64,000 nucleotides of DNA from an uncultured Desulfobacterales bacterium (GTDB taxonomy: Bacteria; Desulfobacterota; Desulfobacteria; Desulfobacterales; B30-G6), in contig CAYVMI010000024.1 of NCBI GenBank assembly GCA_964452555.1, forward strand, positions 11,250-75,249. Direction: 5' to 3'. The position numbers and the translations under genes were made by a program. The notes below the pieces were generated by a model. It saw nothing but the letters and a program-made list of their open reading frames with translations, ran no database searches and had not been told where the DNA came from. Below are positions 1 to 64,000 of the stretch, piece by piece. The stretch's first letter is position 1. Each line of letters opens with the position of its first letter.

Positions 1-1
1 T

Positions 2-1177
2 ATGCGCCTGTCCGGCGGGAACGCCTATTTCGGTTCGGGCGAAAATACCCTTTTTATAGTGGATAGTTTCAGCGGGCAGCGCAGAAAATGGCTGCTGGAA
101 GACATCCATGACAGTGTGGCGCTTCAGGACCAGTTGGAACACATCGATTATGTGGCACCGTTGGGTTATGCCTCTGATTGTACACCCAAAATGAGCTGTC
201 TGCGCCAATTCGAAAGCATGCTCACCTATTCCAATAAACCCGTATTTTGGAGCGCATTGGACAACCAAGGCGTGCATGATATTCTCGAAATGGCATCTGT
301 GGTGGCCCCGTCTCGAATGCTGACCGAAAAGCCCTTTATGGTTCAGTTGACCTCTTCAATATCCCCCCTGGTGCATACGCCCGAAGACCTGGGGAAACTT
401 CTGATCTGTGCCGAGAAGCGCCTGCCGTCCATTTACACGCCCACCCACACCGGCGGTGCGACATCGCCGGTAACCCTGGCCGGCACTCTGGTCGTGTGTG
501 TTGCCCAGGCCCTCAGTCTGCTGGCCATCATTCAGTTGAAAAAGGAGGGTGCCCCGATCATTTTACAGGGGGTAACCAAGAACATGGACATGCGGACCAC
601 CATATCCCCATATGGCTCACCGGAGTTCCAATTGACAGAGTGTGCGCTCACGGAAATATTTCACTGGCTGGGTCTGCCCACCTTTGGTACCGCCGGATGC
701 ACGGATGCCAAGGTTGCCGATTCCCAGGCGGCGATGGAATCCTGTTTTTCTTGTTTGAGCCAGGCTTTGAGTGGTACCAATTTGATTCACGATGTCGGTT
801 TCCTGGAATCCGGTCTGACCGGGTCTTTTGATATGCTGGTAATGACCAATGAGTTTTTAGGGATGGTGAAGCGGTTCAAACGGGGCATAGAAGTCAACGA
901 CGAGACCATGGCCGTAGATCTAATTGACAAGGTAGGCATCGGCGGGCATTATATTCAGGAGCGGCACACCCTGGATTATTTCAGATCGGAAACATGGCAG
1001 CCACACCTTCTGGACCGTTCCATCATAGATGAGTGGGAGGAGCAAGGCAGCAAGGATCTGGCCCAACGGACCAAGGAATACATAGGTGAAATTTTAGAAC
1101 GGCCTAGAGAGAAAAAAATCAGTGAAGCGCAAGACGCCGAACTTTCGGCAATCATCAATAACGCCAGGGCTGAGTGA
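2..1177 (+). CDS. MttB-superfamily methyltransferase (trimethylamine/quaternary amine:corrinoid type), 5' end outside window
   Basis: ORF is open to the window edge. It is collinear with the C-terminal two thirds of the two complete MttB-like ORFs here (GGHYIQERHTLDYFRSE tail). No in-frame TAG. Confidence 0.85.
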   Translation: MRLSGGNAYFGSGENTLFIVDSFSGQRRKWLLEDIHDSVALQDQLEHIDYVAPLGYASDCTPKMSCLRQFESMLTYSNKPVFWSALDNQGVHDILEMASVVAPSRMLTEKPFMVQLTSSISPLVHTPEDLGKLLICAEKRLPSIYTPTHTGGATSPVTLAGTLVVCVAQALSLLAIIQLKKEGAPIILQGVTKNMDMRTTISPYGSPEFQLTECALTEIFHWLGLPTFGTAGCTDAKVADSQAAMESCFSCLSQALSGTNLIHDVGFLESGLTGSFDMLVMTNEFLGMVKRFKRGIEVNDETMAVDLIDKVGIGGHYIQERHTLDYFRSETWQPHLLDRSIIDEWEEQGSKDLAQRTKEYIGEILERPREKKISEAQDAELSAIINNARAE

Positions 1178-1241
1178 CGCTGAGGATGCATGTCGTCAAT
1201 TGGTCCTTCAAAATCTTGTATTTCTACTATCCAGGAGAGGA

Positions 1242-1400
1242 ATGCACACGCAGATTGATATTGAGCGCATCCCCGAAGCTTCTATTGAAATGCTTCGGGG
1301 AAACCGTCGTCAAATTTGAGCATTCCGAAACTATAGGGCTGCTTAAAAGAAACGGTATCAGGGTGTCGGGCGATGTTGCTTTCTTTACGGATAAAAGTGA
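1242..1400 (+). pseudogene. Frameshifted N-terminal remnant of an MttB-like gene
   Basis: RBS GGAGAGG precedes ATG 1242, giving MHTQIDIERIPEASIEMLRG. After a frame change near 1300 it reads ETVVKFEHSETIGLLKRNGIRVSGDVAFFTDK. Together these mimic the first ~55 aa of the MttB ORFs at 12797 and 50398 (LSxEExExIxxxSLxILxExG...ELLxxxGxxV), after which similarity is lost. Confidence 0.4.
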
Positions 1401-1542
1401 AAAAAGGGACCTGGATTCCGCTCACACTCAATCTGAAAGATCTTATCTTTATGGGCAGCATTTTATAGGACAATATCGTTTTCTAAATCTGATTTGAAAC
1501 ACAACCCTTAACAAACACCGAAGCTGACAGGGAGGTATAGCC

Positions 1543-2424
1543 ATGTTGCTGGGTTTGCATACGTACAGTTTTCACTTACACGGTATGGGCCAGAATTGGG
1601 GCGGGTATGAGCTGGCCTGGCCCAGGGTGATGGACATCTATGCGCTGATGGATGAGGCCGAAAATCTGGAACTGGACGGATTCCATTTAACCGCCGTGGA
1701 TTGCGAAAGCACAGAGGAGGAAAACCTAAAAAAAATTGGTCAATATGCAAAGGATAGAGGCTTATATTTGGAATACAATTTTTCCTTGAACGAAGAGTTC
1801 GATACGCGTCTCAACAATACTTTTGAGCAGGCCATCACAATCGCCAGCGCACTCGGCGCAGACGTGGCTAAGGTCAGCCTCGATCTCCGGCGCCCCCGCC
1901 CATTGTGTGCTAGCGGCCATCACCCTGAGGTCATGCAACAGTTGGAAAAAATTGCCGGACAGCTTCAGGCCGCAGCGCCAAGAGCCGAAGCCGCCGGCGT
2001 AAGGATTGCAGTGGAAAATCACACCGAGTCACTTTCCAGCGAAGTCCTCTGGCTGATTGAACAGGTGGGGCATCCGTGTGTCGGGGCCTGTGTGGATACG
2101 GTAAATTCAGTTATGGTGCTTGAAGACCCCATGCAAGCCATCGAGAATCTTGTTCCCCGTTCTTTCACCAACCATTTCTGTGATCACCGTATCGAAAGAG
2201 ACCAGTTTGGTTGTCGTTTTACCGGAGTGGCTTGTGGTGATGGTGATATTGACCTAAAACGTGCTCTGGATCTGATCAAAACCCGGTCTTCAATGAAGCG
2301 GATCAATATCGAGGTGGAGTGGGATGCTGGAACAGAACCGCCCGAGGAAGCCCGGCGTCGTGAACGTGAAGCTGTCGAGCGCAGTATTCGCTACTGCCGG
2401 GATGTGTTGGGGATCGGAAAATAG
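1543..2424 (+). CDS. Sugar phosphate isomerase/epimerase-like (xylose isomerase-like TIM barrel) protein
   Basis: 293 aa with RBS GGGAGG upstream. Typical AP-endonuclease-2/TIM-barrel pattern: LGLHTYSF, VAVENH, metal-ligand D/H/E spacing. Confidence 0.65.
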   Translation: MLLGLHTYSFHLHGMGQNWGGYELAWPRVMDIYALMDEAENLELDGFHLTAVDCESTEEENLKKIGQYAKDRGLYLEYNFSLNEEFDTRLNNTFEQAITIASALGADVAKVSLDLRRPRPLCASGHHPEVMQQLEKIAGQLQAAAPRAEAAGVRIAVENHTESLSSEVLWLIEQVGHPCVGACVDTVNSVMVLEDPMQAIENLVPRSFTNHFCDHRIERDQFGCRFTGVACGDGDIDLKRALDLIKTRSSMKRINIEVEWDAGTEPPEEARRREREAVERSIRYCRDVLGIGK

Positions 2425-2461
2425 GTTTGGAAGATAAGCAATAACAGAAAGGGATCGATGG

Positions 2462-3238
2462 ATGGAAGAAAATGCTGCAGTTTACCAACAAATCGAAAAT
2501 ATTGGAATCATAACACTTAATCGGCCCCACCGTCTTAATGCCATTAACGAGGCCCTTTTAAAGGGTTTAATTAACCAGCTGCTTCGAGCACAACAGGATT
2601 CAGGCATTAAATCAGTAATATTGACCGGCGCTGGTCGAGCATTTTGTGCTGGAGAAGATCTAAAGGAAACTTCAGCGGGTAAAACCTTTGCACAGTGGAC
2701 AGTGGAGGTAGATAGACTGCAGGATGTTCAGCGAGTCATTCTGGGGTTGGGCAAGCCATTGATTGCCGCCGTTAACGGTTACGCTGTAGGCGGTGGTTTG
2801 GAGTTTGCTTTAAGCTGTGACATGCGGATTGCCGCGGAAGATGTGCAAATGGGATTTCCTGAAACCGGTGTTGGGCTGACGGTTACTACCGCCGGAACCA
2901 AATTGATTTCTCAGATTGTCGGTCTCGGAAAAGCCAAAGAATTGATCCTGACCGGCAGGCTGGTGGATGCTCATGAAGCGCTTGACATCGGGTTGGTGAA
3001 CAAGGTTGTGGATATCGAGACTCTCCTCGACCATGCGATCGAGGTGTGCCGAATCCTGAACCAACGTTCGCCGCTGGCTTTGAGACTGTCACGTATTGCC
3101 ATCGATCAGGGATTGCACTCGAGTTTTGAGCAGATTCTGGAACTAGAGGCCTCTCACCTGTTGACCTGCATAAATTCTGATGAGCAGCAGGCCTTGGTGG
3201 CGGATAAATTGAAAACCATGCAGGTCAAAAAGCGGTAA
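2462..3238 (+). CDS. Enoyl-CoA hydratase/isomerase (crotonase) family protein
   Basis: ITLNRPHRLNAI, GAGRAFCAGEDL and NGYAVGGGLEFALSCDMRIA are crotonase oxyanion-hole signatures. Confidence 0.9.
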   Translation: MEENAAVYQQIENIGIITLNRPHRLNAINEALLKGLINQLLRAQQDSGIKSVILTGAGRAFCAGEDLKETSAGKTFAQWTVEVDRLQDVQRVILGLGKPLIAAVNGYAVGGGLEFALSCDMRIAAEDVQMGFPETGVGLTVTTAGTKLISQIVGLGKAKELILTGRLVDAHEALDIGLVNKVVDIETLLDHAIEVCRILNQRSPLALRLSRIAIDQGLHSSFEQILELEASHLLTCINSDEQQALVADKLKTMQVKKR

Positions 3239-3263
3239 AACGAATCCGGAAGAGGTAGCATCG

Positions 3264-4880
3264 ATGTTGAAAGGGCGAACTTATGATGAGGTGTGCCGAA
3301 ATTTCAGGTGGAATCTGCCCGACACCTACAATATCGGTGTGGATGTATGCGATAAATGGGCCAATAGTCGCAAACGATTGGCCCTCATATACGTGGGACA
3401 GGATGAAAAAGAACAGCGCTATTCTTTTCAGGACATCAAGATTTGGTCTAACAGGTTGGCTAATGCCTTGGCCGCCCATGGGGTTGAAAAGGGAGACCGT
3501 ATAGGCATTCTGCTCCCCCAATGCCCAGAAACGTTGATTTCTCATATCGCGACCTATAAGCTGGGATGCATTGCTTTGCCGCTGTTGACGCTGTTCGGCC
3601 CCATGGCCATTGAGTATCGGCTCAAGGACAGTGCCGCCAAGGTTGTAATCTCCAATGAAAAAAGCTTGACGAAAATAATTGAAATCCAGGATCGTTTGCC
3701 TGACTTGAAGCTGATTTTAGTGAAGGGAGGTGGCGACAGGGACGGCACCGTGGATTTCTGGAAATGCCTGAAGCATGGCAAGAGTGATTTTAACCCGGTT
3801 GCCACCCATCCCGATGACCCGGCCCTGATCATTTATACGTCCGGCACGACAGGCCAGCCCAAAGGGACGCTGCATGCCCACCGACTGCTTCTGGGGATTA
3901 TGCCGGGTTTTGAATTTTACCACAACCTGTTTCCCCAAGAAAACGATCTGATGTATACACCGTTGGATTGGGCCTATATCGGAGGGTCTTACGATGCACT
4001 GTTCCCTTCCTTGCACCATGGCGTGCCCGTACTCTCATTCAGGCCACCCAAATTCGATCCTGAAAAAGCTTTTTACATAATGGAAAAATATGCGGTTCGA
4101 AACCTGATGGTCGTGCCTACCATATTGAGAATGATGATGCACGAGGTTAAAAACGTGACCAAACGCTACAAGATTAATCTGAGATCAGTAACCGCCGGCG
4201 GTGAGACCCTCGGGGGGGAGTTGTACCAGTGGAGCCGTGAAGTGCTGGGCGTGGATATCAATGAGCAGTATGGCCAGACAGAGTGTGATCTTGTGATCGG
4301 TTTTTGTGGTGACATCATGCCCATTGTCCAGGGTGCTATCGGGAAGGCCGTGCCCGGACACCATGTAGAGATTCTGAATTCCGATGGCACTTTGGCGGAT
4401 GTCAATGAAGATGGCGAAATTTGCGTCAAGCGGCCGGATCCGGTTATGTTTCTGCGTTATTGGAACAACCCTAAAGCCACGCTTGCTAAATTTTCCCATC
4501 AATGGATGAAGACCGGAGACCTTGGGCGCAAAGATGAAAACGGTCTTTTCTGGTTTACGGGCAGGGCGGACGACCTTATCGAGAGCGGTGGCTACAGAAT
4601 CGGTCCCGGAGAGATAGAGGCCTGCCTGATGCAACACGAGGCGGTGGCACTGGTTTGCGTTCTGGGGGTCCCGGATCCCATAAGGGGTGAGATCGTCAAG
4701 GCCTTCATAGTGCCCAAAGCGGGATTCATCCCCAACCAGTCGCTGGAGGAAAGCATTCGCAAACATGTGAAGAAAAGGTTGGAAGCGCACGCTTATCCCC
4801 GGATCATTCAGTTTCTGGAAGCCATGCCCATGACCAAAACAGGAAAAATTCTGAAAAGCAAGCTAAAAGAGATGCAATAA
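3264..4880 (+). CDS. AMP-dependent acyl-CoA synthetase/ligase
   Basis: Carries the AMP-binding motif IIYTSGTTGQPKG, the YGQTE motif, TGDLGRKDENG and a C-terminal KTGKI lysine motif. Confidence 0.9.
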   Translation: MLKGRTYDEVCRNFRWNLPDTYNIGVDVCDKWANSRKRLALIYVGQDEKEQRYSFQDIKIWSNRLANALAAHGVEKGDRIGILLPQCPETLISHIATYKLGCIALPLLTLFGPMAIEYRLKDSAAKVVISNEKSLTKIIEIQDRLPDLKLILVKGGGDRDGTVDFWKCLKHGKSDFNPVATHPDDPALIIYTSGTTGQPKGTLHAHRLLLGIMPGFEFYHNLFPQENDLMYTPLDWAYIGGSYDALFPSLHHGVPVLSFRPPKFDPEKAFYIMEKYAVRNLMVVPTILRMMMHEVKNVTKRYKINLRSVTAGGETLGGELYQWSREVLGVDINEQYGQTECDLVIGFCGDIMPIVQGAIGKAVPGHHVEILNSDGTLADVNEDGEICVKRPDPVMFLRYWNNPKATLAKFSHQWMKTGDLGRKDENGLFWFTGRADDLIESGGYRIGPGEIEACLMQHEAVALVCVLGVPDPIRGEIVKAFIVPKAGFIPNQSLEESIRKHVKKRLEAHAYPRIIQFLEAMPMTKTGKILKSKLKEMQ

Positions 4881-4934
4881 TGTTGCGGAAGATATTCAAA
4901 AATAGAAAAGACGAATGTCCAACATCCAAGGCTG

Positions 4935-4972
4935 TTGTCAACCTTGACAAAAAATTAAGGTATGTAATATAT
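4935..4972 (+). promoter_or_regulatory. Putative sigma-70 promoter with overlapping palindromic operator upstream of the GntR gene
   Basis: Perfect inverted repeat TTGTCAA-cc-TTGACAA at 4935-4950. Its right arm supplies a consensus -35 TTGACA (4944-4949). An ATATAT/TAATAT -10-like box follows at 15-17 nt spacing. Confidence 0.35.
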
Positions 4973-4995
4973 CAGAAACGTAAAAAAGCAACTCA

Positions 4996-5688
4996 ATGAT
5001 ATCCAGCAGAACCATGAGGTTTTTTGCAATGCCAAAGTTGTCTACTATTGAAAAACCGGAATCTCTATCCAAAATGGCATATGACTCAATCCGGGATTCC
5101 ATTCTTTCCGGTGGATGGGAAATTGGTGAGTTATATAATGAAAAAGCAATTGCTGCCGATCTCGGCATTTCACGAACACCGGTCAGAGAGGCTCTATTGG
5201 AGCTTGCTACTCAAGGCCTAGTCATCTTTTTACCCCGTCGGGGGATAATGGTCAATCGCTTTACCCGGCGCGACGTTGAAGAGATTTTCGAACTGAGAAA
5301 AGCTATCGAGCTGGCGGCTGTGGAAAAAGTTACCAAGACATCTCCCCCATTTGATCTTATTGAAATAGAGGAATCCTTGCTCCAGCAACGTAAGGCCGCA
5401 AAAGAAAAAGATTATCTCACATTCATGGAGGCCGACAGATCGTTTCACACCTACTTCAGTAAATTAACCAACAACCGCCGAATGATCGAAATTTTAGGGA
5501 ACCTCAGGGATATGATCCATCTGATGGGCTACAAGGCCTTGTCTGCCGAAGGACGTGCATCCAAGGTTATCGATGAACATGAGAAGATTTTTCAAGCTGT
5601 CAAAAAAGGACAACCCCAAAAAGCGCGTCAAGCCCTGGCTTATCATTTGAATCAAAGCAAGAAGGCGGTTACGGAATCGGGGTTATAG
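4996..5688 (+). CDS. GntR-family (FadR/FCD-type) transcriptional regulator
   Basis: N-terminal wHTH (EKAIAADLGISRTPVREAL) followed by an all-helical FCD-like C-terminus. The start is uncertain, with alternative Met codons at 5014 and 5029. Confidence 0.85.
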   Translation: MISSRTMRFFAMPKLSTIEKPESLSKMAYDSIRDSILSGGWEIGELYNEKAIAADLGISRTPVREALLELATQGLVIFLPRRGIMVNRFTRRDVEEIFELRKAIELAAVEKVTKTSPPFDLIEIEESLLQQRKAAKEKDYLTFMEADRSFHTYFSKLTNNRRMIEILGNLRDMIHLMGYKALSAEGRASKVIDEHEKIFQAVKKGQPQKARQALAYHLNQSKKAVTESGL

Positions 5689-5744
5689 TCCGGACGGATC
5701 AGGCTTGACCAATTAAATCGATTGAAAACCTAGGGAGCTATCCT

Positions 5745-6641
5745 ATGTCAATCCATCCATTTGAATACCATGCACCCAAAAGTCTATCGGAAGCTGTTGA
5801 GCTATGTGTCCGCCTGGGCTTGAATGCCAAAGTACTTGCTGGCGGTACCGATCTTTTGCCAGCCCTTAAATCCCGGACCGTCCGCCCAAAAGCCGTTATC
5901 AGTCTCCATGCCGTTAAAGACCTGAATTACGTGGCAAAAGAAAACGGCCACCTGCGGGTGGGTGCATTGGCCCTACACGCCGATCTGGCTGACAATTCGC
6001 TTATCAAGGATACCGTACCGATTCTGGCTCAGGCCTGCAATTTGATCGGCTCCTGGCAGATCCGCAACATCGCCACCATTGGCGGCAATCTGTGCAATGC
6101 ATCGCCGGTGGCAGACACAGCCGGCCCCTTGTTGGTGTTAGATGCTACCGTGATATTGCAAGGTCCCGAAGGTCGTCGAGAGATAACGGCACTCAATTTT
6201 TTTACCGGACCCGGTACCACTGATCTCAAACCGGGTGAACTTTTAAAGGAAATACGTATCCCCTTGCCAGGTACCGGGTCGGCTGGATGTTATTTGAAAC
6301 TGATGCGCCGTAAGGCGCTTGATCTGGCTTTAGTCGGGGTAGCCATTCAAGCAGAACCAGACCATGTAAACGGAACACTTGGGGAAATCGCCATTGCGCT
6401 GGGCGGTGTAGCGCCCACACCTATACGTGTACCTGAGGCGGAGAATTTGCTGACTGGGCTGGACTACACTGCCGCCAGAAAAGCTGTACCCCAGGCCGCG
6501 CAGACAGCGGTGGCGGCCTGCAATCCCATCTCCGATGTGCGGGCCTCGGCCGAATATCGTCGTAGTATTACTGAAATGTATGTGACCAAAGGACTCACGG
6601 CATTGCTCGAAACCCTGGAGAAAAGGAGCACCTCATCATGA
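5745..6641 (+). CDS. Molybdo-hydroxylase (xanthine dehydrogenase/CO dehydrogenase family) FAD-binding medium subunit
   Basis: CoxM/XdhB-like: LAGGTDL, ATIGGNL and a C-terminal SDVRASAEYRR motif. Translationally coupled to the next gene (ATGA overlap). Confidence 0.85.
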   Translation: MSIHPFEYHAPKSLSEAVELCVRLGLNAKVLAGGTDLLPALKSRTVRPKAVISLHAVKDLNYVAKENGHLRVGALALHADLADNSLIKDTVPILAQACNLIGSWQIRNIATIGGNLCNASPVADTAGPLLVLDATVILQGPEGRREITALNFFTGPGTTDLKPGELLKEIRIPLPGTGSAGCYLKLMRRKALDLALVGVAIQAEPDHVNGTLGEIAIALGGVAPTPIRVPEAENLLTGLDYTAARKAVPQAAQTAVAACNPISDVRASAEYRRSITEMYVTKGLTALLETLEKRSTSS

Positions 6642-7126
6642 AAATCCCTCTCAATATTACGGTAAACGGAGAGAAGCTCAAGCTGGCAGTTGAGCCCCAG
6701 CACACCCTGTTGGAGGTTATCCGCCAGGAATTGGGATTGACAGGTGCCAAAGAAGGCTGCGGTGTGGGCGAGTGCGGGGCCTGCACCGTGCTGCTGAACG
6801 GCCGGCCGGTGGACTCGTGTCTGGTTTTGGCACTCCAGGCCGAAGGGGCCGAGATTGTCACCATCGAAGGATTAGCCAAAGGTGAGCAGGCCGATCCTTT
6901 GCAAACCGCCTTTGTGAAAAAGGGCGCCGTACAATGCGGTTTCTGTACACCCGGAATGATCCTGACTTCCAAAGCTTTATTGAAACAATCTGCCAATCCG
7001 GAAAGGGAGGAAATCAAGCAGGCCCTGTCGGGAAACTTTTGTCGTTGTACCGGATATAACAAGATTGTAAATGCGGTGCAGTTTTGTGCCCATTCGCCGA
7101 CCAAGAAGGAGGCTCCCCATGACTGA
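6638..7126 (+). CDS. Molybdo-hydroxylase [2Fe-2S]-binding small subunit
   Basis: Contains CGVGECGACTV and QCGFCTPG...CRCTGY, the two 2Fe-2S cysteine clusters. Confidence 0.9.
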   Translation: MKIPLNITVNGEKLKLAVEPQHTLLEVIRQELGLTGAKEGCGVGECGACTVLLNGRPVDSCLVLALQAEGAEIVTIEGLAKGEQADPLQTAFVKKGAVQCGFCTPGMILTSKALLKQSANPEREEIKQALSGNFCRCTGYNKIVNAVQFCAHSPTKKEAPHD

Positions 7127-9407
7127 TTTCGACGTTATCGGCAAACCCATCCCTCAGATTGCCGGAATGCAAAAAGCCATGGGGCGCACCCGGTTCGTCT
7201 CCGATCTGGCGCTGCCCTACATGCTCCACGGAGCGATTCTGAAAAGCCCGCATGCCCACGCGCGCATTACAAGGTTGGACACCTCCCGGGCAAAGCGTGT
7301 GCCCGGTGTGCAGGCGGTTATCACTTTTGCCGACACGCCGGGAATCAAGTATGGCCCCCGTTCCGAAGACTGGTACATTTTTGCCAAAGACAGGACGCTG
7401 TTTCACGGTCATGAAGTGGCGGCTGTCGCTGCCGTGGACCCGAAAACAGCGGCGGAAGCGCTGGAGTTGGTCGATGTCGAGTACGAGCCCCTACCGGCGG
7501 TGATCGATCCTCGCAAAGCCCTTGAGGAGGGAGCGCCGCTGGTCATCGAGGAGAAGGGCGACAATCTGGCTTTTGAATTTAAAATCGATTCCGGGGAAGT
7601 CGACCGGGCCCTGGATGAATCCTATTTCGTCTACGAGGACCACTACTACACCAATCAGGTCTACCAGGCCTACCTGGAACCCATGGGCTGTGTGGCCGAA
7701 ATGGACCTTAATGGGCGTTATATTCTCCACACCGGGACCCAGATCCCCAACATGATGCGCATGACCTACGCCAAGGCTTTGGGCGTACCTGCGGACCGAA
7801 TTCGGGTAAAGGTGCCCGAATATGGTGGTGCCTTTGGGGGCAAGATGGAGCACAATATCCATCTTATCGCTGCGTTGCTCTCCCAAAAAGCAGGTCGACC
7901 GGTGCGATTGTTTTACAACCGCCATGAGGATTTTATCGCCGGAAATCCCCGGGTACCCATGCATTTTGATATCAAGCTGGGGGTGGACAAAAACGGACGC
8001 ATCACGGCCAAGGATGTTCAAGTGGTTGGTTCAGCCGGTGCCCGCCTGGTATACGGCCACATTATCCTGATGACAGCCTGCTATCGGGTGGATTCGCTGT
8101 ATAAATTTCCCAATGTTCGTGCGCTGGGATTAACGGCCTACACCCACACCGTTCCCACGAGTTGTTATCGAGGATTCGGCAATGCCCAGGCCACTTTCGT
8201 TCTGGAATCGAGCTTGGACATGGTGGCTGAAAAACTGGGCATGGATCCGGCTGAACTGCGGCTAATCAACGATTTGGGTCCCGATTCCACCTCCATTCAT
8301 GGTTGGAAGATCAATTCCAACGCTCTGGCTGATTGTATCCGTTCGGCCACGACCAAAGCCGATTGGCAACGTAAGCGAGCAACAAAAAAACCGTTACGCG
8401 GCATCGGCCTGGCCTGCTGTAACCATGTGTCCGGCAACCGGCCCTTTGCCCGCGAGTTTGACGGCGGCGCCGGAATCGTTCACGTGGGCCGCGACGGCCG
8501 GGTTACGGTTTTCCACGGAGAATCAGACATGGGTCAGGGCCAGAACACTGTTTTTGCCCAAATAGCGGCTGAGCGCCTCGGGGTCCCGCTTGATTACATC
8601 AGTGTGGCCATGGTGGATACAGACATCAGTCCTTTTGGCTGCGGCAGTTTCGCTACCCGCGGAACACTGATGGGTGGTAATGGGGTACTAGCGGCGGCCG
8701 AGGACGCCTTTAACCAGCTGGCGAAGGTAGCCGCCGATCTGCTTGAAACCGATCCGACAAACGTCAGGTGCCGCAAGGGAAAATTTTTCTCCACCGGGGC
8801 ACCCGATCAAACCGTGGATTGGTATGCCGTAGCCGATCAAGCCGCCATCGCCCGCAAGGGAGCTCCAATCATGGGACAGGGATTTTATGATCCGCCCACG
8901 GTCCTGCCTGATCCGGAAACAAAATACGGCAATATATCACCGGCCTACCCTTTTGCATGCCAGATTGCCGAAGTGGAAGTCGACCCGGACACCGGGCAGG
9001 TGACGGTGACTAGTTTCGTCGCCGCGCATGATGTGGGACGGGCCCTGAATCCCATGGCGCTGGAAGGCCAGATTCAAGGCGGTGTGGCTCAGGGCATGGG
9101 TTGGGCCTTGACGGAAGACATGGCCTACGATGAAGATGGACGCCTGCTCAATCCCGATTTTGTGGACTATGTGGTGCCGGGCCCCCTGGATGTCCCTGAG
9201 ATTGAAACCATCCTGGTGGAACCCGTTGAAAAGGAAGGGCCATACGGCGCCAAAGGAATCGGTGAACCGGCACTCAACCCCGCCATGGCCGCGATTACCA
9301 ATGCGATTTACAATGCTACCGGCATCAGGTTTAAAACCTTGCCTGTTTCACCTGAAAAAATGCTCAATGAGCTTAAACGGCAAAATGAAAAGATAGAAAA
9401 CAAATAG
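7119..9407 (+). CDS. Molybdo-hydroxylase molybdopterin-binding large subunit
   Basis: Aldehyde oxidase/xanthine dehydrogenase a/b-hammerhead and MoCo domains (GGAFGGK, YRGFG, C-terminal GIGEPA). Start placed at ATG 7119 behind RBS GAAGGAGG rather than the track start 7071. Confidence 0.9.
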   Translation: MTDFDVIGKPIPQIAGMQKAMGRTRFVSDLALPYMLHGAILKSPHAHARITRLDTSRAKRVPGVQAVITFADTPGIKYGPRSEDWYIFAKDRTLFHGHEVAAVAAVDPKTAAEALELVDVEYEPLPAVIDPRKALEEGAPLVIEEKGDNLAFEFKIDSGEVDRALDESYFVYEDHYYTNQVYQAYLEPMGCVAEMDLNGRYILHTGTQIPNMMRMTYAKALGVPADRIRVKVPEYGGAFGGKMEHNIHLIAALLSQKAGRPVRLFYNRHEDFIAGNPRVPMHFDIKLGVDKNGRITAKDVQVVGSAGARLVYGHIILMTACYRVDSLYKFPNVRALGLTAYTHTVPTSCYRGFGNAQATFVLESSLDMVAEKLGMDPAELRLINDLGPDSTSIHGWKINSNALADCIRSATTKADWQRKRATKKPLRGIGLACCNHVSGNRPFAREFDGGAGIVHVGRDGRVTVFHGESDMGQGQNTVFAQIAAERLGVPLDYISVAMVDTDISPFGCGSFATRGTLMGGNGVLAAAEDAFNQLAKVAADLLETDPTNVRCRKGKFFSTGAPDQTVDWYAVADQAAIARKGAPIMGQGFYDPPTVLPDPETKYGNISPAYPFACQIAEVEVDPDTGQVTVTSFVAAHDVGRALNPMALEGQIQGGVAQGMGWALTEDMAYDEDGRLLNPDFVDYVVPGPLDVPEIETILVEPVEKEGPYGAKGIGEPALNPAMAAITNAIYNATGIRFKTLPVSPEKMLNELKRQNEKIENK

Positions 9408-9433
9408 TAATTGATTTTTCGAGGAGGTGTTGG

Positions 9434-9778
9434 ATGCCAAAACCAGAGATTGAATTCAAAGACTACGATACCGAGTGGCAATGGCGCCCGGTGGAGGGAG
9501 ACACGCTGGGCATCAAGGAAAAAATTCTTTCGGAGGATCCCGAGACAGGGGACTACACGCGCATGCTTAAATTCCCGCCGGGCATTGAAACCAGCGAGAC
9601 CCTGGTACATGACTTTTGGGAGGAGGTCCTGATTGTAGAGGGCATCTTATACGACATCGCTAAAGACCAAACCTTTTTACCTGGTTTTTATGCCTGCCGT
9701 CCACCGGGAATGACCCATGGACCCTATCGGATCCCGAACGGTTGTGTGACCTTCGAGATTCGCTATTACAAAAAATGA
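9434..9778 (+). CDS. Small cupin-fold protein
   Basis: 114 aa with RBS GAGGAGG. Beta-rich sequence with an HDFWEEVLIVEG...HGP pattern typical of cupin_2-like proteins. Confidence 0.55.
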   Translation: MPKPEIEFKDYDTEWQWRPVEGDTLGIKEKILSEDPETGDYTRMLKFPPGIETSETLVHDFWEEVLIVEGILYDIAKDQTFLPGFYACRPPGMTHGPYRIPNGCVTFEIRYYKK

Positions 9779-9804
9779 TGAATTCGTAAAAAGTCGAATT
9801 CATC
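9777..9804 (+). terminator. Perfect 10-bp stem-loop overlapping the cupin stop codon
   Basis: GATGAATTCG-taaaaagt-CGAATTCATC followed by GGTTTT. Confidence 0.4.
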
Positions 9805-9893
9805 GGTTTTAGGTTTTAAGTTTTAGGTTTTAGGACAAAAAACAGGTTACATTTACAGCCACTTAAAACTTAACACCTAAAACTTAAAACGCC
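9805..9893. repeat. Inverted pair of tandem 7-8-nt repeat arrays, (G)GTTTTA(A/G) x4 and its complement x4, around a 26-nt spacer
   Basis: GGTTTTAGGTTTTAAGTTTTAGGTTTTAGG (9805-9834) faces ACTTAAAACTTAACACCTAAAACTTAAAACGCC (9861-9893). Confidence 0.7.
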
Positions 9894-9934
9894 TGCAAAA
9901 ATGAATTTGTTACTTTTTGCAAGGAGGTGAAAAG

Positions 9935-10633
9935 TTGCAATTAAATTTGACATTACAGCGAGATAAATCCAGCGAACCTCTGACATTCAATTTCTCGCGT
10001 ATGATCAATGCCGGCTATGTGGGGCGGGATCAGGAAGTGGTACGCAAATATATCGCTGAACTGGAGGCCAAAGGCATCCCCGGTCCCAAGAGCACACCGG
10101 TATTATTCCCGGTAAACCCGAGGGCACTGGTTATGAACGAGGACATCGAGGTTTACGGGACTCAAACCGCCGGTGAGGTCGAATATGTTTTGCTGATTCA
10201 AGATGCCCGAACCATCTATGTGGGCATGGGCAGCGATCACACCGATCGACTCCTGGAAGAGACCGACATCCCTCGTTCCAAGCAGATCTGCCCCAATGTC
10301 ATGTGTCCCACCGTATGGCTTTTGGCTGACGTGGAGTCACATTGGGATGAACTGACTTTTGACAGTCAGGTGATCAAAGATGGTGAAAGCATTGCCAACC
10401 AGGACGGACGGCTGGCGACCATTTTGAGCCCTGAAGCACTGATGGCTTTTGTACGTTCCAAATTGGGGGATGATCTTTCCGGCACGCTGCTGTTTTCCGG
10501 TACCGTGGGGACCATCAGCGGCCAATATATCTATGGTGAGCGTTTTATTGCCGGGTTGTACGATCCTGTTATGAACCGCAGCCTGAGCGTAAACTACGGA
10601 GTCCGCCCCTTAGACTATTTAGAAGTCGAATAA
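9935..10633 (+). CDS. Uncharacterised protein, DUF2848-like (recognised from memory only)
   Basis: ORF 9917-10633. TTG 9935 sits 5-6 nt after the strong RBS AAGGAGGTG. Motifs GYVGRDQ, GEVEYVL and GMGSDHTDR resemble DUF2848. Confidence 0.5.
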   Translation: MQLNLTLQRDKSSEPLTFNFSRMINAGYVGRDQEVVRKYIAELEAKGIPGPKSTPVLFPVNPRALVMNEDIEVYGTQTAGEVEYVLLIQDARTIYVGMGSDHTDRLLEETDIPRSKQICPNVMCPTVWLLADVESHWDELTFDSQVIKDGESIANQDGRLATILSPEALMAFVRSKLGDDLSGTLLFSGTVGTISGQYIYGERFIAGLYDPVMNRSLSVNYGVRPLDYLEVE

Positions 10634-10677
10634 ACCTCAAAGTTGCAACCTTGAACTAAAAACTAGGAGCAAGTTTT

Positions 10678-11454
10678 ATGCGTGTGGCATCCATCCAAAT
10701 GAGCGTTGTTGAGGACCATAAAGAAAAAACCATCGCCAAGGCACTTGAAAACATCACCCAGGCCGCCGATGCTCATCTCGTTATTTTGCCCGAAATCTGG
10801 AATGTCGGTTTTATGAGCTTTGACCGTTATGAATCTGAGGCCGAAGACTGTGAAGGCCCCACCATGAACGCCCTCAAACAGGCTGCCAGGGAGGCGAACA
10901 TATACCTGCATACCGGCAGCTTTGTGGAAAAGGACGGTAGCAACTACTACAATTCAAGCTATTTGCTCTCGCCTGACGGTGATATACTGGCCAACTACCG
11001 TAAGATACATCTGTTTGGTCACAATTCCAGGGAGACTCAGATCCTGACACCAGGAAAAAAAGTGACCGTAGCTGATACGCCCATTGGCAAGATCGGCATG
11101 GCAACCTGTTATGATCTGCGATTTCCGGAGCTGTTCCGGCGCATGGCCGAGCAAGGTGCCCAGCTTTTCCTGATCTGCTCAGCCTGGCCCTATCCCCGCC
11201 TGGAGCACTGGATCATATTCAACCGCGCCCGGGCTTTGGAAAATCAATGTTTCCTGGTTTCGGCCAATTCAGTGGGTCCCAACCTGGGAACCACCTTTGT
11301 GGGCCACAGCATGATGATTAACCCCTGGGGCGTGATTTTGGCCGGCGGCGGTGATGAGGATGTCATTTTAACAAGCGAGATCGATTTGGCTGAAGTTGAC
11401 AGTACCCGGGAACGCTTCAGTGCTTACAATGATCGCGTAGCCTGGCTTTCCTGA
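10678..11454 (+). CDS. Carbon-nitrogen hydrolase (nitrilase/amidase superfamily)
   Basis: Glu-Lys-Cys triad context: LVILPE, YRKIHLF, MATCYDLRFPE. Confidence 0.85.
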   Translation: MRVASIQMSVVEDHKEKTIAKALENITQAADAHLVILPEIWNVGFMSFDRYESEAEDCEGPTMNALKQAAREANIYLHTGSFVEKDGSNYYNSSYLLSPDGDILANYRKIHLFGHNSRETQILTPGKKVTVADTPIGKIGMATCYDLRFPELFRRMAEQGAQLFLICSAWPYPRLEHWIIFNRARALENQCFLVSANSVGPNLGTTFVGHSMMINPWGVILAGGGDEDVILTSEIDLAEVDSTRERFSAYNDRVAWLS

Positions 11455-11527
11455 ATCCTGTTAGCACCAAGGTCGCAATATTGGGATAAATGCAGCACAA
11501 AAATTGTCAATACAAGGAGAATGACCC

Positions 11528-12733
11528 ATGGCAGATTTGTTCATTGATTTTTGCGGTGTGAAAATCAAAAATCCGTTGGTAGCCGCATCGGCTGAACCCA
11601 CCTTGAACGCCCATAATATGAAAAAATGCATCGATGCAGGTGCAGGAGGGGTTATCGTCAAAACCATGAGTGATTCCCCGGAAATGCGTGAACTGACCAC
11701 CCGCTCCAAGTGGCGCTTTCTAGATCAAAAACATGAAGTGGCCTGCGGCAAAGTGCCCCGCGCCTTTAGCCTTTACGGTCGTTCCGGATTGGCCTTGGAA
11801 CCCCCGGAAGAGTTTATGCCGGAGGTCGAAGAAGCCGTAAAGTATGCTGCCAACCATGATGCGGTGGTGATCGGCTCCATCGGATCAGTAACCACCGAAG
11901 GTTGGGTTACACTGGCCAAACAGATGGAGCAGACCGGGGTTCCATTGCTGGAGTGTAATTTTGGTTGTCCCCATCCCCATATGATGCCGGGTGTAAAAAC
12001 CGGCATGGAAGTGGGCCAGGATTTTGAATATGCCTGCAACGTTACCCGCCAAGTCTGCGAGGCCGTAAATATTCCGGTGATGATCAAGGTCACCCCCCAG
12101 GTGACCAGCCTCATCGAGTTTACCGGTCACCTGATGGATGCCGGAGCCCAAGCGGTTACTCTCACCAACCGCTTCATCGGGTTCGTGCCGGACATCGAAA
12201 CCGGAAAACCCCTGATTTATGGCAAAGCCGGTTGTGGCGGGCCTTGGATCAAGCCTCTGACCCTGCGCTGGATCCACGATATCCGGCAGCATTACCGGGA
12301 CAGGAATGTATTTATCGCCGGAACAAACGGTGCTTATGATTGGCGCGATATTGTGATGTTCATGATGAGCGGGGCTCACATCGTGGAGATGTGCTCGGCG
12401 GTGATGGTTTACGGCTATGAGTGGTTGGGCAAGCAGGTCCAAAAATTGGATAAGTGGATGGATGAGAAAGGGTACAGCTCGGTTGACGAGTTTTTAGGTG
12501 TCGCCACCGATGCCTCCCTGGCCTACTCTGAAATGCCGCCAGAAAAAGCACGGGTGGATGCAGAACCCTGCACCAATTGCGGTCGCTGTCTGAAAGCTTG
12601 CTTCTACCAGGCCATGCAGCCGGGCGATGAAGCTACCTGGGTGGAGACAAACAACTGTATCGGTTGTGGCGGCTGCTATTCTGTTTGTCCCGTAGAAGGT
12701 GCCGTCGAGATCTATGTCGCGCCCCAAGAATAA
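11528..12733 (+). CDS. Dihydroorotate/dihydropyrimidine dehydrogenase-like (PreA-type) flavoenzyme with C-terminal 2x[4Fe-4S] ferredoxin domain
   Basis: N-terminal GVKIKNPLVAASA TIM-barrel DHODH signature. C-terminal CTNCGRCLKAC and CIGCGGCYSVCP clusters. Confidence 0.8.
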   Translation: MADLFIDFCGVKIKNPLVAASAEPTLNAHNMKKCIDAGAGGVIVKTMSDSPEMRELTTRSKWRFLDQKHEVACGKVPRAFSLYGRSGLALEPPEEFMPEVEEAVKYAANHDAVVIGSIGSVTTEGWVTLAKQMEQTGVPLLECNFGCPHPHMMPGVKTGMEVGQDFEYACNVTRQVCEAVNIPVMIKVTPQVTSLIEFTGHLMDAGAQAVTLTNRFIGFVPDIETGKPLIYGKAGCGGPWIKPLTLRWIHDIRQHYRDRNVFIAGTNGAYDWRDIVMFMMSGAHIVEMCSAVMVYGYEWLGKQVQKLDKWMDEKGYSSVDEFLGVATDASLAYSEMPPEKARVDAEPCTNCGRCLKACFYQAMQPGDEATWVETNNCIGCGGCYSVCPVEGAVEIYVAPQE

Positions 12734-12796
12734 TCCTGTAGCGTAGTTTGAGGCTGCGATTTTCAAACGTTGGGGTAAAATCGGAAGGACGATTTT

Positions 12797-14230
12797 ATGA
12801 AACCGATTATTCAATTTTTATCCGACCAAGAAGTTGAGATTCTGCACGTCCAATCGTTGAAAATCTTAAAAGAAATTGGCATGCGCCTGCCCCACGATGA
12901 AGCCATTGAGCTCTTATCTCAACATGGAGTTGAGATCGTGGATAAAAATGTGGTGCGGTTTCCTGAGGAATTGGTCTCCAGCACCATTAAAATGCTGCCC
13001 AAACTGAAAGACGTCACCCTGTACGGGCGGGACCCCAAACATGATGTCACTTTTGACAAACACGAACCAGCCTTGGCCTGCATGACCATGGCGGTAAACG
13101 TTATTGATCCGTATACGCGCCTTAAACGGCCGGCCACCAACGATGACTTGGCGGTTTTGACACGCATGGCTGATGAACTGGAAAATATTCGCGTAAACGG
13201 CGGTCTGGTGACACCGCAGGAAGTCCCCAAAAATTTCAACGACTGGTACACTTGGGCCACCACCATTAAAAATACGAGTAAGCATATCACCGGCGGGATG
13301 CTGGGAGCCAGCTGTGTCCAAGACGCTGCAAAAATGGCGGCCATTGCGCTCGGGGATGAGGAGCACTTCTATGCCAGGCCATTCATTTCCGGCTGGGTTC
13401 TGACCCTGCCGCCCCTTGGAATCGATGCGGAGTCCCTGGAGGCCTTGATGGAAATGAGCCGCATGAACATACCGGCCATCGTCAGCTCCGGCCCCATACT
13501 GGGGACTTCTTCTCCAGTGACCATCGCCGGTACTGTTGCCCAGGCCCACGCTGAAATCCTGGCCTGCATCGTTGTCTCTCAGTTAGTGAACCCGGGTGCG
13601 CCTATTGTCTATACCAGTTTTGCCCGCGGAATCGACATGAAGAGCGGTAATATTTCCATGGCATGCCCGGAATTTGGGATTTTGAAAGTTGCCATGGCTC
13701 AAATGGGAAGATATCTTGACCTGCCGGTACGCATGCCCGCTTTGCTGCGGGATTCCAAAACTATTGATGCTCAGGCCGGATACGAAACCGGCATGATTGG
13801 AACCGTAACCGGTCTAACGGCCGACCTCATGGATGCCATGCAGTTGGATATGGATTTGGTGGTGGATTTCCCTGATCTGGTTTTTTGCAATGAATGCATG
13901 GCCGGTATCAGCCGTATGGCCAGAGAATTGAAAGTAAATACAGAATCGCTGGCCCTGGAGGCCATAGCAAATGTCGGTCCTGGAGGTACTTTCTTAAGTC
14001 ACCCCCATACTTACGATAATTTTCGCAAGGAGCTATGGATACCATCTTTCATGGAACGCAGAAATTGGGACTTGTGGGAAGCGGACGGGGCCCTGGACAT
14101 ATTCAAAGTTGCTGAAAAGAAAACCCTTGAAATGCTGGAGCAAAAACCACTCACCTTGCTGTCAGAAGAAATTGAAAAGCAAATCGATACAGTCGTAGAG
14201 CGGGCCCAAGCCAAACACACTGAGCCTTAA
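12797..14230 (+). CDS. MttB-superfamily methyltransferase, non-pyrrolysine type (complete)
   Basis: 477 aa, uninterrupted, with no in-frame TAG. Full-length similarity to ORFs 2-1177 and 50398-51861. Confidence 0.9.
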   Translation: MKPIIQFLSDQEVEILHVQSLKILKEIGMRLPHDEAIELLSQHGVEIVDKNVVRFPEELVSSTIKMLPKLKDVTLYGRDPKHDVTFDKHEPALACMTMAVNVIDPYTRLKRPATNDDLAVLTRMADELENIRVNGGLVTPQEVPKNFNDWYTWATTIKNTSKHITGGMLGASCVQDAAKMAAIALGDEEHFYARPFISGWVLTLPPLGIDAESLEALMEMSRMNIPAIVSSGPILGTSSPVTIAGTVAQAHAEILACIVVSQLVNPGAPIVYTSFARGIDMKSGNISMACPEFGILKVAMAQMGRYLDLPVRMPALLRDSKTIDAQAGYETGMIGTVTGLTADLMDAMQLDMDLVVDFPDLVFCNECMAGISRMARELKVNTESLALEAIANVGPGGTFLSHPHTYDNFRKELWIPSFMERRNWDLWEADGALDIFKVAEKKTLEMLEQKPLTLLSEEIEKQIDTVVERAQAKHTEP

Positions 14231-15357
14231 TCAATTATCCGCCCAAGACGCTCTACACCTTTCAGCAGGTCTTTTTTGCCGTAGTAAGCAAAACAGAATC
14301 GCAGATAGTTGCGTAATCCATTACGGCATGAAAACTTAATCCCGGGTTGAAACCCCATTTTGTGCTTAGCGGCAGCGGAAAGTAGCAATTCGCTGTCAGT
14401 CCCTTCGGATAAGCACGACCAGATAAAATAACCTCCAGACGGATCCATGAATTTTAAAGCGGGGACATGCTGCCGGAGTGCATTGCATAAGGTGACCATG
14501 CGCTCATGGTACGTTTTTTTGAGGAACCCAAGATAACTTTCCTGCAGCCCCAATTCTAGCATGCTGTTTACAATGCTGGAAATAAAAGGGTTCAGTCCAC
14601 CGCCACTATCGAGATAACCGCATACGATAAAAGGTTCCAGCAAATCGGGTTTGGCTTGTATCCATCCTAACCGCAATCCAGGCGCTAGGATTTTGGAAAA
14701 AGATCCCAAGGAGAGAACCCGTCCGGGAGTATCATAATAACTCATTGGTTTTGGCGGGGTAATCGTATAATTCAGCAATTGATAAACTTCATCGGCAACC
14801 AGGAAAAAGTCATATTCCTCGCTTAATCCAACGAGTTCCTCGCGTCGTCGGTGGGATAGGGTTGCGCCGGAAGGGTTATGAAAAACGGGTATCGTATAAA
14901 TGAAAACCGGTTTGTGTTTTTTCAGTTTTTCCTTCAACGCTTCAATTATAATTCCATTCTCATCAATCGGCGTTCCGATTACATTAAGCTTGTAATCAGC
15001 AAAGATACGCAAAGCCAAAAAATAGGACGGTTCTTCTACAATCACCGTATCTCCCGGGTTAGTTTTAAGCGCACAAATCATATCCAAAGCCTGGGAAATC
15101 CCGGCCGTGATCAAAAGATGATCCGGTTCAACCGTCTTTCCATATTGTGCGCTTAGAAATTGGGCCAGGGATATCCTAAAACTGCTATTGCCCTGTTGCA
15201 TGCCGTATTGCAATATATTGCGGTCTTTTTGCTGAAACCGGTGGTGGGACGCTTTTTCCAACTCCTCAATGGGGAGAATGCCGACTTGCGGCTGGCCGAT
15301 TCCGAAGTCTACCCAATCTTCGGGAACACTAATTTGAGCCACCTGTACTTTATTCAT
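14227..15357 (-). CDS. PLP-dependent aminotransferase, class I/II
   Basis: PLP-lysine motif SFSKILAPGLRLGW and NPSG motif. Start set at ATG 15357 behind RBS AGGAGG (track start 15420 is upstream). Confidence 0.85.
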   Translation of the reverse strand: MNKVQVAQISVPEDWVDFGIGQPQVGILPIEELEKASHHRFQQKDRNILQYGMQQGNSSFRISLAQFLSAQYGKTVEPDHLLITAGISQALDMICALKTNPGDTVIVEEPSYFLALRIFADYKLNVIGTPIDENGIIIEALKEKLKKHKPVFIYTIPVFHNPSGATLSHRRREELVGLSEEYDFFLVADEVYQLLNYTITPPKPMSYYDTPGRVLSLGSFSKILAPGLRLGWIQAKPDLLEPFIVCGYLDSGGGLNPFISSIVNSMLELGLQESYLGFLKKTYHERMVTLCNALRQHVPALKFMDPSGGYFIWSCLSEGTDSELLLSAAAKHKMGFQPGIKFSCRNGLRNYLRFCFAYYGKKDLLKGVERLGRIID

Positions 15358-15933
15358 CACTCCTCCTATATGGAAATCGTATTGGACATCTTTTATAGCG
15401 TTTCTATACCAGCATATCAAGAGGTGGCAATTTTGGACAATTCACGCATGGTCCTCTAAATCAGGTTTTTCAACTACTGAATAGATGATCAAAATATAAG
15501 ATCGCTGAACATTAAAAAAGCACCCAAATCAAATCGTTGGTTTTATGTGGCGCGCTTATACAATTTAAAATACTCCCAATTCAAAAATTCAAAATTGCTG
15601 AATCAAACCAAATCTTTTTTCAAAGCATTCAAGCGTAAGTATCAATATGGTAATAGGAAGTTTAAATGTAGATTACATCAAATTGAGGAAATACTTCTAT
15701 ACGTTAACTTTATGATTATGTCTTTTTGTCAATATTTTCTTCGTGTTATCGCAAGTCACAACATAATTTTTTCGGTCATATGTTTTGATTTCTTTACGTA
15801 GTTGGGTGAATATCAGTCAAAAATATACCGTCATTTTCCTGCAACCGTCGTTTTGCCATTACAATAGGTTTCTTTTAATAACGTCAATATGACATATTTA
15901 TTGTCCGTGGTGAGGGCATTGTAGCCAGCGGTA

Positions 15934-17172
15934 TTAAACAGTATGGATATCAAATTCCATTAAAACCACCTGTGTCAATTTTTTAAGAATTTTTGAAGAT
16001 AGATTGACTGTGATTTCCTTTTTTCTTCCATACCGCCCTTTCGATAAAAGCCGCGCCTGGATAAATCCATACATATCTAATTCGGAAACCAAATCAGAAA
16101 AAGCCCGTTGGGTAAGAGTCTTGAGATCAGCTTTATCGCAAAAGGAACAATATATTGCATAGGCCTCGCCGGTATATAATGGTTTGGCACTTATTGAATT
16201 TCTGGAAATAATTGAATACAAAACAGCCTGAAGTTGCTTCGGGCTTGATTTAATCATCGCGACATATTTATCTTTCTCTATTTCCTCCAAGGCCTTATCC
16301 AAAAGGTCTAACGATATTGCTGTCCCCTCTTTTTCAGCCATGTGAGATGATTTTGATAACAGTTCGACAGCCTTTCGTGCATCTCCATGTGTTCTGCTGG
16401 ATATAGCGGCGATTTTATCAACAACACCCTCTTCTATAAATTTTTCATTCAGGGCCTTTTTTATTCGTAATGAAAGAATTTTCTGGAGATCACAGGCATT
16501 ATAAGGCTCGAACAACAGTTCATTTATCTTTAAAAAAGATTTAATACGCGGATCAACATTATCCTGCCAATTCAGTCTATTTGAGGTGAACACAATCAGC
16601 AGCTTCGCTGATATTTTTTGTGGCAACCGTTTTACAATAAATTTTAAAAAGCTATCCAAATCACGTTTGATATGATCGATTTCGTCTATAAAGAGGATTA
16701 AATAGCCTTTGTAATCAACGATTTTTTCCTCAATCTTGCTCATCAATTCATCCAGAGATATTCCCTTTTTATATCGCTTTGCTGCGTTTAGAAAACAGGC
16801 AAGGTCATTTAATGCGCGAAAACATGGTTTGGGCGTAGATAGATCAAGATGGATATATTTCATGTTGATTTTTCGTTTTTCACACAGCGACTGGAACAAA
16901 TTTAGGAAATAAAGCATGGTTACTGTTTTGCCTGCACCGGTTTTTCCAAGGAGTGAAAGATGGATGGGATGATCATTTCGAAAGATAGGTGCGAAGTGGG
17001 AGCTTAATTCACGGATTTCTCTATCCCTGACATCAATATCGAAAATTTCACGTAATACCTCAAATTGCTCTTCTCGATGCAGTTGCTCATCATCTAAATA
17101 TTTTCTGTTCTTGATAATCGTGTTTTTAAGAAGAGTTTTTATTTGTTTTTCGATTTTTATTTCAACATCCAT
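15934..17172 (-). CDS. Orc1/Cdc6-type AAA+ ATPase with C-terminal winged helix
   Basis: Walker A GKTGAGKT, Walker B LILFIDEIDH, sensor-1 VFTSN, sensor-2 GDARKAVELL. C-terminal LTQRAFSDLVSELDMYGFIQARLLSKGRYGRKKEI matches the Cdc6 winged-helix signature. Confidence 0.85.
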   Translation of the reverse strand: MDVEIKIEKQIKTLLKNTIIKNRKYLDDEQLHREEQFEVLREIFDIDVRDREIRELSSHFAPIFRNDHPIHLSLLGKTGAGKTVTMLYFLNLFQSLCEKRKINMKYIHLDLSTPKPCFRALNDLACFLNAAKRYKKGISLDELMSKIEEKIVDYKGYLILFIDEIDHIKRDLDSFLKFIVKRLPQKISAKLLIVFTSNRLNWQDNVDPRIKSFLKINELLFEPYNACDLQKILSLRIKKALNEKFIEEGVVDKIAAISSRTHGDARKAVELLSKSSHMAEKEGTAISLDLLDKALEEIEKDKYVAMIKSSPKQLQAVLYSIISRNSISAKPLYTGEAYAIYCSFCDKADLKTLTQRAFSDLVSELDMYGFIQARLLSKGRYGRKKEITVNLSSKILKKLTQVVLMEFDIHTV

Positions 17173-17177
17173 TCTCG

Positions 17178-17395
17178 CTCCACCGGAAATTTACCAAGCT
17201 ATGTTGATGTTCTGAATGTACTCATATAAATAATTTTTGGTTTTATCAGTGGGTGTAGTTTTCCGATGGAAAATGTCAGGCGGGTGTGGGGATTACATAT
17301 TTTTTCTTTTTCTTGTTTGTTTCTATATAGAAAATAAATAATATGAATAGCATAAATATAATTATAATAGATTCCATCGGAAATTTACTCTCGCT
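17178..17395. other. Origin-like module: three TTCC-N4-GGAA dyad repeats around a ~75-bp extreme AT tract
   Basis: CTCCACCGGAAATTTACC (17178-17195), GTTTTCCGATGGAAAATGTC (17258-17277, opposite orientation) and ATTCCATCGGAAATTTACTCTCGCT (17371-17395). AT tract at 17296-17370. GGGTGT boxes at 17251 and 17283. Confidence 0.45.
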
Positions 17396-17478
17396 GAAAT
17401 AAACCCCTATTGGGAAAAGATTAACTCAGACCGGAGAACAAAGAAAAACAGTCTATAATTTGTAGAGTTTTAATGAAC

Positions 17479-17841
17479 TCATCTCAAATGCGGATGATAA
17501 GTCAGTTTGCTCTGAATTTTATAAGGCCTGGGATGTGACACGGAATGTATTCGATATGCATCTCTAAACGCAGATCGAGAGTAACCAACAGTCAGTTGAA
17601 TATCATCGCCTTTATTAATAAGGCGATCGACAGAATCAGTTTTTCGATTAAACGGATTGCTTAAAAGTCCGTATAAGTTCCCTATGCTTGGTTTCTGATT
17701 TTCATCCCTGAACTCAACATGATAATGCTTATAGGTACCTTTCTGTTCGACAACAATCCCGATCATACCATTGCCATACCTGTATTTGTCTATGACCTTA
17801 CCGCTTATATACTCACCCCTGATATAATCAATTAATGCCAT
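17479..17841 (-). CDS. Hypothetical protein (ORFan, 120 aa)
   Basis: Clean ORF in the AT-rich island. No recognisable motif and a weak RBS. Confidence 0.45.
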   Translation of the reverse strand: MALIDYIRGEYISGKVIDKYRYGNGMIGIVVEQKGTYKHYHVEFRDENQKPSIGNLYGLLSNPFNRKTDSVDRLINKGDDIQLTVGYSRSAFRDAYRIHSVSHPRPYKIQSKLTYHPHLR

Positions 17842-17902
17842 ATTATTTTGGGGTAAAGGATATGATCTATAAATACTTTTTGATTTTCATAAAAAAATGT
17901 TG

Positions 17903-17941
17903 CCTCGTTTCGTGAGATTTTAGAGAAAACACGAAACGAGG
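17903..17941. promoter_or_regulatory. Perfect 12-bp inverted repeat in a divergent intergenic region, covering the RBS of the downstream gene
   Basis: CCTCGTTTCGTG (17903-17914), 15-nt loop, CACGAAACGAGG (17930-17941). The right arm contains the GAGG used as RBS for ATG 17950. Confidence 0.5.
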
Positions 17942-17949
17942 TGATAGAA

Positions 17950-18327
17950 ATGGTAAAACCTGCGACAACAAAGCAGATAGCGTTAATAAAACAGCTAAAA
18001 CCAGATAGCGCCGACATCAGCTTGAACAGTTTTGAGGCATCGAAACTGATTGGCCGGTTAATTCAAAGTAAGGGACAGAGCGGCAATCTATTAGGAATTG
18101 AAAAACAGATAAATGAACCCCGGCTCGGGATGGCAATGAAAGAATGTTATAAAATTTGGACCAGATGGGGGAACAGAGATTTTCTTTTTGGAGACCGTAG
18201 AATTCGATTTATCAAAGAAGCTATTTTAACATATTATCTTTTTACAGAAATAGAAAATCGACTCAGAAATAATTTTTATAAAGGCGAAAAGTATATAGAA
18301 GAACTTGCCCCAGATTGGATTCCATAA
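17950..18327 (+). CDS. Hypothetical protein (ORFan, ~125 aa)
   Basis: ATG 17950 lies 8 nt after GAGGTG (track start GTG 17941). N-terminus is MVKPATTKQIALIKQL. No confident family assignment. Confidence 0.5.
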   Translation: MVKPATTKQIALIKQLKPDSADISLNSFEASKLIGRLIQSKGQSGNLLGIEKQINEPRLGMAMKECYKIWTRWGNRDFLFGDRRIRFIKEAILTYYLFTEIENRLRNNFYKGEKYIEELAPDWIP

Positions 18328-18633
18328 AGCTCCCTGGCTAAAACCAGGGTTCTTGTGGTCATTTCTCCATTTGGAGTTGATGAAGTATGATTTCTTTTTT
18401 TTCGATATAACAACTGGATTTTAAGCAAACTCTTTCTCAATTTTGGTTTTCTACACACCTAAAGCTTTAAAAGTCACTTCAAGTGCTCGGATATAAACTC
18501 TAAGAGTTTATTATCCTCACCTTGCAGCTAAACATTTAAATCTTCCCCCCAAAGGGGTCGGCTAAAAACATTTAATCCCCCCAAAATATTCCGTCGAAGG
18601 TTCACAAAGTGAAACCTTCGCGGAGGTATTAAA

Positions 18634-19218
18634 ATGAAAACTATAGCAAACATCGGTTGGAAAAATGAAGAACTGATTGTCCAGGAGAACCTACCAGTAT
18701 GTGCTGGCTTGAAAGTGATTCGTAAAAACGATCCCAATTACGGTCTCTCGGATGAGGAGATCCAAGACAGGAATGAATTTATTCGTTGTTACTTATTAAG
18801 GGATTTTGAGCCGCTTTTAAAAATACCAATACAAGTTGCCGAAGATGATTTTTTCATACCAGAGCATGATGTATGTTCTTCTGAATACACTGCGTTTAAC
18901 ACCCATGATTTTCAGAAAAGAATGCGGCCCTTCAATAGATACGCATACGCGATGAAAATAATATTAGAACGTGTAAAAGACCTTGCGATTTTATATTCAG
19001 TAGTAAGTTCCCGGGATGGCAAAGAAGAGATTTTTAGACGATTCGAATCACTGGTTGAATATCATTTCAGGGGTCGGCTTTTGTTCCTTGTTCGAAGATA
19101 TAGATATGCATATAGTGATTACGGGAGAATCAAATTAAAACAAAATATCGGCGAAATTAATCGAAGAATTCTTGAATGTAAAAGGATATGGGAGCAATTT
19201 GCTCCCTGGGACGTTTGA
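18634..19218 (+). CDS. Hypothetical protein (ORFan, 194 aa)
   Basis: RBS GGAGG at 18622-18626. Preceded by a hairpin (18595-18620) and two direct repeats. Confidence 0.55.
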   Translation: MKTIANIGWKNEELIVQENLPVCAGLKVIRKNDPNYGLSDEEIQDRNEFIRCYLLRDFEPLLKIPIQVAEDDFFIPEHDVCSSEYTAFNTHDFQKRMRPFNRYAYAMKIILERVKDLAILYSVVSSRDGKEEIFRRFESLVEYHFRGRLLFLVRRYRYAYSDYGRIKLKQNIGEINRRILECKRIWEQFAPWDV

Positions 19219-19403
19219 GTATGATAATATTGGAACTCCTTTGTCCCGTGATAAGGAAAACCGATCCTATATATAAATTTTTCGTTTTCACGCATTTTTA
19301 TGTTTTCTTTCCACTATACTTATAAAACACGGCGATAGATTTGTTGATATTCCCGCTTACGATTACCTCCATTGTCATTGAATAAACAATGGAGGTGCTC
19401 AAC

Positions 19404-19694
19404 ATGAATGCGTACGAACTATATGAAGTAAATAAAGCGATCAATGATGTCAGTAAAGGCTACAATGAGATCGGTCGAAGCCAGAAAACGTTGGCTCCAA
19501 AAACCAACAAATGGGATTATATATTAAGGAAAATTTGCCTTGGCTGTAATAAAACTTTGGGAATCTATGAGGTTCAAAATAATCTTGCTTTTTGTTTCCA
19601 GTGCCGGAAATATTTATTTCCGGAAACAGTATATCATCAGGATCCAATCAAAAACCGATTCCGTTCATTACGATCCAGAGGACATCCGATGTAA
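19404..19694 (+). CDS. Hypothetical small protein with a CxxC...CxxC zinc-ribbon-like motif
   Basis: ATG 19404 follows RBS GGAGGTG. Contains CLGCNKT...CFQCRK. Confidence 0.45.
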   Translation: MNAYELYEVNKAINDVSKGYNEIGRSQKTLAPKTNKWDYILRKICLGCNKTLGIYEVQNNLAFCFQCRKYLFPETVYHQDPIKNRFRSLRSRGHPM

Positions 19695-19789
19695 CGCGAC
19701 TTATGCCTGGCATTGCAAATATAGGGGTGGTTTTTGCAATATATTTGATCTTCAACTGGGGTCCTATAAACTGTAAATGCGCCAACAGC

Positions 19790-20236
19790 CTAATGCGCAT
19801 TCCCGCCTTGAAAAGCAATTCTAAGTGACAGGTTATCGCAAACAAACTCGTATGGTAGTGGGGAACCTATTGATCCCCGATATGCGTTCGTTGGGATAAC
19901 AAAGGCAAATTCTCCAGGTGGTATACAGCCGATATTAAATTCCCCAGATTGATTAATGCTGGCAGATTTAATTGGCGTTTTTTCGCCGATTTCATCCATG
20001 ACAGCGTCATATAATGTTGTTGACGTGCTGTATAAAAACACACGCGAGTTAGCAGTAATATCGCCTGAAACCGTACCATGGATATTTACACAGTTGCGCG
20101 GATATTCGTCGGCCAGGCGATTTTTTGGGTTAGAAATGGGTATATTGTTCTGACAACCGGTTGCTAATAATTCAACCAGGCAGATGAATACTATTACGAT
20201 TGTCAAACATATTGATTGTAAAAATTTGGTACTCAT
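19790..20236 (-). CDS. Predicted lipoprotein, beta-rich (carboxypeptidase-regulatory-like fold possible)
   Basis: Signal peptide with lipobox LLATGC. The mature part is rich in beta-type segments (IHGTVSGDI). Confidence 0.55.
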   Translation of the reverse strand: MSTKFLQSICLTIVIVFICLVELLATGCQNNIPISNPKNRLADEYPRNCVNIHGTVSGDITANSRVFLYSTSTTLYDAVMDEIGEKTPIKSASINQSGEFNIGCIPPGEFAFVIPTNAYRGSIGSPLPYEFVCDNLSLRIAFQGGNAH

Positions 20237-20330
20237 AGGTACTAATTTTATTGGAAGGGTTTTTATATTTTGCGGTTTTACTTTGCCGTGTGAGCAAGTA
20301 TTATCGTAAAATATTTAAAGGGAAACAATC

Positions 20331-20678
20331 ATGAGCAGGTTTATGCTTGGACCAAATTTCAATCGCCTCTACGGCGATGAAGGATATAAGATAAGATATA
20401 TGCGGGATCTGCAAATACAGATAAGAGAGGGGTATTTGAGATTCTGTAGATTGTTGGGAAAATCTACTAATAAGGTTTTTAATGTAGCCGATGAGCGAGA
20501 ATTGGTAAAACTATTCTACTGGCTACAAAATGATATAAAGATATACAAAAAGATTCGAGGGACAGGAATCGAGGGAGTTATAGGTGGTGATATAACAGAT
20601 ATTGAAAAAAAGTTGATTAAAAATAATCAGAGTTACCGGTTGCGTCGGGGACTATCGTCCCCTAGGCCCCGACTCTAA
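20331..20678 (+). CDS. Hypothetical protein (ORFan, 115 aa)
   Basis: ORF with RBS-like AGGGA. No recognisable motif. Confidence 0.4.
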   Translation: MSRFMLGPNFNRLYGDEGYKIRYMRDLQIQIREGYLRFCRLLGKSTNKVFNVADERELVKLFYWLQNDIKIYKKIRGTGIEGVIGGDITDIEKKLIKNNQSYRLRRGLSSPRPRL

Positions 20679-20688
20679 AGAGTCGGGG
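20667..20688. terminator. Stem-loop between convergent genes
   Basis: CCCCGACTC-taaa-GAGTCGGGG, preceded by a second hairpin GGGGAC-tatc-GTCCCC (20647-20662). No clear U-run on either strand. Confidence 0.35.
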
Positions 20689-20741
20689 CAAATAGGGGCT
20701 GAAGCTATTTGCCAAAGATTGTGGGAAGAGGTTCTATATAT

Positions 20742-22223
20742 TCAGGGCAAAATAGAAATACGAAGATAATAAAGGAAAATAAGAGATAACCATCCCATAT
20801 CTACAGGCACTTGATATAGCCGTCCAGGTGCAAAACGAGCTTTAATATGGCGCATTCCGGGTACGATCACGCGTACAACCGATACCCCGGCCGCAGGTGG
20901 AGTATAATCCAACACGAAAATTGGTCGCCCTTTTTGTTTGCCTATTGAGGTGCATAAATGCAGCTTTTCTTTCAAGTTACCTGGTTGGGCCAAAAATCGG
21001 TCCACAGCTTTTGGCGATCTCATTTTACCGGGTTGCATTTGGGGGTTATTTTTAATGAAATCACTTTGGGCCCACAAAATAAAGTTGCGTGCAGATTGAT
21101 CCAAAGATTCTAATCCACCGACGTCAATTTGTTTTTGTATGATCCGTTTGAGTGCGTGTACCTGCAGCATCTCACGCACTGCAGATTTGAGAGCTGATAA
21201 GTAATCGAAGTTTGCACCAAACCCCATGTCAATATCTGATTCATCACTGTTCATCGAAATTGCAGCAATCACGGGAATACCGAGATCATGGGTCAAGTCC
21301 AAAGCATAAAACCGACGATCCAATATTTCCAGCCAGCGCAGGCAACCATCTAATTCCGTATCCCTAAAATATTCTGGATCTATTGCCGGGCGGATGATCC
21401 GATTGTACCACCAAATCCCCACGGCGTCCCTTTCCACCACTTCCAGAAATCCCGAAACAATGGCTTCCTTACGCGTGGGGCCTGCGGCACAGCCATTGCT
21501 ATCGGCGATCAGATAATTTCGATCGTGGGGACAATGCAGATAGCAAAGTCCGGCGGGAACAAAATACGGTTTTCCTTCTGGATAGGAAGATACCTCAACC
21601 CAATCCAAAAGGTTATCGCTCCGGACGGGGTAAGGAACGCGATGCCGCTCTCCGAATTGGTTGTCCCGGACGTTCCTTTCTTGATATTGACGTTCACTGA
21701 AAAGAAGGAACTGATGAGGGTGAAGGCCTTTAGTACCTAATTCGCTTTTTTTTGCCCTGGTGATTTTAATATCCTCACGCCAGGTGATGGCCATCGTCTC
21801 CACCAGTTCTCCCAGAGCAGTTAAGATCCCTGTTTGGGGGGTAAATTCTGAACCGGCTGTATATATGTCTTGTTTCGCTAAATCATTTTCTTTTCCTCCG
21901 GACTTGATGTCTGGTTTTTTGGGGATTGCGGCGTAACTGAAAATTGGAAAATCATCATCGGGATTGATTGATACCAGCGCCCGAAGGCATGGTTCACAGG
22001 TCCTACAAACTGATCGGAATTGTTTTGCTAATTCATTTGACTGCCATTCTACTACCGTATTAGGATCAAAGTCTTCAGCAACGATTAGATTCCAATCGCT
22101 TAAAGCATAAAGAACATGGTAAACCTCTTCAGATTCAAACGATTCGCAAAGTTTGCGAACGATGTCTTGTACCGTGCGATGACCGTTAATCAATGCAGCA
22201 ACTTTAACAAGCATATGATTCAA
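20742..22223 (-). CDS. YcaO-domain protein (ATP-dependent peptide backbone-modifying enzyme) with an extra ~110-aa N-terminal region
   Basis: SNGCAAGPTRKEAIVSGFLEVVERDAVGIWWYN is the YcaO core. The VVRVIVPGM...RFAPGR tail is also YcaO-like. N-terminal LINGHRTVQDIVRKL...VYHVLYAL resembles the helical part of PqqD-like RRE domains. Confidence 0.85.
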   Translation of the reverse strand: MNHMLVKVAALINGHRTVQDIVRKLCESFESEEVYHVLYALSDWNLIVAEDFDPNTVVEWQSNELAKQFRSVCRTCEPCLRALVSINPDDDFPIFSYAAIPKKPDIKSGGKENDLAKQDIYTAGSEFTPQTGILTALGELVETMAITWREDIKITRAKKSELGTKGLHPHQFLLFSERQYQERNVRDNQFGERHRVPYPVRSDNLLDWVEVSSYPEGKPYFVPAGLCYLHCPHDRNYLIADSNGCAAGPTRKEAIVSGFLEVVERDAVGIWWYNRIIRPAIDPEYFRDTELDGCLRWLEILDRRFYALDLTHDLGIPVIAAISMNSDESDIDMGFGANFDYLSALKSAVREMLQVHALKRIIQKQIDVGGLESLDQSARNFILWAQSDFIKNNPQMQPGKMRSPKAVDRFLAQPGNLKEKLHLCTSIGKQKGRPIFVLDYTPPAAGVSVVRVIVPGMRHIKARFAPGRLYQVPVDMGWLSLIFLYYLRISILP

Positions 22224-22498
22224 CCCTATGACAATAAAATTATAATATTAGGATTTTTTTACATGTAATGTAATAATTGCAAATATAGAACATATATGGT
22301 AGGCATCAGAGTTACGAACGCTACGTACACATCCTATTCTTTTCCGACTCCACGCTGAATTACAATTCACCTAACATTGCTCGCTACTGCATTAAGTCAA
22401 TTCACGCTGCAATCACAAGAGTTAAAGGTCCACCACTACTACGGTAAGTGATGCCATCCACGGGCTTACCAGATCCCACCAAACAAAGGAGGTTACTC

Positions 22499-22795
22499 AT
22501 GCCGAGATTAAACCTGTCCAAAACGGATTGTAAAAAAATGGGAAAGTTGATCGGTGATGCTTGGCGTCATCCTGACAAGCGGAAAAAACTACTCGTAAAC
22601 CCAGAAAAGGAAATGACCAAAGCGGGCATTAAAATACCAAATGTTGACAAGATTCGGATCGTCGCCGTCGAAGATACCAAAACGACAATTCATTTGGTTT
22701 TGCCAGTACGGCCGGATAGCGTCACCTTTACCGATCTGAAATCAAGTTCGTTTCAGTTAGATTTGGGGCAAAAACTTTTTGCTGCCTGCCGCTAA
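22499..22795 (+). CDS. NHLP (nitrile-hydratase-like leader peptide) family RiPP precursor
   Basis: RBS AAGGAGG precedes ATG 22499. The leader reads LIGDAWRHPDKRKKLLVNPEKEMTKAGIKIPNVDKIRIVAVEDTKTTIHLVLPVRP. The C-terminal tail is DSVTFTDLKSSSFQLDLGQKLFAACR. Confidence 0.8.
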   Translation: MPRLNLSKTDCKKMGKLIGDAWRHPDKRKKLLVNPEKEMTKAGIKIPNVDKIRIVAVEDTKTTIHLVLPVRPDSVTFTDLKSSSFQLDLGQKLFAACR

Positions 22796-22807
22796 AACAC
22801 CGATCGA

Positions 22808-24607
22808 TCACATATCCGGCAAACGGGGTAATCCGGCCAGAGTTAGGCCGTTAAAGAAACCTTTAAGATCTTTTTTGGGCTTAATGGGTACAATCTGAAA
22901 AAGCCAACGGATGTAATCAACTTCATCAGCGTCGGAAGGACCGATCCAGATTTTTTTAATCCCTTGGACAAATGTACCGGCAGCATTGCGGGCGTTTTCC
23001 TGATCCCCAACCAGGGCATATGCGGCGACTAAAAATGCATGGGTCTCAGGTGAAATTTTTTCAAGGCTGCCGATGGTTGTGATGCAACTCTCGTATTCTC
23101 CTGCTAGAAATTGAATGGTTGCCAGATAACCAAGATAATATTCCGGATGGGTTGGGTTAAGCCGAATAGCTTCGCGGGCCTGACTCAGTCCCAAGGCATG
23201 GTGCCCCAGATAGGCCATGCCCTGAGCCCAGGAAATGCATATGTCCGGATCGATCGGATTCAAATCGGCCGCCACATCGAAATGCTTAAATCCATTTTCA
23301 TAATCCCTGGATAACATATAGATCCAGGCGATATTTAAATGATTGCGGGAATCCGCCGGATCGAGCTCCAGGGCTTTACGGGCATATTGAAAGGCTATCT
23401 GCCGATCTTCGACATCGTTTACATTTCCGGGTCCTAAAATGGTTTTGGAGCTATATACCGAGGCCAAGCCGGCATAGGGACGTGCAAACTCCGGATAAAG
23501 TTTAATCGCCTTTTTAAAGAGTTTAGCGGCTTTCTCGTCGGCTTGGCGATCCCAGGCCTCCAACAACTTATTGCCCCGTAACCAAAAATCATATGCCTTG
23601 TGGACCTTGGTGGGGACATCCTGCGTCGAAACCAAACGATTTTGTATCAAGTGGGTTTCCAAGGTACATACAATGCGGCTGACCACGAGGCTCATGACCG
23701 ACGGACCCTCCTCGGGTGCTACCGTATAACGATCGGCCCAAATTTGATTTTCGCCTTCACACTCCACCAATTGAACTGTAATACAAATCTCCGCGCCCAT
23801 TGAACGGACACCGCCCATCAAGAGGTACTGGGCCCCGAGCTCATTAAAATATCTTTTGGGACTTGCGGTCATTTCCTTGTAGGAAAACGACGTTGTTTTA
23901 GCAATGAGGTGAATCGTGCGGAACCTGCATATATCGGTAATGATATCTTCGATGAGCCAATCATTGATATATTGATGTTCCTTATTGGCGCCAATATAAT
24001 CAAAGGGCTGAACAGCCAAGATAGGCTTTTGGGTCAGCATCAGGCCGGGCGACAACTTATCATCGACTTTAGGTATTAAATCACACGTTTCCATCAGGAC
24101 GCTGAAGATGCGTATCGGTTGGGTTTTATTTTTAACTTTTTGTTCGCGCTTGAACTTAAACCCGGCCGATACTTTCTCCTCCACTAAATCGCGAACGATA
24201 CTGGATACACAAATGCCTCCGGGAGAAGCAAGTTCCTGAATCCTGGCGGTGACATTGACAGCGTCGCCATATATTTTTTTCCCGTCACGGATGATATCAC
24301 CCAGATTGATCCCCACCCGGAAATTCATGCGCTGATCAGCGTCCAATTTGGCATTTTTCTTGCCGAGCTGGAGTTGGAAAGCAATCGAACACTCAACACA
24401 ATATTGAACAGATGAAAACTCAGCCAAGATCGAATCTCCGGTCATATCTACTACGCGCCCGCCAAATGCCCCTGCAAGCTCTGTGAATATTTGACAGTAT
24501 TCCAGAAGCCGCTTTCGAGTTGCATCCTCATCCGCCGCCATCATCAAGGAAAATCCCACCACATCGGCATACAAGATGGCAATCAATCTGCGATCAGTCG
24601 GTTTCAA
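22808..24607 (-). CDS. Class III adenylate/guanylate cyclase domain protein with central TolB-N-like region and C-terminal TPR repeats
   Basis: ILYADVVGFS, GDSILAEF, FRVGINLGD and GDAVNVTARIQ form the CHD. The C-terminal half is TPR-like (AYDFWLRG, LDPADSRNHLNIAWIY). Confidence 0.85.
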   Translation of the reverse strand: MKPTDRRLIAILYADVVGFSLMMAADEDATRKRLLEYCQIFTELAGAFGGRVVDMTGDSILAEFSSVQYCVECSIAFQLQLGKKNAKLDADQRMNFRVGINLGDIIRDGKKIYGDAVNVTARIQELASPGGICVSSIVRDLVEEKVSAGFKFKREQKVKNKTQPIRIFSVLMETCDLIPKVDDKLSPGLMLTQKPILAVQPFDYIGANKEHQYINDWLIEDIITDICRFRTIHLIAKTTSFSYKEMTASPKRYFNELGAQYLLMGGVRSMGAEICITVQLVECEGENQIWADRYTVAPEEGPSVMSLVVSRIVCTLETHLIQNRLVSTQDVPTKVHKAYDFWLRGNKLLEAWDRQADEKAAKLFKKAIKLYPEFARPYAGLASVYSSKTILGPGNVNDVEDRQIAFQYARKALELDPADSRNHLNIAWIYMLSRDYENGFKHFDVAADLNPIDPDICISWAQGMAYLGHHALGLSQAREAIRLNPTHPEYYLGYLATIQFLAGEYESCITTIGSLEKISPETHAFLVAAYALVGDQENARNAAGTFVQGIKKIWIGPSDADEVDYIRWLFQIVPIKPKKDLKGFFNGLTLAGLPRLPDM

Positions 24608-24741
24608 CTTAACTCCTTAGAATCCTAGCAGAAGTTTATATGTAACCTTATTTACGTCAGCCTTTAACACGTCGATCGTGACGTAAAGGTTTCATTGCCT
24701 GTTATCTTAACCTCGTTTTTAAGCACGTATCTCAGATTCTA

Positions 24742-26340
24742 TTACGGCAAACTGAATGCCCTCTCGACAGCTTTAGAGGCGTTTACCCGTCCATATCCAA
24801 AGTAGAGCGAGTGCCCATTGATGAATCTGTCCTGAATGGAATCCATATCGGCTGTTTCTTCGATAATCGCTTTCACCTGAAGTCCGCTCAAATCGGGTTT
24901 AACCGATCGCACCAAGCCGGCCACACCGGCTACAATCGGGCAGGCACCAGACGTGCCGCCAAAACCTGTATAGATCTTTCCGGACTCGTAGCCGGGTCCA
25001 TGCTGCTCGTTATCGGTTGTATAGAGTTCATTCTCAGGCAACCACTCACCCGTTAGCGGATCAAAATTATCACTCGGGGCGCAGATATTAATTTCTCGGC
25101 CCCAATTACTATAAAGCGCTTTCTGGTTGGCACTTGTAATGGCAGCCACCGCAATGGTATGCCGATGCGCGGCATATCCATTTAAAATACTGCTTTCCAC
25201 TACGCGTGTATTAGGGTCCTTCGGGTGCCGTTTATACTCAAAATAGGTGTTATCATCATCACGGATGGGTGCATTGTGATTACCGGCGGCGAAACAAATG
25301 ATGGTACCATTGTGACGCGGACCACCATCAACCGCCAGTTTGTCGATAATATCGGCAATCGGTCGCGGTATAGGGTCATAACATGGCACGGAGGTCCAGC
25401 TGCAAGAAATAACATCGGCCTTTTGACCCACAACTTCGAACATATCTCGAACGCTTAATGTTTCCAATGCGATCCGATTTAGCCCCGTCATGCGAACAGG
25501 CATGAAAGCACAGCCTGGTGCAACCCCGACGATACGGCCGGCGTTCTCCTCAGCAATGGCCAACCCTGCGCATGCGGTACCATGCTTGCCACTTGTGACC
25601 CCTGGATAATCGGACCAGGGTTTCTCATCGCCATCCACCCAGTCTGTTGGATGCACGACCTTATTATCCCCACTAAATGCCGGATGAGATAGATCGCAGC
25701 CGTCATCCATAACAGCGATAACGACTTCCCGATTGCCTTTGGTAATTGTCCAGGCTTGATGGGCAGAAATCTGATCAAGATGCCAGAGGTTGCTCCAGGC
25801 GATCGGGTCAGATGGGGCCGGCAAATAATAGCGCTCCATAAAATTGGGTTCCGCGTAAACCACTTCCGGTTGTCTGATCAGGTCATGGGCAACCTTAAGG
25901 GGATTCTTGCCTGCCTTGTCAGTGACCCGAACGATGAAGGTGTTATCGATACCCGCGCATTTTTTATATAATTCCAGCCCATGGAAATGAAATAAGGAAT
26001 TAACTTCACCAGCCCGAGGTAAAACACGTACGATCAGCAGATCGGTCAGGTAATAGCGCGTCCCGGTCCTCTGTGGGGAACGATAGGCATGATGGCAGAC
26101 GATCTTATTTTTTTTTGATCTCAATTTTTTCATGGCGGCGTTGCGATTCTTTTTCTTCACCTCTATTCTTAAGAGCCGCCGTCCAATCTTGCGGACCTTT
26201 TTAGGTTTTATCAGAGAGTTGATTCTTTTCTCATCGTTATCATTTTCCAGTACAGCCGTAAAATATGACGGCTCCCTCTCTACTTCAAATTGTTCGCCGC
26301 CACGTAACATGACGCGGCCATCATGAATTGACGCATTCAT
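24742..26340 (-). CDS. S8 (subtilisin-family) serine peptidase, no signal peptide seen, Lys-rich N-terminal region
   Basis: Catalytic Asp (VIAVMDDG), His (HGTACAGLA) and Ser (GGTSGACPIVAG). The N-terminus reads KKKNRNAAMKKLRSKKNK. Confidence 0.9.
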   Translation of the reverse strand: MNASIHDGRVMLRGGEQFEVEREPSYFTAVLENDNDEKRINSLIKPKKVRKIGRRLLRIEVKKKNRNAAMKKLRSKKNKIVCHHAYRSPQRTGTRYYLTDLLIVRVLPRAGEVNSLFHFHGLELYKKCAGIDNTFIVRVTDKAGKNPLKVAHDLIRQPEVVYAEPNFMERYYLPAPSDPIAWSNLWHLDQISAHQAWTITKGNREVVIAVMDDGCDLSHPAFSGDNKVVHPTDWVDGDEKPWSDYPGVTSGKHGTACAGLAIAEENAGRIVGVAPGCAFMPVRMTGLNRIALETLSVRDMFEVVGQKADVISCSWTSVPCYDPIPRPIADIIDKLAVDGGPRHNGTIICFAAGNHNAPIRDDDNTYFEYKRHPKDPNTRVVESSILNGYAAHRHTIAVAAITSANQKALYSNWGREINICAPSDNFDPLTGEWLPENELYTTDNEQHGPGYESGKIYTGFGGTSGACPIVAGVAGLVRSVKPDLSGLQVKAIIEETADMDSIQDRFINGHSLYFGYGRVNASKAVERAFSLP

Positions 26341-26642
26341 TTTGCACCTCTTGATTCGTGTTAATATAAAGAAGTACTTAATTAGCTCAAGGAAAGGAAT
26401 CTAAGTTAAATTAATCAGTTACGTGTAAATCCGGCAGAAATTTAATTCATCAGACACAGAGACGATCCAGATTACAGATTCGTTCAAGAATTGCGAGGAA
26501 CAACCGAAGAGAAACTGAGGAAACGAGATAAGCGCGTGAGATTTAGCTTCGTTTTAGTAAAGTTATAGAAGTATGACTATTATAAGTACAACCGCTTGTC
26601 AATAAAATCGTCAGCCTGAATTCATCGCTTTGCGGAATAATT

Positions 26643-27512
26643 CTAGAGGCCTGTTATAACGATACCGGCAACCGCCGCTAGTATGCCGGCTCCTTGAAAC
26701 TTCGTGATTCTGTCTTTCAGAAAAATGATCGCCAAGGTGATGGTTACGATGGAAAGGGCCGAGGCAATGGGCGTGATCAATATGGCATCGCCGATGGTCA
26801 ACCCATAATTTACAACGGCCACGGCCGCAGCTTCTATGCTGCCCATCAGCAAAACCATTATCTTTGTTTTGGTGGACGCTTGTGCCAGGTTCAACCCGCT
26901 CTTTATTAGAAATGAGAAAAATAGCAGAAAAATAATAATACCAAACTTTATAAATAGGGTTGTTGCCAACCAGCCGATCTCTTCCGAAACAATTTCACTG
27001 ATATTCCAGAAAACGCCGAAGAAAAATGCACCCAATACAGTTTCCTTGACGCCGCGGGACAACTTAAAGTCATGATTCTTAATGTCTTGCCAATTCAGGG
27101 CCGCGATCGTGACGCCCGCAATAATCATAAAAACGCCCACGGTCTGCACAAAGGTTAGGCGCTGACCCATGAATACAAAGGCAAACAACATGGTAAAGAC
27201 GGCCCATAAGTTCATCACGGCAGCCACTATCGAAACATTGCCGATTTCAAATCCTTTAAAAAAGAATAGATAACCCGCGGAATAAACGATTGCAGCAATG
27301 GGAATTAATACGATGATGAATAAGGGGAGAGAAAAGTTTAGGGTCCACACAAATAGAAACAGAAGAATTGTAAACAAACCGGCCAATTGAGACCAAAAAA
27401 TAGATTTGAACGGTCCGATTTTTTTGGAATAAACACCGCCTAGAAAATCATAAATTCCCCACCCAAACATCCCGCCTAACCCACATAAAATGCTTATCAA
27501 TGCTGAACTCAT
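26643..27512 (-). CDS. EamA/DMT-superfamily transporter
   Basis: 289 aa with about 10 hydrophobic helices in two similar halves. Confidence 0.8.
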   Translation of the reverse strand: MSSALISILCGLGGMFGWGIYDFLGGVYSKKIGPFKSIFWSQLAGLFTILLFLFVWTLNFSLPLFIIVLIPIAAIVYSAGYLFFFKGFEIGNVSIVAAVMNLWAVFTMLFAFVFMGQRLTFVQTVGVFMIIAGVTIAALNWQDIKNHDFKLSRGVKETVLGAFFFGVFWNISEIVSEEIGWLATTLFIKFGIIIFLLFFSFLIKSGLNLAQASTKTKIMVLLMGSIEAAAVAVVNYGLTIGDAILITPIASALSIVTITLAIIFLKDRITKFQGAGILAAVAGIVITGL

Positions 27513-27558
27513 ATTTAACGCGAGGTCCCTACTTGATGAAATTGATACCTTGGATAGG

Positions 27559-29031
27559 TTAAGGCTTTTGAGACGGTTTGATCAAAATATCAATCCGCCG
27601 ATTGATGGCACGTCCTTCTTCAGTTGTATTGGGTGCCAGGGGACGATCCGGCCCAAAACCGGCTGAGCGAATGTGGCTCTCCGGCAGGGTATTGTTGGCC
27701 ACCAGATAAGCTTTAACCGCTGCGGCCCGCTCCTGTGACAGTTTTTGGTTTAATTCGATTGAGCCGGTACTGTCGGTATGTCCTTCAATAACAACCCTTG
27801 GGTGATTAAATGCACGAATGGCTTTTTGTACCTTGCTTAGCAGATAATAATTATCAGGTGTCAAAATGGCCTGCCCCACCGGAAAACGGATCCCGCGCAA
27901 ACGGATGACCAGTTGATCACCTTGCTTATAGACTTCGGCCTCGTCAGCTTGAAAATAGGCCTGAACTTTATTAAAGCGATCATTGAACTCACGTTCGGCT
28001 GCCAGCCTGCGTCGCGCCGCTTCTTGTTCGCGCGAGTAGCCCTGTTGACCTGCCAGGCTTTCCTCGAGTTCTTCAATTTTATTGAGATGCTGCAGCCTGG
28101 CTATCTCCAGGCCGTCAATTTTTTTTAATTTACGCTGATAGGCATCAGCCATTATCTTTATTTGCACTTCAACGCGCCGATCGCGTAGATCGCCCACTGC
28201 CATGGCTTCTTCCAAGCTGGTCAATATACCTTCAATTTCAAGCGCGATCGCTTCAGGTTCCATACCTTCATATTTGTGGCTATATTCGTGCAGGCGAACC
28301 ATCCGCCGGGCCATAAAAGCCGCATGCGAGGCTTTTTTAGCAATGGTAGCTGATTCGTAGGGATGCTGACCGATATAGTCATCAGCCTCCTGGAGGGCTT
28401 GCCGGGCTTCGCCAAAAACCTTGGGAATTAATTTTTGAAATTTTGATTCTTCGGCCTGGGACATCATCTGACGGGTTTCACCCAAGGCATTGTTTTTGAT
28501 GGCCATAATTTCCAGTTCACCATAAGCTACTTGCACTTGGCTGGCCTTGCTCTGGGCGTAGCTTAAATTGTCTTCCTCTATAGCGGTGGTAAGCTTCAGA
28601 TATTGCTTCTCAACATTCTGGAAGGGCTCTCCCAGTTTATCAGCACCAACATTCAACGCCTTGGTGCGGGCCTGGTTGGTTTGACTCAAAATTGTTCTGG
28701 ATATTTGGGCCACATCCAGAGCCGCGTCCAATTTGGCTCTGCCCCTGGCCACATGATCTTTTATGACCGTCAATTTGGCACCCTTATCCAGGGCCTTTTG
28801 TGCTTTGACATAGGCGGCCTGGGCCTCTTTAAACATTCCGGGTGCTAAGGCATCTACCTGTTGGGCTTGGGCTTTTTCCAGATCTGATTTCAGTTGGTTG
28901 ACCAATTGCAGAGGGTCTTGGCCCGGAATACTTTCCAATTGCCGGGTTGCACAGGCACCCACAAGAAAAACCAAGAGTACCCAAATTATGAATCGAAAAT
29001 ATGTATACATTTTTACATCCCTTGAAACCAT
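27559..29031 (-). CDS. OmpA-family lipoprotein with long helical N-terminal region
   Basis: Lipobox LVGAC. C-terminal OmpA domain VVIEGHTDSTGS..NQKLSQERA..V. The start may be ATG 29010. Confidence 0.85.
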   Translation of the reverse strand: MVSRDVKMYTYFRFIIWVLLVFLVGACATRQLESIPGQDPLQLVNQLKSDLEKAQAQQVDALAPGMFKEAQAAYVKAQKALDKGAKLTVIKDHVARGRAKLDAALDVAQISRTILSQTNQARTKALNVGADKLGEPFQNVEKQYLKLTTAIEEDNLSYAQSKASQVQVAYGELEIMAIKNNALGETRQMMSQAEESKFQKLIPKVFGEARQALQEADDYIGQHPYESATIAKKASHAAFMARRMVRLHEYSHKYEGMEPEAIALEIEGILTSLEEAMAVGDLRDRRVEVQIKIMADAYQRKLKKIDGLEIARLQHLNKIEELEESLAGQQGYSREQEAARRRLAAEREFNDRFNKVQAYFQADEAEVYKQGDQLVIRLRGIRFPVGQAILTPDNYYLLSKVQKAIRAFNHPRVVIEGHTDSTGSIELNQKLSQERAAAVKAYLVANNTLPESHIRSAGFGPDRPLAPNTTEEGRAINRRIDILIKPSQKP

Positions 29032-29446
29032 ATAATGTTAATTGCGCACTTTTTCAAAAATCGAGTATGCCAAAATGGTATTGGGGGGTCAATAAATTGT
29101 TGGGAGTCGAGTTTTGGCAGGGTGAATTGTTACTGCCAGAAAATGCTCTGGCCAGCCATTACGGATATCAGAATGGCTAGGGCTACAACCTATCTCAAAA
29201 TGAAGATTTGGTCCCCGGGCATGGTATTCAACGGATAAAAAGTGGAGTATCCACGTTATAAATGAGCATTTTTTGCAGTTTTGCTTTGTCACCAGAAGGA
29301 ATTAAATGTTTTTGAGATAGCTCGTAAACATCCTGGAAAAAAAGATAGTGACCTCAACAATACACCATGCACAAACAAAGGTGATGAAATCAATGGGATA
29401 CCGAATAAATTGAGTTAGAAGCGAGAACCTTCCTGACAAACACCGA

Positions 29447-30280
29447 TCAGGGAAGATTCATGGCAATATTTAGATAAAGGCTTTTAATTCGTCCCTGTAA
29501 TGCCTTTCTACCTTCCCTGCAGAACATATGATCAGGACTCCACCAACCAAGCTCATTTAAATGATCCGTTTCCTCAATGACACCTTTAAAGTAGTCTTCA
29601 CGCCATTTGGCTGATTCGACCGAAACCAATCCGTCATTTTCACCCTCCAGCCTTTTGATGATACGAAAAGGAAATTTAAGGATGTGAAATACCGGCCAGA
29701 AGGTCTGCTTCCCGGCGTAGGTCTGAAAAAGAATCGATTCCTCACACGTTTTTTCAAAATGCACAACCTCTGGATTGCGGTTGAAGGCCTGGCACCGGTC
29801 GGTTCTTAGATCCATTAATCCACTGATATCGGAACCGGATTTTTGAGCAATTCTGATAAAAAACCCTAATTTACCAATACCCCAATCGGCAAATGCAGAT
29901 CCTGCATGAGGCGTAGAAATAGTTGTCAACGATGCGATCTGGCGGTGAATGCGGCCTTTCTTGCGATCATTGAACATCATATGGCGAGCATCTAACCCAC
30001 CCATGCTGTGGGCGATAATATTAACCTTCTCACAATTTTCTCTGGTTATTATATCTGATAACGACTGGCGAAGATCTTCGGCCCGGGCATCAACATTGGC
30101 GGCCCACCCGACGTTTGAATGAAATGCACTAAATCCTTCTTGCACCAGCGCTGTTCGGATATTTTTAAAATAGTGTAGTTTGTCAAGCTTGACGCTATGG
30201 GTGTTGTTGATACCAAGTGCCTGGCTCCATAATTGATCAAATCGACATACGCCATGGGCCAGTACTATTGGAAAAGTCAT
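29447..30280 (-). CDS. Alpha/beta-hydrolase, lipase/esterase-like
   Basis: N-terminal PIVLAHG oxyanion motif and nucleophile elbow AHSMGG. Confidence 0.8.
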   Translation of the reverse strand: MTFPIVLAHGVCRFDQLWSQALGINNTHSVKLDKLHYFKNIRTALVQEGFSAFHSNVGWAANVDARAEDLRQSLSDIITRENCEKVNIIAHSMGGLDARHMMFNDRKKGRIHRQIASLTTISTPHAGSAFADWGIGKLGFFIRIAQKSGSDISGLMDLRTDRCQAFNRNPEVVHFEKTCEESILFQTYAGKQTFWPVFHILKFPFRIIKRLEGENDGLVSVESAKWREDYFKGVIEETDHLNELGWWSPDHMFCREGRKALQGRIKSLYLNIAMNLP

Positions 30281-30533
30281 GAGGACCTGTTTCTAAAATA
30301 TCTTTTAGCTGATCCGCCTGAGTTCGCTGAATCTCGAACGTTGTTTCGTGTTTTAAATTTCTCGAATAATAAAGTATGTCTGCGGCTTGAAACAAGATTC
30401 CGTTTTGAAATTGTCATCTACTCCGCGCATTTCGAGGAGAGTTGAAATCATCCTTTATAAACAGCTCCTAGCTATGAACCGAAAAGAGTGGGCTTGTGAA
30501 TTGGCTAAAACCCTGATTGGAATGCGTTTTAAG

Positions 30534-30571
30534 CAAAAAAAATGGGCAGCAGAAAATTAATTCTGCTGCCC
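30534..30571 (-). terminator. Strong Rho-independent terminator reading on the minus strand
   Basis: Minus strand reads GGGCAGCAGAA-ttaatt-TTCTGCTGCCC followed by A-TTTTTTTT. No U-run exists in the plus direction. Confidence 0.7.
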
Positions 30572-30683
30572 CAGGTATTATCGATACTCACCTTGTGGGG
30601 TGCCAATCGTCTTTCCCGGGGGTGTCATTTCTTGTCCGACCGAATATTCCCATGTTTTGCATTGCCCAAGGGCCTTGCTCAAC

Positions 30684-30746
30684 CTGGTCAGGTTCGATCT
30701 GACCTAGTTTGACACCTTGTCTCGCGCTGTCCTGCTTGGTTTTTCC
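30684..30746. repeat. Copy A of a ~60-nt dispersed repeat
   Basis: CTGGTCAGGTTCGATCTGACCTAGTTTGACACCTTGTCTCGCGCTG..CTTGGTTTTTCC aligns with copy B. Confidence 0.6.
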
Positions 30747-30974
30747 AGCGTGGATTCTATCCTTACGAATATTATCTAGCTAGTCAAACGAAGCCCGACC
30801 TTGCTCGGCTCTGGGGTGCTCGCTGCCGCATCAAAATTTCAAAGAATTAAATTGCTCTTGCGAGTGTCATTAATCTAGTCAATTTTAATGCAGCCTCGCT
30901 AAACTTGGCGCTTCCCGTTGATCCGGCCCAATCTTGAACCAAGTAATGTTCCACTCTTACAAGCTTCTTCACAC

Positions 30975-31033
30975 CTAGTCAAGTTCGGCCTGATCCTGTT
31001 CGACACCTTGTTTCGCTCTGCTTGGCTTTTCAC
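30975..31033. repeat. Copy B of the ~60-nt dispersed repeat (291 bp from copy A); a partial third copy lies at 31289-31309
   Basis: CTAGTCAAGTTCGGCCTGATCCTGTTCGACACCTTGTTTCGCTCTGCTTGGCTTTTCAC. Confidence 0.6.
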
Positions 31034-31909
31034 TTCCGGGTTCCGTTTGACCCTTGCGGGTTTTACGTTTCCCGTTAATGTAAAACCGAGCCTTGTGCAA
31101 CCAAGTGCCTCGCTCTGTCCAGCTTGAATTTCCCGTGCCAAGCACTGCCAATTAAGGCTTTGCCAGGCTCGCTCTTTTCAAACTCGACCTTGCTCGACCG
31201 CTTGCCGGATTTTGTCTGGTCTGTTATTTCCAGCTTAATGGCAACCCCTGCGGGTGTCAACAAGCTAGTCATCTCAGGCTGACCTCACCTGGCAAGTTCG
31301 GGTCATCACGATTGGGATCGATAATCACCCTTGATTGTTTTGATAGTTTATTTAATTATTGTTTGTCAACCTTTTTTTTAATTTTTTTATATTTTTTTTC
31401 GTACGTGGCAATTAGTCAATAATTTAATAATTACAGGGTTTTACACATATTTAAATTTTACTTAAAGCAAATTTCTTTTTTATATCGGCCAGTTACTTTG
31501 CTTATTACTGCTTACCTTTATTTAATCATTATTAGTAGTAAATTAGTAATAATTATATTACAGTTTGGATATCAAATATATCGTGTCGATTTAAAATTTT
31601 ATTAGTAATTCAAACAGATAAATAGCTAGTCAAACGTTAGCTTTGAATTTTCTTTTATAGCAATTAAATTTTCCTTAAAAAACGTATCGCACAGCAATAA
31701 TTGTAATAATCTAATCCGTTTTTATGGAATCCGAACCGGCATAAAGGATCAACGTCCGTTTTTGGCCTAAATCAAATCCATTTGCTTTATACGAATGACC
31801 GTCATTAGAAACTTATGGATTGCTTTCAGCATTGACAAACCCGATAAGATGCTTTTAGATAAACCATTCCTTTCCGATAATATCCCGCTTTAAATCAGGA
31901 GGCTTAGCC

Positions 31910-32392
31910 ATGAATCATATCGGTGATAAGCTCGATACCCTGCTGGTCGCGGTCGATTTTACAAGCTATTCCGAAACTGCGACTCTATTCGCCAGCCGAT
32001 TAGCCCGAAAACTTAATGCGCGACTCCTCATTTTACATGTGATTCACGATCCGGCTGAAGCACCAGGTTTTTATGTCACTAAAGATAAAACCTCAGCCTA
32101 TCTTCAAACCATGGAAGAAACGGCGAATGATATGATGACCGCCTTCCTTGACAAACTATGCAATGCAAATCCTGAAGAGGGGCCTCTCCAAAAGGCGAAA
32201 TCACTTCTTGTCGTCGGCACTCCCGCCGTCCGCATTGTTGAAGTCGCTCAAAAGGAGAACGTAGACATGATCGTTGTCGGCAGTCATGGCCGCACCGGGC
32301 TTTCCGGTCTTATGATCGGTTCCAAAGCTGAACGGGTTGTTAAATTGGCCCCTATCCCGGTAACGGTCGTTAAGACTTCTCCGGTAAAATGA
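31910..32392 (+). CDS. Universal stress protein family
   Basis: LVAVDFTSYS, ILHVI and the C-terminal VVGSHGRTGLSGLMIGSKAERV ATP-binding motif. Confidence 0.85.
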   Translation: MNHIGDKLDTLLVAVDFTSYSETATLFASRLARKLNARLLILHVIHDPAEAPGFYVTKDKTSAYLQTMEETANDMMTAFLDKLCNANPEEGPLQKAKSLLVVGTPAVRIVEVAQKENVDMIVVGSHGRTGLSGLMIGSKAERVVKLAPIPVTVVKTSPVK

Positions 32393-32451
32393 CAGTTTAA
32401 TCCGGCTTAAAGATTTTCCAGATATTTTGTATCGTTTCAAAGGAGCGTCAC

Positions 32452-34254
32452 ATGAAACCAAGCTATACGCGTAATATTCAGGAATGGGGCTTAATAGGCC
32501 TGTGTAGTTGGTTCCTATTTGCCCCGGCGGGCGCTCAGGCTGGCGGCGGTTCCGGGTCCGACGAACTGAGTTGGTTCTTTCTGGTGATCGGACTACTGGG
32601 AGGCCTGTCCCTGTTTCTTTTTGGCATGGATAAAATGAGTGATGCCCTAAAAAATGTAGCCGGCGAAAAAATGAAAGATATCCTGGGTATGTTATCCAGC
32701 AACCGGATCATGGGAATGATTACCGGTGCCATAGTTACAGCCGTGATCCAGTCCAGTTCTGTTACCACGGTAATGCTGGTCGGCTTTGTCACCGCCGGTC
32801 TGATGTCCCTATCCCAAACCATCGGTGTGGTTATGGGATCCAATATCGGCACAACCATCACCGCCCAAATCGTTGCTTTCAAAGTTACCAAATACGCCCT
32901 GTTGTTGGTGGCTGTCGGCTTCGGCCTGCTTTTCATTTCCAAGAAAGAAAAGGTCCAGCAATACGGTTATATGATTATGGGTCTGGGCATGATCTTCTTC
33001 GGGATGGGCGTTATGAGTGATGCCATGCGTCCTTTGAGAAGCTATCAACCGTTTTTGGACTTGATGACGCAAATGTCCAACCCCGTTCTGGGTATTATGG
33101 TAGCTGCTCTGTTTACGGCTTTAGTGCAATCAAGCTCGGCAACCACCGGCGTGATCATTGTTCTGGCCATGCAGGGACTCATCAGCCTGAAAGCCGGTAT
33201 AGCCCTTTCCTTTGGAGCCAACATCGGTACCTGCGTAACCGCATTTTTAGCCTCCATTGGCAAACCCAGAGAGGCGGTACGCGTATCCGTGGTACATGTA
33301 TTATTTAATGTCGTGGGGGTGTTGATATTCCTGCCCTTCATTGGTCCCTTTGTAAAACTGGTTGTCGCCATTTCACCGTCTGCAGCCGAAAATCTCACCG
33401 GTTTGCAGGCCGCCGCGGCCGTATTGCCACGCCAAATTGCCAATGCCCACACAATTTTCAATGTTACCTGTGCAGTCATCTTTATGCCCTTCGTCTCGAT
33501 ATTCGCAAGAATTGTTTACCGATTGGTTCCTGACAAACCGATTCAGGAAACCGAAATTCTCCAGCCTAAATATCTGAATGAAATGCTGTTTCATACGCCC
33601 AGCCTGGCATTGGATGCAGCCCGGCATGAACTGAAACGCATGGGCAAACGCGTTGATCTTATGAATGCCTCTATGATGCCGGCAGTGCTGTCCGGGAGCA
33701 AAGAAGCCCTGATGGATGTGCGCGAGATGGATGAAGAGGTAGATGTATTGCACAGACACATCGTTAACTATCTGGCCGAGGTCAGCAAATTAAATCTCAA
33801 TCAAACCCAGACAGATAAACTAATGAAACTCATGAGCAGCGCCAACGATTTGGAACACATCGGGGATGTCATCGAAACCAACATGATCGAATTGGGGGAA
33901 CACCGGATTGACAACGGCATCACCATCAGCGATGCAACCAGGAAAGTCATTAACACGCTGCACGTGGTGGTCTCGGATGCCCTCAAAGCTGCCCTTCGCG
34001 CTGTGGTGGATGAAGAAAAGGATTATGCCCTGCGTGTTACCCAAATGAAAGAAGATGTGAACCGCTTGTTGGAAAAAGCCGATTTGCACCAGGCCCAGCG
34101 GCTGGCGTGTGAAGATTCCGGGAAATTTGAAGCTTATAGCCTCGAAATCGAAATCATTGAAAAATTAAAACGCATCTATTACCATGCCAAACGGATGGCC
34201 GAGGGGGTTATCCAAACGGATGCCAAAGCTCCGGCATTATATCACGCTGCATAA
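32452..34254 (+). CDS. Na/Pi cotransporter family protein with C-terminal PhoU-like domains
   Basis: Duplicated QSSSATT/QSSSVTT motifs in a polytopic N-half. The helical C-half contains NDLEHIGD. Confidence 0.9.
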   Translation: MKPSYTRNIQEWGLIGLCSWFLFAPAGAQAGGGSGSDELSWFFLVIGLLGGLSLFLFGMDKMSDALKNVAGEKMKDILGMLSSNRIMGMITGAIVTAVIQSSSVTTVMLVGFVTAGLMSLSQTIGVVMGSNIGTTITAQIVAFKVTKYALLLVAVGFGLLFISKKEKVQQYGYMIMGLGMIFFGMGVMSDAMRPLRSYQPFLDLMTQMSNPVLGIMVAALFTALVQSSSATTGVIIVLAMQGLISLKAGIALSFGANIGTCVTAFLASIGKPREAVRVSVVHVLFNVVGVLIFLPFIGPFVKLVVAISPSAAENLTGLQAAAAVLPRQIANAHTIFNVTCAVIFMPFVSIFARIVYRLVPDKPIQETEILQPKYLNEMLFHTPSLALDAARHELKRMGKRVDLMNASMMPAVLSGSKEALMDVREMDEEVDVLHRHIVNYLAEVSKLNLNQTQTDKLMKLMSSANDLEHIGDVIETNMIELGEHRIDNGITISDATRKVINTLHVVVSDALKAALRAVVDEEKDYALRVTQMKEDVNRLLEKADLHQAQRLACEDSGKFEAYSLEIEIIEKLKRIYYHAKRMAEGVIQTDAKAPALYHAA

Positions 34255-34350
34255 TTTGCAATGCAGGAATATTCTGCTTTTTACATGACCCAATCGTACA
34301 GACGCTAAAAGATCGCAAAATGCATTAAATCCAAATGAGAGGATCATATT

Positions 34351-34725
34351 ATGCGTGTAAAAAAGCTATTGGACAAAAAAGGTCATGATGTATATTCCGT
34401 ATCCCCGGATGCGACGGTGTATGATGCCCTCAAAATCATGGCTAAAAAAGAAATCGGTGCCCTAATCGTCGTTGAAAAAGACAAAATGGTCGGTATCATG
34501 TCCGAAAGGGACTATGCACGCAAGGTGATCCTGAAAGGTAAAGCGTCCAAGCATACCCTTGTCAGTGACATCATGACCACCGATATAATTACCGCTAAAC
34601 CGGATACGAAGCTAAAAAAATGCCTCAGCCTGATGACCAAACATCGTATCCGTCATATCCCCATATTGGACGGTGACAAGCTCGATGGTGTCCTGTCTAT
34701 AGATGATGTGCGGCATGTAACCTGA
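34351..34725 (+). CDS. CBS-domain pair protein
   Basis: 124 aa with two CBS repeats (GALIVVEKDKMVGIMSERD; HRIRHIPILDGDKLDGVLS). Confidence 0.85.
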   Translation: MRVKKLLDKKGHDVYSVSPDATVYDALKIMAKKEIGALIVVEKDKMVGIMSERDYARKVILKGKASKHTLVSDIMTTDIITAKPDTKLKKCLSLMTKHRIRHIPILDGDKLDGVLSIDDVRHVT

Positions 34726-35603
34726 TGGATGGCATATTGAATTGGGGTATTGACGTTGTCCTCTGGTGCCAGCAGTTCAGTCCGGAACTGGATATTTTTT
34801 TTAAAGTCCTGACCGCCTTGGGCGACGAGCTCTTTTTCCTGCTATTCGTTCCGTTGATCATCTGGAGTGTCGATTATACCATCGGCGTCCGCATGGCCCT
34901 GATATTTTTGTCATCGGCCTATCTCAACAGCATTTCCAAGCTGATTGCAGCCCAACCCAGACCGTTTCAAGTCTCATCAGACGTCCGTATGCTGGTGGAA
35001 GAAACCACCGGCGGTTTTCCCAGCGGCCATACCCAAAACACAACTGCAGTTTGGGTATCCTTGGCCGTCCAGTTTAAAAAAAGATGGTTTTGGTTCCTGA
35101 CCGTCGGCCTGTTAATACTTGTGCCCCTATCCAGGCTATACCTTGGCGTCCATTTTCCCACTGATTTACTGGGGGGCTATATATTGGGCCTTGCCATCAT
35201 AACTGCTTTTATGCGATCTGAGCGGCCGGTTTTAAAGTGGCTGCAATCAAAATCCATCGGCGTTCAGTTGCTGTTGGTGGTTTGTATCACTGCCCTGCTG
35301 GCCTTAGCCGGCATCGGCCATTTGCAAGAAACCAGTGCGACCACTGCTACCTTACTGGGGGGCGGTGTCGGCCTGGTACTTGAACGGCACCTTATCCGTT
35401 TTGACAGCGCGGGCACCTGGTGGCAGCGGGTCATACGATTTTTGCTTGGGGCTTTGGTGTTGGGAATCATCTATTTTGGATTAAAAATTCTTTTTTCCCA
35501 CCTGACACCGTATCTGCTTTTCCGGTTCATCCGCTATGCACTAGTCGGGCTGGCCGTTTTCTTGCTGATGCCCTGGCTTTTTATACGACTGAAACTTGCT
35601 TGA
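34725..35603 (+). CDS. PAP2-family membrane phosphatase
   Basis: KxxxxxxRP (KLIAAQPRP), PSGHT and SRLYLGVHFPTD acid-phosphatase motifs, on a polytopic protein. Confidence 0.8.
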   Translation: MDGILNWGIDVVLWCQQFSPELDIFFKVLTALGDELFFLLFVPLIIWSVDYTIGVRMALIFLSSAYLNSISKLIAAQPRPFQVSSDVRMLVEETTGGFPSGHTQNTTAVWVSLAVQFKKRWFWFLTVGLLILVPLSRLYLGVHFPTDLLGGYILGLAIITAFMRSERPVLKWLQSKSIGVQLLLVVCITALLALAGIGHLQETSATTATLLGGGVGLVLERHLIRFDSAGTWWQRVIRFLLGALVLGIIYFGLKILFSHLTPYLLFRFIRYALVGLAVFLLMPWLFIRLKLA

Positions 35604-35699
35604 AGACGGGCTGTACAAATCCTAGTCTTTGATTTAATGTTCGCCGGCGATTTCTTGCCGAAGAAGAACTGCATGGTATGAATTGAATTCCGGAGTGCA

Positions 35700-36272
35700 A
35701 TGATGACACTTTACACCGGCACAGGCGATGGAGGCCTAACGGGATTGTTCAGTGGGGAACGCATCAGTAAGGCGGATGCCCGCATCCAGGCTTCCGGCGC
35801 CGTGGATGAGCTCAATTCCATTTTAGGTGCCCTGATTGCAGAAATACCGGACACCCAGACCGATTTGATCACAGCCTTGCATAGCATTCAGTCGGACCTG
35901 TTTCTGATTGGGGCCTGGATATCAACCACACCGGATTCACCGGCATTATCGCAATTGCAGCCTTTTGATAAACAACGGGTAAGCATGCTCGAAAATGGGA
36001 TCGATGATCTGGAAGCGCTATTACCGCGTCTGAACCGATTCATTCTACCCGGCGGCCATATCTCGAGCGCCTGGGCCCATATTGCCAGGTCGGTCTGCAG
36101 GCGTTGCGAGCGCCATACCGTCATGCTTTATGAGCACCTAGATACTGAAAAGTTGCCGCCTGCCGTCCAGCATATCCTCCAGTATCTCAATCGGCTGTCG
36201 GACTACTTGTTTGTGGTAGCCCGTTATTGCAACCAATTCAACAATCATGACGACGCCGAGTGGCAGGGATAG
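35700..36272 (+). CDS. PduO-type ATP:cob(I)alamin adenosyltransferase
   Basis: YTGTGDGGLTGL N-terminus, DELNS, and the LPGG...AHIARSVCRRCER pattern. Confidence 0.85.
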   Translation: MMTLYTGTGDGGLTGLFSGERISKADARIQASGAVDELNSILGALIAEIPDTQTDLITALHSIQSDLFLIGAWISTTPDSPALSQLQPFDKQRVSMLENGIDDLEALLPRLNRFILPGGHISSAWAHIARSVCRRCERHTVMLYEHLDTEKLPPAVQHILQYLNRLSDYLFVVARYCNQFNNHDDAEWQG

Positions 36273-36281
36273 TTTGAAGAC

Positions 36282-36941
36282 ATGCCCATGCGCAATGCAA
36301 ATCAAATGGCAGTGATCAGCGGCAGGCGCTGGCTAACGGCCAATACATTTGAACTCACGATCCAACGCCCCAAAGGTTTTGACTTTATCCCCGGCCAATG
36401 CTTGCGGATAATCCATACTGCCGGCGAGCGTGACTACAGCCTGGCCTCGGGTACGGATGATGATGCATTGGTTTTATGCATTCGCCTGGTTGACCAGGGC
36501 AGCGTAAGCGGTTTTTTGAGTAGTTGCGATATCCCCACCGAGATTTCGATCCAAGGACCCTACGGCTATTTTACTTTCAAGGCATCTTCGCGCCGGGCCA
36601 TTTTTGTGGCCACCGGCACCGGCATCGCCCCTATTTGTTCGATGGCCCGCTCCGGCATGCGCGATTTTCTTTTGCTGCACGGCGCCCGTCAACCAATCGA
36701 TCTCTATTACCGCGGTCTGCTTGAGGAAGTCGCCAACACCTACATCGGCTGTGTGTCCGATATCGATCGGGAAGATAAAGCGGTTTTCCATGGTCGTGTT
36801 ACCGATTATCTCGCAAAACAACTGCCCATGGGTTCTTATGATTTTTATCTTTGCGGAAGTCGTAGCATGATTCGGGACGTGACCCGATTGGTGGATCGGC
36901 GGTTTCCGGATTCGCTCGTATACACGGAAATGTTCTATTAG
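36282..36941 (+). CDS. Ferredoxin-NADP reductase-like FAD/NAD(P)-binding oxidoreductase
   Basis: RDYSLAS (RxYS FAD motif), GTGIAP NAD(P) motif and CGSRSM near the C-terminus. Confidence 0.7.
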   Translation: MPMRNANQMAVISGRRWLTANTFELTIQRPKGFDFIPGQCLRIIHTAGERDYSLASGTDDDALVLCIRLVDQGSVSGFLSSCDIPTEISIQGPYGYFTFKASSRRAIFVATGTGIAPICSMARSGMRDFLLLHGARQPIDLYYRGLLEEVANTYIGCVSDIDREDKAVFHGRVTDYLAKQLPMGSYDFYLCGSRSMIRDVTRLVDRRFPDSLVYTEMFY

Positions 36942-36966
36942 AGGGACGGTGTCGTGTGAAATAGAA

Positions 36967-39372
36967 TCATGCGACGATTTTATTTAACTCAGCGTGGACG
37001 GCGTAGCCGATTTTCTTGAGGGTATATGGTTTGCGGATATAGGCACCGGCACCAAGCCTCTGGGTTTCCTTGACCCGTTCGGTTTCAGAGAAACCGCTGG
37101 CGATAACGGCCTTCTGATCAGAATTTACTTCCAATATTTTCCGATACGTTTCCAGGCCATCCATTCCCGGACCCAATATCATGTCCAAAACCAATAAATC
37201 AAATAGATCCCCATTTTTGATACAATCCACCGCAGCTTCACCGGTGGAAACGGCCTTGACTTGATATCCGAAGACTTCCAGCATTTTGGAGGCGATTTCA
37301 CGCTGCTCCCGTACATCATCAATCACCAGGATTTTTTGTCCCCGGCTCATTAAATCATCCAGCGATAAATCCGAAACGGTTTCCTGATTCGTTTTCCTGG
37401 TGACAGGCAGATAAACCTTGATGGATGTCCCCTTATTCAATTCACTGAGAATATCAATATAGCCATTATGGTCCTTAACCGTCCCCCACACCACTGCCAT
37501 ACCCAATCCGGTGCCGCTGCGTCCCATGGATTTCTTGGTGTAAAACGGCTCGAAAATGCGCTCCAGATCCTCATCTGATATACCGATGCCGTTATCCGAT
37601 ATGGAAATGACGATATAATCACCTTCGGCCACATCATCGTAGCCCTGGATAGCGGTATCGACGTATTGGTTTTTAGTTTGAATAAGCAATTCGCCGCCAT
37701 CGGGCATGGCCTCGAGTGCATTGATGATCAGATTCATGATCGTTTTGGATAAATGTACCGGCGAACCCAGCATATTTAGGATCTCTGAATTTAGTTCGGT
37801 CCGGACGTGAACGGCTTTATGATAACTTTTTATTTTTTTAAACTCGGGACTCTCTAAAAAATCCTGGATCAGCGTATTAATATGGACTAGTTCAGTGACT
37901 TTAATGCCGCTGCGCGAAAGCGTCAGTAGGTCATTGACAATTGTTGCCGCCTTTTCGCCGGTTTTCTTAATTGTCAGGATTGGTTTGCGCAAAGGACTGG
38001 TGCGGGGAAGATCCAGCAGCATCAATTCCGGATAGCTGATGATACCGGATAAGATGTTGTTCAGATCATGTGCCACCCCGCCGGCCAGCAGACCAATGGC
38101 TTCCATTTTTTTGGCCCGGTGCAGTTTAGTCTCCAGCTCCAGACGCTCGGCTTCCGAATTGACCTTATCCTCAATTTCTTTTTTCAGCTTTTGGTTGGCC
38201 AATTCAAGATCGGCGGTCCTTTCGCGTACTTTTGCTGCCAGCTGACTGCGGGCCCTTTTAAGGCTCTTGATCTGGATGTCGATCGTTTGGGCCATGGAAT
38301 TGAGCGCTCTGAAAATGAGTTTGAATTCCTCGTAGTCATTCGCTGCAACCTCGATCGAATAGGTAATATCCTTCTGGATCTTGTTGGTTTCCCGGCGCGT
38401 GCGCACAAAGGCGGACATGATCCTGTATACATATAATGTTAGGCCCACAATGATAATTAAAAAAACCGAGATTGAAATGATTTGAATCGCCAACAGCCAT
38501 TTGCCTAATTGCCGGCGCCTCGCTTGGATTTGTTCCCGTTCTTGCTGGAACGTTTCCGCCTGTGCCAGCGAATTTTGGATCATTTGTTTGGAGATCGCAG
38601 CGAATTCGATCTCTCCCGTCAGGAGTACCGTAAAGGCTTTTTCAAACATTCTGCCGGTGATAAGCAGCTCCTCCACCAACAGCCCGTCCTGGGCATCCAA
38701 CGAGTAATCTTCGAAGGTATTAACCGAATCATAGAAATGCTTTATATTATCTTGAAACTCTTTTTTAAGTATGGAGGGCTGTTCAGTTACATTAAGTTTA
38801 TAAAAGATTGAAAAAACGTCCAGAAGCTGGTTCTGGATTGTGACGGCCGCATTGACGATTTCCAGTTCCGGTGCCGCCTTCACGGAACTGCGTTTAAATT
38901 CCTCACTTGTATCCCAATCCTGGGTGGTATGCCCGCGTCGCAACAAATTCTTTAAATAGACGATGTGATGTTCATGGATGTAGCGGACGCTTTCAACCAT
39001 GCTGGGCATTAAGTTACGAACAATATTGTGTTGATCTTCAATGCGCATATTCAAATCAAGCAAGGTATTAAAAAGCTTTGAACGCTGATCCAATAAAACC
39101 ATGTTTTCGCCGAAACCGATCTCACGGGCTTCGGTTTTGATATTCTGATATAAATTGATAACCTGAATGCCGGTATCCGGGTTATTTAAGGCAATCCTTT
39201 CCTTCAATACAGCCGCTGAAAATTCTTTTTCCAGACCCAGAATCTGATGATAGGTTGTGTCGGCCTTTTTTTCGATATAATTAAAATAAAGAGTCAACAG
39301 GTATAAACCGCTCAGTAAAACAATTGCGGTCATGAACATCTGAAGATTCGATTTGATCGACTTGAATTTCAT
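36967..39372 (-). CDS. Hybrid sensor histidine kinase/response regulator (membrane sensor, HisKA, HATPase, REC)
   Basis: H-box GGVAHDLNNILSGI, N/G boxes (NALEAM, DNGIGI, GTGLGMA) and a C-terminal REC (ILVIDD...DLLVLDMILPGMDG). Start set at ATG 39372. Confidence 0.85.
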   Translation of the reverse strand: MKFKSIKSNLQMFMTAIVLLSGLYLLTLYFNYIEKKADTTYHQILGLEKEFSAAVLKERIALNNPDTGIQVINLYQNIKTEAREIGFGENMVLLDQRSKLFNTLLDLNMRIEDQHNIVRNLMPSMVESVRYIHEHHIVYLKNLLRRGHTTQDWDTSEEFKRSSVKAAPELEIVNAAVTIQNQLLDVFSIFYKLNVTEQPSILKKEFQDNIKHFYDSVNTFEDYSLDAQDGLLVEELLITGRMFEKAFTVLLTGEIEFAAISKQMIQNSLAQAETFQQEREQIQARRRQLGKWLLAIQIISISVFLIIIVGLTLYVYRIMSAFVRTRRETNKIQKDITYSIEVAANDYEEFKLIFRALNSMAQTIDIQIKSLKRARSQLAAKVRERTADLELANQKLKKEIEDKVNSEAERLELETKLHRAKKMEAIGLLAGGVAHDLNNILSGIISYPELMLLDLPRTSPLRKPILTIKKTGEKAATIVNDLLTLSRSGIKVTELVHINTLIQDFLESPEFKKIKSYHKAVHVRTELNSEILNMLGSPVHLSKTIMNLIINALEAMPDGGELLIQTKNQYVDTAIQGYDDVAEGDYIVISISDNGIGISDEDLERIFEPFYTKKSMGRSGTGLGMAVVWGTVKDHNGYIDILSELNKGTSIKVYLPVTRKTNQETVSDLSLDDLMSRGQKILVIDDVREQREIASKMLEVFGYQVKAVSTGEAAVDCIKNGDLFDLLVLDMILGPGMDGLETYRKILEVNSDQKAVIASGFSETERVKETQRLGAGAYIRKPYTLKKIGYAVHAELNKIVA

Positions 39373-39377
39373 ATTGA

Positions 39378-40181
39378 TTATTGAGGTGTTTCCGTCTGAT
39401 ACCCCGCTTTGATCCAACCTCGCATACCAAACAACAGGCCATATACATTTTTATAGCCATACTTGGATAAAAATTGCATCGCAAATTTGTCACGGTTACC
39501 GGTTTCCGTAACCGTGACAACCAGGCCGTCTTTCGGTATCTGTTTTCTGACTTCGGCTTTTTGCAGATCGTCCAACAAACAGAAAATGAGGGGGCAGTCG
39601 CTTTGGATGATGGGCGGTCGCCGGACATCTTTTAACTGGTGTTCGGTTCTTAAGTCCAGCAAGGTTACATTCGGAATACCGGCCTCGTTTGTACAGGTAT
39701 CCTCCACCGGGGTTAATTTGGAGAGCACCTCTTTTGCGGTTAGAAATTGACTTTTATATTGCGGCAGAGGTTCCAGCGTTTCAATCTTGAATTCGGATTT
39801 TATCCAATCTTTTAAACCACCGTTATAGATCCGTATGTTTTTATACCCGTATTTCTTGGCGGCAACTGCCGTCTTGTAGGCAAATACTCACCGATAACCC
39901 ATTCAGTACATGACCAGCAATTTGTTCAGATCTTTACCTGCCCGCTGAATCGTATCCTCGAAGCGGCTCCAGGGAATATTGACTGAGCCTGGGATCGAAC
40001 TGTTGCGAAAAATAATTTCGTCCAGAGTATTGATGAGAGCAAATTCAAGCTGCCCCAGCTCCCTTTGGGCCAGCATATTTACCAATTCTTCGGTGGTCAC
40101 AATTTCAAAGCGTTCCAGGGCCATGGCCGAAAATCCGGAAAATATCAGTAACACGACAGATGCCAGGATAGCATTTTTCAT
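39378..40181 (-). CDS. Secreted tandem-rhodanese protein with two in-frame TGA codons in the first active-site loop (candidate selenoprotein, or a recent pseudogene)
   Basis: One frame is open from ATG 40181 to TAA 39378 apart from TGA at 39903-39905 and 39888-39890. It reads ..KLLVMY-TGA-MGYR-TGA-VFAYKTAVAAKKYGYKNIRIYNGGLKDW.., and the first TGA sits where rhodaneses carry the catalytic Cys. The N-terminus is a signal peptide. The second domain is Cys-less (TETGNRD). Confidence 0.5.
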
Positions 40182-40444
40182 GTATAGCTCCAGTTAATAT
40201 GGCTATCTATTGATTAAAATGAAGGGGTCGCTCTGAATTCAAATCAAATTTCAATAGATCAATTGCATTTGATTTGCAAGTTGTAACTGCTTCGGGCGGA
40301 GACAAATCTAATGCTTGGATTATTGCCGGACATCTAATCATTGTCTGATTTAATCCAGATGGCCAATCAGCCCTCCAGTTGCTTTTCGAACTTTGCCAGA
40401 TATTTTTTGGTTTCCACGAGGGTGGTAACCGATGGGAATTATAT

Positions 40445-42418
40445 CTAAGAGCTGGTATCCGTGATGATTTCCTGAATCTTTTGGGATAGGTTCTGGACAG
40501 TAAATGGCTTTTGGATAAATCCGTTGCAGCCCCGGGCCATAATCTCGGCAGCCTGACCGTCGAGCGTATACCCACTGGAAAGTATCACCGGAATTTCTGG
40601 CCGCACCCTGCGGATATGATCAAAGGTAAGACCACCGTCCATTTCCGGCATAATCATATCTAAAATTATCAAATCAATAGCGGTACCCTTATCCTGAACG
40701 ATCTCTATGGCCCTCAATCCACTCTCAGCCTTAAGAACGGAATAACCCAACTTTATGAGCATGGCGCCGGATACATCCAGTATCATTTGCTCATCATCAA
40801 TCAGCAGAATCGTCGCGCTTCCCTGCGTAATTTTCTGGGGTGCGGTATGGGTAGACGCCAGTTGTTTATCAGAAAGGGGAATGTAAATATTAAAAGTGGT
40901 ACCCTCATTAATCCGGCTGTCTACCGATATAATGCCGCCGTGATTTTTAATGATGCCATAGGCCGATGCCAGGCCCAAACCAGTTCCCGCGCTTTTATCT
41001 TTGGTGGTAAAAAAAGGATCGAATATCCGCTGTCGCGTTTCTCTATTCATGCCAATGCCGGTATCGGTCACCGATATTTTGGCAAATCGACCCACTTCGA
41101 GATTGTGAGCGCTACAAAGTTTTTCGTTCATCCTGACAGCCGATATTGCTAGAGATAGCTCACCGCCTGTCGGCATAGCCTGCCAGGCATTGACATATAG
41201 ATTCAATAAAACCTGTTCTATTTGCGATCGATCAGCTTCAACAACGATCAGGTCCGGTGCCGCCTTAATATGAATGCGGATCTCTTTACGGGTACGACCA
41301 AACATATTGGCACTGTCGGTCACCAATTGATTGAGTTCGATGGGTTTGACCTCATATTTGCCGCCACGCACAAAACCGAGCAATTGATTGGTCATATCCA
41401 CAGCGCTTTTAGTATAATCATGAATGGCCTGGATGTGCTCGTTTAGGGGTTCAGAGCCATCCACTTCGAGCGACATCAGGGATGCACGCCCCAGAATACC
41501 CATTAACAGATTATTGAAATTGTGGGCGATCCCGCCGGCAAGTGTCCCGATGGCTTCCATTTTATGGGCTTGTTTTAACTCGTTTTCCATCCGTTTTAAA
41601 TCGGTGATATCGGTGGCAATCTGCAAGCGTACCAGACGCCCGTCTGTCCATTCAATCGCCCGATCGTAATTGCTGTACCATTTGTCCGTAATCGGATTTT
41701 CTCCTTGCCAGATGTACACACCGGTTGGCCGGCCGGTTTCATCGATCAGGCGATCATTGGAGCAGTGGTCACAGGGTCCGGTTTCATTGCGGAATACCTG
41801 ATAGCAAATTCTGCCGGTCAAATCCTGACCAAACGAATCAATCATATGCTTATTCATGAAAAGAATTTCATAGGATTGCATATCAGCCACGTAAATCGTC
41901 GCGTCGATACTATCCAAAACAGTGAGAAATCGGACGTGTGACAACTTTAAGGCTTCTTGGGCGCGTTTGCGATCAGTTATATCAATGATAACCCCTTCAG
42001 TATAACCTTTATCCGGATAGGCCGTGGCGCTCAATGCGATCTGAATCGTAGACCCATCTGAACACCGCATTTCGGTTTCAAATCCATCCACCTTGCTGTG
42101 CTTTTCGAGCATTGCCATGAGTTCGCTGCGCCGTATGGGATCAACATACTGCTTAGAGGTCACAAACTCCGTCACAAATTTTTCAACTGACTGATAACCC
42201 ATCATATTGGCTAATGTTCGATTGGCGGCCAGAAGTTTTCCATCATTGAGACGCGTGCGGTAAATCCCCACCATGGCCGTATCAAACAACTGGCGATATA
42301 GTTTTTCTTTGGCTTCGAGTCGCGCTAACTTTTTTAGCAATTCTGATTTAGTCGGTTCCGTCGTCATCCACTGATTCCTTAGCTGAATATCAATTGATTG
42401 CGTCTTGTAGCGAGCCAA
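40445..42418 (-). CDS. PAS-domain hybrid histidine kinase/response regulator
   Basis: Two PAS-like segments, H-box GGIAHNFNNLLMGI, HATPase (DTGIGM, GTGLGLA) and REC (ILLIDDE...DLIILDMIMPEMDG). The track start is TTG 42418; ATG 42367 is an alternative. Confidence 0.85.
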   Translation of the reverse strand: MARYKTQSIDIQLRNQWMTTEPTKSELLKKLARLEAKEKLYRQLFDTAMVGIYRTRLNDGKLLAANRTLANMMGYQSVEKFVTEFVTSKQYVDPIRRSELMAMLEKHSKVDGFETEMRCSDGSTIQIALSATAYPDKGYTEGVIIDITDRKRAQEALKLSHVRFLTVLDSIDATIYVADMQSYEILFMNKHMIDSFGQDLTGRICYQVFRNETGPCDHCSNDRLIDETGRPTGVYIWQGENPITDKWYSNYDRAIEWTDGRLVRLQIATDITDLKRMENELKQAHKMEAIGTLAGGIAHNFNNLLMGILGRASLMSLEVDGSEPLNEHIQAIHDYTKSAVDMTNQLLGFVRGGKYEVKPIELNQLVTDSANMFGRTRKEIRIHIKAAPDLIVVEADRSQIEQVLLNLYVNAWQAMPTGGELSLAISAVRMNEKLCSAHNLEVGRFAKISVTDTGIGMNRETRQRIFDPFFTTKDKSAGTGLGLASAYGIIKNHGGIISVDSRINEGTTFNIYIPLSDKQLASTHTAPQKITQGSATILLIDDEQMILDVSGAMLIKLGYSVLKAESGLRAIEIVQDKGTAIDLIILDMIMPEMDGGLTFDHIRRVRPEIPVILSSGYTLDGQAAEIMARGCNGFIQKPFTVQNLSQKIQEIITDTSS

Positions 42419-42712
42419 ATGCGGCTTCTTCCTGGAATGCTATCTGGTTTAATTTATCAGGGACAGCGGCAATGAGTTCCGCAGGAGCTTCAACCTCCAA
42501 AGCATCCTTACAGGGAGCGACGGCCTGCTCCCACAGATCACCGCACTGTTTTATCCTAAGGGCTACTTCCTGCAGTCCGCTGTTGACATTGATATTAGCG
42601 GCTTCATGGGTATTTGTCTATTCCAAGCGAGTAATGCGGACAACAAGTACTGCGGAAACAGTGGTCTAGATATGGGCGCGATACCTGTAATTGTCGATGT
42701 CCGATTAATTAT

Positions 42713-45010
42713 TCACCCTTGCGCCAGTTCATTTTTCACGGCGAGGCCCAGTTCTTCCAATGTAATCGGTTTCTTGATGTACTGGCCCGCGCCCAGTCTC
42801 TGGGTCGCACGCACATCTTCGGTCTCTGCAAAACCACTGACGATTATGGCGCTTTGATTCGGATGTATCTTTTTTATGCGTTCATAAGTTTGACGGCCGT
42901 TGATTCCCGGATCCATGATCATATCCAGTAATATTAAATCCGCCTTATTATGCTTCATAAAATCGACGGCTTCCTCGCCACTGGCGGCAGTATTGGTATT
43001 ATAACCCAGGGTTTGCAGCATTCTGCTGGATATCTCCCGTTGGGTGTCCACATCATCCACAACCAGAATAGTTTCGCCGTTTCCTTTGAGATCCGCCAGC
43101 GGAGTGGCAGAATTTGTATTCAAAATCTGGTCCCGGGTAATGGGCAGGTATAAGTCAAACCTTGTTCCCTTATGATCGCTTTTAACATCGATGTAACCCT
43201 TGTGGTCCAGCATGATGTTCCAAACAACCGCCAAGCCCAGGCCGGTTCCGCTGCGTCCCATGAATTTTTTTGTATAGAAAGGCTCAAAGATCCGTTCAAG
43301 GTCCTCCGGGGATATGCCGGGACCGTCATCGGCAACGGTCAAAACCACATATTCACCCCGGCTGACATTGTCATACCCGCTTAAGGGCCTGTCCAGATAT
43401 TGGTTCTTGGTTTCAATACGGATTAGGCCGCTGACATCGGCTGCCTCCGCGGCATTTGAAACCAGATTCATCAGCACCTTGCTGAGATGAATTGCCGAAC
43501 CGTTGATGTTCATCAGATCCTTGCTGAGACCGGTTTTTACCTTGACGTTGGGGTGATACTGCTTCAGTTTATAATACTCCGGCGATCGTAGATAATTCTC
43601 CACGATATCGCTAATATTTAACGGTTCTCTGTTGATGGCCACACCCCTGGCCACGGTGAGCAGATCCTGAACAATGGCCGTGGCCCGGTGCCCGGACTCC
43701 TTGATGGTCTCGATCGGTTCCTTTAATTTGCTGTCTGCGGGCAAATCCATCAGAATAAGCTCCGGGTAGCTGACAATGCCGGACAATACGTTGTTCAAAT
43801 CATGGGCAACGCCGCCGGCCAAAAGCCCCAATGATTCCATTTTGTTGGATCTGGCCAGCTTCTCTTCACTCTCGCGCAGTACCCTCTCGGCTTGCTTCTG
43901 CTGGGTGATATCGCGGGTGACGCCTAATATGCTCGGCGGTTCATTTGCGTTTCCCGGTAAGATTCTCGCCATGTTACCGGTTTGGATCACCGAACCTCCT
44001 TTGCAGTATTGCTCCACCTCAAAATAGACCGGCTGAAATCCCTTGGGGTCATTGGACTCTGCCAGGGCCAGTTTCTCTGTAAATAGATTCATCACTTTTT
44101 CGAGCGAATCGGACGGCAGAACTTCCTCTAGTTTCTGCGCCATCGCCTCCGCCATTGTAAAACCCCGCATGCTGCGAACAGATGGACTGATATAGGTAAA
44201 CTTCAACTGCATATCCATGGTCCATATAATGTCGGCCACATTTTCAGCTATCAGACGATAGCGCCGCTCACTGTCTCTCAAGGCATCTTCCGTCTGCTTG
44301 CGTTCCGATACCTCCTGTTCCAGCTCGTTTTTTAAATCCACTAATCGCGAATGTTCCTTTTTCAAGATATTGGTCAGGTCTCTTTCCTTTTGCTGGGCCG
44401 ATAAGAGCCCCTTAACCAGTACAGCCACCGACATGGCTGCAACCGCATTCAACAGAATGAAACTGGCACCTGCCGTTATCATATGTTTGATACTGTCAAA
44501 AAAGACGAAATCCTGACCGAATGAACCTGTTTCCGTTAACCAACCGATAATAATTAATGTGATGGCATTGATGATAATGGCTGCCATGGCAGGCTTCAGT
44601 CCCATCAGGATTCCCACAAACACCGGAAAGGCAAAAAGCCAGGCCGGGCCACCACTGAGAATCCCCACGGAAAGGATAATAAAGACCCCCACCACATAAA
44701 AGATAAGCAAAGTTGCCGCAGCCCGTAATTCATAACTGGGTCTGCGCGCCAACATTATGCTGAGAGCATAAAACCATGCGGTAATATCAAAGATCATCAG
44801 TGTCCACAATTTCTGCTCAATCGCTAACAAAATTAGTGGTACGAGTGCCACCAACCCGATCAGCAGGCCTGAAAAAATAATTGTAAACAGAATACGGGCA
44901 CGCCAATAGGCAAGGCTGTTTTTTTCCAAAGCGCCTAAAGGAACCATCCGCTGCATGGCGAAGGTTTGGAACCTTTGGAAAAGAGATATGTTAATTTTAT
45001 TCAGAGGCAT
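42713..45010 (-). CDS. Membrane-anchored PAS hybrid histidine kinase/response regulator
   Basis: Polytopic N-terminus, PAS, H-box GGVAHDLNNVLSGI, HATPase and REC (ILVVDDV...DLILLDMIMDPGING). Confidence 0.85.
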   Translation of the reverse strand: MPLNKINISLFQRFQTFAMQRMVPLGALEKNSLAYWRARILFTIIFSGLLIGLVALVPLILLAIEQKLWTLMIFDITAWFYALSIMLARRPSYELRAAATLLIFYVVGVFIILSVGILSGGPAWLFAFPVFVGILMGLKPAMAAIIINAITLIIIGWLTETGSFGQDFVFFDSIKHMITAGASFILLNAVAAMSVAVLVKGLLSAQQKERDLTNILKKEHSRLVDLKNELEQEVSERKQTEDALRDSERRYRLIAENVADIIWTMDMQLKFTYISPSVRSMRGFTMAEAMAQKLEEVLPSDSLEKVMNLFTEKLALAESNDPKGFQPVYFEVEQYCKGGSVIQTGNMARILPGNANEPPSILGVTRDITQQKQAERVLRESEEKLARSNKMESLGLLAGGVAHDLNNVLSGIVSYPELILMDLPADSKLKEPIETIKESGHRATAIVQDLLTVARGVAINREPLNISDIVENYLRSPEYYKLKQYHPNVKVKTGLSKDLMNINGSAIHLSKVLMNLVSNAAEAADVSGLIRIETKNQYLDRPLSGYDNVSRGEYVVLTVADDGPGISPEDLERIFEPFYTKKFMGRSGTGLGLAVVWNIMLDHKGYIDVKSDHKGTRFDLYLPITRDQILNTNSATPLADLKGNGETILVVDDVDTQREISSRMLQTLGYNTNTAASGEEAVDFMKHNKADLILLDMIMDPGINGRQTYERIKKIHPNQSAIIVSGFAETEDVRATQRLGAGQYIKKPITLEELGLAVKNELAQG

Positions 45011-45341
45011 CGGTTTAATTTAATTTTTTATACGTTTTTCAATTTGAGCAAATGACAATAATAGTCATACGTTATCATTTCGGCAACTATTGAAAAAACC
45101 TTTACGTTTAAATTCGAATGGGGGGTCGTATGGTGCGTGGCCGTGATTGTATCGGCGCCAATACGATAAACAATTGAAATAATTTGTTATGCCATGATAA
45201 AAAAGGGTGGAGAGTGGAAATTGAGAATACCAATGTGCACATAAATTTGGAAAATCAAATGGTGGGCATATGCCATGCTTTGGCCACAGGCACGATCGCT
45301 GGAATTCAGATATGAACCATCCTGCCTTGTGAAGGCCTCGC

Positions 45342-45611
45342 TTAAGACAACCAAAGCAATCTCAGGAAAACTGTAAAAACCACAACCGAGATAATACAAA
45401 ATGCCAACAGGTTGGCGATCGCATTCTTGACCTGCCCGACATTGAATCGGTCTTTAATCTGACGGAGGATATCAACCGAAGCATTGATATAGAGCAAGAT
45501 AATACCGAAAAAAATACCGCGGGTGCCGAAAACTGCAGCAGCCAATCCCAGTATAAGCAGCAGGATGATAAAAATCGTCCAATCCCTCTTTGAAAACGAT
45601 TTAAGCTTCAT
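45342..45611 (-). CDS. Small membrane protein (hypothetical)
   Basis: ATG 45611 lies 1 nt after the upstream stop. Three hydrophobic helices. Confidence 0.4.
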   Translation of the reverse strand: MKLKSFSKRDWTIFIILLLILGLAAAVFGTRGIFFGIILLYINASVDILRQIKDRFNVGQVKNAIANLLAFCIISVVVFTVFLRLLWLS

Positions 45612-45612
45612 A

Positions 45613-45951
45613 TCACCTTTTAAATATCCTTTGCAGAAATAGCACGCCCAAATTTCCCAAAACAATCACCATAAATACCAAGACGATCACGAACCAGAAC
45701 CAAAAACAGATGCGCAACGCGGTTTCATAACCCACCTGGCTCCCAAATATAATTGCCAGAAGAAATAGAAAAATACCAAACCAGCCCATCACAAAGCCCA
45801 GGAGCTTAAAATATTCCCAGGTCGGATTCATTCGGCGATATATAGTGATGCCGCAATACGGGCATTGCCTGTATTTCTTAAGAAATAAATTTACTGTAAA
45901 CCGGACGCTCGACCAAATACCCATATGGTGATGACATGCTGGGCATCGCAT
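45613..45951 (-). CDS. Small zinc-ribbon plus transmembrane protein (hypothetical)
   Basis: MRCPACHH...QCPYCG followed by two hydrophobic helices. The start is ambiguous (track start 46041). Confidence 0.4.
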   Translation of the reverse strand: MRCPACHHHMGIWSSVRFTVNLFLKKYRQCPYCGITIYRRMNPTWEYFKLLGFVMGWFGIFLFLLAIIFGSQVGYETALRICFWFWFVIVLVFMVIVLGNLGVLFLQRIFKR

Positions 45952-46485
45952 AAAGGCGTTCTCCCGGACGCTGAGAATCATCGCTATCAGCAACACGCTG
46001 TACGCCCGTAACCATCCAGACTGCGAGCTATCTAAAAACAATTTAATTACTTATGGCTGCTTGGCAATGCGGTTCAAGATGCTCCTAAATAGTATGGACG
46101 TTTTGCTTTCTTTCTACCTCGCCCCATATCAGAGGACCAATTATTTATTTTGAGATGGGCTGTAATCAATAATATCAGACTTGACAGAGGACGACAAGGA
46201 AGGGAAGCACCGCCACTCATTTTCCTGCCGGGTTAAAGGCCGGGAAATGCATAGGCTGAAATCTTGAAATAAGACAGGTTCTAGCAGGTTCCGCCGGTGT
46301 CGGACCGCAGATTGAAGCGTACCCTGCAGCAAGACTTTCGGCGAGGAACACGGTTAAATCGAATGAGGCCTTCGAGTAAACGTCAGCCAAGCTGCTTGCC
46401 GAATTTGAACGCTCACCCGAGGTCCTCAAGTCACGCTGCTGACAGAATCTTCCCACATGAAGTTCGATCCATATTGATTCGCTCG

Positions 46486-47478
46486 CTAACCCCGCTGCAA
46501 GTCTTTGACGAGCTCAGTCGAGTCGCTAGGGGGAATGCACTCGCCATCGCAGTCCAACCCACCGAGTTTGGATGTAATATACCTCTTAACCCTCCCATCG
46601 ATGGCAATTAATCCCAGGGCAATTGTCGCCATGCCCAAATAATGACGCAGGTCCAGACGTTCACCTAACAGGAAGATACCGAGCAACATGGCACTGACCG
46701 GGATTAGAAAGGTTACCAGCATCAGGTTGGTTGCGCCGGCAGACGAGAGGATCTTAAAATATAAAATATAAGCCAGGGCCGTACACACCAAGGCCAGTGT
46801 AAGCATACAGGTCCAAATATTTACACCCGGGTTTGATAGAGTCCAGGGTTTGTCTATCACCAGCGACACCGGTATCATCAACAGCGCGCTGCAGGTCAGT
46901 TGTCCGGTTGCCATGACATAAGGCGATTCTTTTTTGAATTGTTTGCCGAATATACCGGCAAAGGCGTAGGATATCGCCGCTCCCACCACCGCCAGTTGAG
47001 CGAAAGCATTGGCACCGAATCCCTTGAGAACATCCGGGCCGATGATAATGATCACCCCGATTATCCCTAAAATCACACCGCTCAATCGACCTGGATTCAA
47101 TTTTTCATCCCGGGTTAGAAAATGAGCCAGCATCACGGTCCAAAGGGGTGTTGTGGCGTTAAGAATGGATGCCAGACCGCTGGCAATTTTGATCTGACCC
47201 CAAAAAATCAGACTAAATGGAATCATATTATTGAGCAGCCCCATGACCAGAAAACCGGTCCACATCTTCAAAGACCCGGGCATGCGCCGTCCGCTAAAGA
47301 CCATGAATAAGTTCATTACAATCGCCGCTATGCCAACGCGGACCAGAACGATGGTGAGCGGCGGAATGGCAGCTACGGCCACCTTGCCCAGAAAGAAAGA
47401 CGCGCCCCAGATAAACGATAGAATCAATAGCAAAATCCATTCGACCGGCCCCATGACTCTATTTATTGACTGTTCCAT
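46486..47478 (-). CDS. EamA/DMT-superfamily transporter
   Basis: About ten helices in two EamA-like halves, with a ~35-aa hydrophilic C-terminal tail. Confidence 0.8.
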   Translation of the reverse strand: MEQSINRVMGPVEWILLLILSFIWGASFFLGKVAVAAIPPLTIVLVRVGIAAIVMNLFMVFSGRRMPGSLKMWTGFLVMGLLNNMIPFSLIFWGQIKIASGLASILNATTPLWTVMLAHFLTRDEKLNPGRLSGVILGIIGVIIIIGPDVLKGFGANAFAQLAVVGAAISYAFAGIFGKQFKKESPYVMATGQLTCSALLMIPVSLVIDKPWTLSNPGVNIWTCMLTLALVCTALAYILYFKILSSAGATNLMLVTFLIPVSAMLLGIFLLGERLDLRHYLGMATIALGLIAIDGRVKRYITSKLGGLDCDGECIPPSDSTELVKDLQRG

Positions 47479-47727
47479 ATCACCTCACTGTGTATTTATG
47501 ACGCGCAACATAATATCTTTTTGTGCCGACCGCCACCCATTTCTTGCGGTCTTTATCTTTATTTTGAGAATGGGTGTCGTATCTATTTTTTTAAAAGTTT
47601 TCGCTTTAGTCATAATTCGTGTATACAAATTGGTCAGATTGCAAAATTTGGCGTTCGTCTTCGAGCCTGGGCTGAAAATGGCCAATTCAGTTATTGTGAA
47701 AATTTAGGTTGATGCGGAAAGTTCTAA

Positions 47728-48582
47728 ATGAGCGGAATATCTTATCTGGCATTATCGGTATTATTCTCATGTGTTATTGCCGTGGCCATGAAAGTCGCCA
47801 ACACCCATGACTTTAAGTTGGGGCAGGTCTTGGCGGTTAATTACATTGTGTGCTGCCTGAGTTTGTTAATTCAAGGCAGCTGGCAGATCCACAAATTGGG
47901 CTCACCCGTTGTTTGGGCGCTGGGTGTTTCGATTGGAATTTTGTTCGTACTCAGCCTGTGGTTATATGACCGTGCCATCGCTGCAACCGGTTTGGCCCTT
48001 TCCACGACGTTGATGCGGTTGTCTGCTGCCCTGCCAACTTTAGCTTCAATCGTAGTTTTTTCTGAAAGGGCCAGTATGTTTCAGACAGTTGGTCTGGTAC
48101 TGGCATTTGCCTGTTTGCCTTTGGCCAACAAAGAGCCTTTGCGCCTGCGTCAAATCGGCAAAGATATGCGCGGTGGAATGCATTGGGGACTTCTGCTTTT
48201 TATTGCTGCAGGTGTTACCGACTTTGCGTTCAAACTCCAGGTCGAGCTTGAACCGGATGCTGACCCCAACGGCTTCATGATGCTCATATTCGGTACAGCG
48301 CTTTTACTGACGCTGCCACAGCTTTTTAAAGGGCCGCTGCCCAGCAGGCAATGTATGTTCTGGGGATTCACCCTGGGAATCAGTAATGTACTGACGACAT
48401 TATTTAAAATCCTGGCCCTGGCTATTGTGCCCGGCGCAATTGCCTTTCCCACCATGGGCATTGCCGTCATTGCGCTAACCGCCTTGGTCAGCCTGCTGAT
48501 ATGGAAAGAGAAATTGCGTCCGGCGAACTACCTGTTTCTGGCCTTGGGGGGTCTGGCGGTTTTCCTGATCAACCTCGGATAG
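47728..48582 (+). CDS. Polytopic membrane protein, DMT-like
   Basis: 284 aa, about 9-10 hydrophobic helices. Family assigned only by overall resemblance. Confidence 0.55.
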   Translation: MSGISYLALSVLFSCVIAVAMKVANTHDFKLGQVLAVNYIVCCLSLLIQGSWQIHKLGSPVVWALGVSIGILFVLSLWLYDRAIAATGLALSTTLMRLSAALPTLASIVVFSERASMFQTVGLVLAFACLPLANKEPLRLRQIGKDMRGGMHWGLLLFIAAGVTDFAFKLQVELEPDADPNGFMMLIFGTALLLTLPQLFKGPLPSRQCMFWGFTLGISNVLTTLFKILALAIVPGAIAFPTMGIAVIALTALVSLLIWKEKLRPANYLFLALGGLAVFLINLG

Positions 48583-48583
48583 C

Positions 48584-48982
48584 TGCACGTCATTACCAGG
48601 CCAACATATCGGTGCTTCCTGGATGGCCGATTACGGCTATCAATGGTGGGTCATTAAGCCGGGTGTTTTTTCGGCCCTGGTCCATGACGGCCAATATATT
48701 ATCGTGGTTCCGGAAGAAAACATCGTAGCCGTGTTCACCAGTAGTTTGATCGCCAGGGATACCTGGGCGCCCATGGGTTTACTGTTCACCTATATCCTAC
48801 CGGCTTTAGAATCCACGACATCGCTGTCACAGAATGCCAAAATGAACAAGACACTCAATAGGGCCTGCGCCTGCACCCAAGCGGCCACCCATTATATTCT
48901 TATAATTCACTGTATTTCGATTCAAAGGCATGTTACAAACGGCCTCGATAAGCACATCAAGCCACCATTTCCCAATACATAA
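48584..48982 (+). pseudogene. C-terminal remnant of a beta-lactamase-like serine hydrolase
   Basis: GYQWWVIKPGVFSALVHDGQYIIVVPEENIVAVFTS is typical of the last ~50 aa of class-C-like serine hydrolases. There is no N-terminal catalytic part. Confidence 0.4.
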
Positions 48983-48993
48983 GTAGGTCCGTC

Positions 48994-50220
48994 ATGCATA
49001 ATAAAAAACAGATTATTGATGCCGCGACACTGTGCGTGCATGCCGGTGAAGGTGTCGATCCGCAAACCAAGGCATTGCGCCGGCCGATTCATATGGCCAA
49101 TTCCTATGAACTGCCTACGGATATCGAGGAACTACTGGAGGTCTTTTCCTGGGATAACCTGGACAAGTTTCAATATACCCGTGAGCATAGTGCCACACCA
49201 CGGCATCTGGAAGAACGCCTGGCCGCCCTCGAGGGCAGCGAGGATTGTGTCGTCACCGCCAGCGGTATGGGTGCGGTTTCGGCCTTGCTCTTCACCCTGC
49301 TCAAATCCGGCGATCATCTGGTGGCGTCGGAAATTTGTTATACCGGCACCCAGAAACTGATGAGTGTACACCTGCCCCGTTTTGGTATTGATGCCAGTAT
49401 GGTAGACACCACTGATTTGGACGCTGTCCGGGCGGCCATTCGGCCGGAGACCAAATTGATTTTTGTGGAAACACCGGGTAATCCCCTGGTGACCATCAGC
49501 GATATCGCCGCCATTGCAGCCATAGCGCAGGACGCCGGTGCTCTCCTGGTGGTGGATAGCACCTGGTCGGGCCTAATTTCCCAAAGCCCTTTGCAGCACG
49601 GGGCCGATATCGTAATCCACAGCGCCACAAAATACTTAAACGGCCACGGTGATGCCCTTGGGGGGACGATCATGGGTCCCGGAAAGCTGCTGGCCGATGT
49701 ACGCGAATACGGCATTGTCCACTTGGGAGCCTGCATCAGTCCCTTCAATGCCTGGCTGATCATGAGAGGTCTGGTCACCCTGCCCCTGCGGATGATGCAA
49801 CATGCCCACAACGCCCAAAAAATAACCCAATTTTTAGCTTCCCATGAGGGGGTTTTTCGCGTGCACTATCCCGGTCATCCGGACCACCCCCAACATGAAA
49901 TCGCCAAAAAGCAGATGTCGGATTTCTCCGGTATGCTTAATTTCAGTCTCAACATCGATCTGCTGGAGAATTTTGAATTTCTCAAAGCCTTGCGTCTCAT
50001 TCGACATGCGGTATCTCTGGGACATGATCAAAGCCTAATTCTGTTTATTCCTACGATCTTCTTTTTTGAAGATATGGTTCAGTTTGATGCGGACCAAAAG
50101 GAAAAGTATGCCCGGATCATGGGGGACGGGATCTATCGCTTTAGCGTGGGGCTGGAAAGTCCGGAGGCAATCATAGGGGATTTGTCTCAGGCTCTAGAAG
50201 TTGTTGGATTGAGGCTTTAA
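48994..50220 (+). CDS. PLP-dependent Cys/Met-metabolism enzyme (methionine gamma-lyase/cystathionine gamma-synthase family)
   Basis: HSATKYLNGHGDALGG PLP-lysine motif, with family-typical length and N-terminus (ATLCVHAGE). Confidence 0.9.
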   Translation: MHNKKQIIDAATLCVHAGEGVDPQTKALRRPIHMANSYELPTDIEELLEVFSWDNLDKFQYTREHSATPRHLEERLAALEGSEDCVVTASGMGAVSALLFTLLKSGDHLVASEICYTGTQKLMSVHLPRFGIDASMVDTTDLDAVRAAIRPETKLIFVETPGNPLVTISDIAAIAAIAQDAGALLVVDSTWSGLISQSPLQHGADIVIHSATKYLNGHGDALGGTIMGPGKLLADVREYGIVHLGACISPFNAWLIMRGLVTLPLRMMQHAHNAQKITQFLASHEGVFRVHYPGHPDHPQHEIAKKQMSDFSGMLNFSLNIDLLENFEFLKALRLIRHAVSLGHDQSLILFIPTIFFFEDMVQFDADQKEKYARIMGDGIYRFSVGLESPEAIIGDLSQALEVVGLRL

Positions 50221-50297
50221 TCACAACGAGGGTTCAAGAGCGTTACGGGTTGCAAGGCACGCGTTGCATGTTGAGCATTGAGCTGAAAGCAATTAGC

Positions 50298-50327
50298 AGC
50301 CTATAGCCTACAGCCTAATAGCCTAAC
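50298..50327. repeat. Tandem heptamer array (AGCCTAN)x4 upstream of mttB
   Basis: AGCCTAT AGCCTAC AGCCTAAT AGCCTAAC. Confidence 0.65.
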
Positions 50328-50397
50328 TGAGTTAATTGAGTTCCTTTTTTTAACTATCTAATCTGAATTTAAAATTGCATAAGGAGTCTACCAGACC

Positions 50398-51861
50398 ATG
50401 CAGCCCCAACGACTCGAATTTCTAAGTCCGGAAGAAGTAGAAAGCATTCAAAACAAGACCCTCGAAATTCTTGAGAGAACAGGCATCAAGGTCAATCTCA
50501 AAAAGATGCGAGATTTACTGGCCGATCATGGCTGCCGGGTGGATCCCAAGACCCATATCACCAAATTGCCGCCGTCATTGGTGCAGTCTGCCATTCAAAA
50601 GGCGCCCACAGAATTTGTCATCCATGGCGCTGATCCCGACATGCGTTTTCCCATCGGCCCGGGAAAGCGGGTCTGGTCCGGTCTGGGCACTGCCTTTCGC
50701 ATGCTGAACATCGAAGACGGTAGCCATTCAGACGCCACCCATCAGGATGTTGCCACCCATTTAATTCTCTTTGACCACCTGGACAATATCTCCTGTAATC
50801 AGATGGACGTCTGGGCCCAGGATCTGCCCATGCATACCATCCATGTGGAAGCCTTACGCACCTGGGCATTGGAGTGCCGGAAATCCATCGGGATGGGTGC
50901 TTACGGCGTTATGGCCACTCAGGACATGATGGAGATGATCTCCCTGATTCGGGGCGGTCGCGATCAAATGAAAAAATTTCCGCCTTTCTGCGGCATTGTG
51001 AGCATCGAGAGCCCCCTGTCCAGCACCCAGGCGCAGCTGGAAGGCATGATCATTCTGGGGGAGCATGGCATGCCGGCGCTGCTCTCACCCGAGGCCATGG
51101 CTGGTACCACGGCACCGGCGCCCCTGGCCGGTCTTTTGTTGCAGCATAACGTGGAGATCATCGCGCATGTGGCCATGGCTCAGATTGCCAATCCAGGCGC
51201 ACCGGTCATGTATGGAACGGTTTCGACAATAGCCGATTTAAAAACCGGTTCCCCGGCTCTGGGTTCAATTGAGACCGGCATGATCAGCGCTGCTTCGGCT
51301 CAGCTAGCGCGGTCGTATGGTTTACCGGTTCGTACCGTCGCCGGCGCCACCGAATCCAAGTTGCTGGATGTTCAATGTGGGTTTGAAAGAGCCCAATCCA
51401 TGCTGCTGGCGGCCATGGCCGGTGCCAACTACATCACCTGCATCGGAACCTTGGAATCCACCAACCTGGGTGCGCATGAAATGGCGGTTATCGACAATGA
51501 GATCACCGGCAGGGTAGACCGGGCCCTAAGGGGCATTCACGTGGACGATACCATGCTGGCGGCGGAAGATATCCAGCGGGTAGGTCCGGGCGGTAACTAC
51601 TTAATGGAGCCCCTGACTTTGGAGAGCTTTAAACAGGAGCATTTCATTCCTTCGGTTTCCGATCGGGATCAAATGGAGGCCTGGAAAACGGCCGGCAGTC
51701 CGGGCATTGCCGATCATGCCCGGGCCGAAGTGGCCAGGATCCTAGCCGAGCATCAACCCAGAGAGCTGGATCCCAAACTGGTGCGGGAACTGGACAACTA
51801 TGTGGCGATGGTCCAAAAACGCAGCATCACCGATTTTGAAGCGGCGGAATGGGAATCATAG
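50398..51861 (+). CDS. MttB-superfamily methyltransferase, non-pyrrolysine type (complete)
   Basis: 487 aa, uninterrupted. Similar throughout to ORF 12797-14230. Confidence 0.9.
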   Translation: MQPQRLEFLSPEEVESIQNKTLEILERTGIKVNLKKMRDLLADHGCRVDPKTHITKLPPSLVQSAIQKAPTEFVIHGADPDMRFPIGPGKRVWSGLGTAFRMLNIEDGSHSDATHQDVATHLILFDHLDNISCNQMDVWAQDLPMHTIHVEALRTWALECRKSIGMGAYGVMATQDMMEMISLIRGGRDQMKKFPPFCGIVSIESPLSSTQAQLEGMIILGEHGMPALLSPEAMAGTTAPAPLAGLLLQHNVEIIAHVAMAQIANPGAPVMYGTVSTIADLKTGSPALGSIETGMISAASAQLARSYGLPVRTVAGATESKLLDVQCGFERAQSMLLAAMAGANYITCIGTLESTNLGAHEMAVIDNEITGRVDRALRGIHVDDTMLAAEDIQRVGPGGNYLMEPLTLESFKQEHFIPSVSDRDQMEAWKTAGSPGIADHARAEVARILAEHQPRELDPKLVRELDNYVAMVQKRSITDFEAAEWES

Positions 51862-51865
51862 AGAT

Positions 51866-51902
51866 CAGGCTGATAGGTGTATAGGCTGTAGACTATTAGG
51901 CG
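51866..51902. repeat. Tandem array of the complementary heptamer (TAGGCTN-like units) downstream of mttB, inverted relative to 50298-50327
   Basis: CAGGCTGA TAGGTGTA TAGGCTG TAGACTAT TAGGCG. The core TAGGCTGTAG is the reverse complement of CTACAGCCTA in the upstream array. Confidence 0.6.
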
Positions 51903-52054
51903 CTGACAGCTATTCGTAATTTGGTTTTTTGTATGCTTATACGAATTGCTAATCCTTCAATGTTGGACGTTCGATGTTCGATGTTATATTACTGTGTTTC
52001 AATTCTGCAACTTATTTCTAGCGATTAAGCTGAACCTGCTGATAATGTAAACAA

Positions 52055-53401
52055 ATGAAAGAAATGCCACCTGAAGCACCCTTAACCTACCGCGAAACCA
52101 TTGTTTACAACTTGGCGGGATTCTCACTGAATATCTACGAGACAATCCTGGCAGCCTGGGTCATGTTTTTCTATATGCCGCCGGAAGACAGCGGACATAT
52201 ACGCTATATTCCTATGGCGATTCTGGGCATCATCCTGGCCGGCGGCCGCATACTGGATGCGCTGACCGATCCCCTTGTCGGCTACCTCAGCGATCGGACA
52301 TCATCACGCTGGGGCCGGCGCAAACCTTTCATTTTCGTGGCGGCACCCCTGCTGTATATTTCTTTTGCCTTGATCTGGCTGCCTCCCCAAGCTCAGACCA
52401 GCTATCTCAATGCGATCTATCTGGGTGCGATACTTTTTGTGTACTACTGGGCCTATACCGGCGTCCTGATTCCCTGGTTCGCGGTTCTGCCGGAAATGCG
52501 GCGCGAAAACAAAAAGCGGGTTAAAATCGCTACGTTCGGTGTGGCCATCGGCGTTATTGGATCACTAGTGGGTGGCGGTCTTTCCGGTCCGCTGCTGGAG
52601 AGTCTGGGCGCCTTTAAAATGTCCCTGATTCTGGGTGCGGTCGCCCTTGTTGGCAGTGAGCTGACCCTGCTGGGCATACAGGAAAAGCCTGCTGGCAATT
52701 CAGCCCAACCCAAGCCGGATACCGAGGGCTTTCTCAAGGTCCTGAAAGTTGTATTTCTGGATCGACAGGTACTGTCCTTTGCCGTCACGATTATGTTGGT
52801 GCAGCTGACCTACCAGCTGATGCTCATGAACGTTCCCTATTTCACCACCCTGATCCTGGGTCAGGATGAAGCGGCCGCATCCATGTTAATGGGTAAAATC
52901 ATCATCCTCATCGCCCTGTCCACGCCCGCATGGTATTTTTTGTTGAGTAAATTTCCTAAACGACAGGTTTTCCGATTTATCATGCTGGCCATGGCGACCG
53001 GCTTTATTTTCAGTTTTTTTATTGGCAAATTGCCGGTCATGCCTTTAAATCTGCAGGCCATTATCATTTTAGCGATTGTATCCATTCCGCTGGGCGGCAT
53101 GTTTGTGGTTGCCTTGGGTTTGATCGCCGACCTGACAGACTACGATGAACTTAAATCCGGCCAAAGGCGTGAAGCCGTCTACTACGGGATTTATGGCATC
53201 GTGCGTAAAACCGGATGGGCTTTCTGCTCATTGATTATGATGGGCATTTTCAATATCTTTGGATTTAGTACCGAAAATCCCCTGGGCGTTCAGGTTCTGT
53301 GGCTGGTGTGCGCTCTGGTATGTTTATTGGGTTTTGTGACCTTTTTACCCTACCGGCTCGGGGACAGCCAAGCTGAAACTAAAAAAATCATGCAGCTGTA
53401 A
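52055..53401 (+). CDS. MFS transporter of the glycoside-pentoside-hexuronide (GPH) cation-symporter type
   Basis: 448 aa, 12 helices. The DPLVGYLSDRTSSRWGRRKPF motif is typical of GPH/MelB-like carriers. Confidence 0.85.
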   Translation: MKEMPPEAPLTYRETIVYNLAGFSLNIYETILAAWVMFFYMPPEDSGHIRYIPMAILGIILAGGRILDALTDPLVGYLSDRTSSRWGRRKPFIFVAAPLLYISFALIWLPPQAQTSYLNAIYLGAILFVYYWAYTGVLIPWFAVLPEMRRENKKRVKIATFGVAIGVIGSLVGGGLSGPLLESLGAFKMSLILGAVALVGSELTLLGIQEKPAGNSAQPKPDTEGFLKVLKVVFLDRQVLSFAVTIMLVQLTYQLMLMNVPYFTTLILGQDEAAASMLMGKIIILIALSTPAWYFLLSKFPKRQVFRFIMLAMATGFIFSFFIGKLPVMPLNLQAIIILAIVSIPLGGMFVVALGLIADLTDYDELKSGQRREAVYYGIYGIVRKTGWAFCSLIMMGIFNIFGFSTENPLGVQVLWLVCALVCLLGFVTFLPYRLGDSQAETKKIMQL

Positions 53402-53422
53402 TGTACGGCCCTAACCGCGTTC

Positions 53423-53938
53423 TCAAGCCAAAACAGATTTTGCAAATTTTTTAGCCGCGTTCAGGTCCGCTTCATCCGGATGCCCGCTCATTTGGGCTTT
53501 CTTTCGCTGCCATTCCGCGTCGTCAACCCCTTGCATCTCCTGTACGGCCGCGTGCATGGCATCCGCCAAATAGCCCTGACAACTAAAACATCCCTTATTT
53601 ACCATGCTCTTTGTTTCACATGCATCCGAATATGCTTTGATCATTTGGTCTAATTGCTGCTGGGGGTAGGCCGGTGCAGCGTGGGTGATAAAGCCTGCAA
53701 AGCTGATTCCCGGTAGTTCCGGGATTTGCTCTAAAAAGTCGGCAACCTCCTTGGCCACAACTCCGGCGTGAATGGGCGATCCCATAAAAATAGTATCAAA
53801 CTGGTTTAATGCGTTTGGATCAACCGCATCCAGCTTCATTAAAACAACATTATGTTTTTCGGAAGCCTGCGCATGGATTGCCGTCGCAACTTTTTCAGTA
53901 TTTCCGGATTGACTAACATAGGTCACCAAAATCTTCAT
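53423..53938 (-). CDS. Flavodoxin-family protein
   Basis: MKILVTYVSQSGNTEKVA FMN-phosphate loop. Confidence 0.8.
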   Translation of the reverse strand: MKILVTYVSQSGNTEKVATAIHAQASEKHNVVLMKLDAVDPNALNQFDTIFMGSPIHAGVVAKEVADFLEQIPELPGISFAGFITHAAPAYPQQQLDQMIKAYSDACETKSMVNKGCFSCQGYLADAMHAAVQEMQGVDDAEWQRKKAQMSGHPDEADLNAAKKFAKSVLA

Positions 53939-53957
53939 TTGATAATTCCTTTCTTAA

Positions 53958-54773
53958 TTATGATTCCTTTAAGTGCTTCCACGCCGGTGTGATCAATACT
54001 GAATCACTCGCCTCAAGTTCCATCCGCTCAAAAAGAGATATCGGGAGGGTGAGCGTCAGCGTGCTCTTATGGAAGTACTTACGCATGACCTCCCGGCCAT
54101 CCACATCCAACATCCCCAAAATTGCCCGGGGAGACTTCAGTTCTCCGGCAGCATAGGCAAAGGCCGTGATGCGCATACAGTCAGCGCCCTGGGGAACTTG
54201 GATCGGGTCCGTTCCCGGCAGGACCGATCCGGTCAGGGTAATCAACGCACCCAACTCATCCGGATTCACCGGAAATATAACGGCACGGACGTTATCTTCT
54301 GGCTTAATCTGGTTTAGGGGTTTAAACAACACATAATCCTGGGAGATATCGTAGCGTGGCAGGCCATGCTGAATCCACTCTTTGGCCAACTCAGCATTGC
54401 AGTGCCTTCGTTCTCCGTATTCGAACAATGAACGCCAACTCTTGGGTGCGGCGTCCATTTGCTTACGATAGACTTCTTTATTGCCGGCAGATTGAATGCC
54501 CTTGCTAAAAAACGCTGCATAGCGGTCCAACATTTCATCGCTAGCATCCATATCAAAACCGAGCCCCATGGCCGCCCGACCGCCGGTGCAGACAATACTC
54601 TGGCGACTGCCCCCGGATACCCGGTTTCGTCGGGAGGCACTGGCAAATAAGTATAAAATACAACCGAATCGACCCGGCTTAAACTGCAACACGTTTTCAG
54701 GAACAGCATCACTCCAAACAACGGCCACGGGCTCGAACTCCGGTTGCAGATGTTTTACAATAGTGCTCTCCAC
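53958..54773 (-). CDS. DUF169-like protein (recognised from memory only)
   Basis: 271 aa. N-terminal EPVAVVWSD...GCILYL pattern. Confidence 0.5.
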   Translation of the reverse strand: MESTIVKHLQPEFEPVAVVWSDAVPENVLQFKPGRFGCILYLFASASRRNRVSGGSRQSIVCTGGRAAMGLGFDMDASDEMLDRYAAFFSKGIQSAGNKEVYRKQMDAAPKSWRSLFEYGERRHCNAELAKEWIQHGLPRYDISQDYVLFKPLNQIKPEDNVRAVIFPVNPDELGALITLTGSVLPGTDPIQVPQGADCMRITAFAYAAGELKSPRAILGMLDVDGREVMRKYFHKSTLTLTLPISLFERMELEASDSVLITPAWKHLKES

Positions 54774-54785
54774 CCCTATATCTCC

Positions 54786-55424
54786 CTATGATAATTCAAC
54801 CTCAGGACGAATGTATCCCGGCAAATCGTCACGTAAATGCGATCGGCCGTACCGAACTGAATCCGGGTAATATTCCGTATAAAGCTGGACTTTACCCGCG
54901 ATTTCCGCTCCGACCTGGTCGGCTATAAATGCCAAGGCCATGTCCATACCCGCCGATACGCCCGCAGATGTCCAAATGTTGCCGTCCCTGACAAAACGTT
55001 CATCCACGACATTTACATCGCCCCGTTCTTTGAGTTCCGCCCGGCAGTTCCAATAGGTAGCCGCTTTCCTGCCATTTAGCAGGCCGGCGGCATGCAGGAC
55101 CAAAGAACCGGTGCAAACCGAAAGTATTGCCTTGCAAGTGATGGCTTGCTGCTGGATAAACCGAATCACACCGGCATCTTTAAGCGCCTCGCGGGACCCA
55201 ACACCTCCGGGCACCAAAAGGTAGTCTAACCCGGGGCAAGCGGCAAATTCATAATCCGGTACAATACCCAAGCCGTTCACACATTTGATAACACTTTTGT
55301 TTTTCGCCACTGTAAAACAGGACGATGGTCCACCAAAGTATTGTCGCCAGGCATTGAACATCTCCCATGGTCCCACAAAGTCCAGTTCCTCAAGATCGTC
55401 AAACAGAAAAAAACCAAAATTCAT
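54786..55424 (-). CDS. DJ-1/PfpI-family (class I glutamine-amidotransferase-like) protein
   Basis: LLVPGG and nucleophile-elbow SVCTGSLVLAAAGLL-like motif (SVCTGSLVLHAAGLL). Start at ATG 55424 behind GGAGGAAC. Confidence 0.85.
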   Translation of the reverse strand: MNFGFFLFDDLEELDFVGPWEMFNAWRQYFGGPSSCFTVAKNKSVIKCVNGLGIVPDYEFAACPGLDYLLVPGGVGSREALKDAGVIRFIQQQAITCKAILSVCTGSLVLHAAGLLNGRKAATYWNCRAELKERGDVNVVDERFVRDGNIWTSAGVSAGMDMALAFIADQVGAEIAGKVQLYTEYYPDSVRYGRSHLRDDLPGYIRPEVELS

Positions 55425-55597
55425 CTGAGTTCCTCCCAACATCTTTTTGTTTGAATGCCTGTACGACGAATCTAGCGAGATAACCGGTCGCACCGGCTAC
55501 CAGTACTCCCGGCATGATCACACCATCTTTTTCATTATTATCACATTTCAAGATAAAATATATCCTATTATAGAAGTTATATTAATATGACTTCCAG

Positions 55598-55879
55598 TTA
55601 TTCATCCAGGGCAACCCAAACACTGTGGTTCACCAAACCAAACTCTTTGAGTGCGGCTACCAGCCGTAGGGCCAAGCGACTACCCCCGTAGTCTATTTTT
55701 TCAGAATCATGAGCCAAATGAATACAAAAATCACAATCTATCAACACACGACAATAGACCTGAACGGTGTCTTGATTGTCTGTTTTACTATCCGCTGTGA
55801 TCAATCGCCGTAATTTAGATTCGAGTGTCTCGCGATTTGTTTCAACCGATCTCAGTAGGATCACCTCTATCCACTTCAT
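55598..55879 (-). CDS. Hypothetical small protein (93 aa)
   Basis: Clean ORF divergent from the sigma-54 activator gene. No motif recognised. Confidence 0.4.
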   Translation of the reverse strand: MKWIEVILLRSVETNRETLESKLRRLITADSKTDNQDTVQVYCRVLIDCDFCIHLAHDSEKIDYGGSRLALRLVAALKEFGLVNHSVWVALDE

Positions 55880-56119
55880 GCTTACATAGCCTCCGATCTA
55901 AAGAAATCACTTCAATTAATCTAATATCCATAGTTATGAAAATGTTCCGTAATAGAAGCAGCTCTTACGCGGCTCAGCTATTTTTCCACACAAAACCGAA
56001 CAATATTTTGACAGCCATTATATCCTCTTCCAGAATCATGCCAATAATTGTTTATCTATTTATTTCAAATATTTATATTACAGCACATTGCTTTTTTACC
56101 TGATTTGACAAAAGGCATT

Positions 56120-56162
56120 TGCCATATAAGATAATTATGTTATCGTCTGCCATATAAGATAA
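56120..56162. promoter_or_regulatory. Two exact 15-bp direct repeats TGCCATATAAGATAA, 28 bp apart, in the divergent control region
   Basis: Copies at 56120-56134 and 56148-56162. Confidence 0.45.
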
Positions 56163-56308
56163 ATACCTATCTTTAACGAATCCGAGACCCGGACTCCCAA
56201 TACCGGGGACTAAATATAAAATCTGCAACTATCCGAATCGAAGTCGTCAACGACCACCGACCTTGTCGGTGGCTTATGATAAGAGTTTGAGAAATTTGAG
56301 GTTAGCCC

Positions 56309-57838
56309 ATGGATAAAAACGAGTTCTTTCGCCAAGCAACATTGCGGATCTGCGGTAATCTGGAGATTGAACAAGCCATGCACTCCCTCCTCCTGTTCCT
56401 GAAAGACTGCATGCCCATATCCAAAATGATACTGCAGCTTTATGACCGCAACTACCGCGCCATGCGAACCATTGCTGAGGCCGACGAGACCGGCGGCAGC
56501 AAACAGGATTTGCTGACGCCGCTATCCAAGGTTGCCGGTGAAATGGCCGCCAATGCCCCCAAGGAACCGGACATATTTCTGATCGAAGATCCCATGGCCC
56601 ATGCCGTTAGTCGTGAGATGACGAAGTTTCACGGCATTCAGGCCAAATCGATCATGCTCCTGGTTCTCAGGACCGGCGGTGAGACCCTCGGCTATTTGGT
56701 TCTTGTCGCTATGGGACCGGATAAATTTGTGGACGAAAACTTGGATTGGGTGCTTTTGTTAAAAGAACCTTTTGTAATCGCCATGGCGAACACCCTCAAG
56801 CATAGACAAGTCCTCAAATTGAACGACCTGTTGGCAGATGACAATCGTTATCTGCACGGAGAATTGCGGCGTTTATCGGGTGATGAAATTGTGGGGGCCA
56901 ATTTCGGATTGAAACAGGTGATGAACAAAGTGCAGCAGGTCGCTTCCCTGGACAGTCCGGTATTGCTGCTGGGTGAAACCGGCACGGGTAAAGATGTGAT
57001 TGCCAACGCCATCCACTTTTCTTCTGCTCGCAGCGACGGCCCCTTTGTGAGCGTCAACTGCGGCGCAATACCCGATACCCTGATAGACAGTGAGTTATTT
57101 GGCCATGAGAAAGGCGCTTTTACGGGAGCGCTTTCACAAAAGCGGGGACGTTTTGAACGGGCCAATAAGGGCACTATTTTTTTAGATGAAATCGGCGAGC
57201 TCCCGCTACAAGCCCAGGTGCGGCTACTGAAAGTATTGCAAAGCAGAGAGATCGAGCGTGTGGGCGGTGTCAAAACCATATCACTGGACATTCGCATTAT
57301 AGCGGCTACAAACCGGGATTTGGAAGAAATGGTGGCGAACCAGCAATTTCGTGAGGATTTGTGGTTTCGGATTAATGTCTTCCCCATCTGGATTCCCCCG
57401 CTGCGGGATAGACCCATGGATTTACCGGCTTTAATTCAGCACTTTATCGACCATAAAGCCAGAGAACTCAAACTCCCCCAAATTCCGACGATTACACCCG
57501 GGGCCATCGAGCCCTTGATCTCCTATCATTGGCCTGGCAATGTGCGCGAGCTCGAAAACATTATCGAACGCACGCTGATTCTCAATCCCAGAGGCCCCCT
57601 CACCTTCGATCATCTAAATTTAAGCCTATCCCAACGGAATTCATCCGTACAGGGTGAACAATCAGAAACCGATAATCTGGATATGATCATTGCCAGCCAT
57701 ATTCGCCGTGTATTGGTTCACGCTAAGGGCCGCGTCAACGGGCCCGATGGTGCCGCCGCCCGTCTGGGCATTAATCCCAGCACCTTACGAAACCGCATGA
57801 AGAAATTGGGAATTGCCTATGGCCGCAAACATACATAA
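56309..57838 (+). CDS. Sigma-54-dependent transcriptional activator (GAF-like sensor, AAA+, Fis-type HTH)
   Basis: GETGTGKDVIANAIH Walker A, ELFGHEKGAFTGA (GAFTGA loop), the WPGNVRELEN motif and a C-terminal HTH. Confidence 0.9.
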   Translation: MDKNEFFRQATLRICGNLEIEQAMHSLLLFLKDCMPISKMILQLYDRNYRAMRTIAEADETGGSKQDLLTPLSKVAGEMAANAPKEPDIFLIEDPMAHAVSREMTKFHGIQAKSIMLLVLRTGGETLGYLVLVAMGPDKFVDENLDWVLLLKEPFVIAMANTLKHRQVLKLNDLLADDNRYLHGELRRLSGDEIVGANFGLKQVMNKVQQVASLDSPVLLLGETGTGKDVIANAIHFSSARSDGPFVSVNCGAIPDTLIDSELFGHEKGAFTGALSQKRGRFERANKGTIFLDEIGELPLQAQVRLLKVLQSREIERVGGVKTISLDIRIIAATNRDLEEMVANQQFREDLWFRINVFPIWIPPLRDRPMDLPALIQHFIDHKARELKLPQIPTITPGAIEPLISYHWPGNVRELENIIERTLILNPRGPLTFDHLNLSLSQRNSSVQGEQSETDNLDMIIASHIRRVLVHAKGRVNGPDGAAARLGINPSTLRNRMKKLGIAYGRKHT

Positions 57839-59501
57839 CAAACTCAAACTCCTCCAGCTCAAATACCTAATGATGTTCTTCAACTTCATTGCCATTTCCA
57901 TCGGCGTGTTCACCGTGTTTATTTTGAGCTATCGTTCCATCTCCCCGCCTACACCCGAGATAGAGCGCTTAACCTGGCGGATAGCACTTGTTCTGGAACC
58001 CATCGGATTCTTTTTGCTTATCGGATTGATAATCCTTTTTGAACGGCCCATCCGACGCTACCTGGATTTGACTTATCAACGTGCAGCGATTCCGCCGGAG
58101 CTGGAGATGAAGGCCCGCCAACGTTTGCTGAACGAACCTTTCTTCTTAATCGGACTCGATTTTATTTGGTGGATGCTGGCCGCCGCCCTATATCCCATCT
58201 CCTATTACCAATACAGTGCCGGTGAAATGATCATAGGCCGGGCCTTGCTGCAAAACATCCTGATTGGTTTGGTTACGACCACAACCGCCTTTTTCATCTT
58301 GGAGTACGTACTCCAGAAAATGATGGTCCCCTATTTTTTCCCCACCGGCGGACTCTACATGACACCTAAAACCCTGCGCATACGCATACGCAACCGCCTG
58401 GCGGCTCTGCTGGTTGCCTGCAACCTGGTCCCGTTTCTCGCCATTTTCGCGATACTGCGGGGCACTTACCGGATTGATCTGGATCCGGCCAAACTGATGG
58501 AAATGCTCCGGCCGGCCATTATGAGTGTCGTCATTTTCGGGGTAGTGGTCGGCGTCGGTCTGACCCTGCTGGTGAGCGGAACCATCACGCGCCCCTTAAA
58601 TGAGATCATCCGGGTACTCAAACGGGTGCGCGACGGACATTTTGACGGTAAGGTACGGGTGACCTCCAATGATGAAATCGGATACACCGGCGATGTCATT
58701 AACGAAATGACGGAAGGTCTCAAGGAGCGCAACCGCATGCGTTCTGCGCTCGAACTGGCGAAGGAGGTGCAACAGCACTTTCTGCCGGATTCCGACCCGC
58801 TTATTCCTGGTTTGGATATTGCCGGCCGGAGTATTTATTGCGAACGCACCGGCGGGGATTACCTTGATTATCTGGATTTCGGGACCCCTCAGGCAGGCAG
58901 GGTCGGCATTGCCGTGGGCGACGTGAGCGGCCACGGCATACCTTCAGCTTTATTAATGGCTTCGGTTCGGGCCTCATTGCGCCAAAGAATCCAATTGCCC
59001 GGAAGTCTGGCAGACATCATTTCCGATGTAAACCGTCATATGGCCCAGGATGTAAGAGAATCAGGCCGCTTTATGACCCTTTACTACAGTGAAATCAACA
59101 CCCGTAAGCAAACTATCCAATGGGTTCGTGCCGGGCATGATCCGGCCATTTTCTATGATCCGGAGACCGATGTTTTCGAAGATCTGAAGGGTCCGGGCTT
59201 GGCCCTGGGCGTGGACAGTGAATGGCAATACAGCGAAAACCAGCGGTCCGGTCTAAAACCCGGCCAAATCATTTTGATGGCCACAGATGGAATTTGGGAA
59301 GCCCGTAATCCCGAGGGACAAACATTTGGGAAAAAAGCGTTGCGTGATATTATCCGTCAAAACGCCGCTGCCAGCGCCCAGGAATTGCTGCGGGCCATTC
59401 TGCTGGCTGTAGAGAGCTTCCGGGAAGGTATTCCATCCGAGGACGATGTGACCCTGGTCATTATTAAGGTGGAACCGGCTTTTGCTAAATCGAGTCCTTA
59501 A
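57813..59501 (+). CDS. Membrane HAMP-domain PP2C/SpoIIE-family phosphatase
   Basis: Multiple TM helices and HAMP (ITRPLNEIIRVLKRV). PP2C motifs GGDYLDY, VGDVSGHG, ATDGIWE and DDVTLV. ATG 57870 is an alternative start. Confidence 0.85.
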   Translation: MPMAANIHNKLKLLQLKYLMMFFNFIAISIGVFTVFILSYRSISPPTPEIERLTWRIALVLEPIGFFLLIGLIILFERPIRRYLDLTYQRAAIPPELEMKARQRLLNEPFFLIGLDFIWWMLAAALYPISYYQYSAGEMIIGRALLQNILIGLVTTTTAFFILEYVLQKMMVPYFFPTGGLYMTPKTLRIRIRNRLAALLVACNLVPFLAIFAILRGTYRIDLDPAKLMEMLRPAIMSVVIFGVVVGVGLTLLVSGTITRPLNEIIRVLKRVRDGHFDGKVRVTSNDEIGYTGDVINEMTEGLKERNRMRSALELAKEVQQHFLPDSDPLIPGLDIAGRSIYCERTGGDYLDYLDFGTPQAGRVGIAVGDVSGHGIPSALLMASVRASLRQRIQLPGSLADIISDVNRHMAQDVRESGRFMTLYYSEINTRKQTIQWVRAGHDPAIFYDPETDVFEDLKGPGLALGVDSEWQYSENQRSGLKPGQIILMATDGIWEARNPEGQTFGKKALRDIIRQNAAASAQELLRAILLAVESFREGIPSEDDVTLVIIKVEPAFAKSSP

Positions 59502-60083
59502 CACGCAAATTCCAAACAGCAAATAGGGGGATGCCCTACTCTATTCCCCCGAAGATCATATATCCAACGTGGTCATTAAGATGGGATCAACTCTCGATTC
59601 CAATTCAATTAATAAATTCATTAGTTTGGTAGCAATAAATGATGGTATCTGCAAATGCTATGAACCGGTTATAATCTCAACATACGTCAGTTTCAACCAA
59701 ACGTGAGATATGGTATCAAGTATCACATGTCCCCACGTTCTCGGCGAGTTGATGGTATCATAACCTTTTTGCTTTCCGGAATGTTAGGTTTCTAGCAGGA
59801 TTTCGAAATGAACCAAATGTTAGATGCTCTCAATTCATCTCAGGTTCTGCTTTGAAGGCTTATTAGTGAATTCTTCAGTTTCGTATTATTTTCACCGACA
59901 ACAATATATGATAGCTAAATGTTTTATGTAACTGGTAATCATTTCCATCCTTCAACAGTATGAAAAATCGGCTTTCAATGGTAATCATAAGATATTTTCA
60001 GATTAAAAGATTCTCATCAATCGTTTTCGTCGCAATCTTTTTGCCAATTACCATACACCAGAACAATTATCACAAGGTTTAAA

Positions 60084-62312
60084 ATGAACAAAAAATTTTG
60101 TCACTACCGTCAACTCCTTTATCTACTCATCATAATCATCATCGCAGCTGGTTGCGCCTCTACCAAGAGCCGGTTTCGCAAAGCCGCCTCTAAAAATACT
60201 GTTGAAGCATATGAAGCCTTCATCAATAATCCTGAAAACAAAGGGCCGCTGGTAGATAAAAGCAGAAAAAGGATCGAACAACTCCTCTTTGACAATGCCT
60301 GCAAGGAAGGCAGCATTCAGGCGTTTGAAAAATACCTGGAAATTTATCCGGAAGGGAAACATGCGGATGAAGCCAGGATGAGGGTCCAAAACATCCAATT
60401 TTTCAAGGCTCGAGGGGAAAACACGATAGCGGCATTCGAAGCATTCTTGAAAAAATACCCATCTGGGGAGAATGCGGATTCGATTAAAAAGCTATATGAA
60501 TATTCATATTTCAGGAGAGTCAGCAAAGAAGACCGGATAGAGGGCTATGAAAGCTATTTGAAAACATTTCCGCAAGGGCAGAATGCCCGTAAAAGCAAAT
60601 CCAGATTGGCGGCCCTGTACCAGTTAAAAATGGAGGGTGAAAATAATATTGAGGTCTTACGTGCCTTTATTCATCGTTTCCCGAAAAACAAACAGGTTCC
60701 GCACATCCGTGAAAAAATAGCCTGGCTGAAAATAAAAGGGAAAACGGATTTCTCGCTTTTTGATAAATATCTCAGGGCTTACCCCAAGGGCAGTTATTTC
60801 AAACAGGCTCTATCAGAAGCTGACGATCTTTTCTATTCACAGACAGTAAAAAGAAACCGACAAGACGGCTACCTTGACTATTGTCGAAAATTTCCGGGCG
60901 GGAAACATCAGGAGGCGGCAAAGGCCTGGCTGCTTAAAAAATATACCCAGGAAGAGCAAACGGCCTTTAAAAAGGCGAAAAAAGATCATTCATCGCAGGC
61001 CTATATCAAATTCCTCGCAAAATATCCTTCCGGCGAAAACTCAATAACCGCCTTAAACATTTTAAAGAGTCGCGCCTCCGCGGAACTGCAATCCTATATC
61101 GATTATTTCCATTCGAAGGATGACGTGAAAAAGGCCTACGGTGCATACTATATCGGAGAGTTAGGCAGTCGAGCACCACTTGCGGTGCCATTTTTATTGT
61201 CACAACTCAATAATAGGGAGTCGCTGATATGGCTGGAACGAGGTAAAAAAACCTCACCCGCACAAGAAGCGGCAAAGGCACTGGTTAAGATCGGAGACGC
61301 CGCAGTGGATCCTTTGATTCAGACGATAAAAAATCGTGACTACGGCACGGGCAATGCCATGTGGGCATTGGGAGAACTGAGGACTAAAAAAGCAGTCCCC
61401 GAGCTGATCAGTGCTTTAAAGAAAAATTGGTGGAAAGAGGAAGCAGCTATTGCTTTAGGCAAAATCGGCGACAAAAGGGCCGACAGACCGTTGATGGAGG
61501 TGTTAATTGATAAGGATTACAGGGTACGTGAATCCGCCGTTGAAGCTTTGAACCAAATCGTGCCGGATTGGCGCAAGAGCAAAGACATCCAAGAGTTCCT
61601 GCCGGCCATTATTAAAAGTCTAAAAAGTAAGGACATTTACATCGGCAACGCCTCAGCTGTTATTTTAGGTGAAATTGGTGACAAAAAGGCGGTGGTCCCG
61701 CTCTTAGATGCCCTGTCACGTCAGGAGCGGTTCGTCAAGCAGGAAGCAGCTGTGTCCTTGGGACGAATCGGCGACAAACTGGCTGTCGAGGGACTCATCG
61801 CCGCATTGCGGGACCCCAATAAATATGTAAAAGAAAATTCCGCAAGGGCATTGGGGGAAATCGGTGACCGGCGGGCAGTCGGACCGATCGTTCAAATGTT
61901 GAAACAAGAAAAAGAGGAGCAGGTTTTGATTGCTGCCGTGAATTCTCTCGGTGAGCTGAAGGATAAGCGGTCGGTCAAGGCGTTGATAACCCTATCCAAC
62001 CATCAATACCAGACGATCAAGGCGGATTCTATCCTCGCCTTGGGAAAAATCGGCGATTCACGCGCGGTTGAGCCAATTATAAAATTGCTTAAGGACGATG
62101 ATGAATATTGCAGATACCGGGCTGTACTTGCATTAGGCTTATTAAAAGATAATCGGGCTGTCGGGCCCATCATCCATCAATTGTTTGAAAAGGAAAAAGA
62201 TCTTCGGACCGACGTTGCCATTAGCACGCTGAAAGAACTGACAGCTCAAAATCACAACAGCCCTGATGCGTGGCTGGCGTGGTGGAAAAAGCAGTCCGGA
62301 GAATACCAATAA
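60084..62312 (+). CDS. Lipoprotein with eight ~35-aa N-terminal repeats and C-terminal HEAT (PBS-lyase-type) repeats
   Basis: Lipobox IAAGC. Repeats of the form AFExYLxxYPxGxxAxxA. The C-terminal half has many ALGxIGDxRAVxPL units. Confidence 0.8.
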   Translation: MNKKFCHYRQLLYLLIIIIIAAGCASTKSRFRKAASKNTVEAYEAFINNPENKGPLVDKSRKRIEQLLFDNACKEGSIQAFEKYLEIYPEGKHADEARMRVQNIQFFKARGENTIAAFEAFLKKYPSGENADSIKKLYEYSYFRRVSKEDRIEGYESYLKTFPQGQNARKSKSRLAALYQLKMEGENNIEVLRAFIHRFPKNKQVPHIREKIAWLKIKGKTDFSLFDKYLRAYPKGSYFKQALSEADDLFYSQTVKRNRQDGYLDYCRKFPGGKHQEAAKAWLLKKYTQEEQTAFKKAKKDHSSQAYIKFLAKYPSGENSITALNILKSRASAELQSYIDYFHSKDDVKKAYGAYYIGELGSRAPLAVPFLLSQLNNRESLIWLERGKKTSPAQEAAKALVKIGDAAVDPLIQTIKNRDYGTGNAMWALGELRTKKAVPELISALKKNWWKEEAAIALGKIGDKRADRPLMEVLIDKDYRVRESAVEALNQIVPDWRKSKDIQEFLPAIIKSLKSKDIYIGNASAVILGEIGDKKAVVPLLDALSRQERFVKQEAAVSLGRIGDKLAVEGLIAALRDPNKYVKENSARALGEIGDRRAVGPIVQMLKQEKEEQVLIAAVNSLGELKDKRSVKALITLSNHQYQTIKADSILALGKIGDSRAVEPIIKLLKDDDEYCRYRAVLALGLLKDNRAVGPIIHQLFEKEKDLRTDVAISTLKELTAQNHNSPDAWLAWWKKQSGEYQ

Positions 62313-62564
62313 AACAGAGAGAATCTTGTCTGATCCTCCGGGTTACCCCCATCGGCTAACATTATCCCTATTTGAGAAGATGGGGTTGACCCGTCCGAAT
62401 GGCGTCCCCGATCAACTTAACGGCAATTTGGGCTTCATCGCTGTTTTGTACACCTGACATATCTCCAACATATCTAAAACACGTAAGGCTCTTGAAAGGC
62501 TGTGATATCAAACTGTCAATTGTAGAAATGATCAGCTACTGATATCTGATAATTCTAATACAGG

Positions 62565-64000
62565 TCAGGAAAGTTTAAGCCAACGAATGCTATTGGATCG
62601 GCATGATGGGCAAGTCCGCTCCATTTCCATTTGGTATTTATCCTGCCATTGATTATCACATCGCATGCAAACGAATCCGGCCTGGGTACCCTCATCCTTC
62701 GGCTTGGGATTAAGCGGCCGCGGCACCTTGGCCTTTTCCAAAGCTACCCGGGTTCGGTCTATCTCCGCCGCATCAACGGTTTGACGTTTGGTTTCAACCG
62801 CCTCCATGATGGATTGCCAGCGGGCGCCTTCCGCCGCCGAACACCATTCCAGCATAAGCCGATCCGGTCGCAGCTCGACTTTTTCCAAACCGTTCCACAA
62901 TCCATCCACTCGCCGGACGGTACTGCGATTGGCATCGATGTAATGGCAATCCACATAGTGGCATCCGGAAACCAGCACCACCGGCGCACCCATTTTAAAT
63001 GCATACCAGACGAATTCCGGATTGACCCGGGCCGAACACATGGTACGGATGATGCGTGCATTGGGCGGGTAAACCATGCGGGCCACACCGGCTGTATCGG
63101 CGCCGGCATAGGAGCACCAGTTGCAGGCAAAGGTCACAATTTTGTCCGCCGGGTTATGCTCCAGGATAGCGTCGATCTGGGCATAAATAGCCTGATCGGT
63201 AAAATGACGCATTTCAATGGCACCATGGCGGCATTCGGCCGCACAGTTTCCGCATCCCACACAGGCCGCACTGGTGAGGTGAGGCAGCTCCTTTTTTGCC
63301 CAGGATATGGCACCGAATGGACACACGTCGGCACACTGACCGCACATTTTGCATAGCTCCGCATCCAGTACCGACGTTATGGCCTCAACTGAAAAGGTAT
63401 CTTTTTTAAGCAGAATATTGCTTTTGGATGCAGCCGCCCCAGCCTGGGTGACGCTTTCACGGACATCTTTGGGGCTCTCGGCACAGCCGGCAATAAACAC
63501 GCCTTTGGTGGGTGTATTAACCGGCAGCAGCTTGGCATGCGCTTCCTTTAAAAACCCATTGGGAGACTTGGAAAGACTCACCAGCCTGCGGATCGATTCG
63601 GTATCGGTCGCCGGTTTGGCTCCCACAGCCAATACAATCATATCGAATTCATGCTGCTCCAGGCGCTTGGCAGTGGTATTTTCCACCGTCACCGCAAGAT
63701 TGCCGGTCTCAGTGTTTTCAACTACATCGCCGGGCAAACCGCGGATATAGCGCACACCGCTTTGTTTGCTGCGCATGAGCAGTTCTTCGAATCCTTTGCC
63801 AAAGGCACGCAGGTCCATGTAAAACACGGTAATATCGATTTCCGGGTAATTGTCTTTGAGATATTGGGTTGCCTTGATGGTGTTCATGCAACAAATATTG
63901 GAGCAATAGGGGTAGCCCCGGTCGGCATCCCGGGTGCGGGAACCCACACATTGGATAAAGGCAACGTGCCGGGGCTTTTTTAAATCGCTGGGACGCCCGA
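62565..64000 (-). CDS. HdrA-like FAD/FeS oxidoreductase fused to an MvhD domain with a C-terminal zinc-ribbon tail; N-terminus outside window
   Basis: The frame stays open upstream of the track start to the window edge (..KPRHVAFIQCVGSRTRD..). Two 4Fe-4S motifs (CKMCGQCADVCP, CVGCGNCAAEC). MvhD signature FACNWCSYAGAD...SGCH..DCHY. Tail CMRCDN...CPSCRS. Confidence 0.85.
   Translation of the reverse strand, partial: GRPSDLKKPRHVAFIQCVGSRTRDADRGYPYCSNICCMNTIKATQYLKDNYPEIDITVFYMDLRAFGKGFEELLMRSKQSGVRYIRGLPGDVVENTETGNLAVTVENTTAKRLEQHEFDMIVLAVGAKPATDTESIRRLVSLSKSPNGFLKEAHAKLLPVNTPTKGVFIAGCAESPKDVRESVTQAGAAASKSNILLKKDTFSVEAITSVLDAELCKMCGQCADVCPFGAISWAKKELPHLTSAACVGCGNCAAECRHGAIEMRHFTDQAIYAQIDAILEHNPADKIVTFACNWCSYAGADTAGVARMVYPPNARIIRTMCSARVNPEFVWYAFKMGAPVVLVSGCHYVDCHYIDANRSTVRRVDGLWNGLEKVELRPDRLMLEWCSAAEGARWQSIMEAVETKRQTVDAAEIDRTRVALEKAKVPRPLNPKPKDEGTQAGFVCMRCDNQWQDKYQMEMERTCPSCRSNSIRWLKLS

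Follow-up and report, generated by a model that had tools for sequence, protein, structure and literature searches.

The 64-kb window, by which we mean the whole stretch of DNA that was analysed, carries on its minus strand a single reading frame of 268 codons, broken only by two TGA codons that are referred to here as UGA1 and UGA2 (Table 1). That both stops lie within one frame had been claimed in the original prediction, and its coordinates and translation were reproduced. Read through, the gene would encode a signal peptide followed by two rhodanese domains, the first of which contains the stretch ...LLVMY-U-MGYR-U-VFAYKTAV... as its active-site loop. The signal peptide was recognised by inspection, and a hydrophobic leader ending in AxA before (M/L)ERF was likewise seen in all full-length homologues.

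Table 1. Features of the rhodanese-sensor locus, in window coordinates.
Feature	Position	Strand	Basis or remark
Predicted selenoprotein gene (267 residues and TAA stop): signal peptide, rhodanese domain 1 with U-x4-U loop, rhodanese domain 2	39378..40181	-	
Predicted signal peptide MKNAILASVVLLIFSGFSAMA, cleavage before LERF	40119..40181	-	inspection; matching leader in homologues
UGA1 (codon 93), putative Sec where the rhodanese loop has its catalytic Cys	39903..39905	-	TGA/Cys alternation; alignment to 6mxv and BH2092
UGA2, codon 98, predicted Sec, five residues after UGA1	39888..39890	-	TGA in 47/47 homologous loci
Outer stem GUAUUU/AAAUAC around the hairpin	39849..39887	-	window- or lineage-specific; not a family feature
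Putative bacterial SECIS core hairpin GACGGC-AGUU-GCCGCC, loop 39867..39864	39858..39873	-	conservation, covariation, consensus model
Span bounded by the invariant domain-2 cysteines C163 (39695-39693) and C196 (39596-39594)	39594..39695	-	Cys in 47/47 and 46/46
Domain-2 loop ETGNRD, invariant, in the place of the active-site loop and with Thr instead of the catalytic Cys	39489..39506	-	homologue alignment
Hybrid sensor histidine kinase: TM, helical periplasmic domain, TM, HisKA, HATPase, REC	36967..39372	-	start codon 5 nt past the rhodanese stop
Periplasmic all-helical sensor domain, invariant motifs YIHEHH (38982-38965) and FEDYSLDAQDGLLVEELL (38715-38662)	38473..39282	-	homologue alignment, AF2 model

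Examination of public annotation revealed that gene callers break the window gene into a 92-aa and a 116-aa ORF. For the family as a whole, RefSeq and metagenome calls consist of fragments of 92-99 and 160-180 aa, many of which stop exactly at ..TY or ..CMGYR or begin at VFAYK, or else of proteins in which TGA is translated as Trp; where such calls write W (P0001, P0003, P0029), the underlying DNA is TGA. Support for both TGAs was found in the independent Logan assemblies SRR8146440 and SRR24302418, each of which matches the window exactly over 779 nt, both codons included.

The encoded protein matches the Pfam Rhodanese family PF00581 in two stretches (E=4.4e-17; 62.8 bits, cut-off 22.2), and its loop carries a residue at the catalytic position: in the alignment U1 (U93) falls on the catalytic Cys of 6mxv and on the first Cys of the CWGPAC motif of BH2092. 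UGA1 had been placed at the catalytic Cys of a CxxGxR loop, and the position holds against these solved rhodaneses, whereas the loop itself is one residue shorter than CxxGxR. For a homologue (P0003) a tandem rhodanese was modelled with confidence (pLDDT 93.8), its closest PDB matches being 6mxv and BH2092/3nhv. Domain 2 resembles Sud (1qxn), a periplasmic polysulfide-binding protein. This domain had been described as Cys-less, which is correct for its loop (TETGNRD in the window) but not for the domain, where C163 and C196 are invariant and possibly form a disulfide.

The distribution of the two TGA codons was followed across 47 homologous loci from other species (48 loci when the window gene is counted), in which tblastn alignments of 42-54% identity run across both stops. 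Position 1 is TGA in 26 of the 47 loci and TGC or TGT in the other 21; a rough NJ tree requires at least 8 changes between Cys and Sec. Position 2 is TGA in all 47, and a stop codon also stands there in two further loci; neither TAA nor TAG occurs at position 1 or 2 in the 47 loci. The homologue alignment suggested in the original prediction thus gives Cys or TGA at the first position and TGA at the second throughout. Cys at position 2 is absent from close homologues, and the predicted Sec is never swapped for Cys in about 100 sequences, although distant BH2092 has a Cys at the residue aligned with UGA2. A Cys/Sec pair among homologues, as expected for a selenoprotein, is therefore fully documented for UGA1 and weakly for UGA2, where it rests on BH2092. 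UGA codons are kept at the same place with coding conserved beyond them, both frame and domain 2 being maintained. In the 26 genes with TGA at both positions, the Arg codon that precedes UGA2 is always NGG (26/26). Among cultured carriers, Fundidesulfovibrio agrisoli SG106 has the U/U form, and Desulfosarcina alkanivorans PL12, Desulfatibacillum alkenivorans DSM 16219, Desulfopila aestuarii DSM 18488 and Desulfogranum japonicum DSM 18378 have the C/U form.

A hairpin suited to selenocysteine insertion lies directly downstream. It comprises 6 bp and a loop of (A/G)GU(U/C), and follows UGA2 by 20 nt and UGA1 by 35 nt. Across 47 sequences 95.7% of its cells are paired, with compensatory changes at three pairs; its score was reached by 0 of 500 shuffles, and it is contained in the MFE fold of 43 of the 47 sequences. 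The bSECIS model calls for a loop of 3-9 nt with G within its first two nucleotides followed by G or U, a stem of 4-16 bp, a distance of 16-37 nt from the UGA and an MFE of at most -7.5 kcal/mol (bSECISearch model, summarised in PMC13188914). The loop, stem and spacing found here agree with that model for both UGAs, as had been proposed for a G/U-containing apical loop about 20 and 35 nt past them. As in consensus bacterial SECIS elements, the apical loop has 4 nt, the second being G and the next U (GGUC in some homologues), on a 6-bp stem; the difference is that two UGAs separated by 15 nt apparently share one short hairpin. The distance from UGA1 to the loop falls at the far end of the published range. 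SECIS spacing in E. coli is strict.

In the hairpin of the window one pair is an A.C mismatch; this hairpin is weak (-4.5 kcal/mol), and the local MFE fold of the window is a competing structure. An energy of -7.5 kcal/mol or lower is attained by 36 of the 47 local segments, and in the window by the competing fold only; the energy with which the window segment folds is nothing out of the ordinary (z = -0.59), so that this thermodynamic test is uninformative. The fold originally drawn consisted of an inner stem CGGC/GCCG with loop AGUU enclosed by an outer stem. The inner part is present and conserved with covariation; the outer arms exist in the window, but with 45.4% of cells paired across the family they were rejected as a family element, and the composite of outer and inner stems has -5.6 kcal/mol versus -8.4 for the competing fold. 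RNAalifold on the 47 sequences returned this one hairpin and no second hairpin or extended structure for UGA1. A mini-hairpin UAC-AGGUGA-GUA considered by inspection for UGA1 was set aside, as it lacks conservation and begins so near UGA1 that the ribosome would disrupt it.

Several explanations other than selenocysteine have to be weighed against these observations. Two stops inside an active-site loop, in a gene that public callers split in two, might indicate a pseudogene or sequencing and assembly errors, an explanation to which we attach practically no weight: the same TGAs recur in 47 loci of different species, the downstream sequence is conserved with an invariant ETGNRD, C163 and C196, the two independent assemblies agree with the window, and a decayed copy (P0083) looks different. 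Reassignment of TGA to Trp or Gly, as in codes 4/25, would turn both codons into ordinary residues and could appeal to the public calls that show W, but these trace to TGA in the DNA. Moreover, TGA serves as an ordinary stop for 13 of the 41 long ORFs of the window, which bears out the earlier argument that normal TGA stops exclude reassignment; the carriers are Desulfobacterota-type genomes with the standard code, and alternation with Cys codons and a conserved hairpin would both be unexpected. We consider reassignment negligible as well. Within the 64-kb window no selA, selB, selC, selD or tRNA-Sec was found, Rfam and tRNA scans returned nothing, and no further convincing TGA-split genes were seen.

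It has also to be asked whether UGA2 alone is a true Sec codon, UGA1 being inefficient in genes that carry both, read through by near-cognate Trp or Cys, or acting mainly as a terminator that yields a low-output or regulatory variant. The distance of UGA1 from the SECIS loop, close to the limit of the model, the lack of a second hairpin dedicated to it and the weakness of the hairpin in the window speak for this possibility. It is nevertheless improbable in our judgement, because only Cys codons take the place of TGA at position 1 (26 versus 21) and TGA was gained or reverted there at least 8 times, the classic Sec/Cys signature, because the whole frame stays intact in the 26 species that have TGA there, and because 35 nt is still within the published range. 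An interrupted frame shared with 47 other loci, with TGAs at the same codon or codons, is by sequence comparison far beyond chance, and both in-frame TGAs are, on the same comparison, genuine and conserved over about 50 species of sulfur-cycling bacteria. For this reason it is very probable that the product of the window gene is a secreted rhodanese whose active-site loop contains two selenocysteines. Selenocysteine as the reading of both UGAs is strongly supported by homologue codons and hairpin covariation, and with it the core of the original prediction, a putative selenoprotein of the rhodanese type in which each UGA stands for Sec, followed closely by a SECIS-like hairpin.

The gene is accompanied by a conserved neighbour. 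In 46 of the 48 loci a homologous membrane sensor gene lies 0-40 nt downstream of the rhodanese gene, and the N-terminal domain of the sensor is homologous in all 46. This domain is joined to four types of output (HisKA-HATPase-REC, HWE/HisKA_2 kinase, GGDEF-EAL and SpoIIE), each preceded by the rhodanese, and three further rhodanese-sensor examples with other outputs were found beyond the 46 loci. A paralogue devoid of both Sec and Cys (P0010) does not adjoin such a sensor. No Pfam or NCBIfam model matched the periplasmic domain, which has no conserved Cys and hence none for thiol or selenol exchange. Its AF2 model is all-helical, a long stacked helical bundle (pLDDT 86.4), for which Foldseek returned the HBM domain of McpS and the sensor domain of TorS, including TorS-TorT complexes, with probability 1.0 but weak E values (3e-3 to 2e-2) and TM scores of 0.46-0.58. 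Around the rhodanese-sensor module no other conserved neighbours were identified, the further clusters being antisense shadows or lineage-specific; no electron-transfer partner, transporter or other enzyme was conserved nearby across the loci, and no Sec/Cys isoenzyme genes were seen adjoining the module. Promoter and terminator scans around the operon gave no more hits than shuffled sequences.

Taken together, these data lead us to propose, at a probability of roughly 0.72, a periplasmic tandem-rhodanese selenoprotein in which both UGAs are decoded as Sec by means of one hairpin, with selenium-sulfur chemistry and a role as co-receptor of the sensor as its further, conjectural parts. Decoding would produce the active-site loop Y-U-M-G-Y-R-U, in which U93 would replace the catalytic cysteine at a position that switches freely between Cys and Sec in relatives, and U98, five residues on in the same loop, would be Sec in every member of the family. 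The single hairpin would most likely recruit SelB with Sec-tRNA twice in succession. The Sec/Cys-Sec pair could then perform selenium-sulfur chemistry, as a selenenylsulfide or diselenide or with sulfane sulfur bound to it, acting on a sulfur or selenium species of the periplasm. Finally, the rhodanese may act as co-receptor, or co-sensor, of the TorS-like membrane sensor encoded directly downstream, as TorT does for TorS. The support for a co-sensor comes from gene order and resemblance of fold, the TorS-TorT match being Foldseek-based.

As to function, the protein could instead be a free-standing periplasmic enzyme, such as a polysulfide or thiosulfate sulfurtransferase or reductase, or a selenium-handling protein, with a sensor that only controls or shares its operon. 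A rhodanese fold with Sec or Cys at the catalytic position, a domain 2 that resembles Sud and the periplasmic selenoprotein acting on polysulfide in Geobacter (PMC13510729) are all compatible with an enzyme. We find this doubtful, though deserving of serious consideration: the pairing persists with the non-transcriptional outputs GGDEF-EAL and SpoIIE, which are unable to regulate the operon directly, and the neighbourhood offers none of the conserved partners of an enzyme. A different role would be that of a sensor of selenium availability, the full-length co-receptor being made only when Sec-tRNA is plentiful and two UGAs making this dependence steeper. The absence of Cys at position 2 from about 100 sequences is unusual for selenoproteins and would be expected if selenium were the point, a second UGA was gained repeatedly, and the gene is linked to signalling and not to metabolic genes. 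This remains a purely inferential argument, and we judge it rather unlikely, as 21 of the 47 species manage with one UGA, an invariant Sec may equally reflect chemistry impossible for sulfur, and the module has no Sec/Cys isoenzyme genes beside it. The most extended proposal would make a selenoprotein the input element of bacterial signal transduction, a secreted rhodanese with a Sec/Cys-x4-Sec loop that is the obligatory co-receptor of an undescribed TorS-like domain with kinase, c-di-GMP or phosphatase outputs, reporting periplasmic reactive sulfur or selenium through Se-S chemistry, or selenium supply through Sec-dependent synthesis, with one hairpin decoding two UGAs; this is put forward tentatively, as possible rather than probable.

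About 50 species-level genomes appear to contain an unrecognised predicted selenoprotein that is systematically mis-annotated. The family also offers a natural experiment on selenium versus sulfur, as one position toggles between Cys and predicted Sec at least 8 times while the neighbouring one is predicted to be Sec throughout, and two putative Sec codons, separated by 15 nt and accompanied by a single short hairpin, constitute a compact test of the spacing limits of SelB and SECIS. If the pairing with a sensor does mean co-reception, it would be the first selenoprotein-dependent signalling input, as far as our literature search reached, and a handle on the sensing of polysulfide, thiosulfate or selenium by sulfur-cycling anaerobes. 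Searches of the literature for a rhodanese selenoprotein tied to a histidine kinase returned nothing relevant, and those on how selenium controls genes in Desulfovibrio gave no usable result.

Two selenoprotein families of the rhodanese type invite comparison. A U-x4-U pair had been presented as new, which does not hold: TsoB (NF045694, 'rhodanese-like form 5', 2 Sec), a UxxxxU rhodanese selenoprotein attributed to Haft & Tolstoy 2025, is listed in a review (PMC13188914). With the motif given in that listing, TsoB, a rhodanese/DsbD fusion-like protein, shares with the window protein, which reads U-MGYR-U, a rhodanese domain with two Sec at this spacing, but has about 572 residues and a DsbD-like membrane part and belongs to a multi-selenoprotein cluster, whereas the window protein is a soluble tandem rhodanese of 267 residues beside a sensor gene. 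Among NCBIfam models TsoB is the best match (E=1.4e-12; residues 24-138 of the window protein align to positions 42-161 of the profile), and assignment to it was rejected at 46.5 bits against a cut-off of 805, with only positions 42-161 of 572 covered and no DsbD-like part. The LYCAU family (NF041203), with a CxU motif and a UxU variant in Olavius symbionts (PMC1976440), likewise comprises selenoproteins of Deltaproteobacteria with a rhodanese fold; a second Sec arose there beside the first, and the active-site region holds a Cys/Sec pair. It spaces these residues as CxU/UxU, unlike the U/C-x4-U of the window family, and its profile describes one domain over 126 positions; with a score of 43.4 bits, where the cut-off is 115, and a different motif, the window protein was not accepted as a member. 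No NCBIfam model captures the window rhodanese family, which is cut into fragments in public annotation, and rhodaneses are unmentioned in the deep-Sep paper.

Among solved structures, the best single-domain match is BH2092 of Bacillus halodurans (3nhv/3o3w), a structural-genomics rhodanese (rmsd ~1.9 A over ~110 columns, 27-28% identity) whose C-W-G-P-A-C loop has a C-x4-C spacing that aligns residue-for-residue with U/C-x4-U. It differs in having Cys at both positions and a single domain, and is a presumably cytoplasmic protein without described function. On the sensor side, TorT-TorS (3o1h/3o1i/3o1j) and McpS HBM (2yfa) are matched, at the weak E values given above and with no detectable sequence similarity, by the stacked helical bundle modelled for the window sensor domain, which may have the stacked four-helix-bundle fold. 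In TorS the signal is delivered by a separate periplasmic protein encoded alongside, but the partner here is a predicted rhodanese selenoprotein instead of a periplasmic binding protein, and the pairing is known from gene order. What is new here is this pairing of a predicted rhodanese selenoprotein gene with a TorS/McpS-like membrane sensor.

The rhodanese gene lies on the minus strand as one frame of 268 codons interrupted only by two TGA codons, UGA1 at position 1 (U93) and UGA2 at position 2 (U98); frame and coordinates agree with the original prediction. Its translated loop region reads ...KLLVMY-U-MGYR-U-VFAYKTAVAAKKYGYKNIRIYNGGLKDW.... The product, with Cys put in at both stops, matched the Pfam Rhodanese family (PF00581, E=4.4e-17) over two stretches and is therefore a tandem rhodanese. 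Judged by eye, the N-terminus MKNAILASVVLLIFSGFSAMA/LERF resembles a cleavable signal peptide, and a signal peptide with an AxA end before (M/L)ERF is present in all full-length homologues.

A protein search returned 107 relatives, mostly pieces of 160-180 residues starting just past the second stop position (VFAYK..., MFAYK..., MAVAIK...), and a few full-length calls with W at the stop positions, where the underlying DNA is TGA/TGA (locus L001) or TGT/TGA (locus L002). Searching with domain 1 only gave dozens of database fragments, either of 92 residues ending ...TY or of 96-99 ending ...YCMGYR; this search of the protein databases found no relative with Cys at position 2. A genome scan with one genome per GTDB species yielded 47 loci from Desulfobacterales, Desulfobulbales, Geopsychrobacteraceae, one Fundidesulfovibrio and a few unclassified bins, in which tblastn identity of 42-54% continues directly across the stops. 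Codons were counted in 47 sequences with a readable loop, namely the window, L001, L002 and 44 genome-scan loci: position 1 holds TGA or a Cys codon, position 2 TGA throughout (see the table). Two more loci, missed by the search pattern and outside this count, are C/stop and stop/stop. Parsimony requires position 1 to have changed between Cys and Sec at least 8 times, a lower-bound estimate since the neighbour-joining protein tree is rough. The motif of the family is thus [U/C]-[MVIK]-G-[YHSFQ]-R-U-[VI]-[FYI]-[AS]-Y.

The public calls for the homologous proteins P0001, P0003 and P0029 render the Sec TGAs as Trp (TYWMGYRW...), annotation artefacts that are possibly misleading for homology searches. 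By its appearance, the homologue P0083 (YCLGYPVDFAYK, with a divergent C-terminus) is a decayed copy in which UGA2 was lost.

Three other explanations of the TGAs can be excluded for practical purposes. Codon reassignment is contradicted by stop usage among the 41 window ORFs of at least 200 codons (TGA 13, TAA 17, TAG 11), and TGA is therefore a normal stop in this organism. Sequencing error would have to recur in assemblies of the unrelated runs SRR8146440 and SRR24302418, which show zero mismatches over a 779-nt stretch including both TGAs and so support them at the assembly level. A pseudogene is at odds with the conservation of the TGAs in the 47 sequences (26/47 at position 1, 47/47 at position 2).

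The 47 sequences are alignable without gaps, and RNAalifold returned a single helix with a 6-bp stem and a 4-nt loop, AGUU or GGUC; no separate structure for UGA1 emerged from the same 47 sequences. Pair counting found standard pairs in 95.7% of cells and compensatory changes at three pairs (GC/AU, UA/CG, GC/AU), one of them made by synonymous ACG>ACA together with GCC>GCU. None of 500 shuffles matched the observed covariation or pairing, the pairing collapses when the 3' arm is shifted by one or two columns, and in 43/47 sequences the hairpin belongs to the MFE structure of the 39 nt that follow UGA2. The bacterial SECIS consensus has a loop of 3-9 nt with G in the first two loop positions then G or U, a stem of 4-16 bp, a UGA-to-loop distance of 16-37 nt and an MFE of <=-7.5 kcal/mol (PMC13188914). 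In the present family, G at loop position 2 is followed by U, the stem has 6 bp, and the spacing is 20 nt from UGA2 and 35 nt from UGA1, which places both UGAs in range of the same hairpin. The predicted element with its G/U apical loop is thus present, covarying and within the published consensus for loop, stem and spacing, and we infer that it serves both UGAs. The window copy has an A.C mismatch (-4.5 kcal/mol), and its segment favours a competing fold (-8.4 kcal/mol; overall z-score -0.59). The inner hairpin is kept across the family, with loop AGUU or GGUC. The proposed outer stem GUAUUU/AAAUAC, present in the window, pairs in only 45% of cells family-wide and is at best a lineage-specific extension.

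Codon usage around UGA2 differs between gene types. The preceding Arg codon is NGG in 26/26 genes with TGA at both positions (AGG 20, CGG 6), compared with NGG in 11/21 and CGC/CGT in 10/21 one-UGA genes (Fisher p ~7e-5, phylogeny ignored), and the third codon past UGA2 tends to Ala in the former and to Ser in genes with Cys at position 1. These biases could reflect an RNA or ribosome-pausing need for UGA1 decoding, or protein co-evolution.

When aligned with the tandem rhodanese 6mxv, U93 coincides with its catalytic Cys (YCGGgFRS versus YCMG-YRC), the place foreseen for the first UGA. Compared with the canonical CxxGxR[ST], the loop lacks one residue, and U98 is the position right after Arg. 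In BH2092 (3nhv/3o3w), the C-x4-C of ITYCWGPACNG aligns residue for residue with the U/C-x4-U of the family. P0003, a homologue with Cys at position 1, gave a confident structure model (pLDDT 93.8, pTM 0.86); its best PDB match as a whole was 6mxv, and that of its domain 1 was BH2092 (rmsd ~1.9 A, 27-28% identity). At the loop position of domain 2, an invariant ETGNRD has Thr instead of Cys. The domain also has two invariant cysteines, C163 and C196; its earlier description as Cys-less therefore holds for the loop but not for the whole domain.

The gene directly downstream encodes a hybrid sensor kinase (TM, ~270 periplasmic residues, TM, HisKA, HATPase, REC). Such a sensor gene lies ~0-40 nt past the rhodanese stop on the same strand in 46/48 loci, and homology over its 330 N-terminal residues extends to all the paired loci. 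The outputs are HisKA-HATPase(-REC) in most loci, GGDEF-EAL in L027 (Fundidesulfovibrio) and L023, an HWE/HisKA_2 kinase in L055 and SpoIIE in L054, with the rhodanese upstream of each output type. Comparison of the homologous loci found no other conserved neighbour of the module. On the tree, L027 (Fundidesulfovibrio agrisoli) is sister to L023, whose bin carries the label Acidobacteriota. Their modules are near-identical (loop FY-U-VGSR-U in L023, FY-U-MGSR-U in L027; both with the GGDEF-EAL sensor), a likeness that suggests a mis-binned contig or recent transfer.

The periplasmic sensor domain matched no Pfam or NCBIfam model. Two of its motifs are invariant, SVRYIHEHHI.YLKNL and FEDYSLDAQDGLLVEELL; among the homologous sensors no Cys is conserved. 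Its His/Glu/Asp cluster might form a metal or ligand site, or a docking surface for the rhodanese. In the structure model, the domain is an elongated, entirely helical bundle (pLDDT 86.4), and its best PDB matches are the HBM domain of McpS and the sensor domain of TorS, TorS-TorT complexes among them (probability 1.0, but weak E-values of 3e-3 to 2e-2; TM 0.46-0.58).

Sec and Cys are both missing from the loop of a paralogous tandem rhodanese subfamily (SEGAGG, CEGASG or CKGHGS). Its member P0010 (SEGAGG), the single case whose context was inspected, lies on metagenome contig L050 and adjoins fur/feo (feoAB) iron-uptake genes and not a sensor. In the window, three sensor kinases stand in succession, all hybrid with receiver domains; neither a response regulator with an output domain nor an Hpt protein was seen near them.

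Coordinates of the rhodanese module and other features of the window
Feature	Position	Strand	Remarks
Rhodanese gene	40181..39378	minus	268 codons
Position 1 (codon 93, UGA1)	39905-39903	minus	TGA 26, TGC 11, TGT 10, TAA+TAG 0 (n=47)
Arg codon before UGA2	39893-39891	minus	alignment columns 16-18
Position 2 (codon 98, UGA2)	39890-39888	minus	TGA 47, TGC 0, TGT 0, TAA+TAG 0 (n=47)
Third codon past UGA2	39881-39879	minus	alignment columns 28-30
SECIS hairpin GACGGC-AGUU-GCCGCC	39873..39858	minus	RNAalifold helix of 47 sequences
Hybrid sensor kinase	39372..36967	minus	starts 5 nt past rhodanese TAA stop
Sensor motif YIHEHH	38965-38982	minus	invariant in homologues
Sensor motif FEDYSLDAQDGLLVEELL	38662-38715	minus	invariant in homologues
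Three sensor kinases	36967-45010	minus	in succession
MASE11 hybrid kinase	42713-45010	minus	
PAS hybrid kinase	40445-42418	minus	followed by rhodanese and its sensor
Cdc6/Orc1-domain ORF	15934-17172	minus	412 aa
MttB-family genes	2-1177, 12797-14230, 50398-51861	plus	uninterrupted
Xanthine-dehydrogenase-family molybdoenzyme set	5745-9407		
YcaO gene	20742-22223		

Together, the conserved TGAs, the Cys/TGA alternation and the covarying hairpin show the original reading, a rhodanese selenoprotein with two candidate Sec residues, to be essentially right. We place the probability that UGA2 is decoded as Sec at about 0.9. Decoding of UGA1 as Sec is also likely, with slightly less confidence; the rival is Sec at UGA2 only. 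If both UGAs are read, the single hairpin would recruit SelB twice. The resulting chalcogen residues, which lie five positions apart in the cradle-shaped loop of the rhodanese, may then form a redox or sulfane-carrying pair, as Cys-S-Se-Sec or Sec-Se-Se-Sec, possibly with S or Se inserted.

That the rhodanese acts as co-sensor of the downstream sensor is an even bet. The TorS-like domain would read the state of the pair, or of the anion-binding ETGNRD site, as TorS reads TorT. The protein could instead be a plain periplasmic sulfur or selenium transferase only sharing an operon with its regulator; against this, the near-obligate pairing with one specific sensor domain persists across interchangeable kinase, c-di-GMP and phosphatase outputs, which points to coupling through the input over mere co-regulation. 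A further alternative is a sensor of selenium supply, where making the co-receptor would itself be the signal.

No sel genes or tRNAs occur in the 64-kb window, which elsewhere holds metabolism genes unrelated to the rhodanese module. It also carries a molybdoenzyme set, a YcaO gene and three genes of the MttB family (trimethylamine methyltransferase-like); as the ORFs of these three are uninterrupted, they probably do not use pyrrolysine. One ORF combines AAA_22, Cdc6 lid and Cdc6 C-terminal winged-helix domains, an unusual combination of archaeal/eukaryotic type in a window that otherwise looks deltaproteobacterial.

Rhodanese-like selenoproteins have long been known. Five forms appear in a 2026 review (PMC13188914), UxxS, UxxG, CxU, UxxG and UxxxxU; the last is TsoB (NF045694; Haft & Tolstoy 2025), a double selenoprotein of rhodanese/DsbD fusion-like type. 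From Olavius symbionts, a UxU variant is also on record (PMC1976440). TsoB is the best NCBIfam match of the window protein, over the rhodanese domain only (46.5 bits against a cut-off of 805), and the LYCAU model is also missed (43.4 bits against 115); judged by these scores, the protein is a relative of both families and a member of neither. Pieces of the gene are publicly named 'rhodanese-like domain-containing protein', 'hypothetical protein' or '3-mercaptopyruvate sulfurtransferase SseA', so the family evidently goes unrecognised there as a selenoprotein. In the literature that could be searched, no link between a rhodanese selenoprotein and a sensor kinase was found. The U-x4-U rhodanese motif itself is already known, with TsoB as its 2025 precedent; what the present family adds is an invariant Sec beside a catalytic position that toggles between Cys and Sec, one minimal SECIS apparently serving two UGAs, and an almost universal pairing with a previously undescribed sensor domain that is TorS-like.
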